Shown: positions 1 to 64,000 of the stretch, in pieces
Position numbering within the stretch: position 1 is the stretch's first letter
Layout of the letters: the number at the start of each line of letters is the position of its first letter
Assembly: GCA_036172245.1 (NCBI GenBank)
Contig: JAYWIR010000012.1
Coordinates: forward strand, 1,302,001-1,366,000
Source of the DNA: Raillietiella orientalis
Lineage: Eukaryota
Length of the DNA stretch: 64,000 nucleotides
Reading direction: 5' to 3'
Notes under the pieces: generated by a model
What the model was told of the DNA's origin: nothing
Seen by the model: the letters and a program-made list of their open reading frames with translations, nothing else
Databases searched by the model: none
Translations under genes and position numbers: made by a program

Positions 1-499
1 ACCACCGGCTACCTCACCCTCGGACTTCCGGAACGAAGTCCTCTTCACGCCCCGAGGCGGTCAGGAGCGGCAGCGGGGGCGGGGGAAGACGCTGAGACCG
101 AAGAGACCTCAGCTGGAGGCCAGCAGAGCGCTCCGGAAGCCCCAAGGGAAGACCTGTGGGTGAAAGCAGGTCAGAGACCGGGGAGGGGAGAGGAAAGGAG
201 GGACCAGCCTCCTTGCCTCGAGGCGGACTGCTCCTCCACTGCGTCCGCCGCGGATCCAGAGGACGGACGGAAGCCGTGCCGAAGAGGTAGCAGTACCGGA
301 AAAAGGAGGTTCCGTCTGTCTCTACCCCCACCATCCCTCGAGTACCCGCGTGCGGGAATGCAGATGCAAGTGGAAAAATATAGAAAACGAGACTCCTCCC
401 CTTGAGACTCCAGCGCAGCATCCGGCGGCATAACGGGAGGGCTCCGACCGGCGGCACGCAGGCCTCCGCGCAGCTCCTCAACTAGCACGCCGGGGTACG

Positions 500-1500
500 A
501 CGGTCGAGCACAGCTGCATGCCGGCGGCTCCAGAAGTCCTGGCTCCCCGGAGCGGAGCTGAGAGGGAAGAAAACAAACAGACGAGGAGGGTGTGCGTCAG
601 GGCGAGCCCGTTTCCATGTCAACGCGCACTTTTGCCTCAAGGGAAGGACGCCTCCGCCCGAAAACCTCCCGGGCAGATCGCGTGCTCCTATCGTCCGTGG
701 GGGCGCCCCACCAGGACGGAAGCGCCTGCCCTCGTGCGTCGCCGAGGCCGCGCCCTCCCGCTGAGCTCCCGGCGCTACTTCTCTCTGAACTCCTCGTTTG
801 CTGTTTCCCTGGAGACACAGGGGTCTGCGAAGATGAATGCGGTGCGATTTTTCTGCTCTCCACCGTGGGCCGCATTTGTCTGCGGTCCGCTGCTTTCCAG
901 AGGCCCCTCCCTGGGGTCCTCCCGCTCCAGGAAGAGTCCTGGGGGAGGAACGAAGGGAAAAGAAGCTTCGATCCTCCTGACTGTGGGATGTCCAGCTCCT
1001 GGCACGATGGCGAGCTTTGCCCTCGCGTCTTTCGGACGACCCGATCGGAACCTCCTCACCCTCGATGTCTTGGACCCCCCGTCCTTCGAGCCGCAAGAAG
1101 CGCTGCCCGATCGCATCCTTGCCCTCTGGGAAGGAAGGAATGTGCCTCGCAGAGATCCCCCGGGGATGCCCAAGGGTCCCTGGGCTTTTGTGCCCCCATG
1201 AGAGACGGGAAAGTGGAAGACGTGATTCAAGAGTGGGTCACCTCACTCTTGGTCCCCCCTCCTACGAGGTTTGCATGCGCGGCATTTCTCATGGCTGGCT
1301 GCATTGCACAGCGCTCAGTCCATCGATCAGCCCGGAGCAGCGCGGTGTGCCTCGGAAGAGCACAATCACTGAAAACGCGAGCGCTGAAACGCCTTCCATT
1401 ACCGGGACCAGCTTGAAATCCAGGAAAGCTCTCAGGTCTGTGGGGTGAGGCACTGCTGCGTCCCCTCCTCCTCCAAGGCGTAGGATAGCGTGCTCTCAGC
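500..1500 (+). mobile_element. Degenerate L1/Tx1-type LINE, 3' part of ORF2
   Basis: Frameshifted fragments such as EWVTSLLVPPPTRFACAAFLMAG resemble the region before the C-terminal zinc finger (zf-RVT) of L1/Tx1 ORF2. Boundaries approximate. Confidence 0.4.
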
Positions 1501-1544
1501 GTGCCCCTGCGTGTTGGTACCGAGCCACGCCACCATCAGAGTCT

Positions 1545-2560
1545 CACGAGACGCGGTGTTGCCTCTCAACGCGCTCTGAACCGGCGCCCTCAGGATCAAC
1601 CTGCTCTTCTATGCAGATGATCGATGTGGCCCACCCCACACAGAGGTGGTGAAGCGCGCGCACGCCCTCCTTCGGTTGCGCGCGACATCCCGAGGCGCTG
1701 GCAGCCTTCGTGGACGCAGGCGAAGCCACGGGAGCTGACGTCACGAAGGGTCCATCACTTTCCTGGCTTTTGGAATCAGTCAGAGAGCCTGAGCAACGCC
1801 TCCGGTCTAGCCTTCCTCCTGCGCCCGCGCGGACGAACTGCCTGGAGAAAGGAGGACGCTCTGCAGGAGGTGAAGCCGAGATGAAAGTCCAGAGCTGCAG
1901 CTGCACATTCTGCACGAATTCCCGGCTCTTGGAGAGAAGGTCGGCGTGCGCTCTGAAGGCAAACGAACCTCAGGTTCCGACCACCACTTGGAATGAAGTT
2001 TTTCCCAGGCGAGTGGGTGCAGTGGCAGCGCGTCGCCGTTTCGCCGTTGTCATGGACACGGGCAAGAGAACGGGGAGGAAGCCACTTCGGTTGACAGCTG
2101 AGAACTCGGGAACACTGGACGGAACACCCAACCTTCCGTGGAGATTCGCATGAGCTTTCGTATCCGCAGCGCCGAGGCGGAAGGCTCTGCGAAGGCGGCC
2201 TCGGTGACGGTCCAGCACGTCTTCTCCGTTTGCAAGTCCCAACTTCGGAAACAACCAACAAAGCCAGTCCGCCGCCGCGTTTTCAAATTCCGTCCTTATA
2301 GGAGACGCAACCAGGCACCTCCTTGTCTCCCAACCGCGGACGGCTCCGGCCTTTCCTAAAACGGCATGCCCTTGGGCAAAAATCATCCGGAGACCCGCAG
2401 TCGCATGAGATGATTGCGCTGATCCAGAGGCGGCCTCTACGCACGCTCAAGAATTTCGCACGTGTGCGAAGCTCCCCTGGAGCAAGCCGTGCACTTTGTT
2501 CCAGGCGGCTTTTCCTGAGCACGCGTATCGCAAAGGCAAAAAGAGGTCGCCGCTCGGGGT
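1545..2560 (+). mobile_element. Degenerate LINE ORF2 remnant (RT catalytic motif to zf-RVT)
   Basis: LRINLLFYADD with YADD at 1610-1621; downstream TTTWNEV and VTVQHVFSVC (cf. ETxxHLFxxC). Multiple frameshifts. Confidence 0.65.
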
Positions 2561-2654
2561 GACCACGTCCTACCCCGCTCACCTTCGGAAGTCATTCGAC
2601 TTCCGTCTTCCGCCGGGCAAGTACTGATGATGCCAACAGATGGATGACGCAAGT

Positions 2655-2775
2655 GCGAATCGAAAGCGCGGAGATCAGCACTGTTGGTGACGTAGCAGCC
2701 GCGCGAACCGAACGCACAGAGATGCGCATTACTGGTGACGTAGAGATCGGGCGCGAATCTCACGCGAACCGAAAG
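2655..2775. repeat. Short degenerate tandem repeat (~48-60 bp units)
   Basis: GCGAA(T/C)CGAA at 2655, 2703 and 2764; GAGAT...TGGTGACGTAG in the first two units. Confidence 0.55.
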
Positions 2776-4999
2776 TGGGTTTAAACAGCGTTCGGCACAC
2801 GAGGGACTCGGTCACGCCGGAACGTTTATTCAAAGTAAACAAACAGTCGCGTGCCCTGGAGGCACCATCCGGGGAGCGCCGGCATGCGGGTCCGTGGCTA
2901 AGAGAAAGAACGCGCTCAGCGCGGAAGGGTTAAGAGGGCAATAAGCGAATAAAAACAAATAAATACACGAGGCGGGGACGCATCAGGAACAAACGTTTAT
3001 GGCCTCCGGGAAATGAAGGGAGGGCCACTGCGTTTTTGTGTCCCGCTCCTTCCTTGTAGCACCCTCATTGCTGGTGGAGCAGCAACCACGTACGAATTCC
3101 GCCAGGGACGGCGCGCCAGCCGAGTGCGCGTCCTCCCCCGTCGCCTCGAAACAAAAACCGGGGACGATCCTCCCATTTACACGTCGAGCCCCAAGGAAAC
3201 GAACGGGAGTCTGGGAGAAATGGGACTGCGCCTTCGCTTCCTAGGAAATGCCTCAATTTTCCGAATGGAGGACCGCCGTGCACCTCCCCTCACAGTTACC
3301 TAGCACGGGGAAAACACAGATATCGATTGGACTGCTGGAAATGCTGCGAGCTTTCTCTGAGAAGCTCAGTTCACTCCCGGAGTGAACTGAACTGCATCCC
3401 GGGGAAAGCCGTAATAGAGTAATTTTCCCTCTAGTGTGAAAAAGTAGATTTTCGACGGCGTACTTCTGCGTGATCGTAAGTCATCTTACCGTACCATGAT
3501 GAATTGGTCCATCCCATAAAATTTATTACTTCAAACTAGCGATGTGATTTTTCCCAGGGAGGAGAAGGAACCCTTTTAATTGAAATGTACATTTCGGATG
3601 GCCCGTATTATGAGACTGATGGAGATGAAAGAGATTTCGAGGCCAAGTGCTTCTAGTACACGATTTATGATCTTTATCCTCTTATGAAGAAAGTATCTGG
3701 AGCCCAGAAAGCTTTTTCCTGATGCACTTCTTGTTCCAGAAAGCCGATTTTATGTTCCCGGGGCGTGCGATGTAGTTCAGAGGACGCGGAGGCGCTGCTC
3801 GGCCGCTCGCTTAGAAGATCCGGACGCCGGTGGAGAAGCGCCTTTCAGGAGTATGCGCTGGGATCCGGGAGGAATTCGCGCTTCCCCGCTGCATCTTTCG
3901 CATCGAGTCAGCACCAGAGCAGGGAGGCTCTCGACGGACCTTCGTCCGTCCCCCCACTGTCCGCTGTCCCTGAGCATCCCGCAGCAGCTCCGTTGATTTA
4001 TTCAGCTGCTCGTTGTCTTTCTCAGACATCTGCGCCTCCTCTGTCCCATTGCCGCATCCGGTGGCAGAGTTGGAAGACAATCGCAGATCCAGGAAGATGT
4101 GCCCGTCCCCGAGCTTAAGTTGAGCTCATGGGGCATCGTTTCATTGAGTCCGTGTTTGGCTGCTGGTGCCGCAGGAACTGTCGCGCGAATCCCATGAGAC
4201 TCGAAAGCTTTTTGAAACCGGGTGCGCTTTTCCCCATAGCCAGTGACCTGCGTCCTTTGAGAGCGATTTCACTAATGCTCAAGGAGCAGCAACGTTCTTC
4301 TCCACCTCCTCCTTTGTCACTATTGCCTTTCCTCTTTTTCCTTTCCTCCCCCCATCATTCCTTCTCCTCTTCCTCCTCTTCTTTCCATCCTTCTTTCCCC
4401 ACCTCCTCGGGTCTTGCCCCTGGGTACGCGACTGTATGTGCCTTCACGTCGAATGAATGTCCCGGAGTGGACGAATCCCTGTGCATCGAAAGTCAGCCGG
4501 CTCCGCGCGAGCTGAGGTCTCCTCCGCACCGCTTGACCCCATCCCCGCCACACCGAGGCACTGGGTCAGGGGCCGGACAGCGCGGCGAAGGATTCGCCTT
4601 CGAACTGCACTCCGTGTGAATCGATCAATGCGCCCGTGATGCAGGCACTCCGGTTTTTATTGAAACTCCATCCCCGATGCAGGAAATGTACTGGGAGCGT
4701 CGATAAGGTCTCTGACAGCCATCTGATTTGTAAAGCAGAGAGCTCCCGGTATTCATTACGTGGGACGAGGAGGAAATCGGGAGCCGCGTTCATAAATTTG
4801 TGAGCGCTGTCCTGTATTTGTCACGGGGTCCCAGAGGCCTCGGCATTGTTCCGCTCCCCGTGATGCCTCGGTGATCTCTTCAGACGTTGCAAAATTGACC
4901 GGAGCTGAAGAAATGATTTAAACTCCGGCAGGCGCAACCGGGTTGTAAAACGCAACCGGAAATTGCACGAACCGGGAAAGGAAAAGAAAAATAAAGAAA

Positions 5000-5520
5000 A
5001 TGAAATGGGAATTTCAAGGATGCGAAGGAATTCGCCTCCGAGCGCGCGCCTTCCCGCCGCACCGCTCCGACCTTCTCGAGAGGGGTCTTCGAGCACAGCT
5101 CACGAGTGAGCTAGGGAAGAGAGTGTTGGCGATGCACCGAACAGGAGCCGCGACCATTCCCGGAGACGCCGCGCGTCGCTTCGGGATAACTGAGATGCCG
5201 CTGACAATCTGATCTGCGCGCCCGTGGCCTCCTCGCTCGCGACCCCGCCTGTCTGGGCTCCGTTCCGAAATCCCTACGCGTGCCCTGTCCTCCTCTCCTT
5301 CTCATGCTGCACTCGTGGTCTGGCCAGCCGGCGTGCGCGTTTCTGGGCTGGTCCAAAGGCATGCGCGCTCTTGCGGACCGCAGCCGTGCCGAAGATGGAG
5401 AGAACTCTTCGTGCCCTCGCTAAGGGGTCTGTCCGAAGGAGCCGATCCGACTCCTGCTGGACGAGAAGCGCTGCCGCTCTCGCCGAGGGCAACCGAAGGG
5501 AAAAGAGCGCCTGATTTCAG
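5000..5520 (+). mobile_element. Probable LINE ORF2 3' remnant
   Basis: Weak similarity to the zf-RVT/C-terminal region seen in neighbouring copies; heavily decayed. Confidence 0.3.
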
Positions 5521-5715
5521 GATGTCGCCTGATTGGGTTACGAAAAAGCCCTTCCAGGGCCAATCCCCGGGTCGTCGGAGTCCGGAACTCTCGAAAAGCA
5601 CGAAATTAAAATGGTGCGCGCGACATCGCTCAAAGCTGAAGAGCAACTTGCTACTGCCGTTTCCGAAAGGGCACAGCCCTCAGAAGCGACACCATAATTT
5701 CGGAGACAGCCCCCT

Positions 5716-6530
5716 AGGCATCGAGCAACCGGCCACAGCACGAAGTAACTGAGTACCCTGAAGCCGAGGAATATGACCTCGGGGGCTAGGAAGTCAACGT
5801 AGAAGGTCGCGTCGATGGTTTCGAGCTCGCTGAAGAATCTTCCTTGCTGGTGAAGAGGCAGAAGATGTTGTGAAAGTCGAGACGCTGCCAGTCGTAGCCG
5901 TGGATGGCCGGCATGGAGCTCGCATGCCAGACGTAGGACACAATGATGAACCACATCATGAGCGGGAGAATCGTGTCGATAGTCATGAAGAAGAAGGTGA
6001 ATAGAGATCATGGGGTTAAAGAAGATGGCCATCTAGCTAGAGGATGTGGACCGATGTCCTGGGAAACCAGCAACTTCATCACGCCCGTGAACAGGACCAC
6101 GACAAAGCAAATGGCATCGAGATGCTGCTGGATTGTGGAGTACGTGATAACCAGAGGGAAGGTCACTTGGAGGGACAGGTCAGCTACCATCATCTCCAGG
6201 TAGTGCGACCTTAGAGAGCACCAGTGGTTCAGATGCACCATCCGGAAGACTGACCTCTCAAACGGAAAATTGAGGATCGTGGGCAGCATGGCAGTGGGCA
6301 GGACCAACAGCAGACTGATGAATAGGAAGACTCAGCTGAGGATCTTAGAGGTGCCGCTGCCGATCTGCCAGTACAGTGTGCTGATGAGGAGGCTGACGAA
6401 TACGTGGGAGATCAGACGGAGATCGGTGCGCAACCTGTCTCTCAGGATGCACTAAAAGTTTCGGAAGAAGAACATGCAGCACCGCCTCCAGGATCTGTCT
6501 CCCTTCTTCGGTTGCCGCGGTGTAGAATTT
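5716..6530 (-). pseudogene. ABCG-family (ABCG1/ABCG4/white-like) half-transporter pseudogene, membrane domain only, intronless
   Basis: Minus-strand translation RNF*CILRDRLRTDLRLISHVFVSLLISTLYWQIG...AMLPTILNFPFERSVFRMVHLNHWCSLRSHYL...ADLSLQVTFP and later AIHGYDWQRL...FYVDFLAPEVIFLGFRVLSYFVL follows the ABCG1 TM region (MPTVLTFPLE..VF.REHLNYWYSL). In-frame stops at 6452-6454 and 6332-6334 plus frameshifts; no ATPase domain visible. Confidence 0.88.
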
Positions 6531-6619
6531 CAATTCCTCTCCAAGGGGAGCTGAGGAGATGTTGGGATCATTCTCTTTCGCGTTGGAGGCAATGGCACCA
6601 TAGCGACCAAGCGCCGTGC

Positions 6620-9000
6620 TTCTGACGCTGCGGTCGCATAAAAGGGAGCGAATTCAGAGCAGGATGCGCCGGGAGGATTTTGGAGTCCCCGCGCATGGCG
6701 ACTCTGGGATGGCTCGCGCTTCCGCTCTCGCGGCCGGCCGGGTAGATGCCCTCGCCCAGCCGAGAACCGGCCCGACCGCTTCGCGAGCACTCCGAGAGCG
6801 CGGCGGCGGCGGAGAGTCTTCTAAACTGCCCTCGTGGCGGCTCTGCCGGGAGACTCCAGTGTCTCCAGCGGAGCGGACCGGTCGTTCCCCGCTCGAGTAC
6901 TCTGCCAAACCCCCGAAAGAGAGCCGGTGTCTTCCGCGGGACGCCCCTCCAAGGAGCACTCGAGTGCCACTTTCAGAATGAACCACGGCGGCGAGGACGA
7001 GGAGCGGCGCTCCCTCGCCACTGCCACGGGATGCCCTCATTTCTGGAGGGGGGCATTTCGACCTCTCGGGAAGCTCCGTGTCCACATCGATCCATCCTCC
7101 TGATTGAGATCAGGGTCCCAAAGCCCCAGAAGGGGATGAGGGAGGCGTTCCCTGCGCTAGACCGTGGCCTCGACTGCAAAGGAACTTGCAGTATGGCTTC
7201 AGCCTGAGGCAGGACGGACGGGGGATCGGCAACCTCACCCCCTCCAAGCAAGAGACCAAGATGTCGTCCGGATGAGCCGGTCGATCGACCTGCTGCGCAG
7301 GACCGAGGCCCGCCTAAGAATGCGCCTCCGCATCCCCCGGAAGAGGCGCACGCACTGACCTGACCTGCCTCGTGTCCCAGGGAGAGGAGACAGCCGTCTA
7401 CTCCCCGTCACCCCGGAAACAAACGCGGACCGCGACGGTCTTCAAGCAAGAAGGGAAAAAAACGAGGAATGACCTCGACATACGAACAGCACTTTACAAG
7501 GCTTACTCCCAAGGTTTCGGAGGAGCTCGTCTCCAACAAAGCTGGCAGCGTTGGTATGGAAACAGGATCCGAAGATTCCTTTCACTCCGAAAGGGCAACC
7601 GGCAGCGCGTTCTCCCCTGCGGCCTTCTTTCCTGGAAGGTGCTGGGTCCTTCGCGTTTCTCTCACCAGCCATCCTGACTCGCGTCCCGGAGGGAGCGGTC
7701 AGGAGAGGAGTCCAAATCGCGACTCCTGAAACTGGACTGCCCCTCCTGTCGGAGCATGGCGCTCCCCTCTTTTTCGAGCTGCGGGCGGACCCCTCCTCGG
7801 TCTGACGTCCTTAGTTCGGGGACCCACAAGAACCTCAGCTGCAGGACAGCTCTGTTCCCGTTCATCTACTGCCCTCAGGCTCGAAGCGCGTGACGGACAG
7901 CGGGAGCACAACGTGCTGGCTGGCAGGGTGACGTTCCTAAATGTGTTCTATGACGTTTATGTGGGAGCGTTCTGCCCCTCTCCCTCTGGACGAGGGGGCG
8001 CCTTCATCCATGCCTCTGTTTCCAAGCAGCACTCGGCGCTTCGCCGAGAGCATGTGCAGGGACGCTAGCGACCACCCGGACGCGTCCCGAACCAGCGACG
8101 GACTGTTCCAATGAGGCGGCCGATGGATGCTGCGGTCGTCCAGCAGCAGCCGCAGGAGTTTCACGGTTGGGAACAGGGACAGGAGGGAGGGAGCCTTGAC
8201 ATTCATGGTTTTGCGGAACTGGGCGCTGGGAGCCGAGCCCATCTGTCTGTCGGACTTGAGGGGTCTTCACCCCAGGGGTTTCCGGGCAGGAGCGGCGAAA
8301 CGTGTGGAGTGCTGCTCCGCGGTCACAGTTCCGCAGTGGCGCACGCGCCACCTGGCTACACCCACAGAACGGAGGCGCCTACATGCCGCCGGTGGGCTTG
8401 GGGACCTCCCGACCTGGAGACTCCTGCTTCCTCTCCTGTTCGACCGGGCACGCGCTGGTCGGGATTCCTCCCAACCCGCGCCGCCTCATCGCGCATGCGA
8501 GGAAGGCCCGCGGAGATGATCCTTGCTGTCCGCGAGCTGCCCTGTCGAAGATCGAGGGCCATTTTTGAAGATCAGCTCCCCACCCCCTTCATCCTTTCGT
8601 CTTTCAGCTCGTAGACTGAGAAAAAAACGCGCCTGAAAGGTTTCGGGGCGTGTTTCTCGCAGCGATATCCGGGTGACCAAGGGAGGGCAAGGTGGCGTAG
8701 CGTCTCTCCTCCTCCATGGACTGACTGGTTAGAGGAATCTTCCCACAACGCGGCATCGCCGAGTGGCTTCCTGTTCTATCCCTTCGACCGCGACCCGCAG
8801 ACGCGGTGCTTTTCCTCCATTGAGCTCCCTGGAGCGGAAGCAGGTTTCCTGCGCTGTTTCCCACCTCATGGTGGCGGGCGTTCCCTTCGCTGGAAGAAGC
8901 GGAATATGGTAGGGAGACCCAGGTCGGCGGCCAGTGGCTGAGACTTCCGCGCTGCGCGTGGTGCCATGCGTCGCGGGTTGGAATCGCGTTCGGGAAAGAT
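6620..9000 (+). mobile_element. Degenerate L1/Tx1-type LINE ORF2 (end of endonuclease, linker, RT, post-RT)
   Basis: Ordered remnants: GGGESSKL (cf. G.G.WKLN), EARLRMR (cf. GA.IRSR), LFFELRADPSSV*RP (cf. LL.KKGD..NWRP), RRRLHAAGGLGDLP (cf. GGLGLP). 8250-8680 is clearly homologous at DNA level to the minus strand of 17050-17490. Confidence 0.7.
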
Positions 9001-9059
9001 CGTCGCCAGAGAAATGAAGAGTGCATCATGGGTTTCGATTCCCCCTCCCCTTTGAAGGA

Positions 9060-10741
9060 TGACGCTGGTTGATCTTCAGGCTTCGTGTGCAGCGGCACTG
9101 GTGGGAGACAGAAACCCTCGTTGACTCCCCAGATGTGGAAGTGGACTTTCCAGGAACCACGGAGACCATCGAGGTTTCCCCCATCCGGTTGGAGAAGCAG
9201 GGCCGTTCCTCAGCCCTCGGGTGGTACCCTGCACCGCGTTCTATGGAGCTGGTTGACATTTTCCTCGGAGGTTGCCTTTCCAGAATGTCGGAAGTTCTCC
9301 ACTCCCTTCGGGGAGCGCCCTTCTGGGTAATGGGAAACGTCCTTGGGGGTTCTCTTCTGAGGAGTAAAGAAAGACGGTTCCCTTGCGGATTCCCTCCGTA
9401 GAAGAAGTGACAAGGGACTTTCCTTCGTCAGGATTCCCGTCGGGATTTCTGGGGTCGTCGCGAGGCGATTCTGAAGGGATCAGAGGGCGATCCAGTCCAA
9501 CAGCAGGTGCGGGAGGGCCTCCCTCTTCTTCCACCTGACTCACTGAGCTTCCCGTCTCCAGAAAGAACAGGGAACAGATTGCCTCGGGGTTCCTTCCCAA
9601 ACGTAAGAGTGAGTAGCCTTCCTGGACTCATAGGGTTGTCCCTCTGAGGCTGCTCCCCAACTTGAAGAGTTGCATGCGCCTCTTCGGGCGGCATGGACAA
9701 TTTTGTGGACCTTTCAGCACTTGGCGAGCCACACACACAAAAAAAAACAGCTTGAAGGAAAAGAGTGAAGAAGAGAAGAACCCATTGTATTTCCATCACT
9801 CCATGCAGTAGATGCGGTGGGCCTCTTCCACCTTCTTGCCCTAATGCTACCCTCCCTAAGGACGCAAGGAACAGAGTAATCCTGGCAAGGTGGGAAGTGA
9901 AGAAACTTCTGGGCGGGTGAACAACTTTGGAGGGCAAGGACGCTGCGACCCGAGTATGCCGCAGAAAGGACTTCTACGCTAGGGCGAGCTACTTACGATA
10001 TCTCCGGAGGAGGTGAAGTGGCCTCCGGCATGCTAGAACAGCGACACCCTTCCCTCGAGTGATAGGAATCGGCGTTGCTGGTGTTGCATGGGAGAATCCC
10101 TTGCAAAGAGCGCCTTCCTCATCAAACACGAGGGAGTTGGATGCTAACTGTAGAAGCTGCAGAGAACAGGAGACTCTCCCACACCTTCTGGTGGATTGTG
10201 CCGCCCTCCGACCCCTTTGGGATCGCTTCTCGACGACTCTAGGAATCACGGTTGGCGGTCCCAAGGGAATCTGCAAACATCTCTTCGTCCGTGGTGCCGC
10301 TCTGCCGCCAGTCGCGTCCCTCGCAGCCCTCTGCTGTGTTCACGGGATCGTTGGGCAGCGTGGAAGGCCAGAAGAATAGGCTGAATTGTCAGGGGCGCCA
10401 GCCTCTGAGCAGACATCTTCCTGAAGACCGTCGTGAGATGGCCTCACCTGGGCGCTATACGGGCGGAACTTGCATCTTGAATAAAATGCTGAGGACGCCC
10501 GGAGGCGTACTGTGACCTGTTCCTTGGTCTCCCCCCCCCTTCCTTGTGTATGGCTCCCCCTCTTCGGTTATTTTTGATCATTTTTGTTGTTGCTGTTGTT
10601 GTTTTCTCCTCTTCTAGCTGAGCTGAGTGGTGCCAGAGCAGCCCTTGCCGGTCTGCGTGCTGCTCTTCGGCAGGTTTACTGCGCGTGGTAGAACCAACGG
10701 TTCCATCAAAATAAAGTATTTTCATCATCTTATGAAAAAAA
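9060..10741 (+). mobile_element. Internally deleted L1/Tx1-type LINE (ORF1-like piece plus ORF2 C-terminus and 3' end)
   Basis: LLVLHGRIPCKERL...CRSCREQETLPHLLVDCAALRPLWDRF is a typical zf-RVT; AATAAA near 10709 and a short A tail at ~10735-10741. Confidence 0.8.
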
Positions 10742-10779
10742 CCCTTCTGCATAACCAGGTAGTGATCACCCTGAGAACG

Positions 10780-13400
10780 GTAACGACCTCACGGGGTTTC
10801 CAAGAGCCCCTGCAGAGGTCGGCTGGAACCTTGGAGGAATGCACCCTTCCTCGGGAAAAGAAAGGAACCCGACCGCGAATCCCGTCCTTGCACGCTCTGC
10901 TTCCCGGATCGAATCATTCACTCGGCTTCCAGGAGACGAGGACCCCCTCTCCGGAGCCTTGCGTGGAGAGGGATGGGCGAGAACGTCGCTTTGTTCTCAG
11001 CCCGTGAACTCCGTGATGGCGGCGGCGAGTCCCGAGACGGCTGGGCGAAGCGCCAACTCGCGGAGCGGGAGGGATGAGCCGCCTCGAGCACGCGCCGTCC
11101 CAAGTGTCTCCAGGCCCTCCCCGGCGGGCGCCGGACAGCGCAGGTGTCCCTCCCGACCTGCTTCGACGGGATGTTCTCTGCGACTCTGGAGCCACTTCCT
11201 TCCGTTCTGCTAAGGCTGCAGGAGGAAGGGGATATCCAGGCATTCGGGATGGGGGGAAGAGGGAATAACCGGGCGGTGGGGGCTCTGGCGGATAATGGAA
11301 GGGTTTCGGGGCGGGCAGAGAGCGGTATCGATTGAATCCGCCGCTGACTTTCCTTCCTTGGGAGCACGGAGGGGCCCGAAGACGGTACGTGCTGCATCTA
11401 CTCGTCTGCTGATTGCCCGATTCCTGCTCGCTTCTTCCCACTCCCTCTTTTCGCGTGCATCCCTCCCTGGTCAGGCGAGGGGGGAGCTTGCCTCTTTCCC
11501 TCCTTCCTCTGGACAGAGGGATGACCCGCTCCTCTCCTCTCAAAGGCGGGAGGGTTCTCCAGGCTCCCCGCAGGCCGAGTGGCCTGCTCTCGGGGCAGGG
11601 GGCTTCGCTCGCGGCTCCTACATCAGGACGCGCAGACACTCATAGAACAGAAAGACCGGATTCGCGGATTCTTTCGTTCCTCCTGGGAGGTTTCCCCGTT
11701 TCCTCCCCGGTTCCGGGTTTGCCTACTTTTGCTCTTCCTCCTTCGAGGGAGGAACCCTGGTCAGCTTCCTAGCCTCCTCCCCTGCCGGATTCGCGGTGCC
11801 ACCCGCTCTCACGGAAGAGTGCGTGTGACGATAACGTCATTGGGGATCTTCCGCATGCTTTTCGGCTTCCCTAAACGGGGGGCGGCGGATCCTGAAGCCC
11901 CTGCCGGAAGTATGAGAGCATACAGAGTTGCAAGCGCTAAACCGGTGGTGCCCAAAGGGAGGGACAGGAAATGACGCTAAACCGCCATGACCCCTCGTGA
12001 CTCCCAGGTGCTAAGGAGCGGGGAGCCGTGAGTGCTCACTCACGATTCTGGACTACAGGGATGGACATGCCGGGACGATCTGCGCTCCGATCTCGGGAGA
12101 CGACTCCATTCCTGCAGTTCACTGTTCCTCGTCTCCAGTGCCATTCCCTCTCGGCCTCTTCTCATCCTCCCTCCTTTCTTTCAGCATCGGTTTCGTGAGA
12201 ACCCCAATCGAAGAGCGCAGGGCAGGCATGCTACTGGGCTCCTTCTGTGTAACTGGGAATGTTCAGGTGACTCGAGGGAGGTGAAAACACCCTGACCAAA
12301 GGTCTCGAGGGGTTCTGCTCACCCGAGAGGGCCCTCATTTGGGTCCTCACCCTGCTAGCTAGGAAGCCATGCCGCTGCCCCAAAAAGACATAAGCTCGTT
12401 TCCAGTGCGATGGCGAGGCGTTTCGAAGCGAGCCCGGAATGAGAGAACCGAGCAGCTTTAGAACGTGAGCGAATGGCGGAACCGTGGGAATCCAAAGGGA
12501 GGCGGGACGCTTCCGCAAACCGCCCCGAATCGGGAACGATGGATGAGACTGCTTGGAGGATTTCGGGAGAAGATGCATGGATTCGTAAGAGCTTTTCTCC
12601 TTGTACTCCTCTCTTCAGGCTCCGGAGAACCGGAGGCGAGGTCATTCCTGCTCGTCTGTCCTTGTCCTGGATCCGGTTCCTGGAAAGTCTTCTCTTCCCC
12701 GTTCCACCAGCTCCTGGGCTGGACGGACGAGTCCTTGACAAGCTGCCGCCGCTGGCGTCTTGAAAACCTCCTGACCTCTTCGACTAGGTCGATTCCCTGT
12801 CACCTTCGTGTCCCTTTGTTCAGTAAACGGGGGGCCGCAGCAGATCGTGAACTCCGGCGACTCCTCCATCCCAGAGGGACGGAAGCGTGCGGCATCGCGA
12901 GCTGCCGAAGGGGAGAGTCTCAGAATGTCCCTTCAGCGCGTGGCGGAACGGGGCGCGCGCACTTCCAGAAAGACGGGCGCGCCGGCGTTGTCGCCTGGCA
13001 ACAGATTCCGGAGACCGAAGGAGCGAAGCGGTCGCTGCACACCATGGCTCTCGCATGGAGCAGAGGACTCTCTGCGCCTCCTCAAGAGGAAACGGTAAGA
13101 GTGCTTTGGAACGATCCGGGAAGAGGGAACTCCGAGATCCGAGATTGAAGAGCTCTCGGCTGAGAGTCTTCAGCGCGGATTCGTCGGATCAGTCGCGTGG
13201 CATCTGGGAGGCCATCCTCACGCCGCTTTTCCTTCCCGAGGAGGGAGGAGGGGAGCGGACGCACCCAACCCCGAGCGCGAGATGGGGACGCGCAGTGGCT
13301 GAAGGGGGCGTCATTCCCCCCTCAGGAGAGAAGAAGAGAGTCCCAAACTCGCGGGAATCCCCTTTCCAGATCTGCTTCCGCACGAGGAAAATGATGCCTT
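10780..13400 (+). mobile_element. Degenerate L1/Tx1-type LINE RT/post-RT fragments (probably two pieces)
   Basis: FSATLEPLPSVLLRLQEEGDIQAFG...VGALADN (11144-11335) matches the RT segment LF.L..EPL...I.G...YADD; a second RT/post-RT remnant at 12030-13300. Confidence 0.7.
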
Positions 13401-13479
13401 CAAGTGGAGAGCTGGAAACTTCGAAGATGAGAAGAGCAACGGGCGTTGCCACCCGGTCACGCTGGGGGAATTCATTAGA

Positions 13480-16240
13480 AAAAAAAAAAAACTTAACAGC
13501 TTACAAAGGTGGTGTTAAGGCGCGTGGTCCTACCACGCCCGTCTGCACAAGAAGCCTGCTGCGGGGACCATGCGGGGACCAGCGAAAGGTGCCTCGGCAG
13601 CGGGGGGGCGGGAAAGAAACAAATAAAACGAAAAAGTGGTAAATAAATTAATAAAAAAAAAAAAATTGGCGGGTTTGGGAAAGGATCGCTGCCTGCTGGA
13701 GGGAGTCCTCTACATCCTTTCCAGGATGCAAGGAAAGTTCCGTCCTCATGTCTTCCGGGTGCGGCCATCTGGCTGCTATCCGCAGAAAGCCAACTAGAAA
13801 CAAGGTGGAGCCCCTTTCGTTGGGTCCTCTCTCGGCGTATCTCCAGGCCTCCACGCTCCTGCGCATGCAGCAGCAGGGAGCTGCTGGGGCTGCGGCTGGT
13901 GGAAGGGCATTTCTCATGAAGAGGAGTTTAAAAAGGTCCCTAGATGCGTAGGGCCGTGGCAGAAACCTTCCCATAAAGGCCGGAGGGCAATACAGTCCAC
14001 ATGCAGATGCAGGAGTAATTCTCCCCCTCCGCACCTGAGAACAGCTCGAGTCCACCCTCCCCTGGGTCCAGCGACTCAAGCATGCTTTGCATGAGAGACC
14101 CCAGTGCAACAGTAGGCATGCCAACTGCTGCTGCTTGAGGGGAAGGGTGTGGCTGTCTAAGAATACGGGTGGTCGCATGAGATCTTCCCGAGGAATTTCC
14201 AGCAGCTCGACTCGGTGGAGAAGTCCACGTGGTAGGGCGCTTGGCGTCGCTGCGTCAGTCAGCCGGCGATGCATGGTGATCTCCAGCAGGGATAGGCGAT
14301 CACGGAAGTCGAGCATTCGCGACTGTGGTTTGTAGTCCGTTCCAGAGGGAGAGGTGGAGCTGAAGAACTTCGGGAGAGCTGAAACTTGAAGGAAGAAAAC
14401 CAGACCCTGCGGTCTTTCGGCAGCGTGGGTCAACGCGCTGGCTTCTGACTTCCCTTCGCCGTGTGAAATGAGAGAACATCCCGGAATTTGAATCGAAAGA
14501 TTTCTTTCGCACCTCCCATTCCCAAGTTTTGGGGAAATTTCCTGGGGTTTTCCTTTTCTTCGAGGGAGAAAGGGAGAGAGAAAGGAAGATTCCAGGAACA
14601 TCAGGGGCGTCTGCTGCAAGAAATGGCTGGATTGCTCTGCTCCCCAGCTGCGAGCAGCGCAATCCAGGCGTCGGGGCACACGAGCTTTGGACGCAGAAGT
14701 TTTCCCAGCGCAGGAAGAGCGACGGACGGAGCTCTCAGAACCTCCGCGTCCAGAATGTGAAGGAGCTTCCGTGAAGGAGAGCTGAGTGGGATGAAGGCGT
14801 ACATCCTTCTTGTTCCCTCGCGCCCACTCGCTTGCCTCCTTAAGGATAGCAGCAGGCTCATCGAGCACGAGTGTGCGTGTCTGAAGCGAGAGGGCTTACA
14901 TCGGATGAGGCGGAGTTTCTGGTCGCCAGAGCGCGTCATGAGCACCCTCTTGCATCCTAGGAGCTCGAGGCGTTTGTGCAGCGCTCCTGGGCAGACGATA
15001 AGGGAAGAGTCAAGACCCTCCTATCGTCGGGTTTTTCGAATAGAGTGGCTCAGATGCCGTGGTGATTACCGGCGCAGGAGCAGCAGGAAACTCCAACCTT
15101 CTAAGGCATTTCCACTCGTCGAAGGGAGAGGGCGTTGCTTTCGGGTAGGCAAAACTCCGGTCTCCTACCATTCTCGAAGCCCTCTGCGACCTCTTTTGTC
15201 ATCTCCTGCCTGTGGCCAGCACACGAAGGAAGGAAAAGGGACGGATGACGCAGGCACCACGTGCAACCAAGGCACCTCCGCTACCGCCGCAGTCTCTTTC
15301 CAACCATCGCAGTGTCCAGACTCGCGTCTGAAGAGCCAGTGAATGTTGTGAGCCTTTTCTTCCCCCAGAGTTTGCATTGGGGACTTCCTCACCGGCTTCT
15401 CGGACTCTCCGCCGCGGCCCGAGCGGTTCCGCCTGTCTGGTTTCTCATGTTGGGGAAGGTGGTGATCGAGGATGGACGTCGCATTCCTCCGGTTGCACGG
15501 ACTGCCCAGCTGACTGCTTTACACACTCGGATGCACGATAACATCTCTCCGCTGGCTTCCTGCTGTTTCCCTGACCGTTCGCGATTGTCTGTTTGACAAA
15601 GGAGCCTTCTATCGAGTTACCGGAGCAACCAGGCTCCTTCCAGAGGGTGACAGATTGAAAGGGAAGCAAAAGCAGCTATCTGATGGACTCATTCGCTTCA
15701 TAGCCAGCGGCTGCGAGCGATCCATGCGCTGCCTTTTTAACTTCTAAATTCTTCTTATTACGAAAAGACAAAGAAAACCTTTCCGTTGGTTCGCTTCCCA
15801 TTCCTATGGTCGCTGGAACGGCTTATTGGATTGGATTGGGGTTCCGTTTTTCTTTCCCATGAGCAGTCGGCCGCCCTGGAGAGATCGAACCCCCAGTCGA
15901 ACAAGAGCAGCACCTTCACTCCAGCAGTTTATTCCCGCGCTTGGGAACGGCAAAGTTCGGCTGGATCCCACCTGCGCTCTCCGAGACGGGCAAGGATTCC
16001 CCGGAGTCGAGAGCGAAGAGGCGGGCAGTGCTTCCAGGGCGGAGTGGAAAGAAGGAGCACGCGCAGCTTGAGCTGCGCGGGGCACCAAGGAGGAGCGGGA
16101 AAACCGAGGCGACGCCAAAGCGCCGGGAAACCTGCGAGATGGCCACGGTCCATCCCAGGCGGCACGGGATGTCAGGATGGAGTCGATCGAGAGTTCCTCG
16201 CAGCACCACGATAAGCATGCGATCCCGTGATAACATCATC
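13480..16240 (-). mobile_element. Degenerate L1/Tx1-type LINE, near full ORF2 span
   Basis: Endonuclease-like RRFGVASVFP/GSTARLFALD at ~16100, linker GEEKAHNIHWLFRRE, RT remnant, and zf-RVT LACLLLHWGLSCKACL...LHVDCIALRPLWEGF, same family as the 10059 copy; shared 3' UTR motif GCGTGGTAG(A/G)ACCA. Confidence 0.8.
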
Positions 16241-16293
16241 TAGGGGAGTTGTTTTCCAGCCCTCCGCCCTTTTCATTTCTGATCTTCGGGTAT

Positions 16294-17620
16294 CTTTTTT
16301 TTTTTTTTTTTTTTTTTTTTATTCAGCCCATTTCCTATATGGGTGGGAATTGCGCCCCGTAGGGATTACGCAGCTTTGTGGATTCCCAGACTCCAAAAAC
16401 GTGCTCGCATCTGCGTGCGCACACGAATGACAAGCAGCGAGGGAAAAAAAGTTAATCGAAGAAGTGCAAGACGAATGGACAAAGGAGCGAAGAAGGAGGT
16501 GGGGGGGAGGAAAGCTCCTTTTATTTGAACTTTGTTCTTGTTATCTAACAGGCGTGCTGACCTCCTGTGGAGCGGAGCGGTAGCGCAGGAAACGACCTCT
16601 CGCGGTTATTACGCTGCACCTTCCACTCTGCCCTCCGCGCCTTATTTTTTTTTTTTTTTTTACGGCTCCGCCGAAGAGGAAAACACGGCTGTGAATCAGT
16701 GGACCACTTGATAAAAGGGAGCGCCAAGCAAGGACGGTATGCTGTGTTGCCAGTATCAGCACTAAGGATCTTGTGGTCTGCTGACCGAATCGTCGGTCGG
16801 ATGCTTCGATCGCCGGCGGAAAGATAGGCATCTTTGTCCTGATGCTCGCGACAGTCATCAGGGTGGAGATGACCCCTGTCTTCGAAGTGGTTCCATCGTC
16901 TTTTGTTCGCGAAGGGGAACGAAATCTTCCTTCCTGTCTCGCTTGCGGGAGGTCCAGATCCTCCCTCGACGGCGACGGCGCCAACTCATCTGCCCGCTCG
17001 TGCCGCACGACCACCTTGCCTGTGTCCCCATCGCTGTGTTCGAAACGAAGGGGCGATCTCGAGAAACAGCATCCTCAGAGGCATCCGGAAGGCGCTCCAC
17101 GATCCTCGTTGAAGAGTTTTTTCTTCTCAGACTGCGGGCCGGGCGACGAGGAGATGAAGGTGGTGGGGAGCTGACGCGGAAAGATGGCCCTTGGTTTCGA
17201 AACATCTGGAGGGGCAGCGAGAGCCAGCGAGGATCATCGCGGGTCGTCCTCGCATGCGCGATCGAGGCGGCGCGTTGGGAGATGCGCACCCGGTCAGCGG
17301 CGTGTCCAGCCGAAGAGGCGGAGAAGCAGCAGTCGCCAGGTCGGGAAGCTGCCAAGCCCGCCGGCGACATGTGGACGCCTCCGTTCCGTGCGTGCAGCCA
17401 GGCGGTGTGTGCGCCACCGAGGACCTGCGACCACGGAAAGGCTCTCGGCGCGCTCCGCCGCTTCTGCCCGCAGACAGGAGCCTCCATTGTCGCTCAGCGT
17501 GTTCTCCCTAAGCGTCCCTTCCCAAGAGTGGGGCGGGCTTGCCGCTTGGGTAGTCCTGGAATCTCTCCTAGCCCCAGAGGAAGCTGGATCGATTTGCGCG
17601 CTCAAAGTGGTTGCGTGTAT
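16294..17620 (-). mobile_element. 5'-truncated LINE with AATAAA-poly(A) tail
   Basis: T run at 16294-16320 reads ...GGGCTGAATAAAAAAAA on the minus strand; body homologous to 8250-8680 (RRRPHVAGGLGSFPTW). Confidence 0.75.
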
Positions 17621-17769
17621 GGACGGGAGATTTTTCTTTTCTTTTTTTCAGAAGAGGAAGCGAATGGGGCAGTTGTTACCAAGATGGCATCCCTCCCCCT
17701 CATCCCGTTCCTCGTATCAATCTTTTTTCTTCGCCTTCTTCCTCTCCCTTCTCCTCTAACTCCAGCTCA

Positions 17770-20700
17770 AGGAACGCTCCAGGAACGCTTCTTCAAATTG
17801 GCTCCTGGCGTCCCCTTCGTCCTTTTTTCGGCGTCCCTTTCATGTGTTTTTCTGGTTGGGCTCGGACTGCTCGGCTCGGGGGTGAGAGAATAGAATTCGC
17901 TGCTTTTCCCGAACAGGAAACGGGGGGGGGGACGACCGTGAGCACTGCTTCCAGGTCTCTCCCGTCTTCCTCCGCCTGCAATCGTCCTTCCCCTCCCGTC
18001 CAGGCCCTCCTGAAAATTGCTTAAGCGATCCTCCGTATTCCGGTGGCTGTTCCGACGAGGAGTTTCCAGAGGCTCACGAGATTGCAAACGTGCCCCTCCC
18101 CCCTTCAGCTCCCTTTCAGAATGAGTTCCCCTGGATGAGCTGCAGAAAGCTTCGGTGGTAGGAAGGCACCCGAGAAGGGAATGCATCAGGAACTGGTAGT
18201 AGGGGTGGAGGGATGATGTGGGAATCCCAAAAGAGACGAAAGGAACTCTCCCCTGCTGCCACTCTGCAAATGGAAGGGGATGCTGATTAGAGGAGAGATA
18301 CATCGCTCCAGTGACCTCAAGTAGCTCCGGAAACAGGTGAGGCAATCATCCCTTGAGCAGGCGGCAGGTGGGCAAAGTTTCATCGTATAACCACCGGCGA
18401 CTGCAAGCCCGCTGGAGGGCACTGTTGCAGGAAAAAGGGCTCAAGAAGCCGGTAGGTGCACGATCTACAAAGAAACCTCTGAACGGCGGTGCGGCCCATG
18501 ACTCCTCCCAAAATTTCAATCTCTGACACGAGAGAGCGCTCCATCGCTCCTGGAAGATATCCGGACCTCCGCGTCGTCTTCCGTAATCCTCGGCACGGAT
18601 CGGAAGGGGGTTGCGCGTTCCCCTGAGGGTTCGAGGAGAGGAACACGAGAGCCTGCTAGGAGGCCTTTTAAAATGGGATGCCAGGAGACCGATCCCCCTA
18701 GCCACACGCCTGGAGACCCCAAGAAGATCAGAGAGAAGGCAGATCTCCTCGCAGCCTGCGAAGAGACGTAGGATCTTGTTTTGAAGGGACTGCTGGACGT
18801 GCATGGAGCTGAGCTCCCCTCCTCCGTGCGTTATCTCCTATCTTGTACTGACGAAATGGGAGATGAATCCGCTGACGCTAGGAGTTCCCCTTCGGATTCT
18901 CCTGCCTCCAGCAGGGGAATTCCTTCGGGGAGGAACCACGAAACCCAATTAAAGCATGACAAAAAAATATATATATATAAAGATATCCATAGGAACTTTT
19001 GAGAAGCATTGCCGAAAATGAGTCAGAGGAGTGGTCGTCATAGGAAGGAAAAGCTCCTTCCTCTCTAATCGCGAGTTTGGCTATGCGAACAGAGTACCAG
19101 AAAAGAGGACGAGATCGTGAATCACTCTGCTCGTGAGCTGCTGTTCCTCCTCTTCAAACGATGCTGGGATTTCGATTTTGACAAACGTTGTTTGGGAAAT
19201 TGCTGAGATACGCGTCGGTCACACCTTTTATGTAAGCGGTCCGTAACCCCCAAAACACGCATTTCCATATGGATAATTAACACGAAAGACAACTGAACAC
19301 GGAGAGATTTTATTCGGCCACTTGCGCGTCTTCCACGTGCACCCTCGCGACAAAACTCGACCAAAGCAAAACTTACATTTTTTTAAAAAAAAAAAAACGG
19401 ACTCTCTTATCTTTACTTTCAGCTGGACGAGACCCCGCTTTTTCCAGGGCAGATGTTTGTTCATCTTTGCTTTCAGTTCTGCGGCTTCAAAATGTCATCT
19501 CGACCTCTTCTTCCTTCCTCGTTAAGAACTCGCTTCCAAAAGTACCGCGCTCCCTGCGACAGGACGCCTCACCTCGACTTGGGTTTAATAACGAGCTAAG
19601 TGGCTAATCTGGTGCTGTTCCCTGAGGATCCCGAAATTGCCGTGACTATACAAGGCATGTACAAACGATTTCTTCCGATTATTTACTTGAATTCATTCCG
19701 AGCCTCCATGCATTTCGTGCGTGCAAGTGCGTGGCTGCTGTTAGGCGCGTTTCTGCCCGCGGAATTTTCCGTAGGCCCGCAGAAACTATGGCAACAATCG
19801 GAGAGTTTTTGTAGGCTCAGCCATAAAAAAATAAATTCATGCTTCAGACGAAGGGGGAAAACAAATGACTTGATGATGTTTTCTGTACGTCCTTTAGCAA
19901 ATTTCCCATGTAAGTAGACTTTAATAACAGATTGCTTAATTGCATTAGGATCGCACTCTCGTAAAAGAAAAGAAAAAAAGAAGAAGAAAAACGAACGATG
20001 CATTCCTTACGATTTTCGCATTTCAGCACTTCGCAACTGGCTCTTTCTCTCTCCCTCTCTCTCTCTCTCTTTTGAGGCGAAAAGGATTGTCCTCGGAAAT
20101 TTCGGAAAAATAGAGACTGCGAATAGAAAGGCAGGGAATCGGAATCGGAGTAAGGGTGCCTTCGGTGATTACATGGTTTCTCAAGTGCTGTATTTTATAT
20201 TGCATTGCTCTTTGAAACAACTGGCGCTCCGAACTTTTTGCTTCGCAACAACCTTTGAGACATCTGGTCACTCGAATGGACGTTTCCTGCGCGGACCATC
20301 CACTTGAGGGTGCGGGTAGAAAGTGCTCTCAGATGAACGTTCCCGAGTTCCGCTTTCTCATTGGAGAGGAGGTTGTCTGAGGTCCAGGCGAGTTGGCCCC
20401 GTGGTCAACTCTCCAGGTCGAAAAAAACTCGTGGTCCAAGGACATTCCGCTTTCTGGAGGGCGCGCCTTCCCTCAGCGGAAAGTGATGGTGGTGGCTGTC
20501 TGTGTGCGAGACCGTGCACCTGACCATGACCTTTACTGATTTGAGTTGGGAAGGTCGAGTTTTCTCTCTGGAAAAAGCTCCGAAACTAAAAAGAAGATTC
20601 ATGGAAAGTTGAATCTCATAGACTTAAATCGTCTACGTCCACGCAAGAGTCGCCGCGTGGGCGAGACTTTCATCTGGAGAGAGGAAGGGGCCCGCGCGTG

Positions 20701-21800
20701 GGAGCTCGGAGTTCAGATTTGGTAGAGTGGTGTCTTCGGACCCCGATAAGCGGTGCTTGTACCTGCTTTGTCTAGGTTTCTCCAGAATGTTCACAAGTGG
20801 AGTGGATCCAGTTCAATGGAGTCTCCGCACAGGGATATGACCCGCCTGTCCACTCAACAAGTGAATGTCCCGTAATGATCCACACCGCCTCTCGCGCATC
20901 GCCATCTTGGGTCACTTCCCTACAACTCTGATCTAGACAAAAGACCGAGAAACGACACCAGCACCCTTTCGCTCCACCTGCGTTCGAGACCTACCGGATC
21001 ATCGTCTCCTTGCCCTCTGAATGCTTTGGTAGGGATGTCTCCAGAGAGTACTGAGCTGGGAACGCCGCTGGAAGTCGCAATGGCTCCGGGGTCGCAGAGG
21101 CAGTCTCTCCCGTCGTCCGTAGGCGCTTCCTATTCCCTTCCTGTTGGCTCTCCAGAAAAAACAGCGGTCCAGCTCCGTCCCCTCAGCACCTTCCGGAAGA
21201 ACTTCCCGTGCCTCGAGTGAGTCAGTGGGAAGGAAGTCCTTCGTCCCCTCTTGCGATGAGGAAGAGCAGTACGCTGGGAATCACTCTTAGTTATTGCCCA
21301 CTTTCTTCGTTCCTTGGTTTTCTCTTTCATCCTCGCCTCAGTCGCGGGATCCTCTTCCCCTCGTCTTCCAGCTTCCGGCGTCCCTCCCTTGGAGGACACG
21401 GTTCTCACTTCTAATTCCTGCACTGAATCCCGTCTCCCTTCATGCGAGCGTCCCACCTCTCCTGTCTACCCGCGCGTCCGGGGCGGCGCCCGTCCATGGT
21501 CCGCGTGCGACTCAACCAAGCAGTGAGGGTGGCTTCGGGGTGCTAGGTAGCGCCCCTCGATTGTCCTTTGAGGTTGGTGTGGGGAACCTCTCTCTTGAAG
21601 AATTGTGTTTCGGCTGCAGCGTCGGGCCCTTCCAAACCAGGCAAACCCATCCCAACAGAAGGGCTCCCCCTTCGTCCGACTCGCTTGCGTGAATATGGGT
21701 CGTTCGGACGAGGCTGTCTAGCGGAAAGCGACCCGGCAAGTTACCGCCGTCCCACATTGTTGGACCTCTTCACGATCTTCCCGGGCTTGTCGGGTCCTGT
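17770..21800 (-). mobile_element. Degenerate L1/Tx1-type LINE interrupted by an AT-richer insert (~18950-20260)
   Basis: Endonuclease-like remnants at 20400-21100 (GAGVVS; SHTDSH..GAPSRKRNVL, cf. SDH..G.G.WK.N..L) and post-RT LQNKILRLFAG...RGIGL at 18350-18800. Confidence 0.6.
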
Positions 21801-22108
21801 AGGCATGCAGAGAGATCAGGACTAGGCTGCCGGGATCAGAGAAGGTGACCTTGTTCCTTCTTTCCTACGAAGGTCGCGCTAGTGCTCCAGGGGGAAATCA
21901 AGACACTACGATGTCTTACTGAGGGCAGGGCGGGATCATCTCCTGGTGGACTTCCAATAACGCTTGTTTCCTGCCTTCAGAAGTGACAGCCGGCTTACAC
22001 ATCGAAATAGGGGCCGAGGGCCGTCTCCAGTTCGTCTCCCCTTCGCATCGCCCGCAGTGTCCCCGTTCACCTTTGTGTCTGCCCTTGTTTTGCCTACCGA
22101 GGAACGCC

Positions 22109-22871
22109 ATGGCACCCCTTCTCGGATACTGGAACATCCGAGGACGAGCCCAGCCCATTCGACTCCTGCTGGCCTGCACGGAGAGGCACTTTGAGGAGAA
22201 GCGGTATGAGGAGGGTGACCGTTCTCCCGGGAGGGACTGGATGGCAGAGAAGTTCTCCTTGGACCTGGACTTCCCGAACGTAAACTGCACCATCCTCTTT
22301 TCAGTGTCATTCATTGCTTCGTTCTCTCACTGCCGCCTCTCATGCCCTCTCTAAGCACGTCCCGCTCTCCTTTGTCTAATCCTCCTACTCTTCCCAGCTG
22401 CCCTACTACATAGACGGTAGCGTCCGGCTCACCCAGTCCAACGCCATCCTGCGCTACTTGGGTCGCAAGCACGGCCTGTGTGGGAAAAGCGAGCAACAGA
22501 GAATTCGCATCGACTTGCTGGAAAGCGAGGCCACGGACCTCAGCAACGCATACTTGAGGCTGTGCTACAGCTCGAGGTTCGCCGTCCTGAGGGCACCCTA
22601 CGTGTCCACCCTCATGGCCAAGCTGGAGGGCTTCTCAGCCTTCCTGGGCAGGAGAGAGTGGTTCGCGGACGTACTATCGTACGTGGACTTCGTCCTGTAC
22701 GAACGCCTGGACCAGCACATGCATCTGGAGCCCTCTTGCCTGAAGGAGTTCCCCAATTTGAAGGACTTCCAGAGCCGCTTTGAGTCCCTGCCGGAGATCA
22801 AGGAGTACATGGAGAGCACTCAGTTCCTCCGGTGGCCCATCAACGGGAGAGCCTCCAAGTTCGGGTATTGA
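22109..22871 (+). CDS. GSTM: Glutathione S-transferase, Mu class (2 exons, 214 aa)
   Basis: Exons 22109-22279 and 22398-22871, GT-AG intron of 118 nt. MAPLLGYWNIRGRAQPIRLLL...KFSLDLDFPN|LPYYIDGSVRLTQSNAILRYLGRKHGLCG...LSYVDFVLYE..D; catalytic Tyr present, open frame to TGA. Confidence 0.97.
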
Positions 22872-25559
22872 GGAGCTTCGGGCAAAGCAAGGCACCCTTC
22901 GATCCGGACCTTCGGCTGTGAAGTGGGGTGTCTGCCCGATGACTTTTCTGGAATGTCTAAGGGAGCGAAGGAAGAAGCTAGAGGAAAAGCAAAGGAGAGA
23001 GCCAAGGAAAAGATAATAAATCACCTCCTTCCTTTTTCTGAGGAAAGAGGGAGCAAAAAACTGGAAGACAGTAGCCCAGTGGGAGAGTCACGTCCAGGGT
23101 TCTTCAACGAAGGTTCCTGCGCGGGACAATTCGCGTTTTCCGAGACAAACTTAGAGAACAAGGCTGCTCCTGCACGGAGATGGAGTGCTTTAGGCAATAC
23201 ACGGAAGCTCCTCCTCGTGCAGCAAAGAGTTCCAGCCCTTCGCAGAAAGGGTATGTGGTCGCGATACTCCAAGGAAAGATACGGGCGAACGAGGGCCTGC
23301 GGCGTCGGGAGTGGCACTGCGGACAATGGGAAGCGGGGAGCTCCGAACGAAGAGAGAGAGCTCCGAACGAAGAGAGAAATGTGCGTCCCTCGAAGGAACA
23401 AAGGTTCCTAGTGGAGAGTGCTCCGGGAAAGATATTGCTGATAGCCGGATTCGGCACAAATGAATCCCCGGGATGGTTTCCAAGGCGACCGTTTTTTCCT
23501 TTCCCTTCGAAATCTTCCACCTGCTTCCCACACAGCGATGCGAAGAGGAAGAAAGCGCTGGGAGCTCTCAATGGTCTGGGAGGAAGAATGGAAGGAACGT
23601 CTCCATGGAAGCGTTGCGGCGAGAGGAAGATGTCTTTCGGAGGCGCCATAATCCCCGATGACAGCTCCAAGCTGGGGCTCAAGTCATGAACCCTTCCCTC
23701 CAGAGACCGAAATTAGGGGACACATCACTGGCCTCGTGTCCCTCTTGCTTGGTGGCATGCCGATGTCCTCCAGTGAGAGTGGCGCTCAGGTTAAGACGAA
23801 GAGGCGAGCAAATCAAGGGCAGCTGTGGAAACGAGGAACAACAGGGAACCTCCACACCATCACTTCGCCCTGGCAATCTGCTTTCCTTTAACTCCAAAAT
23901 GGAGGCAGTGTTCTCGTGCTGGGGTACTCGGAACTGCAGGCAATCCTTGGGATAGGCACCCTTGGTTCTATCACCTCCGAGGTGCTGCCGGCATTCTCAT
24001 CTTCTATTTGATCACAGTTGGGAATGCTCATTTTGCGAGTGAGTCCATGGCTTTTCAGGAAATTCGCAAGTCAACAAGAAACCGGAAACGACGTATCTCC
24101 CTGTCATTAAAAAACGTGACCAAGACGGGATGATTTTGATTTTCATTTGCCTCCTCTGTCTCATTCGCCCTGAATTAGTGCCTCAGACATACGATCATCA
24201 TTTGAGACGGCCAACTTTCGGATGGGCCATCATTCAAGGTCACTTTTGTGGAAAAACTTGCACACCATCTTTCAGACACACGGTCAGTGTCTTTGAATGC
24301 TCCTATTTGACCTTTCTGGACGCGCAAATCATTTTCCCAGAATCACCGTGGGCAGAAACATGCTCTTTCTTATCATCCTTTCTTCCATTTCCTCGTTTCC
24401 TGGACTCTAGATAGGCTCGAATTCCCTCTGGAGTATATCCATCACCTAGAGACAGTGCTTGGTTCCTGCTGTGCACTTTAGAAAGCAAAGTAAACTCTCC
24501 ATGTCTCTGATCTCGGGAACAATAGGCAGCAATGCAACCTGGTCTATGTCAAAATTCATCCCACAAAGACCTTCAATGCCTTTGCAGTGAAGAAGCCAGT
24601 TTCTCTTGCATCCACCAGTTTCAACTTGAATAACCCGCGTGTGAAGCAAAACTTCACGATGGACTTAGAACTGAAAACATTCAGATGGGAATGGAAATAA
24701 CGAGATTTCTTCCAAAGGACTTTGTAGGGGCCTTTACTTTTTGCAGAATATTAAAAAAGCCAAAAATCTGGAATCTCCTGTTTATGCTTCTAGGTAGTAG
24801 AGGAAGACTTTAGATTTCAACAGATCGAAAAAAACCACGGAAATGGGTTTTATTCATTTCATTTACATTTCTTGTTATGCAGCTTGCATCTAGAAGATTC
24901 TAAAGCAGCATGACCCACTATTAGAGGTTTAAGATTATCAAGAACAATGTTTATTTCTTTTCTATTCTTAACCTGGTTATAGTGATTTGAACATGAAGTC
25001 TTCTGGCAACACTGATCTGTTGAGCGTTTGAGGAATGATAGGATCGGAATGTATGGAGCCATCAAGAAAATGTCAGATTCAAGCAAAAAGAAAGGAAATG
25101 TGCGGAAAGGGAAGAACAATCAAGGGTGCAGTGAACACGGAAAAACATTTCAAATTGAAAAACATAAAAGCGAGCAGTTGGTGTCAGTTAGCAACCGCTG
25201 CAGTTAGCTTCACCATGGTCTGAGGGAATGAACCAACAAACAAATCGTAGACTTGGCAAATAATCAAGTACGAAGGATGAATGCTAAATTTGCAGAGTAC
25301 TTAACTTGCCTCTCTCTGGAAATTTTAGGTGATTTTAGACTTCAATTGTCTTTTAAATAGAAAAGACGAAAGCATTTACTTACGCACCATACTCTAACAA
25401 AAGACCTTTCGTGTCCTAAATGTTGCAAGAACGATTCTAGTTGCAAACCTTGTCGTCTAATTGAAAAATCTAAGGGCGCATTCAGTTCATTGTAATTAAT
25501 ATCTTTTTATTTCTCAGTTTAGATTTCCTTTAAAATCCATGATCTAAAATACAGAAACC

Positions 25560-27186
25560 ATCACCAGATGAATCTGCTTAACTGTTTCCAGAAGAAAAGA
25601 CTTCATTGAAATTCGGCGCAACAGTCAAGACAAGTCAAGTAAATCGGGGAATTTCCAAACTTGAATCAAAATTCCTTATCCTCCCTTTACTGTAATCCTT
25701 TCTCTTTAACATGCAATGAGATTTCTCCTTAATTCTTGAGCTGAATCATCCCCGCTCTTCGTTTTAACCTTCATGTAATCACTCGATGCTTCCAAACAGG
25801 GTTTAGCTGTACTTGAAACGGTAGCTGAAAGATAAAATGCTTCTTAAAAAGAAATCCTTCTGCTCTTATATGCTTTTTGTGACCACTCCTTGTGACCACT
25901 CCTCCACTCCTTTTCTTTTCTTCACCACAATATTTCAGTCTGGGAGGATGAGCTACTTAGAAATAGTGCAAGGATCCATAAGAAAAGAATGGAAGACATC
26001 TAGTTTATTATGTAGTGCTATTTGTTAATTATAAAGTTTCAATTGATGTCACACTTTTTTTCATGAATTGTATTTGTCATTATCTTCCTCTTTAAAAATT
26101 CTATTCGCTTTTCCCAGGTTGAATCCAAAAAACTTGATTCAATTTGCAACTTTTTGTTCTGCTACAAAATTTTGCCACTTCGGTTCCATGAGAGTTTCCG
26201 TGCATTTGCTTCCAAGTTGTGCTCTAAAAGTTTGTGACCCTCTAAAACCTATATTCAATACAGCATGGTAAGCTCAACTGTTCTCATATATATATATATT
26301 TGTATATATCTATATTGCGAAGTAAAAGCTCATTGTTTTCTTGTGTAATGTGTATGATTGAAAATTAACTGATTTCTCGAGATTTTCTACCTCTTTTTTC
26401 TTTCTCTCAAAAACAATCCTTTAAGCATATGTACTTATGACAGTCACATCTCTTCCCTTTTTAATAACCAGGCATTTCTACTCCTAGAGAAGATCATTTT
26501 TCTTTTCCAACAATCGTGACACTCATTAATAATTCTGTCAGCTCTCTGTACACGCAACGAAATGCTTTAGCGTTTGAATCCCATCTTGCAATCCTTTTGC
26601 TCATTGTTGCATCCATGTAGCTGGTTTTGTCCAGTTACAATGTCAATGCAGTTAAATACAAAACAAAGCAATCCAACGTCTCATAAGTTACTGTTTTAGA
26701 TGGCATCAACGAAGTAGAGAAAATAATAATTAGACTGTAGTATCAGACCACAGTAAGGAATGTTCACATGTGGTTTTGGTACTTTAGTTTATAGCACAAA
26801 TACTTAGGTATATCATGAAATAATCTTTAGAAAAAAGTTGCTACAGATCACTTTATGATACACCTACGTGCAAAGGCATAAGTCTTACATGCTGAATTCA
26901 TATCCATCACATGAACACCATTCTTGATGATGGCTGTTCATCATTATCGAAACAGTTTTCTATTTTCAATCTTGTTTCGAAATGTCATTAATTATTTCTG
27001 TCATGAAATTTAAATGTAAGTCCACAATTTACCTACACATATAAATATTCACTAAGAGAAGCCTTTTTTTTTTGGCAACTTTAAGCCAACTGCCCGAGAT
27101 TGCTGCTGTTTGATGTCTTGTATCCTTTGTAATTTAACTGTCTGGTAATGCAATCGAAAAGAGTTGCTGATGTCGTCCCCGTCCAT
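25560..27186 (-). pseudogene. Decayed coiled-coil gene, tentatively CEP89-like
   Basis: Ordered fragments with stops and frameshifts: MDGDDISNSFRLHYQTVKLQRIQDIKQQ; SLRVQRADRIINEC; RDVTVISTYA*RIVFERKKKEVENLEK/ITQENNELL; VLEGHKLLEHNLEANARKL...IL*QNKKLQIE...KRIEFLKRKIMTNTIHEK; LKYCGEEKKR. Order recalls CEP89 (LDIKYLSPLL..VVKENEEL..VLEENKLLLEQLEIQQRK), from memory only. Confidence 0.45.
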
Positions 27187-27598
27187 GCTAATTCAGAAGC
27201 AAATTCTGGGAAGCGTTTGAAGCTGGTAATCTGGAAGCAAATTGCAGCCTTCGCATGTGCGCTTGTGGGATGGAACTCTCGCCAGTGGTTGGTTGTCTTT
27301 GCGTAGCGGATTGCTGTTCTGGATTCTCATAAAAACAAAAACAAAACAACGGGGAAAAAAATGTTGTTTATCATGCATCTTATTTGCTAGCTTGTTTCGT
27401 AAAAATAATCAACTACTTCATCACAGGTGTTACACATGCGGGCACCTGTGTAATGGGACCATGGTTTTACATACAGGATTCAAAGAGAAAAAAAATGATA
27501 CTTTATGAGGTCGGAAGGCCACCTCAGCAAACGTGATAAAAATTTCAACGGGTTCTGTGATTACAACAATTTTTTATGTTATTTAAATATATGATAAA

Positions 27599-30143
27599 AT
27601 GGATGAAGAATGGGGTGAAGATCTCCCTGTAGAAATATTTGAAGAATGTGATTTCATAGTCTCCCAAGTTAATGAGACTGCTGCGTTTAATTGTGATGTA
27701 CAAATTCCAAGCACATCAAATCCCGTCGATGTTTTGATGAAGGAAGATTTTCGACTATGTATTCTTTCGGTAAGAAATGTAGTACTTTGTTCAAAAGAAT
27801 GATCTGGAATTTTAGAAAGAGAGTGAAGTTGACAAACTGAAGGCTAAGTGTTCTTTTCTTCAAAGTGATGTTTATAAAAAGGAAGGAGAAATCAGTTATT
27901 TAAGAGCTGAGTTAACGAAGAAAGAAGTTGAGTTGCAAAAGACAAAATTGCAGCAATTTGATGAATTAGAAAAACAGTCGCAGAAATCAAAAAAGCAATT
28001 AGAAAATTTAGAAAAAAAGATTGCTTGCATGAAGACTGAGTTAGAATTTTCGGTAAACAGTAACATCACATGTAGTTATTTTCTGGAATGCAGAAATTGT
28101 TTTTAACTGTAATTAAGTTTTTCTGGTGCATTATATTATGTGTAATGTCTGTATGCTTTTAAAGTTTAACATACTGAAAACAAAGGTGTCGAGTGTTACA
28201 AGTATTGAAGCCTATCTAACGGGTAGAATCAGTGTTATATTTATAAGAAATAGTTTTGTTATTTTTGGTCTGAACATGTAAAGAGAACTTGGCTGCTTCT
28301 TAGTTCAGCACTGTAACAACATAAGCATATGCCTGATCATCTTATTTGATCTTGTTTACAAATCATTAGGACTTCGTGGTTTCAGTGATTTGTGTCTTTA
28401 ATTGTAATTCTTTCATGTGATGGGGAATTAAGTTGAAAAGGAGTTGTATGGAATTGTATGTTAGTTTATACTAAGCATCCCATTGGTATTTAAGGAGACA
28501 CCAACTTGAAGTTTGTTGGCATGTTCTCCATTCAATATTTGTACTGCATTCAACATTACATAATATTGTTGATCCCTTTAAAGTTATCTATTGATCCATG
28601 CAGAGGTTAGATGTCAACAAACTGGTGCAGAGCCATAGCCAGCAGGTGGATGAGTCTATGCAGAGGCAAAGGAAACGTCTTCGTGGTGACCCAGAAGAGG
28701 AATGGTCCAGTTTTCAGAAGAATAAAGATCACAGCATCCCATCAGAATTTGCAGCCTAGTAAGTGAGCCTTTTGTTTCTCATGCTAAGTTTAGTATTTTG
28801 TGTATTTAATTACATAGCCAACATTCAAAGCAGCTCCTGGATTCTGGGATTCAGACAAGTCCTCTGAAGACATCACATAATGTGGACAAACCTTGTTTAC
28901 AGCCAGTTTCATTTGCCTCTTCAGGCTGCATCTCTGTGATAAGTTTGATGCTCAGTGAATTGCTCAAGCATGAAGCATCATCTATGCATTGTCAAATTAT
29001 TTCTCAAGCAGAAGCTGAAATGAAGGGTGTTGTGCAATTGTTAGCCAATCTACATTCCTGTGCCTCTTTGGAACTGGCAGAGTTTATCAGCAGAATCTAT
29101 TCCATGTTCTCATCTGCATTACTGTGTTGCAAAGAATGTGTAGATTGTTGGCAGACTACTAACAATAGTAGAAATACTCTGGCACAGTTAATTTTGTGGT
29201 GGCTGCAGTCTGCTCCTAATGTGAGTTCTGAGTCTATGAAATTTCCACAAGTAGTTTGGGAAGAATTCCTGCATAGTCTCCACCAAATACTGCTGCAAGT
29301 ATGTCGTTGCTGTGAGTTTTTCTTACTTTGATTTAGTATCCTCAGGATATTCAGTTTATAGTGAATCTGCTGAATTTGTTAAAATGGCTGCTTCATTTGG
29401 AGCCTCAGCCCATTCTTTCTGATAAAGGGTGAGTGTGAGATCATAAGAAAAGAAAGCAACCTTCAGTTTTAGATTTTCATCATTCCATTGCATATTAACT
29501 GAATCTATCTCTAACTCAGAAATCAACCTACATCGATTGTACATTGCGTTAGATTGGAAATTTCCCTGTAGGCTATGCAAATCACCTATAAGTATACATA
29601 AGATATTACAATTCTTTCTGTTCATGTTTCTCCATCTGATTTGTTAGAGGACTCGTGTTTGCAGCCATGTTATCGTCTTTCACTTCTTAGATTTCTGAAT
29701 AAGGACAGTTCAGAGCTGAAAGTGACACAGCAAATACTTTTGCATGTTGCTGGTATCATCATTTTGGCACCTAATGAGCATTTTCGTCATGATGATACGT
29801 GCCCTTGTTTTGTAGAATTAGCTATTTTCTATGTGCATCTACTTCATCAAATGATTGTTGTTCAGAATCAGTGTTCTATTTCAAGTATCACGCCTATACA
29901 GTTAGATTGGGCATTCGATGCACTGGGTCAGCTGCTACTTTTAGATACCCATCTTGTTGTCCGGCTTGGATCCACTCAGCTTCTGTGCCTAGATTTGCTG
30001 CACGCTGTTAATCCTGGAGGATCTGTAGACACAAAAATCCGTAGGACACGTATAGCTGCATCCAAAAAGTATCTTTCCCCTTAGATCCTGTTCTGGAGCA
30101 ACTGAGAACCATTTTATTGGAAGAGAGTTTGGAATGTCTATGA
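27599..30143 (+). CDS. ATRIP: ATR-interacting protein (8 exons, ~565 aa)
   Basis: Exons 27599-27769, 27816-28052, 28604-28758, 28818-29298, 29346-29428, 29473-29591, 29648-30040, 30085-30143; all GT-AG and phase-consistent. Acidic N-terminus WGEDLPVEIFEECDFIVSQ, coiled coil VYKKEGEISYLR...MKTELEFS (cf. KNGEIKILR...QSELQFK), and C-terminal CPCFVELAIFYVHLLHQ (cf. CQCNVEVV...MLHRQ). Confidence 0.88.
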
Positions 30144-31899
30144 GCACAGACCAGAGTTCTGGAGTCCGACTAATATTTTAGATCACCCAAAAGGAAAGCA
30201 GTAATGTGGCGATCTGTTTAAAGTGATGGCTAGGTGTTCCTGAAGCATAGAATTCATCAGCACTTGGATCCTTATAGCTCCTAGTTTTCCATAAAGTGGA
30301 GCTCATTGTTACAGATTCCCAGGAGCTGCTGATCAGTGGGCTGGTTGCTTGTGTTGTTACCCAGGACTGATTGTTCTGTGTTTTTGTTTCCTGTTTTTCT
30401 GATGACATGCCTTTGTTTTCTACTTGTGAAATGTGTGAAAACATCTTATGCAATGCATATTTGAGATAATGGGAGCAGCCAGTTGTTGGACTAAAAAATT
30501 AGGGAAGTGAAGAAATATCAAACCTGAACATACATGCGATTCCAACAATGAATTTTGAGAACATAAAGAGTTTTGTTTAGAATGTTTCGGGCAAATTCTG
30601 TTGCTTTTGGACAATGTTGATGGGTTTTACGTATTAAGCATTCCTGGAACATATTATAGGCACTAAAAAAAACTATCAAACCGTAATTTGAAATCAAATA
30701 ATCACCAGCATAAGAAGGTGTCTGGGGAGTTGATAGCTGAAATTTGATCCACCAGGTATGTGAAGGAATCAGCACAGCTGCTGGAATTTGAGATGATGGT
30801 TTGAAAGCAAGGTGCATATAGCAGATATTCTTTGGCACCATAATGTATTTCCATCTGCTCTTGAAAGTTTTGTGGACTTTACCTGCCCTGTATTTGTTAT
30901 CCTTACAAAATTGTTGAATTGAAGAAATGGATTGAGAGATTGCATTGTCAAAATGGACACGTTGTTTCTCATTGATGCAATTCATCAAGTTGTGAACACA
31001 GTGTACAAATTGCATCCAGGAACTAACAAACAGGTAAGCATATTAGAACTATACAATTTTCTACATAAATAGATTTGCAAAAATAATATTCTAATATATT
31101 TGAGTTTACCTTGATTAAAAATATGCATCAGTAGCTTAATTTAAGTGGAATGGGTCTTATCACGCTGTAATTTAAATCTTTTGACATAAGAATACAGTAA
31201 TTGAACACCAGTAAACAATAACAAGCTTCTTCACAGTATAATTTGGTATGTATACTGTGAAGAAGCCTATTGTTGTTTACAGTATTCATGGAGGTAAATT
31301 CAGACTTGCATTCATTTAAGTACAATGATATCTGGACTTCAAAGTGCCCTGCATGTGTTGTTTCATTCTTTTGAGTAGAAGATAGTTTTCATTTACCACA
31401 CACGTTTGGTCAGTTTTTGCATCTTCTAGAATTGTTTCTGTATTAAATACGTGATTTTGTACCATGTCTGACACAGGAAACGTTGCCTTCAAATGTGATG
31501 CCTTTTGTTATTGGAAGGTGCAAAGCAGTAAGTTTATGCCCATTCTTTGAAAGTAACGTTTTTTCGCAATATTATCATCCACCTTAGTCAGCTTTTTGTG
31601 TCAGTGACTGTTGGTTGAATAATGTGGATGAACTGTAAAGGTTTTTGATACTTCTTCTGTTCAGTTTTCTTGTTCAAGGTTCCTCACTAGAAGAACTTGG
31701 ATTGGTTAAATGCTTTTATTATTGATTACCTTTTGTATATTCATTCTTGAATTTTTTTTTTTTGTTTTGCATTTTGAAAAACTAATGCTCAATGTTTTTG
31801 AAAAAGGCATTAAAAAGCCTCATTTCCGGGCCTTTCTTTTTTACTTATCTATGTCTGCGGAAAGTTCCTGCTGGGCTCTGAAATGTTTCAAGCGAGGTG

Positions 31900-32700
31900 T
31901 TTTGTTGATCCCCCCTTCAACGTGTTGGAACTTTAACATGCTTTTGCATTCTCCAGTGACATTCGTCCACTCCATCTTGGAGACTTTTTGAACAGTAAGG
32001 TGTAGCGGTGAATGCAAAGCTGCAGATTTGCTCCACGAAATCCAGAGTGTTATACGGCAGAAGTGTAGAGATCCTTGAGGCATGTTTTCCGATTCTCGGT
32101 CTTGCTCCTCCCCCGAGGAATGGTCCAGTGCGACGTTGGGTGCCTCCAAGCTCAAGTTTGCGGCACGCATCTCTTCTCTTCACGCAGATCCCCGCATCGT
32201 GAGGCCGAATTCTGCCCGTCCTTGTGACAGTTCTGCGAGTTGTGGATGCAAAATCTGTGCATGGTGCGGCCACCGTGCGTGATTTTGTGCGTTGGGTGCG
32301 ATTGGTGGGGGGAGGGACGCGTGCGCATGGCATCCGATTCGGGGGCTCTTGTTGCGGTGGTAGAGTCTCGAAGGGTAGTCGAGGTTGCGTGTTCTCAGTC
32401 GCAACCTCAGCGACTGGCATCCTGGGAATTTCCAATCCCGAAAACTTGAAAACAAAGTCGATTGCGGCAGAAGCACCGGTAACGAGGCATCGGTTTTCCT
32501 CCAGCTGTTGATCTTCCGAGCTCTTGTCTTCATGTCATTTGGTGGTGCGTTCTTCGTAGTCAGGTTTCAAAAGCTGAGCGGAAAGGAGTGAAACTTCCTC
32601 GAGAGTCGCTTCTTCCCGAGTCATTTGGTGTCGGATAGATGCTTAGCCGCTCTCTTTTCGATGCTATCATTTCACATGTGCTCAAGGATTACCACTCATA
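31900..32700 (-). mobile_element. Possible decayed BEL/Pao gag N-terminal remnant
   Basis: EEVSLLSAQLL...EDQQLEENRCL...TQPRLPFETLP loosely recalls the acidic helix plus KLPKL.LP motif; interrupted by stops. Confidence 0.2.
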
Positions 32701-34399
32701 CTGTTACGGAAAGCAAAACACTGTACCCCTAAGGTACTTGGCTCCGAATTATGGTACTTGAAAACATTGACGAAATCATTAGCATTAGTGTTAGCTTACC
32801 CGCACGCCTTTTCTATGCCATTTGCGTTAGAAGGGAAAACGTAGCTGGGATCTCTCAGTAGCTCCTCTGCCTTGTTCATGCATTGCCCAACCTCATTTCG
32901 TGGACACAGTTGCTGTGGGGTGGCGTCTTTGCAAACTGAAAATCAGTTGCCACTTTCTCAGTATGGGTTCACGCATTTGGTCAGAGGCCGGTTTTCTGTT
33001 TAGCATTTGGACTCTATAGCATTCCCCTCGATGCTAAAGCAGGACTACGGATAGGTGAATGCCACACGGGAGTTGCGCGTGACAGAGTTGATGTTAATTC
33101 ACCGATATTTGCAGCACCTAATTGTTTGTAGGTAGACGTTGGGAAGTGGGGCTTTGCCTGCATGCGTGCGTTAAGGAGGAGTTGTATGAAGGTTCGCGTA
33201 GAGTGTTGTGTACTAATTACTGTTTCTGCCCGAACCTCTCACAGCCCGCTCAATTAATTTTCAAGGTCTGCTCCGGGTTTTCCTAATCTAGCAAAGGTAT
33301 GAACATCAAAAGCATCTAATTCCAGACGACGAAAGAAAGATCGAACAAGAGGGACGGGGATAAACACTATGGGGCTTTCCCGTGAGGGTGTTTGTCCTGA
33401 GGAAAACACTTGGAAGAGTTTGACTTCTGGAGCCGAAATAGCAAAATGTGACCTCGTACTGCTGAAATCCTGTATTGCTGTCAGTAAATGGGCATTCGCC
33501 TGTACTGATTCGAAGAGTAATCAGCCACGCTGAAATTGAAAAGCACTGAAGGATGTTTGTGTCTGTTTACATACAAGTGTGTTGGCTTGGGTGTGGCGGA
33601 AGCATAAGTAATGGGTGTATGTTCACGTGGAACACTGAAGTTAGCTTCTTTGAAGGCAACACCAAACCGAGCTGAGCGACGTACATTCAGCGCGTGTGTA
33701 CCGAATTTAAAGTAGTCGTACAGTCATCTGTGTGAAATCTCGAAAATCAGCTGGAGTCCCGTTTCACCCCGCCTTCGGGGCTCACCCCGTCGATGTACAC
33801 TGTGCACCGGCAAGTTGGCGCCCGTCTTTTCCGTATCGATTCTCCGAAGGAATCTCAGAGAGTGCGTAGGCTCTCCGAGGGCGTTGTATTTTATTATTGG
33901 TATTATTGATGGACTGTTACCATTATTATTTGATTACTGTTGTTATTTTTTTGCCACTGCGGCGTTTACGAATGCCGCGTGTCGCATTCGAAGTGTCCGC
34001 TCCGTGTTGTCCATCTATCGCTTTAAGTAAAATACAGTTGGGAATCGCGTTGGAACACACAAAGCGAGTATTCGGCAAATACGGGTTCGCGTACATTGCA
34101 AGGACTCCAGGCGCGACATGGAATTGAAAGCACCCTGTGCCATGCTGCAAGAGTTCAGGTGTCTTCCCATCGCTGGTTCCAGACCTGGGGTATTGGTGTT
34201 TCATTATCTCCTTCTGCCGCTGCTCCTTAGCCTTCATGGTTCCCTTTGGCTCCAGGGTTCGGAAAAGTACCTGGCATCCCGCAGCATGTCATGCTATTCG
34301 GTTTCCTTAGGAAGGAATCCGGACTATTCCCTCAAATCTGCTCAAGTCCTACTGGTCTGGATCTCTGATTAAAGACTTCCGTGGACAGAAAAAATGCCA

Positions 34400-35250
34400 G
34401 AAATCCTTTTCCGGTCAACTGATTGATTTTTTGCAAATCCCCTTGATCGAGTGCTTACTCGAGTGGGTGCGTAACGATCGTCGAAACTCCATGGAAACCG
34501 CGCTCTCGCCGTTACAAAGTCTGAAGCACAGTTGCTTAGAACGCAAGAGCGCGTGCTGTCTCGAACGCGATGGGAAACGTCTTCCAATTTCCTCCTGTGT
34601 TTTTGCACACGAAATGTTGCAGCATAGTGACTCATGCCCACTGCTGCTGCAGCATTGAAAAAAAACGCTATTCGTGATCTGTTCGTTTTGGAAATCCGGA
34701 ACCCACATGTCGCTCGTGTTCCAGTACCGAACGGCGAACAGTGTCCTCGCTGGAGGAAGTGCACAGAGCAGCGCATTGCAGGAAAAGGTGTTTGCGATGT
34801 CCCTTCGTCGTCATCTCGAAAGTGCGAGACGCAGGGAACCCCACCGTGCCCTTCGGGCTGCCAGGAAGCGCTCCCGCGGGGCGATGGGACTCCCCCTCGT
34901 CTTTCGCGGCGATCCTTGTTACGTTTGGGTGGACGACAAGGTTGGCCGGCACGATCTGACTACCGCGCAGCGATTGACACGGATGTGCGCCGAAGCGAGG
35001 CAACGCGAGAGCGTGACTTACCTGTGGACGCTATCCAGACAATCCAGAGGAACCACGCGTACTTCGGCATCATGGCCCTTCCTGAAAACAACTTCACTGA
35101 TCACCACTTTCTTATGCGGGATCGGGCGCCGTGTTTGCCGCCATCGCTTTCTGCATTCGAGCTGGCGTGCCTTTCGCTTCTGCCTCTCTCACCTCGGACA
35201 GCCAAAGCGGTTGGGAACATTGGGGAGAGCGCAGGTCAAGGAAACGCGGG
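34400..35250 (+). mobile_element. Decayed non-LTR RT C-terminal remnant (CR1/L2/Jockey/R1-like, not Tx1)
   Basis: ECLLEWVRND (cf. L.EW...N.L), LERDGKRLPISSCV (cf. L.G..I....VKYLG), CYVW...LTTAQR (cf. Y..VW....L..VQR). Confidence 0.45.
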
Positions 35251-35984
35251 GAAGCGGTCCGTGCCACCACGTGGTAGAACGGGAAGCGCCAGACCTTCTC
35301 TTACCGCAACGTGCTGCCGGAGGTCGCCGTCGGTGCTCTTTGGATGGTGATCGTTTTCCGCTCCCGAAAACTTCCCGCCGTCCGCTCGGCGGGAATTCAA
35401 GCGCCTGTGGGGTGATGGCAGATCCTGCGTTCGTTCCGGCAGCGGCCTCTGCCCCCCGCCGCGAAATTTCACTTGCGACCGCAGGGCTTCTTTCGGTCTT
35501 TACAGGAACGCAGGCTCCAATCTCAGGAGCCGTGCTCCGCACGTTCCCAGAGGAAAGCACACATGCAAAAGAGGAAGAAAGGAAAAAAATTGCGCGCACA
35601 CGCACGCACACACACACCGACGCACACAGAGAAATTTCAAGATGGTCTGGGGAAACTAAAAAAAAAAAAGGAAAGAAAGAAAAAGAATAAAAGTGCTTTT
35701 AATGCTTACCATGGTTTCACGAACATGTGGAGCTCCCAATCTCCTTCCTGCGCGACTTGGCGTGACGTGCTCTGCGCTCCTCCAGCGAAAGGCGCGTTTC
35801 CGGGTGGCGGCGATTCGCCAGGCGGACCGTCGGATTATGGAAATTTACGCAGAACCATCGATATATAACGCTGCCGCAACCAAATAATTATCGCTCCTCG
35901 GAAGTTTCCCTCTCGCGCCGGCCCCTCCCCGTCTCTCGCGCTCCGCGCGCGCCCGTCCGAACTCGGGGCCTCCGTCGGCTGCGG

Positions 35985-38900
35985 ATGGCGTGTTGCCGGG
36001 ATCGACCGATAGGCGAGCGCGAACGATTTTTCCGTTCATTCCTTTGTGTGTGGCAGTCCTCTGCGATGTCCCCGCCTTTGTTGATCACAGCGTTTGTTTT
36101 TTCGGAACGATGGGAGGCGTGCTATGTACGGGCGGATTCCCATGTCTCCCCACCAACGTCCCACATCCCTCCTCGGGAGGACAGGGGGATCCTGGCGAAG
36201 TTCCATTGCCGCACCGTCTTCCAAACGGCATCCGACGTTTATCCGGTCAGCCTCAGCTGCTCCCTGGAGCACAGGCAGCGCGCTGGTGAGGGGGGGGGGG
36301 CTCTGGCGTAGCGGGGCGGCTATCGAATGCTCACGTCATCGGAAACCATGGATACCGCGTTTCGTATACAGACGTCCCTCCGGCGTATCTCCTCGTGTGC
36401 GCCCCGTGCTTGAGGAGGACGCGGGCGACCGTTCAGTGCAGCTCGGAAACGGGTCGTTCGTCCGGCGAAGCAGTGGGAGAGTGTATCCATGTGTCGAGAT
36501 GCTCCGGGGTCTTCCGGTGTTTCCTCCACGTGGTTGGCACCGGAAATACGGGAGATGACGCCATCCGTCGAGTTGATAGGTCGAGTTCGGTCTCGGAGAT
36601 GTACGTCGAGGTTGTTGGGTTCGCCGAAGAAGGGCGAGCGCAAGTGCGCGCGGAGGACACTCGTGCTTCTCACGCGTACCAACCACTTCTTCCTCGCGTG
36701 GTCCCGTGCGACCTGCCCTTACATGGGAGGCCCTGCCCTCCACGTACGGTCCGCCTCCTTTAGGTGTTGGTTTTGCAGGATGCGAACGCCTCTGGTCCCA
36801 TATTTGTAAGGAGGGGGAAGAGGGGGGCGAGGCAAGTGAATAGCGGACGTTTCTTCGGGGCGAGGGAAGCAGGGTCTCTCAGGTTTTCCCCCCCTCTCTC
36901 CCCTCTCTCTCCAGATAGAGAGGCGCTTTCGTACCTTGCAGCCTCGAGCCTGTCGTCCGCCGAAGAACGACGAATTTTCTCTTTGCACCCTCATGGATCC
37001 CTGTTCTTGTTTCATCCAGTCTTTTTCACTCTGTCAAGTGATAGTGGGTCGAGGGCCGAGAGAGGGAGAGCTGTTCGTCGTAGGACCCAGAGACAATTTC
37101 CCCTGAGAAGCGGTTCTGCCAAGCTGGTAACTGCTGTTCCCCTACGACTACGCCCTCGCCCAAGTCCGGCTGCTCTTTTCTTGCCCCGAGCTCAACCTCT
37201 TCGCCGAGCATTTGGCGTCCATGTTTGTCGGCAGGCGGATCACCTCCTCTTGCGAAATCCGAAACTGGTCCAGGGGCGGGAACAGAATTCCAATTACGTC
37301 TTTCTCAGATCAGGGCATTCGCCAGGCGAAGCGCCGCAGGGTGGTTATGCGTTCCTCCGAGGTCTCCGCTGCTACCCGCCGGACCGCTACTCGGACGCTG
37401 GTTCTCACAAAAGAAGATGGGGGCTGCTGCGTGCAGGTCACTGAGAACGGCGCCGGCGTTTCGTTGAAGATGCGGCAAGCAGCCCTTAAATGAAGGGACC
37501 TTGCGACCCTGCTTCAATCGGACTAGTCGGCATTAGTCCGGCGCGGAGGGCGATGGTTGCTGTTGTTGAGTGCCGTGGGCCACAGTGCCTTCAGGGTTGC
37601 GTGAAGCCACCCCTCCCGTCGCGTCGTGTAGCGGGGCGCTGCTCTCTGGCGCGACTCGTGCACGCGTTCGAGTTAGCTGCCTTTCTCCCCTCTTTCTTTA
37701 TTTGCAGTTGCTGTTGTTGCTGCTGTTGCTGCTGCTGCTGCCTTTCCCTCCTCTTCCACCTCCACCTCTACGGCATCCAGCTGCGAAAGATGAAGGAGGA
37801 GAATCCCAGTTTCGAGCGCGGCCGCCCCTCTTCCCATGCTGCGCGCTCGCATCTGTCGAGTGGCCTCCGCGATGTCGCTTTCCGATTTCTTCTTCCCTTC
37901 TCAAGTTCGGCGCATGCACCAGAGGGGAAAGGATGCTCTTCTAGCGGCGTGGAGAAAAGCAGCGGCTACTCAATCCGCGCATCATTTCTCTTTCACCCGC
38001 CTCTTCCCTCCCGACCGGTTTGTCCAACATTCGCTTCTTTCTCAGAAGAAGGAACGGAGGAATGGTGGAACGGCATCCGACCGCTCTCTAGCCGTCCGGC
38101 AGTGGCGGGGGGGGGGGATAAGGAAAGGGGGACGAAGAGGGTGTACTGCGAAACCCGCGGCACCTTGTTTCCGTGCTCAGTGGCTCCAAGGTTCAACATG
38201 ATTTTCCTCTCGCCCACCAGGACTTCAACGATCTGGGAAAGCAAAGCGCAACCTTTCAGCGTGGACCACGGTGACTTCACCACACCCTACGTGGGGCAAG
38301 CGTTCTTCGAAGACTTGTGGTAGAGTTCCCACCTCCTCTTCTCGCGCTCTCTGCAAGGCACGCGGGTACGAACCCGAGCGGACCGGCGGTGAGGTAAAGT
38401 CAGGGTTCCCCACCCCACCCCCTGCGGTCCTGTCACCTTCCAGCTAGTCCCGCTGCTTGCAGATTGGAGTGCCGTTACCGGAGATGAGCGGCGGCCTCGT
38501 GCCCAGCAAGTCCACCGTCTACATCGGCAACCTCCCGTTCACCCTCACGAACAACGACCTGCATCAGATCCTGCAGAAGCACGGGAGGGTGGTGAAGTGA
38601 GTAGACCGGCCACACCCACTTCACGCCTCCTCCCCTTCCCACCCCTTCTCCTTCGGTTTCTTCTTGGCGGTTGCGCGAGCGCAACTCTTACCGGGTGAGA
38701 GGGGCGCATCCTTCCTGCGGACGTTCCCAAGGCTCGTTGCGCGTAGAGTTTCTCCATTCACCCTTCCTTCAACACTACCCCGGGGGGCTAACGGAAGCGC
38801 GAAACCCCCGCCCTCGCAGCATCCTTCCGCGGAGCTTGCGCAGCTCCCTCAGGTCTGTCTCGTCCGAAGGGTCACCATAGTGAAGGACCGGAAGACCAGG

Positions 38901-41771
38901 AAGAGCAAAGGGATCGCCTTCGTCCTCTTCCTTCACCTGCAGGATGCCCACAACTGCGTGCGAGCGCTCAACGACAAAGAGGTCGGTGCGGACCCGTCCT
39001 CCGGCAGGAGTGGGGCACGCACGCCCCCTTCAGATGTTCGGGAGGACGCTGAAGTGCAGCATCGCCGCCGACAACGGCAGGGCTTCCGAATTCATCAGGC
39101 GGCGCAGCTACACCAACAAGTCACAGTGCTACGAGTGCGGGGAGCCGGGGCACCTCAGCTACCAGTGCCCGAAGAACGTCCTCGGTGACCGACAGCCTCT
39201 CCCCAAACCGAAGAGGAAGCGGAAGAAGCGATGCAAAGAGACGGAGGAGGAGGAGGAGGGGTGCGAGGAGGACGACTACGATGACTGGGACTCCTTGAGC
39301 AGCGCCATCCAGCGCCAGGTTCGTCGTTGGATTCTCCGCGCGAACCAGTCTGTGACCCTTCCCTTTCCCCTTCCGTAGCAAGAACTGGAGGAGGGACAGG
39401 AGGAAGGGGCACCGCCTCATCGGGACTCCTCGTCTGGCCCAGTCCGCCGCAAGAGGTACAAGGCAAGCAGCTACTTCTCCGACGAAGAGGAGGTGGACGA
39501 CGGCGGAGACGGCTGACGTCCAGTCCTCACAACGGATGGGGGTGGGGGTGGGAGGGAAGGGAAGGGGAGGCAGGGAGGCGGCTTCCACCACCTCGTTGAC
39601 TTGAAAATACAAAAGAAAACTCTTCTGGGCTCCAGGCCTTGAGGTGCGTTCCTGTCCCTCGCGATCTTGACCCGCGGTTCCCAGTGCCGGAGGCGTTCGC
39701 CTCTACCACCACCGCCTGCTACTCGTGGCACAAAGGTCTGTGGCGCGGGCTGCATCCCCCACCCACGACCCTGCGCCTTTCAGAACGTATACTGCTACTG
39801 GCCACCCGAAAGGGCTACCTGGTAGCGCTGTCCCCAGGCGGCGAGCGCCTGCTGAGGAGCGCTCGCATCGCAGTCACCGATGCACGCGAAGTGACCGTCT
39901 TCCTCGCTTACCGGCCCTACGAGGAGTTCGTGCTGATCACAGGGGCCTCCGGGAGACTTCTGGTCCTCAAGTGGCCCGAGCTGGAGGTAAACGAGGGATG
40001 GGGGAGAGGCGCCTCCTCGGCGGGCCCACAAGCGAGCCCCGCCGAGCAGGAACGACGCCGCATGGAGGACGTCGTCCAGGTGACGCAATCGGACGTGCTG
40101 CTACGCGGGAGCCCGCAGCTGGTCGTCCGGCTCGCTACTGGCCAGGAGCTGCTCACAGACGTCCGCGACGACTTCGACAGCCCTCTCCGCAGCGGCGACG
40201 GCTGGGACCCACAAGGAGGGACTTCTTCGCACGTGCGCCCGCAGGTGGAGAATGCCCTACGGAAGAAGGCCATGGTGACGCTGCTCTGGGAGGGAGGGTG
40301 CGCGGTGTGCAAGCACGAAGGGGGATCTCTGGGGGGGCAGGACGTGCGCGGCCTTGTGACGGACGCCAGAAGGCGGGCAAGGAGGCGCCTGTCGGTTATC
40401 GCAGCCTTCTTGGGCTCCATGGCCCAGGCGAAGAACACCATTCCGTCCGATAAGGTTCGGCCCTTCATGCACGCCCCCTACTTCACCCCTTTATCCCACT
40501 CCTACCGTAGCCCCTGCGCTTCTCAGACGCATCCACAGGGCCGGAGTTTCCTGTGCCTCTCCTTGTCAGCGACGGGGGAGGCGGCGGCGCACCTCTCTTA
40601 GTCTGCCATTCGGTGTGGCAGCGGGTGGTGGACGACGCCTGGTGCGTGGGCGCAGAAGTGGAAGGTAAACAGGAGTGGACGACTCTCCATCTTTCGCGGG
40701 AGGTGGGGAGGGACAGGGAGGTAGGCGTGGCTGACGACCTCTCGCTAGCCCTCGAGAAGTCCGTGACCAATTTGGAGCTCATCCTCGCTTCTATTCCCAC
40801 GTGTGAGGCAACGGCGGCGACCACCCGTGTTTCCTTCCTGCCCTCGGGCGACGATCCGGATGCGGACCTGCCTGCACCCTTCTCTGGGTGCTTGCATCCA
40901 GGAAAACGGCTGCTTCTGCTGGGTGAGGAGAGAAGGGCCGTACCCAACATCCGTTGTTGCCGCAGCGACCACTGCCCTGCCTTCCTTCGCTCGTGACTCC
41001 GCGACGGAAGTCGGCGTGACGGTCTCCTACAAGATGGGGCAGCTGCAAAGGCTGCTTCCCGTCAGCCGGGTGTGCCTGACTGCCGCCGATGTCCTCTCCG
41101 GTCTTCACCGTGCTGACGCCGACGTCAGCAACAGTTGCTGCGCGACAGACGGCGATGCAAGCTCCAACCGGCGGCGACGCGACTATCTGGCACTGTGTCT
41201 GTCGCAGGACGTCTGCCGGCTGCGCCTGACTTCCTCCGTCCACTCGCTTTTGGACCTGGGGAAGTGGCTGGTGAGACCACCGCTGGAGATGCGCAGGAAG
41301 TTTCGGCTACTCTTCTTCACGTGGGACGTCCCATGGGCGAGGAACCTCTGCGTGCTCTGCCGCTCTGTGCGTTCCCGGGAGGCCACCGTTGACGTCTTTT
41401 ACAGGTGATCGTGGTGGGTGCGGTCGCCGCGCATCCGAGGGATCGGGCTGCAGGCGCCGACTGTCTCCCTTTCCAGGCGGCCCGCCGCTTTGGGCGCGTT
41501 CCTGCATGCCGCCTTCCAGAGCTGGCCGGAGGATGTGGTTCTGGCTGAGGAACCGCGATCCCCCTCTGAAGGAGGAGAAGAGGCGAGGTTCCTGGATGCA
41601 GCACAGAAGGAGATCCGCTACCTGCTGGAGCACCTCTCCGTCTTCGTTCCCGTTTCGGATGCCGACGCTCAGCAGCGAGGTGGCACAGTCGTCGGCACCG
41701 GCAGCGCGTACAAGAAGTTCCGGGAGGAGCTCTTGCAGCTCGAGTGCGCGACGGACGCAAGTCTTCCGTAG
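35985..41771 (+). CDS. FANCB: Fanconi anemia group B protein homolog (10 exons, ~788 aa)
   Basis: Exons 35985-36285, 36372-36643, 36764-36805, 39636-39986, 40050-40274, 40341-40454, 40511-40664, 40749-40922, 40966-41404, 41477-41771; GT-AG, phase-consistent, 2367 nt. Colinear with remembered human [16 protein letters not shown]~[22 protein letters not shown]~[25 protein letters not shown]~[26 protein letters not shown]~[26 protein letters not shown]~[29 protein letters not shown]~YREITLKVAEVQLKSD. Exons 4-10 are strong; exons 1-3 are more divergent and the exon 2 donor is least certain. Confidence 0.85.
37708..37740. repeat. Imperfect (CTG/TTG)11 trinucleotide repeat
   Basis: TTGCTGTTGTTGCTGCTGTTGCTGCTGCTGCTG; reads CAG/CAA on the minus strand. 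Confidence 0.9.
38394..38443 (+). other. Probable 5'-UTR intron of ZCRB1
   Basis: GAG|GTAAAGT...TGTCACCTTCCAG (50 nt), ending 40 nt before the ZCRB1 ATG; alternative acceptor at 38462. Confidence 0.5.
38484..39516 (+). CDS. ZCRB1: Zinc finger CCHC-type and RNA-binding motif protein 1 (U11/U12 snRNP 31K), 4 coding exons, 215 aa
   Basis: Exons 38484-38596, 38870-38981, 39034-39318, 39379-39516. [26 protein letters not shown] (RRM), [40 protein letters not shown] (zinc knuckle), SSYFSDEEE; closely follows vertebrate ZCRB1. Confidence 0.97.
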
Positions 41772-44232
41772 AGTGAACGGCCGGGGGTCCTCTTCGCACC
41801 CTTTCTGATACCTTCCCGTGAGCGCTAGGGGTGCTATTGTGGGAAACGCCATTCCTCTGCGCGGGCCCGAAGCGCATTCGAGGAAGTGTCGCTGCCGGTG
41901 GCGGTCGGGCCACGCCATTAAAAGCACTCGTTCCAGTCCTCATAGGTCTCCATCAGCGGCTCGCGTCCCCCAGAGCTGCGGCTGAGCTCATGGGAGCCGC
42001 GGAAGGCGTCTTGGCGCCGTGGATTTCTCCTTTCCAGCACGGACCTCTTGCAGCCTCTGCACCGGCTCGAGGGGGAGGGGCAGGATGTCCCCAGCGAGCA
42101 CTTCCCCACTTGGGTGGGATTTCCCCCAAGGTGAGCTGCGGTCTCCTCTCCCCCAAATTCCGTGTTCCCGCGTCTTTCGACGGGTATTTCTGGCTCACCG
42201 TCGTTCCGTGCTCCTTGCGCCTGGACCGGTATGTTCAGGTGCTCCCACGATGGAGAGTTGGAGAAAGGAACAGGATGAGTCTGCAGGAGGACAGGGGTAG
42301 GGGACGCGCCCCTATGCCAGTGCTGCTTGCTCTTTCGGAATTGATGCCATCTCAGGTCTCAGAGAGCCGAACGCGACCTCGTCTCCTCGGGCGAGGAGGC
42401 AGGGACGCAGGAAGACGGCGAAGCAGCTGCTTGCGGCAATGGGCCGGTATCGTGCGCAGCCGCGCTCCGCACCCCAGCTCCGTCTATCGGGAAGAGCGTA
42501 GCCGTTTCCCCCCAGGAAGGAAGCGCTCCCATGGTTCGCGATTCCAGGTGGACTCCACATATTTCTCCGTGAATGGGAAGGCCGGCAGACGTCGAGTGCG
42601 ACCCGAAAGGGACAGGGTGGAAGGCAGGGTATCTTCAGAGTGGGGTAGTGCCTCTGGGCGTGCAGCTTCTACATCCGCCTGGGCCCTCACGAAAGTTCGA
42701 GAACGACGGCGGGGACTCGCTCAGTCCAGCTGCGCCGCAGGGCGTGCTTTGGCATCCATGCGCACGTGTGCCGCACTAGAGTGGTGAGTTGCCGTGGCAA
42801 CGCCCCTGTGACAACTGCAGGGGAATTCGGACCGGGCAGTCCGTCCAACTGCGCTGCTGCAAGAGAATACACAGCTTCCCGCGCTCAGGGCCGCCGGTGG
42901 GCGCACTGCCTTCGGCGACGAGGTGGCGGGGGGCGGAGATTCTCTCCTCGGCGACGTCTCTTCCTGAGGCCGTCATGAGATCGGGCTGCGCGTGCTCATG
43001 AAATTCCCCTTGCAAGGACCCTTCCTGCGATCTGCGTTCCCAGGGTGCGGTAGTTCAAGAGCTGGAACGATGGCGTCCATAAAAAGCAGCCGGTTTCTTG
43101 TGAGTGGCGGCCACGGACTATCGAGAGACCGCGGATCCTTCCCCGACTCCGATTACGCCCCTTCCTGTCTTCTACCCCGGTGGCACCGCGGCCTTCCTCC
43201 CCGGAAGGGGAGCGAGCGGAGGTGAGCGAAGTCGCTTGGCACTCCTAGGCAGTTCCATGAGCACCTGCAGGGTTGGCGAGCGCGAATGAATGGCCGAACC
43301 CCTGCCCGCCAGGCTACTCCCTCGATTCTCCCGTGCGGGGGTAGGCGGCAGCGCCAAGGCACGCGCGCGCGCATCTCGATGAAGCTGCGCCCTTGGCTCC
43401 ACGTGGGGGAGCCGTCGCTCTGGGAGGCAAGGATGACAGAAGGCGTCCGTCCTACCCAGAGTCTGATGGGGGACCTTGGAAAGCGGCGGAGTCTCCTCGA
43501 TTTCTCGCGGCGGTGCCATGGTACGAAAGCGGAGGCCTCATCGCCCTCATCAGAGGGGCTACTGATGTCATCGGGCAATGCTGGACCCGAGTTTGACGGC
43601 AAAACAGGTCGCATCTAGGTCGTTCCGCCAGCGTCTGGGAGGAACAGACCCGCCGAGGCGCGAGAAGCACTCCTGGCATGCGGAGGTCAGCCAACGTTCG
43701 AGCACACCCTTTGACGCCAGCTCAGGGGGCGGCGCCTGATTGGCGCCTGCCTTTCAGTCGGCAGGAGGGAGGAGGAGCGAATTACATCAGGAGAGCACAC
43801 GCTGGACACCTTCGACCTTGGAAACAGCGGATGAACCGGGTTCTGCCCTTCGTGGAAGGGCGAGGGCAGCTCCTGAAACATCCGACAATCTGGGCGCTTT
43901 CCCGTGGTGCAGAGGAGGTCCTCTTTATTCTCTTTTCCGGCTCTTCCTGGTGACCTGTAAGTCGCCAGCCCCGCGGGTGCCGACACCGTTCTCACGCTTC
44001 GGCGGTGCTGCAGTGTCAGCAGCATTCCCCTTCCGGGGAAGGAGTGGTGATGGCGTGGTTTCAGGGAAGGGTATGGCGAGGGAAGGACGCACGGGTTGAG
44101 GCCGCTCCCAAAAGGGCGGTGGGTGGGGCTGCAGCTCGCCTTGAGGCGATGTGGAGCGAAAGGCACACGGGGAGGGCCACAATGGAGGAGGAGCGCCACA
44201 AGCAGTCGGGCCAGAGGGACAGGGGAGGGTCC

Positions 44233-47200
44233 TCAGATGCAGTACTTCCTCTCATCGTCTCTGCCCTCCAAGGGGGAGAAGACTCCGGAGCCCACGCTGT
44301 CGAAGGACTTCCAGGGGCCCCGGCCCGTGGTCTGCTCCGGTGAGAGGGCGTCCGAGTCGCCTCCTCCCACGATCTCGATGACCGTCGTCCCTGGGAAAGC
44401 AAGGGGATCTCCACTCCCCCTGCAGGGGAGGCGCACGGGCAGCAGCGTGAGGCAGGAGAGGGGACTCGTCTGGGAGTCCCCGTCTCCGTGGAAACCGGAC
44501 GGGGTCGGGGGTGGCGGCAGCAGTTCTTCGTCCCCTTCCGGAGCGCCACCGGGCTGCTCAGGGCGCGGTCGCCCACCCAGGTCGTCTTTCTGGATACGGA
44601 TGACCGTCGTCGCGCCGCGCTCACCGGTGGCTCCCGCACTGCAGGATGCCTTCCAGCCTGGCGGGTTGCTGCAGTTTAGCTCTCCACCCTCCAGGGCAGC
44701 GCCGTCGTCGCTCGGAGGCGGCAGGCACACAGAGGCGGCGAGAAAGGACGCCTCGGGGTCTCCTGGGTTGCCCGGGGCCCTTGGCGTCGCTTTCGTCCAG
44801 ATGGAGGGGGCGCTGGTCGGAGTTCCGTCTCCAGGAGGTACGACTCCACGACTGCACTCCGACACTCTTCCTCCCCGTTCGGTTGCCGCGGCGACAGCAG
44901 CCGATGCGGAGTGGTCTTTCTCGGACTCTCCCCTGAGCCAGGCGGGCACCGCGTCCTCCTCCTCGGCGATGGGGCACAGCGTGGGCGAGAACCGTCTGGT
45001 CGCCATCCGCTGCCTGGTGGCATCCATCAGCTCCCGTATCCGCCCGATGAACTCCTCGGCTTCCGGGGTGAAACTCTGGGTGAAAGCGGGGTAGGAGACG
45101 CCAGGGGGGAAGGAAGCGCGAGCGACCACTCTACTCACCCGCAGGCTCTGCAAGTCTGTCAGGTCCGGGTCGAAGTGCGGCCCCCTCTTCGAGGACATCT
45201 CCTGGTCCAGTGCCTCTATGCCAGGCATCCTGGCCAGGAAGTGGGACAGCTTCCCAGCGGGCAGGGGATTCTGCGGGAAGGGGCCCGTGGCACGCGGCGG
45301 GCCGGTTCCGGCTCTCTCTGCGCCGGGGTACCATGTGCCGACCTGGAAGGTGCCACGGAAACAATTTGCCGTGGAGAGAATGAGGGAGGGAGGAGGGAGG
45401 GTGCTCTCTTCTTGCGGAATCCGGATGCGGACACTCGAGGAAAGCGACGCGGCTGCCCCTCGTAGCCCCAACGGTGAGAGGAAGGTCTTCGTGCACTTCG
45501 CTCTGTTGGAAGCGCGCGGCATTTCCCTCTCCCCTCTGTTCGCGTCCGTTCGCTTTGCTGCTGCCACCTATTCGTCAACTTCAGAGTTAGGCGAGATATC
45601 CGTTTGATTCCGCGAGATGGCGTGGAGGCGCGGGAGGCTGTTCATCCCAGAGTGGGTGACCACGGCGTCGCAGCCATAGGGATTTTTTGCCATTTCCGTA
45701 ATGGCGAATGCAGCGAGCCCAGCAGCAGCAGGCGGAGTCTGGAAGGCAGTGTCGGTGGCGCTGCCGCAGTCGTGGACCGCAGTCACTGGTGAGTGGTGGA
45801 CGCCAGTGGACCGAGGGTTGCGATGCGTCTTTCCAGCACCCAACGCGCCTGTCTGGAAGGAGTGACCTGCGGGGAGAACTCTCGACCAGGCGGGACGCGA
45901 AGGGAGAGGCCGAGGAAGCACCTCCTGTCCGGGGCTTCGAGATCGCTCCCCTTAGAAGGGAAGGGGAGGAAGGTGTCCCACCGCTGCAGCCGGCTCCTCC
46001 ACTTCCGGTCCTGGACCGCAGCATGAGGCCGCCAAACGTAGAGGCAACCATCCGGACGTGAGACCTCGGCCCGGAACCCCTGGAAACACGTGACCCGGGT
46101 CTTTGCGGGAGGAGCGACGGTTCCGAGGTCAGCCGCCCCGCCCCCAATGCCTTTGAGGGAGCACCCCAAGAGCCGGCGGCGCCAGCGGCACCCGCGCTCG
46201 CGCTCGAAGCACCTCCATCTGCGGCCACGCGGGGAAACTGCCAGCCGCTCCCGTCTTCCTTGGGCTGGGATGAGGCTCCGAGCAGACTGCTTCTTTCCCG
46301 GGTGCGTGCGCCGTCCAGGTCGGCCACCGCCCATCCATCATGGAAAAAAAATGGGGGAGCCGCTTGGGCATGGAAGGAAGTTTGAGGGAAAAACGCAAGG
46401 GGTGCTTGCAACGCAGGTAAAGGGATTCCCGAAAAGCGGAAGGCCATGCTCGACTATGAACATGCTTGGGGTCACCTGTGCGAGGAGCTACAGGGAGAAG
46501 GGAGAGAGGGGCGTAGTCCAGCCCAGTGGTAGAGGGTTGCGAGCCTCCCGTTTTGAAAGGCGGCGACTGCGGCCGGGGTCATTCCAACAGGAGGCGTCCA
46601 GCCGCCCCGCGCTGCTAGTGCCACCCACGAGGGTCCCTAAGCTTCTCCTCTCGGGGTTGGATGGGGGGGCGTGGCTTCCTGATAGCGAGGCAATGCGGAG
46701 GGACGCCGGGTGATTCCATTGGTTCATTCCTAGGCATTCCTCGTCACACTTGGGGAGCATCCGCTCCCCGGCGCAGTTCCCTTTTTTGCCGCTTGCGACC
46801 TACGGGTTGTCCCGGACCGGCCGCGGCGAGCCGAAAGAGCAGACCGACAGGGCGTCTGCTTGGCAAGGAGAGCAGATATTCGCGGAGCCTTGGAGGCTGG
46901 GAACGCGCAGCTGGAGCGGGCTGCTACGACAGCGCTCACAGCGGAACCTCTGCTTCCGGCCAGCACTCTGACCTCCCCATCCTGCCCTCCTCTTCTTCCT
47001 TTTCTCTGTGCCGGCGGGGTCGAACTGGTGGCTCCTTCCGCCTGCTCGCAGTCTCGCCGGAACCCCCATCCCCCCCTTCGATCGGGCGCCCGGACCGCGC
47101 CTCGAGGCAAGGAGCGCGCGCGGCTCTCTTCGCGTGCTTCACGCCTCGCACGCGGAGAGGCGCTGGCGAGGGACGGCGACTGGCGGCCCTGAGGCGAAAC

Positions 47201-50200
47201 CGCGCGCGCCCCGCGCGGAGAGGCCGCCCGATCACGTGAAGAGGGTCGCGTCAGCAGGCAGGCGATCACGTGCGGAGACCGCTCTTCTGAGGTCAGCACG
47301 GAGCGGCGCTGCCGCCGCCGCCGGCCGCGCGCGCGAGGGAGGCAGCCCCGGAGGCGGACACGTGGGACGGGTCGCCCGGGTTCCTCGCCGCTGTGACGGG
47401 CGGCGGCGGCGGCAGCAGGAACTCACCTTAGCGTGGGTGTAGTCGTGGGGCCCATAAGGAAGGCAGGCGTCCTCCTCGGCCGGGCGGTTCTTCTCCGCCT
47501 CCCGCTGCTTCTTGCGCCTCCGCCGGTGCTTCACGAGGACGGCCAGCACCATCAGGTAGATGGCGACGAGGACTCCCGCGCAAATGCCAATGACGAAGTA
47601 GTCGCCGGGCTTGTCCGCGCCCGCCATGCTCGCGGCGTGGTCCAGGTAATCTGGTGGGGGGGAGGGACGGTAAGACAGGGCCCGGGGCGACGGCCTCTGT
47701 GGTCACCTGTTATACCGGCCACCCGGAACGCCACGCAGGGGTGGAACTCCTCCCTCGTGCTGGGGGTCGTGACCTTGCACGTCAGGTGCACCAGTACGAC
47801 GCGCCCCTCGACCTGACGCCGCAGGGACTGGTCGCCGTACCACTAAGGGCAACAAAGAGAGGTGTTTGGGTCGATCCATGTCATCATCCCTCCCGCGTCC
47901 GGCGCGCGCGCGCGTCTCAAGCCCTCCTCTGTGCCGACCCGCCCCGATGCAGTCGTCGCCTCGGGGCAAGCACCGCTTATCCGGCGTCGCCGGGGAAACC
48001 GGGGCTAAAGGAACGCTCCCGACAGCCAGGACTGTCCCGTCTCCCGGGAAACCCTCCCTCTTTTTCTCACTCCTTCCCTTCGTCTCGCCCCCATCCAGCC
48101 GACACCCGGGTGGAGTCGGGCAGGAGGTGAGGAGCGACCCCCTCCCGAGAAAAGGCGTGAGCAGGTCGTCTCCTCCCCTTCCCCCCCCCCACGTGGTAGG
48201 TTTACGCGCGCAGCATCAGCGCTGAGCTCCCGACTGGATGCCCCAGTGAGCGGGCGATTTTCCAGACAGGTCGTCCCCTCGCTTTGGAGCCGCTATCTGC
48301 CGGGGTCTACGGGAGGGGCACCTCCCCTCCTCGAGCTGACGCCACGAACTCCCGGAGGATGCCCGGGAGGGTCGTCCACCTGCCGAGCTGACCACCCGCC
48401 CGGGAAGGGGAACGCAAGGGTTCGACCTGCCAGCCCTGTACGTCTCATCCGGGAGGGTCGATATGGGGGACATCCCGTGCCCGTCCGCTCGCGGGTCGGG
48501 GCATCCGACCCTCCTCCGCGCGCGAAGGGTTGAAGAGCCAACGGGGAGGGGCACTGCTGTTCAGGACCCGCACCTGAGCCCGCAGAGTCAACACCACCCC
48601 TGCGCGGCCTGTCTTGTCACAGGCGGGTGGACAGAGCCCGCTGTCTGCAGGCGGCAACTCCGCTCTTTTGACTTCCCTCACGCGCCGTGCCTGGATGCCA
48701 GCTCGCTTCCACGAGCTGCCCTTCCTCCGGGTCGCGTTGGTTCCCCGAGAACGCGCGCGGACACCCACCTGCAGGTACACGCGGGTCTCAAAGCGAAAAA
48801 GCTGGAAGGGGTTCTCGTTGGACGAGGTGTTTCCGAGGTCGGTCCATCCGTCCTGCCGCAGGAACTCCGCACGGGACGCCAGGCACACCGGCGGGGCGCT
48901 GGAGTCGGAGGCCTTGACTTCTGGAAGTGGAAAGGGTCTCGGAGGTTATACGTTGTGGGACGACTGCTGCGCAGTGTCGGAGAGCTGGGGTGGATCTCCG
49001 GCGATGGAACGTCCCCCTTTGGGTCGTCCTGTCCCTCAGCTCCCGAGACCTGGAGAGACGACCCGAACGCGCCCTCCGCCCCACTCGCGCCGTCCCTATC
49101 AGACGGTCGGGAGGAGACTATGGGACGGAGGGGCACGCGAGCCACTCTCAAATGCAGAGAGCAGCCGGGATCCGTCACCGTCGCTCCAAGGGGTGGGCTT
49201 GACCCCAACTTGACTTGACCGCTGCTGTCTGAGGGACACAGCGGCTGCACCCCGTACCTTTGAGCACGATCTGTGCCCTCGGGTGGACCAGCTGGTTCAT
49301 GTGGGGCATGAAGATGTACGGGATGGTCTCCTCGCCCTCGTGGCTGACGAAGTACGCCTGCGTGCACTCTGAAAGCACAGGTGGTTAGACCACGGGGGGC
49401 AGTGGAGAAAGACGAAGGACGAAGATGGAAAGAGGAAGAGAAGGAGGAGAAGGAAGAGAGGTGCAGGAGGAAGAGAAGGGAACTCAAGCCAGTGGGTAGC
49501 TGAAGAGGTCCAAGGCTCCTTTTCGAGTGGTAGACGAACCCACGCGCAAAAAGAGTCGGCAAAGCCCGCAGCCAGTCACGTGCGAGGCTCTTTGCCGAGA
49601 CTCCCCTTTTGCCCATCTTAGGGGACCAAGTTCCCCCTCGAGTCAGAGAGGCGGCGAGTGGCAAGGTAACGCGACGCCCGCACGAAGTCGGGAAGGCCAG
49701 TAGCCTAGGAGAGCCGTGCTGACCGCAGGGGACCGGAAAGGGACTTCAGGACGCCTTCTCTCTGGACCCCGCTCTTCCACCTAACCCAGGACTGGCGGGT
49801 CTAAAAGGCGGATCCGATCTCCTGGACGCCTTCGCGACCCGAGAGTCAGCGGGCCCTCCGAAGACCCAGCCACGCGGCGGTCAACTCGAGCACCCGCCAG
49901 CCACCGGATCCCGCCGAGCAGACGTTCCGACCAGCCGCGCACGCGCGCTGTGCCCGCTTTGCTTTCCAGCGGGCGACACGCACCCAGCACGACAACTAGG
50001 CTTCCGGGGCACCCTGTTCAGGCGCATCTGCCGGCGTCTGCTGCCACCGTCACGCGGCATGGGCCGTTGCCAAGGCGCGGGCACCTCCCGGAGCCCGAGC
50101 AGCGCACGGAATCTCTTCATGAGGTCCATCCACTGATGCTGGCGAGGGCGATCGGAAGCCGCGGACTCTCCCGTCCAGGAGCGTTCTTTGGGAGCACGCC

Positions 50201-53200
50201 CACTGCTTCCAAGCACAGATTTCTCTCTCCAATACCCCCAACTGCCGTTACGAAGAGCGCGCTGCCGCTCCGCTCGGTCTTGAGGTGTCTTCGAGTGCCG
50301 CGCCTGCCCTTTCGTGGGAGGGTGCGCCAGAGAGACCCTCGCTTGCCCCCGCTCCCGCTCCCGCCACCAGTATCATCTCCAGAACGCCCCGTGGGCTTCT
50401 CGCCCGTGGAGCTGCCCGAACAAAGAGCCGCCTCTCCCGGGCTGGACTCCTCGAAGAGGTTGACCGGCACCGGCCTTCCTCGGCGGGAGGACGGTGGCCT
50501 TTTCCCGGCGACTGCAACCGCGTCAGAATGCTGCTTCCGGCGAAGCCTTCAGGAGTCTCTGGAGGAACCGCGGGATCAGCTCTTAAGGCGCCTCGTCCTC
50601 CGGTACGCCACGAGGCGGCAAAGCGTGACGCGTGCTTCCCTGCAGCCCGGCCGCTCGTTACCTGCGGCGGCGGTGGAGTTGAATGCAAGGGCGGAGACGC
50701 AGCGCAGGGTCTCCTTTGAGGGACCAACCGCGCGCTCACAGAGGTAGGGACAAGGCGGCCGAAGGTTAGTCCAGGACCCCCCAGTGGTGGGCTTTCTTCC
50801 GCTCCAGCCACGGCCACCGCCTCTCGCGCGTCTTCACACGGAGATGAGGAGCTCTTCGTCTCCCTCCCGGTGGTTGCCGCTCAACATTTCCCAAAAGGGC
50901 ACAGATTGGTTCGTTGAAAACTGCTCTCTCGAGGTGGAAAACGTCGCGCCCTGCCGCACGCACCTCGCCGGGACGCCACCTCCCTGGAGGCGCGCCGCGG
51001 TGCGCGAAGAACTGCGTCGCCGGCTGAGCGCACTCGACCTCACCGGCGCCCGCTCTCGGGAGGCACTGGACGACGCGACACGCCCACCATCTGTCGCGTG
51101 ATGGAAGCGCAGTTCCGAAGTCTCTCAGGTACCCCACACGCCGTCCTCGCGTCTCTACGGCGATGGCGCGCATGAATTTTTCAGAAAGAACTTTTTTGTG
51201 TGTGTGCGTGCGTTGTTGCTCTGCACGCCAAAGAGACGCCGCTGCCTCTCCTGTGGTGCTGCCACACATCTGTCAACGCCGCCCTTGCGCCGCCTGACCC
51301 TTCCGCAGAGCTAACAAATGCAAAAATGCCTTTGCTCGTGTCTGGGATGCTCACGCACGCCTCGGTTCCGCTGATCTCGCGCCGTCCTTGGGCAGAACGC
51401 ACGGCAAAAGAAGAGGTGATTTACGAGCACCCAAGAGGGATGTCTCCTCCCCCTGCCACTCCAAAGTACCTTCTTTTTGCTGTACCCTCCTCTTTCCTTC
51501 CACTTCTTCCCTTTTTCTCCTTCCTTTCCTCCCCTTCCTTTTTTCTTCCTCCTCTCCCTCCTCCTCCTTTCCTTCTTTCCCTCCTCCCCTTCCCTTCCTT
51601 TACGAGGTGTCGACGTTTCGGAAGTCTGCAACTCTTGACTGAGTTGTCGTCAGGGATTGCGATCACCACGCAGCGTTTCGCAAATGGTTTCGCAGCGGCT
51701 GTTCAAGAACTGGCCTGTGTTACCAAGGAAGGGGAGGGGAGAGAGGGGGCGCGAAGGGTTGAGGAATTGCCAAGCGGCAGCGCCTCTGGCTTAGGAGGGC
51801 AAAAGGGGGCAGGAACTTCCAGCGCCGCCACAGCCACATCGCCTTGCCTGTCCACCTGCCTCATTTGCCGCGCGCACGGGGAAGCAGCACAGAGTACCTC
51901 AGGAGCCATCGTTCGCCTGGAGGCTCACGCAGCTCTTTAATGCTGCTCACGCCACCCAAGGGTGCGTGTCGACTCTTCTAGTTAGGGGGTACCCCGGGAG
52001 GAGGTATGGGAGGAAACTCACCCTATAAATCCCATGAAGGCTGTGGAAGGAGTCCGTTCCCCCTAAGCCTGATAGGGAGCCCGAAGGGAACCACCTCTTC
52101 CTCATTCTCTCCGGAGAGACCTCCCAGATGGGGTCGCCCTCGTTTCTTCTCCGGATGGCATCCTCAAGGGAACCGCTCCTCCTTTATTTCCTCCTCTGAA
52201 GAGAACTCGAAAGCAATGCAACCCGAAGGACGCAGTGCAATTCTGACACTCTGCAGGAGCAAACCCCCGAGGGGGGTATCCACAAGAACGATGGTACACG
52301 ATGGGGGGAGGAAGGACGGTTCCATTTGCACAACCGGAGGGAAGCCCCGAAGGGAACCGGACTCCTTAATTCCGTTTCCCGGAAGGACCTCGGTGGTCAA
52401 CTTCCTATCCTGGCCACTCTTCGGGGACATCCGATTTTTATCAGCTTCCCATCAGTGCCGCACCCGATTGTGGGCCAACCAGTGTTCTCTTTCAGGGGGG
52501 ACTCGCAACCCGAGACGCTCCCATTCCTCGGCCTCGGTCCTTCCACGGGAGGGATTCGAACCCACGATTCTCGGTACCACGGGCCGAGACCGCAGCTACG
52601 CGGACGCCGACGTGGCAGTGCTCCAAGGGGATGGATAACAAGACGGGTCTTACCCAATGAGGTTTCTCAATGGGGAAGGCCACAGTCTTCGGGGACTTTA
52701 GGCCTCGCCATGCTTGCCGACCAATTCTAACAAATTCTACGGGAACTTCTAAAGCTCAGCTCGCACAACCGCCTCCCCGCTTCGCAAGGGACCGCCGAAA
52801 GGACCGGCGCTGAGGATTTCGCACCTGCCTGCTGCCTAGAGATTGACATCTCTAAGTGCTCATCTTTGGTCGGCAGCAACATAAACGACACGCTGCTCCT
52901 GGAGAACCGAGAGGTGGGTCGATGAATGGCACTGCGACCTCTGCTGGCTCGGGAATGCCTCAGCACCGGTCCTGCCCTCTCTCTCAAGGAGCTGCAGTTT
53001 GGTTTCCCGCGCGCTCGCCAGAGGACTGCAGCATGAGAAGTAGCGCGGTGGCTGCGGGGAGCATGCGGACGGGCCGAAAGCGCGCCTCGGAGGAGATCCG
53101 CGAGAAGGGAGGAAACGGAGGAAGGGAGGGGGATGTCCTCAGTAGGAGGCAGGGGTCTTTGGAGGGGCCTCGGAATTAGAGGCAGACCAGAAGTCGCACT

Positions 53201-56200
53201 GTTCGGAAGGAAGGCGAACGGCGGGACGCGAGAGGCAGCAGCAGGGAAAAGGGATGGACGACTCCCCAACACCGGCTGGCATCCAGGGATCCTTGGGCGT
53301 CGGCTGCTACGGGAGAAGAGGAGTTCGGAATCGAGGGGCGAGGCGGGGGTTCTTCCGGAGATGGGCAGCAGTTCCGAAAGGGCCGCACGTTCCGGATGAA
53401 GTTGTCTGGAATTTGCGCCAGGGAGAGGGGCAGCAGCGCACGCCCCTGAAGGAGGGCGAAAGGAGGGAGATCAGGAGTCCCCCCTCATCTCCCCGTGAGA
53501 GGCTCTGGCAGAGACCCCTGCGCTCCAGGGAGACGCTAGAGGCAGGCGGACCTCGGAAGACCGGCGTGACCCGCTGCAGGAAGGGCGGCGTCCGCCCCAG
53601 GGAGGACGTGTCGGAAGTGGTTGCTGCTGCTATCCAGGGATCCCACCTCCCCCCTGTCTCTTCTAGGCTCCGGAGGGTATCAATCGTCACGTGACAGGGT
53701 TGCGAGGGGCGCTACGCCTTCCCAGCCGGACTCTGAGGTGCGGGGGTGGGTCACTCGAATCGTCTGGGAAACGGCCGTGCGAGGTGGGAGGTGGAGCGCC
53801 GGAAGGGCGGAAGCGGCTGATTGAAAGGATGGCCCCTCTGCCCGGCGGACCGGGGGAGTTGGGTCCGTGGAAGCGCTGTGGTCCGGATGCTGCGGCAGGA
53901 GGCACTCGGGGAGGCGAGGGAGGCGGCACCCTGCCCACGACCGTCGCCTCAGGCTGGAGGAACCGCGGGACCTCCGAGCTTCGAGCGCGCCCGCGACGGA
54001 GGAAGATGACTCCCGGGTCTCACTTGCATCGGGGTCCTCGAGAGCAATCGCCGCGGGGTAGTTGGCCCTCGCAGATGTCGCAACCTAAGCCCTGCGTGTC
54101 CGGTGGCCATCCCGAGGCACCTTGACCAAGGCACGCGGAAGGAAGGAGAGCAGAGCGCCGCTCCCGCCAGCGCGCGGCGGGAAGTCCAAACGCACGGTCC
54201 AGCCGTTTCCTAGCCCACGGAGCAAGCGGTGGAGTTCGTGCAGGGTGGTGTCGAGAGAGGGCACGAGGTCAAGTGGGAGGTCAGCGTAGGCGGGGAGACT
54301 CCCCACTTCACCGCCTGACAGAACTTCACCCCGGAGAACCAGCCCTGTGGCCATGGTCAGCGGATGGCGATCCGACTGACCTGGTCTACACAGCGTAAGT
54401 CGAGACCGCTGCTGACTTCCTCTCGCCGCTGCTTCCTCTCTCCCCTGGAGACCTCGGCAAATGCTGCCCACATCCCTCCGGGCAGGGACCATCCCAGAGC
54501 AGAGCGCTGCCAGTCTGGTTCCAGTGGCGACCTCCCTACCTCAACCGGCCCCGACTTTCGGTCTTTGCGTGGCGGAGGCTACCTGCCGGTGGAGGGTGCT
54601 AGCGAGCGCCAACCAGGGCAAACGCATTTTCGGTCCCACCACCTGTGACCCAGGGAAACGCCCGCCCATCGATGGCGCCAGCGCATCTGCCGCCGGGATT
54701 CCTCCGGAGAAGGAGCGGCTTTGTGGCGGGAGGAGAGACACAACGGGCCCGGGTGCTCCGGGCTGCCCACGGGGACTCCCCTCTCCGAGGGGTGGCAGCC
54801 GGGAGTCATCGCAGAGTCACAAGCGATCGCTGCCGCTTGGCGTCTCCCGAAGCGAGGACGGGGAGGAAGGGGGAGGGCACGGGGGAGGACAGCGAGCTTC
54901 CTGCGGGCTGCCCGCTGCCCCTATTGACGAGACCCTCGGTCGGAATTTTGGAGGAGGGAGGGAAGAGGATGCCGGATGAGGAGGGGGGCAGGCAGCCCAG
55001 TCCCTCGTGATTCCGAGAGCGAGATACGCGCGCTTCCCGGACCGGACTCCTCCTTCCTCCAGGCAAACCTGACCACGGGGGCAATTGGGGCGGCTTGACC
55101 TCCATCGCTCGCGGGGTTCCTGCAGCAGCGTCCTCGCGCGCGCCGGTCGGGTCCAAGTCCAGGAGAGTGGTTAGGCTGACAGCACGGGCACGCAGGCCCG
55201 TCCGCGCCGCTTCGTTCCAGCTCGATCCGCTGGGCGAAGCAGCGAGCTCGCGGGAGGATCGAGAGGGGAAAAAAAGTTGGTGGAAGGCGGCCCAGCGGGC
55301 GTGGCCCACTCTTCCCTCCCCTCCTTTTCTACCCTCCCTTCCAGGAAAGGCACGGCCCCGGGAAAAGACCAGCGCGGAGAAACGAGCACCAGGTTGGAGC
55401 CAGCGAAGCGACCCTGCCGTAGGCGCTAGGAGGTCTCGCTGGGTCGTCGGAGGTTTGCAGACCCTCACGTCCGGGGCAACGGCACGAACCGTGGGCTCCA
55501 CCGGGGTCGCCGCCACCCGGCGCCTCCTCCACCATTCCACGACGGCAGGAGCGGCTCGTCTCCCCCAAACCGCCCGGCGCTCCTTCGGCCCCGTTCCCGC
55601 CAGGAGGGCTCGAGATGGTGGATGCTCCTGGTGAGCCGTCGGTCTCCTCGTCCGAGCAGGAAGCCCAGCGGCTTCTCGCGGCGCGCCGCCCCCACTGCCG
55701 GCTTCCCTGCTCCTTCCAGCCGCTGGGCTCCGCTTTCACCCAGCACTTTTCCTCCAGCGCCTCGACCCAGGTCACATAGGTCATCCTTCCCACCCCAAGA
55801 TGCTGCGCGGATCAGCTCCTTGCTTCGGCCGTGCCCCTTGAGGGCCCAGGCCCGACTCCCTCGGGCAGTCATCCGTTCCAGGACTCGTCCGGTCCAGGGG
55901 CGGCTCCCTGCGAGACAGAGGTGCAGCGAGTAGGCTGAGGTCGAAAGAGAAGACGAAGAGCAAGGGGCCGGACGGTTCAGGTGGCAAAGGAAGGGCTTCT
56001 CTGTTCACCGGCCCAATACCCAGGGGACACCCTTCGCGGCTGGAGTCGCGTTCCTCACGCCCGAATGAGCGCCCAGACGGCGCGACGCAGGACGACGGCA
56101 ACGATGGCGCCCCTCGGCGCGACCAACGAACCTCCACGAGGAGGCATTGCTTGGGAGTCCTCAGCTGTGGGGCAGAGCTGAGCAGCTGCGGAAGGATGGC

Positions 56201-59200
56201 CTCCGAGTGCGCGCGTCTGTGACTTACCGCCGAGGAGTCAGCAACCCTTTCGGTTTCTCCCCGCAACCGTCCTGCTGCCCTCTTCCCTTTCCTTTTACGT
56301 GCCGTCCCCCTCCTGACATCCTGGGTTCAAAGCAGGAATCTCGCGAGGGACCCACCGCGCCGGGACGTAGGGTGGTCGCACGGGTGCTTCCTCCGGCGCG
56401 CTTGCTTCCCGGTTCCGGATACGCGCCACCGGGGATGCGGCGACTGCGAGTCCCCGACCGATTTCCCGGAGAGATCACTCGGCGCCCTGCCGAATCCGCC
56501 CACCCCCGTCACCCGTCTTATCCACGATCGAACCCGGCCGCATCCCGTTCGAAAACCCCACGTCCCGCGGGACCAAAGGAACCTGGTTCGAAGGGCAGGT
56601 CCGGAAGCGACCCTCCCCTGAGGGCACAGCGGACCAGAGTTCCCCTCCTGCCCTCACCAGCTACTCTCACGCGGCTGGGCTGGTAGCCTCCCGTGGTCAA
56701 GGTCCCGAATGCTGAGTCGCGGAAGATCCCGGAAAAAAGCAAATGGGGATGCGAATTCGGTACTTCGAGTGAGCATGCACGCAGAGATTAATACACAAAT
56801 CCATTTCAACATGCATATTTATGAAAATGTGTCGGAGCTGATGAAAATAAATAAATGTCCATTTCTTATTGTTCCCCATTATTTTCCATTGTCATCACAA
56901 GTCTTTATTTTCTATCATTCGATATCCATATATTCATTACATATATATTTATTTTATGTTTAAATACACATAGGGTATGCATTGAGTTTTCATGATCTTT
57001 ATAACTTATACGAGGATAATGCAATTAACAAGCATGTTAATAATGTGCACGTTAATAAGTAGTAATCAATGCATATGTTGAAAAGAATATTAAAAATATG
57101 TACGTCCATAAATATCGACAAAGCCTAAAGATATGCACGTCAGTAAATATCGATAAATATGCATATCAAAATAAACTTGCATATTAATCTATATATACAT
57201 AGCAAGCCGCCCGTGCTTATTTATTCTGGGATGTCGAAGTTTCGGAATCCGGGATTTTGATCGGTACCTCTCTGACGTAGCGGACATCCCCTCACTCTAT
57301 CCTCCCCTTATCAACGCACTCCCTTATCCCACCGACCAGCGTCGCTCGACTTGTCGTTGTGAAACCCCTCATCAGATCCAGCCTCATAATCGCGACCATC
57401 CCTTCATCATCCCAACCGACGCCCAACCGTGTTGAGGAACCAAGCCCCGCGCAAATCGGCCACTGCCCTGCTGGCCCGATGGCGATTCGGACAGCGGCCT
57501 GGAGAGAAGGCGGTCGCTCCTCTGCACCGAAGAGAGACCAGGAACGCTTGTTTGGTGGTCGCCGTGGACGCACCCCCATGCACGATTTCCTCAGACCTCG
57601 TTTGTAAGCCCCAGTTGCTTTCAGCTAGTCCCGAAACGCCGGTCGTCCAGAACACGCACGCGGCCCACCACAGGCACAAGGTGGACGAAGCCGCTCGCCC
57701 TCTTTCACAGTTGGTAAACGAATCGCTACAGGGTAAACGACGGTCGCATTTCCTCGAGGAGCGGTCTCTGTCGAGGTAGCCGGCGGCAAGGCGAGACGGG
57801 CTCCAGACGAGCCAAAAAATGGCACCTCCGTGCCAGTGTTGAAAACGGCGTCCAAGAGACCATGGCACGACATTAGCACTGCGCCAAGGGCATCCGAAAC
57901 CCAATGCCGCCCTGCATCGACTCCGACTTTCTCGTCTCAAGTGGATCCATGGGATCCCGACCCAGGAACGCGTTTCGAACGAACGCCAGCCAGTGAATAG
58001 GTCTCCGGAAGAAAGACGAATCGGGATCTCGACGTGCTTGCGTGCTTGTTCTCGACGGCCATGAGCCATCAGCGTCGGACCACCGCTCGTGGTCTCTTGA
58101 GAATTCTAACATCACCTGGAAGATCTCTGAAGCCGCGCACAGTACCTTCCTTCAAAAGAGCGAAGAGGCCGCATCCGAAGCTGCTGCTGCTGTTCCTCCT
58201 CTTCAGGAAGGAACTGCAGCTGCCTGTCGGTCCAAGTGGTGGCCGCGGCAAATGGGAAGCTGCTTTTGGCAACCGTTCCGCTGGAGTCTCATCAACGTCG
58301 TAGCGCCGGCCCGCTAAGCAGGATGACTCTCTTCGCCAAGGTTGTTGGCTCTCGCCTGGCTGTCCTTGACGCGTCAGCTGCCCTCAGCTCCCGGGCACGC
58401 GCATCCTCAAGATGACAAAGAACGGAGACGCACAGGGCGATGCAGGAGAAGAAGAGCTCAAGATCACCGGGCTTTTCTTCCCCGGATCCTCCTGTGAGTC
58501 TCCGTTCTTCCTCCTCTTCCCCCTCTCTCCAGACCGATAAGGGTTCCGCATCCCTCTAAGACCGGATGCTTGCTCTCTGGCTCTTAGCGAATTCCCGAGG
58601 TCAGAAGACGGCCTCCCTCCGGCACCTCCTGGACCCCGTCAGAGTCGATGGTTCGATGGAGAATAACAGCCCCGATCTTCTATTGAGAAGGAAGGCGGCA
58701 GGGGACGCGTTCGCTAGCTGCGGTCAGACGGGCGAAGTGGAGTCGCACGCGAGATGCGTCCCAACGCACTGAAGCGCGCGCGCGTAGCCGAATGTCCCGG
58801 CTCGTAGCGCGGGAAGACGCTTGGGCTGCTGACTTACCTGCTGACCCGTCCGTTCCCTCCTTCCCCTTCATCCCCATCGCAGCCCACCCGAAGGCCTGCA
58901 CTTTTCACGGCCGGCGGAGAGGAAAGCGAGGGCGACCACGGAACGGGTCGCCGTGGCAACCAGCCTGTCTGCCGCAGCCTGCGGCAAAACACGCGACGGA
59001 CAGGCGGCAGGCGACCTCGCCGGGCGGAAGCGCCGCCTGCCTCGGGAAGCGGCCGCCGGGAGCGGCCGGGAAAAAAAGGGCGCACGAGGGCACACTTACC
59101 TCTGATGGTGGTGACGCATTCGTGGGTGTCGTCGCGGAAAGTAGGGTATTCGTTGTCGCACTGGCACTGGCAGCGGTCCGTTGGCCCGCTGGAGGCCTTC

Positions 59201-61278
59201 CTGGTGGCATTCAGCTGGCACACGTCGGGGTCGCAGCTCTCTGCAAGATTCAAAAGAGAGTGTCCGGGAATGCCAGTGGAGTCATCGGGTGAGGCCGATC
59301 CCGCGGCGGGAGGCCTCTGCTTGGGCGCACGGGAAAGGCGCCGCCGCCGCGCTCGCGACCCGACAAGAGAACGGGAGACGGAGACGGGACGAGGGAGTGG
59401 GCCCGCTGGCGAACGGCTGGCCTTCCCGGAGGCTGGGTCGGGAGGAAGGCGTTGTCAAGGGAAACTACGAGGCGACGTGAGGCTTCCCCCTGCGCTCCCG
59501 GGAAGGTTGATCGGAGGGGCGCGAGGAGAGCCGCGGCTTCCCCGGGGGAGGGGCCGACCACGCTCTCACACCCGCGACAACCACGCCGTGGTCGCCGCGC
59601 GCCCTCCAGCAAGGCCTCTGTGCGCCTCCTCTGGCCGTCCGCAAGCCACACGCCGAACCCTGGCGGGAAGGTCACGGGGGCCGCCCGGAAGGCGCGCAAG
59701 AGAGGGCGAGGGATCTGACCCTGAGCTGCACTCGCAGGGAGAAGAGGGGGGAGGCGCTGGAGGATACCGGAGGACCCCGAAAGCCGCTACCGCCTGCTAG
59801 CAGGTGAGAGAGAAACCGCCACCTCGGAGCATCCAAGATGGCCAACGGTGTCCTTCCGCTCCCACAGACCCGTGCCGACCACAGAGGGGATGCTGCGACC
59901 AGCCACCGGATGCGGAGCGCATTCGGCCGCAAGGGCACCGGCCGGCAGCCTCCCGCACGTTGCCAGGAGAGCACGCGCGAGAGCCACAGAGGAAGGGATC
60001 AAGAGACATTTCGGCGACCCCCTCCGTCGAGGAGAACCCGGGGACCTTCACAGAACCCGGGGGCGACTATGCGGCGCATGCGGAAGCTCCCCGCGGGGCC
60101 ACGCAGTCTCGAGCTGTCGAGGCTGCTTCTTGCCCCTCCACCTTCTCCCCGCTTCTTTTTTGTCCCTCTGGACCGCGGAGTCCTGGACCGCCTCTGCAGG
60201 AGGGAGCAGTCCCTCCGCGGCCTCGCTAGCACCAGAAGGACGCCCACCCTCGGTCGGACGACGCGATGACGGGCGTCCTCGGATTTTTTATTTGACCTCT
60301 CGCCACCGAGAAAAGTCGCCCCCTCGACTCGGAAGGTCGGAGGTGGCCTCGGGGCTGCTCGGAAAGTTTTTGTGAACGTCCGGACAGCTTTGCTCTCCTC
60401 CTCTTCCCCTCCTCCTTCTCTTCCTGCTTGCTAATGCTGCCGCCGCGGTTGCCCTTTGACCTTTGTCCTTTGCCCGAGAAGGCCACGGCAGCATGTGCGC
60501 ACGCGCGGGACCACAGAGAAGAGGAAGAGGCGGAGGGGGGGGGGGCGGACACGAGGAAGGGGCGAGGAAATGACGCTGCTGTGCGGGTGCCGGATGGGGT
60601 CATCCCAGAGTCAGCAGCGTCCTTTGTGCGCTCTTCTCCGAGGTCCGCCAGCAGAGGTAGCCACCCTCCATTGCCGGAGGGGCTCCTCGATCCAGGAGTA
60701 GGGAAAGGGAAAAGGGGTCCGGGACTCGCCGTGCGCGCTCTTCCTTCCCTCGGATTGAGGGCAGGTCCTCGGGCAACGCGCGCTTCCCCAGACCCATCAC
60801 GGGGATCCCAAAAGAAGAGGTGGTCAGCAGCGGGTCCGCGTCTCCATAGCAGCAGGCGAGAGAGGGATCACCTCCCTTGGCCCCTCGGGATGGGGGGTCT
60901 AGGGAGCGGCCGGAAGGACAGGAAGCCAGCGTCGGCGGAGAAGGAAAGCAGCGTCCCATCAGGAGCCCACCTTCCCGATGGTCCAGGGGCCCCTGGAGGT
61001 GCGGAACTCGCGCGTCTCGACCGATGGGTGACCAGAGACGCGCCCCACGTTCCGCTCTCCTTCCCTGGATCACCCGGGGAGACCAGAGAAACAAGGGCAT
61101 CCGCTCTGTTCCGCGCGGGTGGGGTCGATGGAGTGGTCAACTTACCGGAAAATCCGAAGATGTCACCCTGATGATGGCGGATGATTTGCCTGGGGAGGGG
61201 GCGGGGAGGGGACGGGCCGGCAGCGGCGGCGGCGGCGAGGAGCAGGCAGGAGAGAACCAGGAGGCTGGAGGCGGCCAT
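44233..61278 (-). CDS. sha: Shavenoid-like single-pass membrane protein
   Basis: Exons 61278-61146 (signal peptide, IIRHHQGDIF), 59240-59100 (CQCQCDNEYPTFRDDTHECV), 49368-49258 (ECTQAYF...IPYIFMP..NQLVHPRAQI), 48920-48769, 47842-47707 (WYGDQSLRRQVEGRVVLVHLTC...PCVAFRVAG), 47650-47427 (TM + KHRRRRKK), unresolved exon(s) in 46450-45570, 45342-45139, 45075-44233 (EAEEFIGRIRELM..TRQRMATRRFSPTLCPIAEE). Motifs match arthropod shavenoid; the 3' end may extend below 44233. Confidence 0.85.
50300..51150 (-). mobile_element. Probable LINE ORF2 3' remnant in shavenoid intron 2
   Basis: ERRWPWL...HWG and LVPTSVSARL...CAA resemble the pre-zf-RVT region; very decayed. Confidence 0.3.
52542..52616 (-). mobile_element. 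tRNA-like sequence (tRNA-derived SINE head or tRNA pseudogene)
   Basis: Minus strand GCCACG...TCTCGG CCCGTGGTA CCGAGA ATC GTGGG TTCGAAT CCCTC CCGTGGA: perfect B-box GGTTCGAATCC (52552-52562), acceptor-like and anticodon-like stems, degenerate D-arm/A-box. Confidence 0.6.
52700..56600 (-). mobile_element. Degenerate L1/Tx1-type LINE in shavenoid intron 2
   Basis: Linker motifs HRWWDRK and EEAAARGSQQRSR, RT motif LLSPSFRGVRCCPSP (cf. RGVRQGCPLSP), in the expected order. Confidence 0.7.
56730..57230. repeat. AT-rich low-complexity insert with internal ~35-bp direct repeat
   Basis: Abrupt AT-rich block in GC-rich context; recurrent ATGCATAT words; ATATG(T/C)ACGTC..TAAATATCGA twice at ~57096-57155. 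Confidence 0.5.
57300..58400 (-). mobile_element. Possible Ty3/gypsy gag-protease remnant
   Basis: LSGPALRR**...TTWTDRQLQFLPEEEEQ..LRMRP (retrotransposon gag-like) followed by GLLDAVFNTGTEVPF (cf. DTGAEVS); no LTRs identified. Confidence 0.3.
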
Positions 61279-62487
61279 GTCTTCGCGGGGGCGTCGTCGT
61301 CGTCTTCCTGCCCGGGCGGCGGCAGCGGCGTCATCTCCGGGCGTCGCCGCGGACCCCGCGCGCTCCGTCCCTCGCGGGCGTCGTCGCTTCCCGGGCGGTC
61401 CTGGCGTGGCGGAGCAGACGACAGGCGATCAGTGGCGGCGGACGCACCGGGACGCGCTCGCAAGCAGCGCGGTCGGGAGCCACGCGCTGCGGTCTGCGAG
61501 GGGCGCGCCGCTCTGTGGAAGTCGGGAGAACGACGAGGACGACGGCAGCCTCGGTGTCAGCCTAAACGGAGGAGGGCGAACGACCCCCCCTTCCTGTTGC
61601 CAGGGGTTCAGGGACACGGGTGACGGCGGGCCGGGCATGGAGCTCCCATCCACCGTGGGCCTAGGGTCACCTTCGCTTTCCCAGCCCTTCTTCCTGTGGG
61701 GGTTGCCCGGGCCCCCTCGAGCATCCTTCCCTTTGGTCCCTCTAGGAGGAAATGAGGCGCGGGACAGTGAGGAGAGGACTCCCCTCCACTGCATGTGCCC
61801 TCTCGAAGAGCGGCAGCATGTCGACGTCCGAGAGGCCTGGAAACCCGGAAGGGCGAATGCTGCTTCTGTCCCGGAAGAGACATAGGCAGCGCGCACTGCC
61901 CATGCCTCGTTTCCTCGGAGACGGCTGTTGGGGACGGACTAGGAAAGAGGGAAACGGTGAAGATCTGGGCAACCGCCACTAAGAACCGGAAGGACGCCCG
62001 CGCAGAGGGTGCACGGCGGCTGCACCGTGGGGGACCCTCGACTCACACGGCAAAGGTCCTCTGCTGCCTGCGGGAGCGCGCGTCGACGCCGGATGTCGCT
62101 GGCGAGCAAAGAGTAGGTCGATCCTTCCCTTTCCTCTGCCTTCGAGATCCCACGTTCCCACGAGAACGCGCCTCCGGCTCAGAGCCATCGCCTTGGAGAC
62201 GATCGAAGGGTCCCGTCCGCCTTAGTTGTCCCCCCAGCGAACGGGCGTGACTGCCGCCTCCCCTCGGCTCGACGAGATCAAAGAGGTCCTCGCGCGGAAA
62301 TGTGAGCTCCGAAATGATCGACGCGCCATCTCCATGCCAGCGCTTCACTTTGACGCCAGCCAATCACGTGGACTTGGTTCCCGCTCGGATTCGTCGCTTC
62401 CGACTATGAGAATTCCAGCAGTGAAACAATCGCGACAGGGGGGATCCCAAACCATTGTTGTCGCTGCATTCGCTCGCTGGACGAATT

Positions 62488-63063
62488 GATCGGCGGGGGT
62501 GCGTCTCTTGGTCACTTGACCACCTTCGCCGCCGATGGTGGCATGCGTCGTGAATGGGCACTCAGGGCGCAGAGACAGCGTGGAGAGCAGCTCAGCGCCG
62601 CAAATAAGGCGAAGAAAGGGGTCGTCGTCCCAGCTTCGCTCGAGAGTTCTTGCGAGAGCCGTCCTTCCTGCATTGGCGTAAAGGCGCCGCCGCAGGGCGG
62701 GGAAGAGGGGAACGGGAATCCCTACCGTCGCTCGTTCCCTGCCCAACCCGGAAACGCGTCCCGAAGGGGGAGCACTCTCCTCCCCCAGGATCTGCTGCGA
62801 GCTCGGAGACCTCGACACTCTGGCGGCATCACCTCGGTCTCGTGATCCCGAATTGCCCTGGCTCGGGTGCTCTCGGGAAAATTCCGGAACCTCGGCCACC
62901 CACTCCAATCCCAGATCTCGGTTTCCGCGGGACCACGGAAGTCGCATCGGTGTCTTTTGTTGGACCGAATCGATCGGCAGGGGCGTCTCACGCGGCCACT
63001 TGACCACCCTCTCCGCCGACGATGGCATGTGTCATGAATGGGCGGTCAGGGCGCAGAGACAGC
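62488..63063. repeat. ~92-bp direct repeat pair (62488-62579 and 62972-63063), probably duplicated LINE RT fragment
   Basis: GATCGGC.GGGG...CACTTGACCACC.TC.CCGCCGA.G.TGGCATG.GTC.TGAATGGGC..TCAGGGCGCAGAGACAGC in both copies; minus-strand LSLRP(E/D).PF recalls LSLDQEKAF. Confidence 0.8.
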
Positions 63064-63079
63064 AGGGAGTGCAACCCAT

Positions 63080-64000
63080 CTCTCCGAGAGAGGGGGAGAA
63101 GAGGGTACAACAGAGGATCTCCTCTTTCCCCTCCACAAGGCAGGGAAGGAAGGTGCCATCTAGCACTCTCCGGGGAGCGAGTTTCAGGGGGGAGGAGAAT
63201 CAGCATCCTCCCCATCACCTTCCCTTCCCCCCCCTCCGTCAATTGATCACGCCGACAAACAACCCCCGGGCTGCGGATCGTGAGGAGACTCCAGATAAAG
63301 TGGCCCTTGAAAGCCTCCGCCTCAGGATAATGGGTTTTCCGGATCAACAGGGTCATAAAAGGGGGTAAAGATTGCGTCTTTGCGCGTAACCAGGGATTCG
63401 CTCCCCGGCTACGAGGGAAGGGCGGTGTCCCCAGTCCAAAACCCGATGCCAAACATCTTCGGCTCTCGGATCCTCCGCCACCCTCCTCGTGATGCTGCAG
63501 ATGTCTCCTCGCGGGAGGAGAGGAACGACCATCTGTCAAGTGCTCACCGGCTCGGAGCGATAGGACCGATTTCGGTCGTCAGAACAACCACAGCAGCATC
63601 CGACTGTCGCCGGATCTTCAGGCAGAAGAGGATCGGGCAAAATCAATCAAGTTACTTGGAGGTCCGAAGAGTAGCCTTCAGCCCCCGTACCGAGGGGGCG
63701 CTCGCCCGTCGCGGCCTTGAGCCCGTTAGCACCGTGGGGAAGATCACTCTTTGTCCTCGGGGGAAATCCTTCCGAAAATTCCCCGGTGCAGGCGCACTTT
63801 CGAGTGCGGGATGGGTTCCGCTGCTCCTGACGCCACTCGCCCTCGGCTACCCACGTCCTCAGGAACGTCCGACCTCGGAGGCTCCCAGAGCGCCCCCCTG
63901 TGTGTCACGGAAGGCAGCAGCGGCACGAGTGCAGAGGCATCAGCCAGCTGCGAAGCAGGCCGGCGAGGGCTCCGGGAATGCTCTGGGACGGCGAGGATGA
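63080..64000 (-). mobile_element. Probable decayed LINE ORF2 fragment running off the window
   Basis: FMTLLIRKTHYPE...IWSLL loosely matches I.LI.K...NWRPISLL upstream of the repeated RT-like fragment. Confidence 0.3.

Follow-up and report, generated by a model that had tools for sequence, protein, structure and literature searches.

The closest described counterparts of the locus reported here are the host/nested gene pairs of metazoans. In the available text of a mouse and human survey (PMC11694760), more than one tenth of genes belong to such pairs, nested genes favour long and 5′ introns, and the two orientations are nearly equal in frequency. By that account the same-strand arrangement is already common and the bias toward opposite orientation is only slight, contrary to a sequence-only reading of the present DNA, which had treated same-strand nesting as unusual. 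Two protein families are relevant as well. ZCRB1 (U11/U12-31K) is a subunit of the minor spliceosome in which an N-terminal RRM is followed by a CCHC zinc knuckle and an acidic YFSDEE-type C-terminus. FANCB and FAAP100 are scaffold proteins of the Fanconi anaemia core complex, where FANCB binds FANCL and FAAP100. As laid out in the available portion of PMC7467173, they consist of a β-propeller, a long coiled coil, a β-sandwich, an α/β domain and a C-terminal helix, in this order.

In the window, i.e., the whole 64-kb stretch of DNA analyzed, a complete ZCRB1 gene probably lies on the same strand inside an intron of a larger gene. We consider nesting, with a host intron of 2.2 kb or more, to be the most likely reading of the locus and give it about an even chance of being correct. 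As in the metazoan pairs described in the available text of PMC11694760, ZCRB1 would be complete, would have its own promoter and would occupy a long, 5′-proximal intron. The locus differs from known pairs in that the host junction is predicted, the nested stop codon is only 119 nt from the next host exon, and the only 3′-end-like signal of ZCRB1 is a variant hexamer that stops 24 nt short of the 3′ end of the host intron.

The ZCRB1 gene

The features of ZCRB1 and of its immediate surroundings are as follows.

38340–38349, + strand: the other + strand copy of TCTCGCGCTC, a promoter-like 10-mer; probable promoter region of ZCRB1
38394–38443, + strand: candidate intron in the ZCRB1 5′ UTR, predicted from sequence; 50 nt, GAG/GTAAAG ... 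ccttccag, donor score 8.5
38484–38596, 38870–38981, 39034–39318 and 39379–39516, + strand: ZCRB1 coding region in 4 exons, 215 aa, intact
39606–39611, + strand: AATACA, putative signal; no other hexamer of the 119-nt gap after ZCRB1 resembles a poly(A) signal

The window contains a complete ZCRB1 ortholog. Its three introns (273, 52 and 60 nt) are all of the GT..AG type, and the stop codon occupies 39514–39516. RRM_1 and zf-CCHC were found above the Pfam cut-offs on all three pieces scanned: RRM_1 with 23.7 and 28.6 bits on exons 1 and 2 (cut-off 20.7), and zf-CCHC with 28.6 bits on exon 3 (cut-off 20.8). The protein thus has an N-terminal RRM followed by a CCHC zinc knuckle, the domain order of known ZCRB1. 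Among 38 candidates, 11 proteins were related to it at E ≤ 0.001; 8 of these carry names, and all 8 are called ZCRB1 in at least one source. Eight of the 11 align to the spliced protein from residue 1 to residues 205–211 of 215 with 48–58% identity, and named ZCRB1 proteins of cnidarians, insects, a sponge and amphioxus align to it end to end in the same range. The YFSDEE-type tail is likewise present and is shared with the stand-alone relatives P0001, P0003 and P0004, so the protein itself shows no notable difference from known ZCRB1. Since the best full-length identity is 58%, with no close relative, the lineage is poorly sampled. The four open exons, the Pfam domains and the near-full-length alignments agree with what the sequence-only reading had said of ZCRB1, namely that it is complete, spliced and on the + strand. 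The coordinates given in that reading are correct as well.

The downstream gene

The second element of the locus begins shortly after ZCRB1.

39636–39735, 39784–39986, 40050–40454, 40511–40664, 40749–40922, 40966–41404 and 41477–41771, + strand: orphan gene downstream of ZCRB1; 589 codons over 7 exons, initiator ATG lacking
41917–41922, + strand: ATTAAA, 146 nt past the stop codon of this gene; the host transcript probably ends here

The introns of this gene measure 43–84 nt. Its 589 open codons would be expected by chance with a probability of about 5e-5 at the local stop frequency, and GC3 is of the coding type (0.68–0.81) in all exons, which indicates a live gene. The frame opens at a 3′ splice site (39635/39636, acceptor score 9.1), 119 nt after the ZCRB1 stop, and there is a stop 12 codons upstream of this acceptor. 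In the spliced RNA the first ATG, at 39880, is out of frame; the earliest ATG in frame is at 40062 and forms codon 106. It had been claimed that coding resumes at 39635/39636, 119 nt past ZCRB1, without a start of its own, and the open frame and the position of its first in-frame ATG bear this out. The 119-nt gap itself contains no TCTCGCGCTC copy or promoter-like motif, and no in-frame ATG. For a gene that lacks a start and is preceded by a gap lacking a promoter-like motif, the simplest solution is that the 5′ exons are located upstream of ZCRB1.

Candidate host exons upstream of ZCRB1

The candidate elements on the 5′ side are the following.

35934–35943, + strand: TCTCGCGCTC, 42 nt upstream of the ATG at 35985; putative promoter element
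35985–36285, + strand: candidate host exon 1, with the ATG at 35985 and the donor CTG/GTGAGG, phase 1
36372–36643, + strand: candidate host exon 2, open and in frame, donor CAA/GTGCGC
36764–36805, + strand: candidate host exon 3, 14 codons, donor TTT/GTAAGG, phase 0
37131–37490, + strand: coding-like ORF
37165 or 37191 to 37436, + strand: possible exon within this ORF, in frame, with the phase-0 donor CAG/GTCACT at 37436/37437

The 64-kb window has just two + strand copies of TCTCGCGCTC, at 35934 and 38340, which precede the two ATGs, and one reverse-complement copy at 13273.

Exons 1–3 had been proposed as the missing N-terminal part. They amount to 615 nt and 205 codons with 0 stops, and they join 39636 in frame across 2830 nt. 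This part of the proposal stands, whereas the uniqueness of the model does not: at least three chains of upstream exons lead to 39636 without a stop, and three complete models (A1, A2 and A3) keep the frame from the ATG at 35985 through to the 41771 stop. All three place same-strand host exons on either side of ZCRB1 that can be joined in frame. Nor do whole exons 1 and 2 stand out in composition. Compared with a null of 480 stop-free segments, their codon scores are matched or beaten by 23% and 30% of the segments, respectively, i.e., they are indistinguishable from stop-free noise by this score. Exon 1 is coding-like only in its 3′ half (36120–36284; GC3 0.75, top 3% of the 480 null segments). 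The donor TTT/GTAAGG had been called strong. A matrix derived from 9 local introns, ZCRB1 donors included, gives it a score of 1.2 and places it only 79th among 218 GT sites, and it agrees with the generic consensus on the intron side only. A pyrimidine-rich CAG acceptor at 36914, 109 nt past this donor, is an alternative pairing partner.

The coding-like + strand segments 5′ of ZCRB1 are 36120–36284 and 37131–37436, the second of which belongs to the ORF at 37131–37490. This ORF is one of 8 among 251 ORFs of at least 110 aa with GC3–GC2 above 0.18, and 6 of the other 7 fall within the GST, ZCRB1 or downstream genes. Its segment 37191–37436 is in the top 5% of the null by codon score, and the donor at 37436/37437 ranks 11th of the 218 GT sites. 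The ORF lies inside what the sequence-only reading had described as a 2830-nt intron 3 holding ZCRB1. Because models A2 and A3, which use the exon ending at 37436 and leave a host intron of 2199 nt, are equally open, both the number of that intron and its length are uncertain. A search over exon chains yielded weak, penalty-dependent solutions, which were overfitted when intron penalties were low and collapsed when they were high; they are not counted as evidence. A complex prediction for the three upstream pieces with the first 200 residues of the downstream piece scored 0.00 and counts neither way.

Arrangement of the locus

In the nested arrangement, a host intron of about 2.2 to 2.8 kb would enclose the complete ZCRB1 gene, which would have the orientation of its host and a promoter of its own. 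The host gene would begin with the promoter-like site (near 35.93 kb) and a start codon at 35985, would comprise one to four short upstream exons, would skip ZCRB1 and resume at 39635/39636, and would end with the stop at 41771 and the ATTAAA at 41917. We infer that the upstream and downstream exons are spliced together, and the choice of upstream exons is likewise predicted. Host transcripts would also have to read past the presumably weak 3′-end signal of ZCRB1, AATACA at 39606, the end of which lies 24 nt ahead of the last base of the host intron (39635). There is no AATAAA or ATTAAA between 35686 and 41917, whereas the other three + strand gene ends seen (35686, 23015 and 41917) each have a canonical poly(A) hexamer; taken alone, the absence of one from 5 kb of DNA with 60% G+C carries no significance. 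No flanking repeats hinting at a recent insertion or a transposon were found at the locus.

Another reading is that ZCRB1 and the downstream gene form one transcription unit driven from the ZCRB1 promoter, which we consider unlikely. Some RNAs would then end after ZCRB1 and others would splice from 39319 or 39493 to 39636, producing a fusion protein, while the upstream exons would belong to another gene. Three ZCRB1 donors (38982, 39319 and 39493) have phase 0 relative to the ZCRB1 reading frame and can be joined to 39636 without a frameshift, fusion models B1 and B2 (ZCRB1 donor to 39636) are open, and the two genes are only 119 nt apart with no canonical poly(A) hexamer between them. However, a phase match has a one-in-three chance, and the ZCRB1 donor scores are inflated because the matrix had been trained on these donors among others. 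Moreover, none of the 11 ZCRB1 relatives exceeds 253 aa in a search for longer proteins (168 to 2000 residues), and the tail shared with the stand-alone relatives suggests that the separate protein is the ancestral product.

An arrangement of three tandem genes is, in our judgment, also rather improbable. It would consist of a small upstream gene running from 35985 to a stop at 36761, 36809 or 37493, of ZCRB1, and of a third gene with an unrecognised start site of its own, translated from the ATG at 40062 with a leader at 39636–40061. In-frame stops do occur upstream (TAG at 36759–36761, TAA at 36807–36809, and TGA at 37491–37493, the last overlapped by AATGAA), and the 104 open codons ahead of the first in-frame ATG would arise by chance with P of about 0.17, so a start at 40062 is possible. 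Against this, coding-type GC3 (0.78 to 0.81) is found ahead of 40062, in the exons 39784–39986 and 40050 onward, and the out-of-frame ATG at 39880 comes before the supposed start. In addition, the start of the segment coincides with a strong acceptor, a stop lies 12 codons before it, and the gap offers no promoter-like motif for a third gene.

It is very improbable that the locus is an artefact or decayed, either through a misassembly that put ZCRB1 between the halves of a gene or because the downstream frame is a 5′-truncated duplicate: long G runs (36289–36299 and 38107–38117) are typical assembly trouble spots, but the frame is intact across 7 spliced exons with strong codon bias, and the proposed borders show neither repeats nor composition breaks. 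Since a spacing of 119 nt is operon-like, an operon with spliced-leader trans-splicing was also considered; it was rejected, as no in-frame ATG follows the acceptor for 105 codons and nothing is known to point to a lineage with a spliced leader that supplies the AUG.

From the sequence it had been suggested that a minor-spliceosome subunit and a Fanconi scaffold may be co-regulated or compete in RNA processing. In one version, the ZCRB1 3′-end signal would overlap the host 3′ splice site, AATACA being 24 nt from the end of the host intron, and ZCRB1 cleavage and host splicing would be mutually exclusive on read-through transcripts; in the other, ZCRB1 donors would fuse to the downstream gene. 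Either would couple the output of the minor-spliceosome subunit to that of a possible Fanconi-type scaffold, an idea that we regard as distinctly doubtful. If the join is true, the locus would add another pair of host and nested genes on one strand, in which the next host exon follows the end of the nested gene unusually closely, and competition between polyadenylation and splicing could be studied here in a compact system. The locus is of greater importance for annotation: automatic gene finding would be likely to shorten the downstream gene, to predict a small upstream gene that is spurious, or to fuse ZCRB1 wrongly.

Identity of the host protein

The downstream gene had been named FANCB, and none of our searches (Pfam, PDB, protein representatives, word-index and ESM Atlas) returned a match supporting this name. 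Pfam gave no family at E ≤ 1 on any of the 4 downstream pieces. Pfam includes a FAAP100 family model, and it too was without a match on the 4 pieces at this threshold. When 4 pieces were compared by phmmer with every chain sequence in the PDB and E values as high as 10 were allowed, no Fanconi protein was retrieved; there were 0 matches at E ≤ 0.001 among 1.84 billion protein representatives and 0 in two word-index searches. In the ESM Atlas the top match of the first piece was to a bacterial cluster (0.90), with recognition below the mark, and the second piece gave no usable match. These protein searches found no homolog of the host protein that could show the expected N-terminus. By sequence, then, the host protein is an orphan. 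Since Fanconi core proteins may need five PSI-BLAST rounds to be found, according to the available part of PMC10085685, the failure to match FANCB is weak contrary evidence.

Two AlphaFold models computed without an alignment had mean pLDDT values of 39.4 and 33.0, far below usable confidence. The former shows strands up to about residue 110 and a helix of 30 residues (237–266 of the read-through piece); in the latter, the last large exon is a mixture of strands and helices. The nested models give a total host length of 780–876 aa. In length, and in the rough order of a strand-rich part, a long helix and a mixed C-terminal part seen in these low-pLDDT models, the putative host protein is compatible with the FANCB/FAAP100 layout as given in the available portion of PMC7467173, whereas sequence similarity to either family is undetectable in all searches. 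A likeness that consists of a rough secondary-structure order taken from poor models does not distinguish FANCB from FAAP100. Internal blade repeats (an “RTLVL...” motif) were also tried and rejected: the best Smith–Waterman score against the strand-rich part was 40 for upstream + strand ORFs and 39 for minus-strand ORFs. Should the downstream orphan be shown to be a Fanconi scaffold, it would widen the known range of a fast-evolving complex.

Other observations

No U12-type donors are present at the locus; the whole window has 3, all elsewhere, versus 3.5 expected. An Rfam search of the whole window gave 0 matches. In metagenome scans, none of the 345 pattern matches to the downstream exon was a relative, whereas the 212 pattern matches to ZCRB1 exon 3 included 3 loci, none of them similar to the downstream or upstream pieces at E < 0.09. 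At L001, the one of these 3 loci that was followed further, the opposite-strand ORFs after ZCRB1 look, by reading of their translations, like exons of an mTOR-type kinase rather than of a host gene.

ZCRB1 and the gene downstream of it

The sequence-only reading placed an intact, spliced ZCRB1 gene on the same strand inside the third intron of FANCB. The anatomy that it noted is real and its coordinates are exact, and the ZCRB1 part of the claim is borne out by a four-exon model.

38484-38596, 38870-38981, 39034-39318, 39379-39516 (+): ZCRB1 coding exons, rebuilt gene model
38394-38443 (+): likely 5'-UTR intron of ZCRB1, 50 nt, shortly 5' of the coding region

The coding introns (273, 52 and 60 nt) are all GT..AG, and the product has 215 aa. 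Pfam assigns RRM_1 to exons 1 and 2 (23.7 and 28.6 bits; cut-off 20.7) and zf-CCHC to exon 3 (28.6 bits; cut-off 20.8). A word-index search with exon 3 gave 11 proteins at E <= 0.001 among 38 candidates; eight carry names, and each of these (from sea anemone, coral, dragonfly, damselfly, beetles, sponge and amphioxus) is called ZCRB1 by at least one source. Eight of these 11 can be aligned with the spliced protein from its first residue to residue 205-211, at 48-58% identity, the best full-length matches being those of insects and cnidarians, and the acidic, YFSDEE-type C-terminus is common to it and its relatives. Thus, domains, named relatives, alignment from the first residue and the shared C-terminus indicate that ZCRB1 is complete.

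Exon chaining defines a second gene, 3' of ZCRB1.

39636-39735, 39784-39986, 40050-40454, 40511-40664, 40749-40922, 40966-41404, 41477-41771 (+): downstream gene, seven exons

From the acceptor 39635/39636 these exons form a single open frame of 589 codons, the chance of which is about 5e-5 at the local stop frequency of 0.0167 per codon. The six introns are GT..AG and 43-84 nt long, and all exons have coding-type composition (GC3 0.68-0.81 vs GC2 0.46-0.61). A stop 12 codons 5' of the acceptor closes the frame. The claim that this segment resumes without a start codon, 119 nt past the ZCRB1 stop, is correct in both respects: the sole ATG of the gap, at 39536, does not lead into the frame, and once the exons are spliced, the ATG met first (39880) is out of frame and an in-frame one comes only at codon 106 (40062).

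How the downstream frame begins

The best reading, held with about even confidence, is that ZCRB1 is nested in an intron of a larger host gene. The + strand has two copies of the 10-mer TCTCGCGCTC, one at 35934, which is 42 nt 5' of the ATG at 35985, the other at 38340, shortly 5' of the ZCRB1 leader; one reverse-complement copy at 13273 makes three in 64 kb altogether, and the 119-nt gap 3' of ZCRB1 contains none. Two of its three copies stand close upstream of gene starts, and it could act as a core promoter element in this organism. From 35 to 43 kb the + strand has just two canonical poly(A) hexamers, one at 35686, the end of the preceding gene, and one at 41917, 146 nt past the downstream stop; ZCRB1 has none but the variant AATACA at 39606, whose end lies 24 nt short of the final base of the putative host intron. 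The ZCRB1 segment is not flanked by direct or inverted repeats. The 10-mer copies, the hexamer positions and the absence of repeats, each weak alone, favour one long host transcript.

It is possible that the downstream gene simply starts at the ATG at 40062. A run of 104 open codons has a probability of about 0.17 by chance, which leaves room for such a start, but 39784-40061 has a composition that speaks for coding sequence. Transcription of both genes as one unit, or a fusion of ZCRB1 to the downstream exons through its own donors, appears rather unlikely. Three ZCRB1 donors (38982, 39319 and 39493) share phase 0, and the two fusions tried, from 39319 and 39493, stay open; against this, ZCRB1 ends just as its stand-alone relatives do, and the relatives recovered do not exceed 253 aa. 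Misassembly of the locus is a further rival to nesting.

Candidate upstream exons of the proposed host

If ZCRB1 is nested, the 5' part of the host must be sought upstream, where the following segments are candidates.

35985-36285, 36372-36643, 36764-36805 (+): exons 1-3 of the sequence-only reading, model rebuilt exactly
37131-37490 (+): extra coding-like ORF inside the 2830-nt intron of that model

Exons 1-3 (615 nt; introns of 86 and 120 nt) provide 205 codons without stops and join 39636 in frame, in phase 0, across a 2830-nt intron, for a total product of 794 aa. This much of the proposal stands, but codon scores are near the null: those of whole exons 1 and 2 are equalled or exceeded by 23% and 30% of 480 stop-free segments of the same window, and among their parts 36120-36284 alone stands out (top 3%). 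Support for the three exons is thin. Their last donor, TTT|GTAAGG, had been described as strong, which its features bear out only in part: it has a good intron side, lacks the exon-side AG present in 8 of 9 confirmed local donors, and ranks 79 of 218 GT sites by a matrix trained on nine local introns, which is small and over-fitted, so that ranks are only indicative. An alternative partner for this donor is the strong acceptor at 36914, which is pyrimidine-rich and lies 109 nt downstream.

Of 251 window ORFs of at least 110 aa, the extra ORF and only seven more have GC3-GC2 > 0.18, and all but one of these seven belong to the GST gene, ZCRB1 or the downstream gene. The segment 37191-37436 of the extra ORF scores within the top 5% of the null, and its donor CAG|GTCACT at 37436/37437 (rank 11 of 218) is phase 0 and also joins 39636 in frame. 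For this reason, two further host models are equally open: one adds 37191-37436 to the three exons, for 287 upstream codons, a product of 876 aa and a last intron of 2199 nt; the other joins exon 1 to 37165-37436, for 191 upstream codons and a product of 780 aa. ZCRB1 is nested in all three, while intron number and size vary. The long intron of the three-exon model would hold ZCRB1, as had been claimed, but it would hold the coding-like ORF too, and the 2830-nt figure is probably too long. This figure, the three-exon N-terminus and the FANCB identity are unproven.

Identity of the downstream protein

Database searches lend the FANCB label no support. Pfam gave no family at E <= 1 on any of four downstream pieces. 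No Fanconi protein appeared when four pieces were compared by phmmer with all PDB chain sequences at E up to 10; the one match that recurred, not significant at E 1.5-2.3, paired a single exon with a WD40 blade from RBBP4/7-type proteins. Against 1.84 billion representatives phmmer found 0 matches at E <= 0.001, word-index searches found no match, and ESM Atlas look-ups returned nothing informative. It should be noted that, as PMC10085685 reports, finding Fanconi anemia (FA) core proteins across lineages can take five rounds of PSI-BLAST, so that the failure of single-sequence searches is weak evidence against FANCB.

AlphaFold without alignment gave mean pLDDT values of 39.4 for 39636-40454 and 33.0 for 40968-41405. 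In these low-pLDDT models the first ~110 residues contain strands, residues 237-266 of the read-through piece form a 30-residue helix, and strands and helices are mixed further on. FANCB and FAAP100, as outlined in PMC7467173, consist of a propeller, a long coiled coil, a beta-sandwich, an alpha/beta domain and a C-terminal helix. The rough predicted order of the downstream protein would be compatible with this layout, a weak point in favour, and on such modelled order FANCB and FAAP100 are inseparable. FANCB is a possible label, as yet undemonstrated.

Other loci and known nested pairs

Metagenome scans found three ZCRB1 loci, which are from other organisms with A+T-rich DNA, and no relative of the downstream exon; the three loci have no detectable similarity to the pieces flanking ZCRB1 here. 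In L001, a metagenome contig from another eukaryote, the ZCRB1 matches break off past residue 38 and again around residue 75, like those of the window's gene. ZCRB1 is followed there by ORFs on the opposite strand (5174-6383, -), which, by reading of their translations, look like C-terminal exons of an mTOR-type kinase, so the window's arrangement is not seen in this one inspected locus of the three.

In mouse and human, more than one gene in ten belongs to a host/nested pair according to PMC11694760, with which PMC13309782 agrees on frequency. Nested genes prefer long, 5'-proximal introns (PMC11694760). Nested genes had been presented as more often antisense; orientation in mouse and human is, in the same account, only slightly biased to opposite (PMC11694760), and as a phenomenon same-strand nesting is ordinary. 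Interference through intronic polyadenylation is treated as an established theme (PMC3192792, PMC13309782). A search of the open-access literature for ZCRB1 and FANCB together turned up one expression study, which is unrelated, and no account of this pair. In humans, FANCB is X-linked and ZCRB1 autosomal.

Setting of the locus

The window is eukaryotic, with G+C of 55-67% and very short introns, and an arthropod origin is plausible. Between the extra ORF and the ZCRB1 promoter region lie an imperfect (TGC/TGT)n microsatellite (37708-37742) and, at 37697, a TTTATT, which reads AATAAA on the opposite strand; codon scores of the minus strand around 37697-37742 are not coding-like. An A+T-rich block of 8 kb (24000-32000, G+C 0.34-0.39) interrupts the 55-67% G+C sequence and may represent an island of repeats or transposons; it contains two (27120, 29336) of the window's three matches to the U12-like GTATCCT[TC]. 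Two further features were recognized.

21923-22868 (+): glutathione S-transferase (GST) gene, mu-class-like, at least two exons
47235-47702 (-): ORF with strong GC3 bias

The GST gene matches GST_C_3 (51.3 bits) and GST_C (39.5 bits), with GST_N slightly below its cut-off, and has an AATAAA at 23015, about 145 nt past its stop. The minus-strand ORF, with a sub-threshold FAM176 match (25.9 bits vs cut-off 31.5), is probably an exon of a membrane-protein gene.
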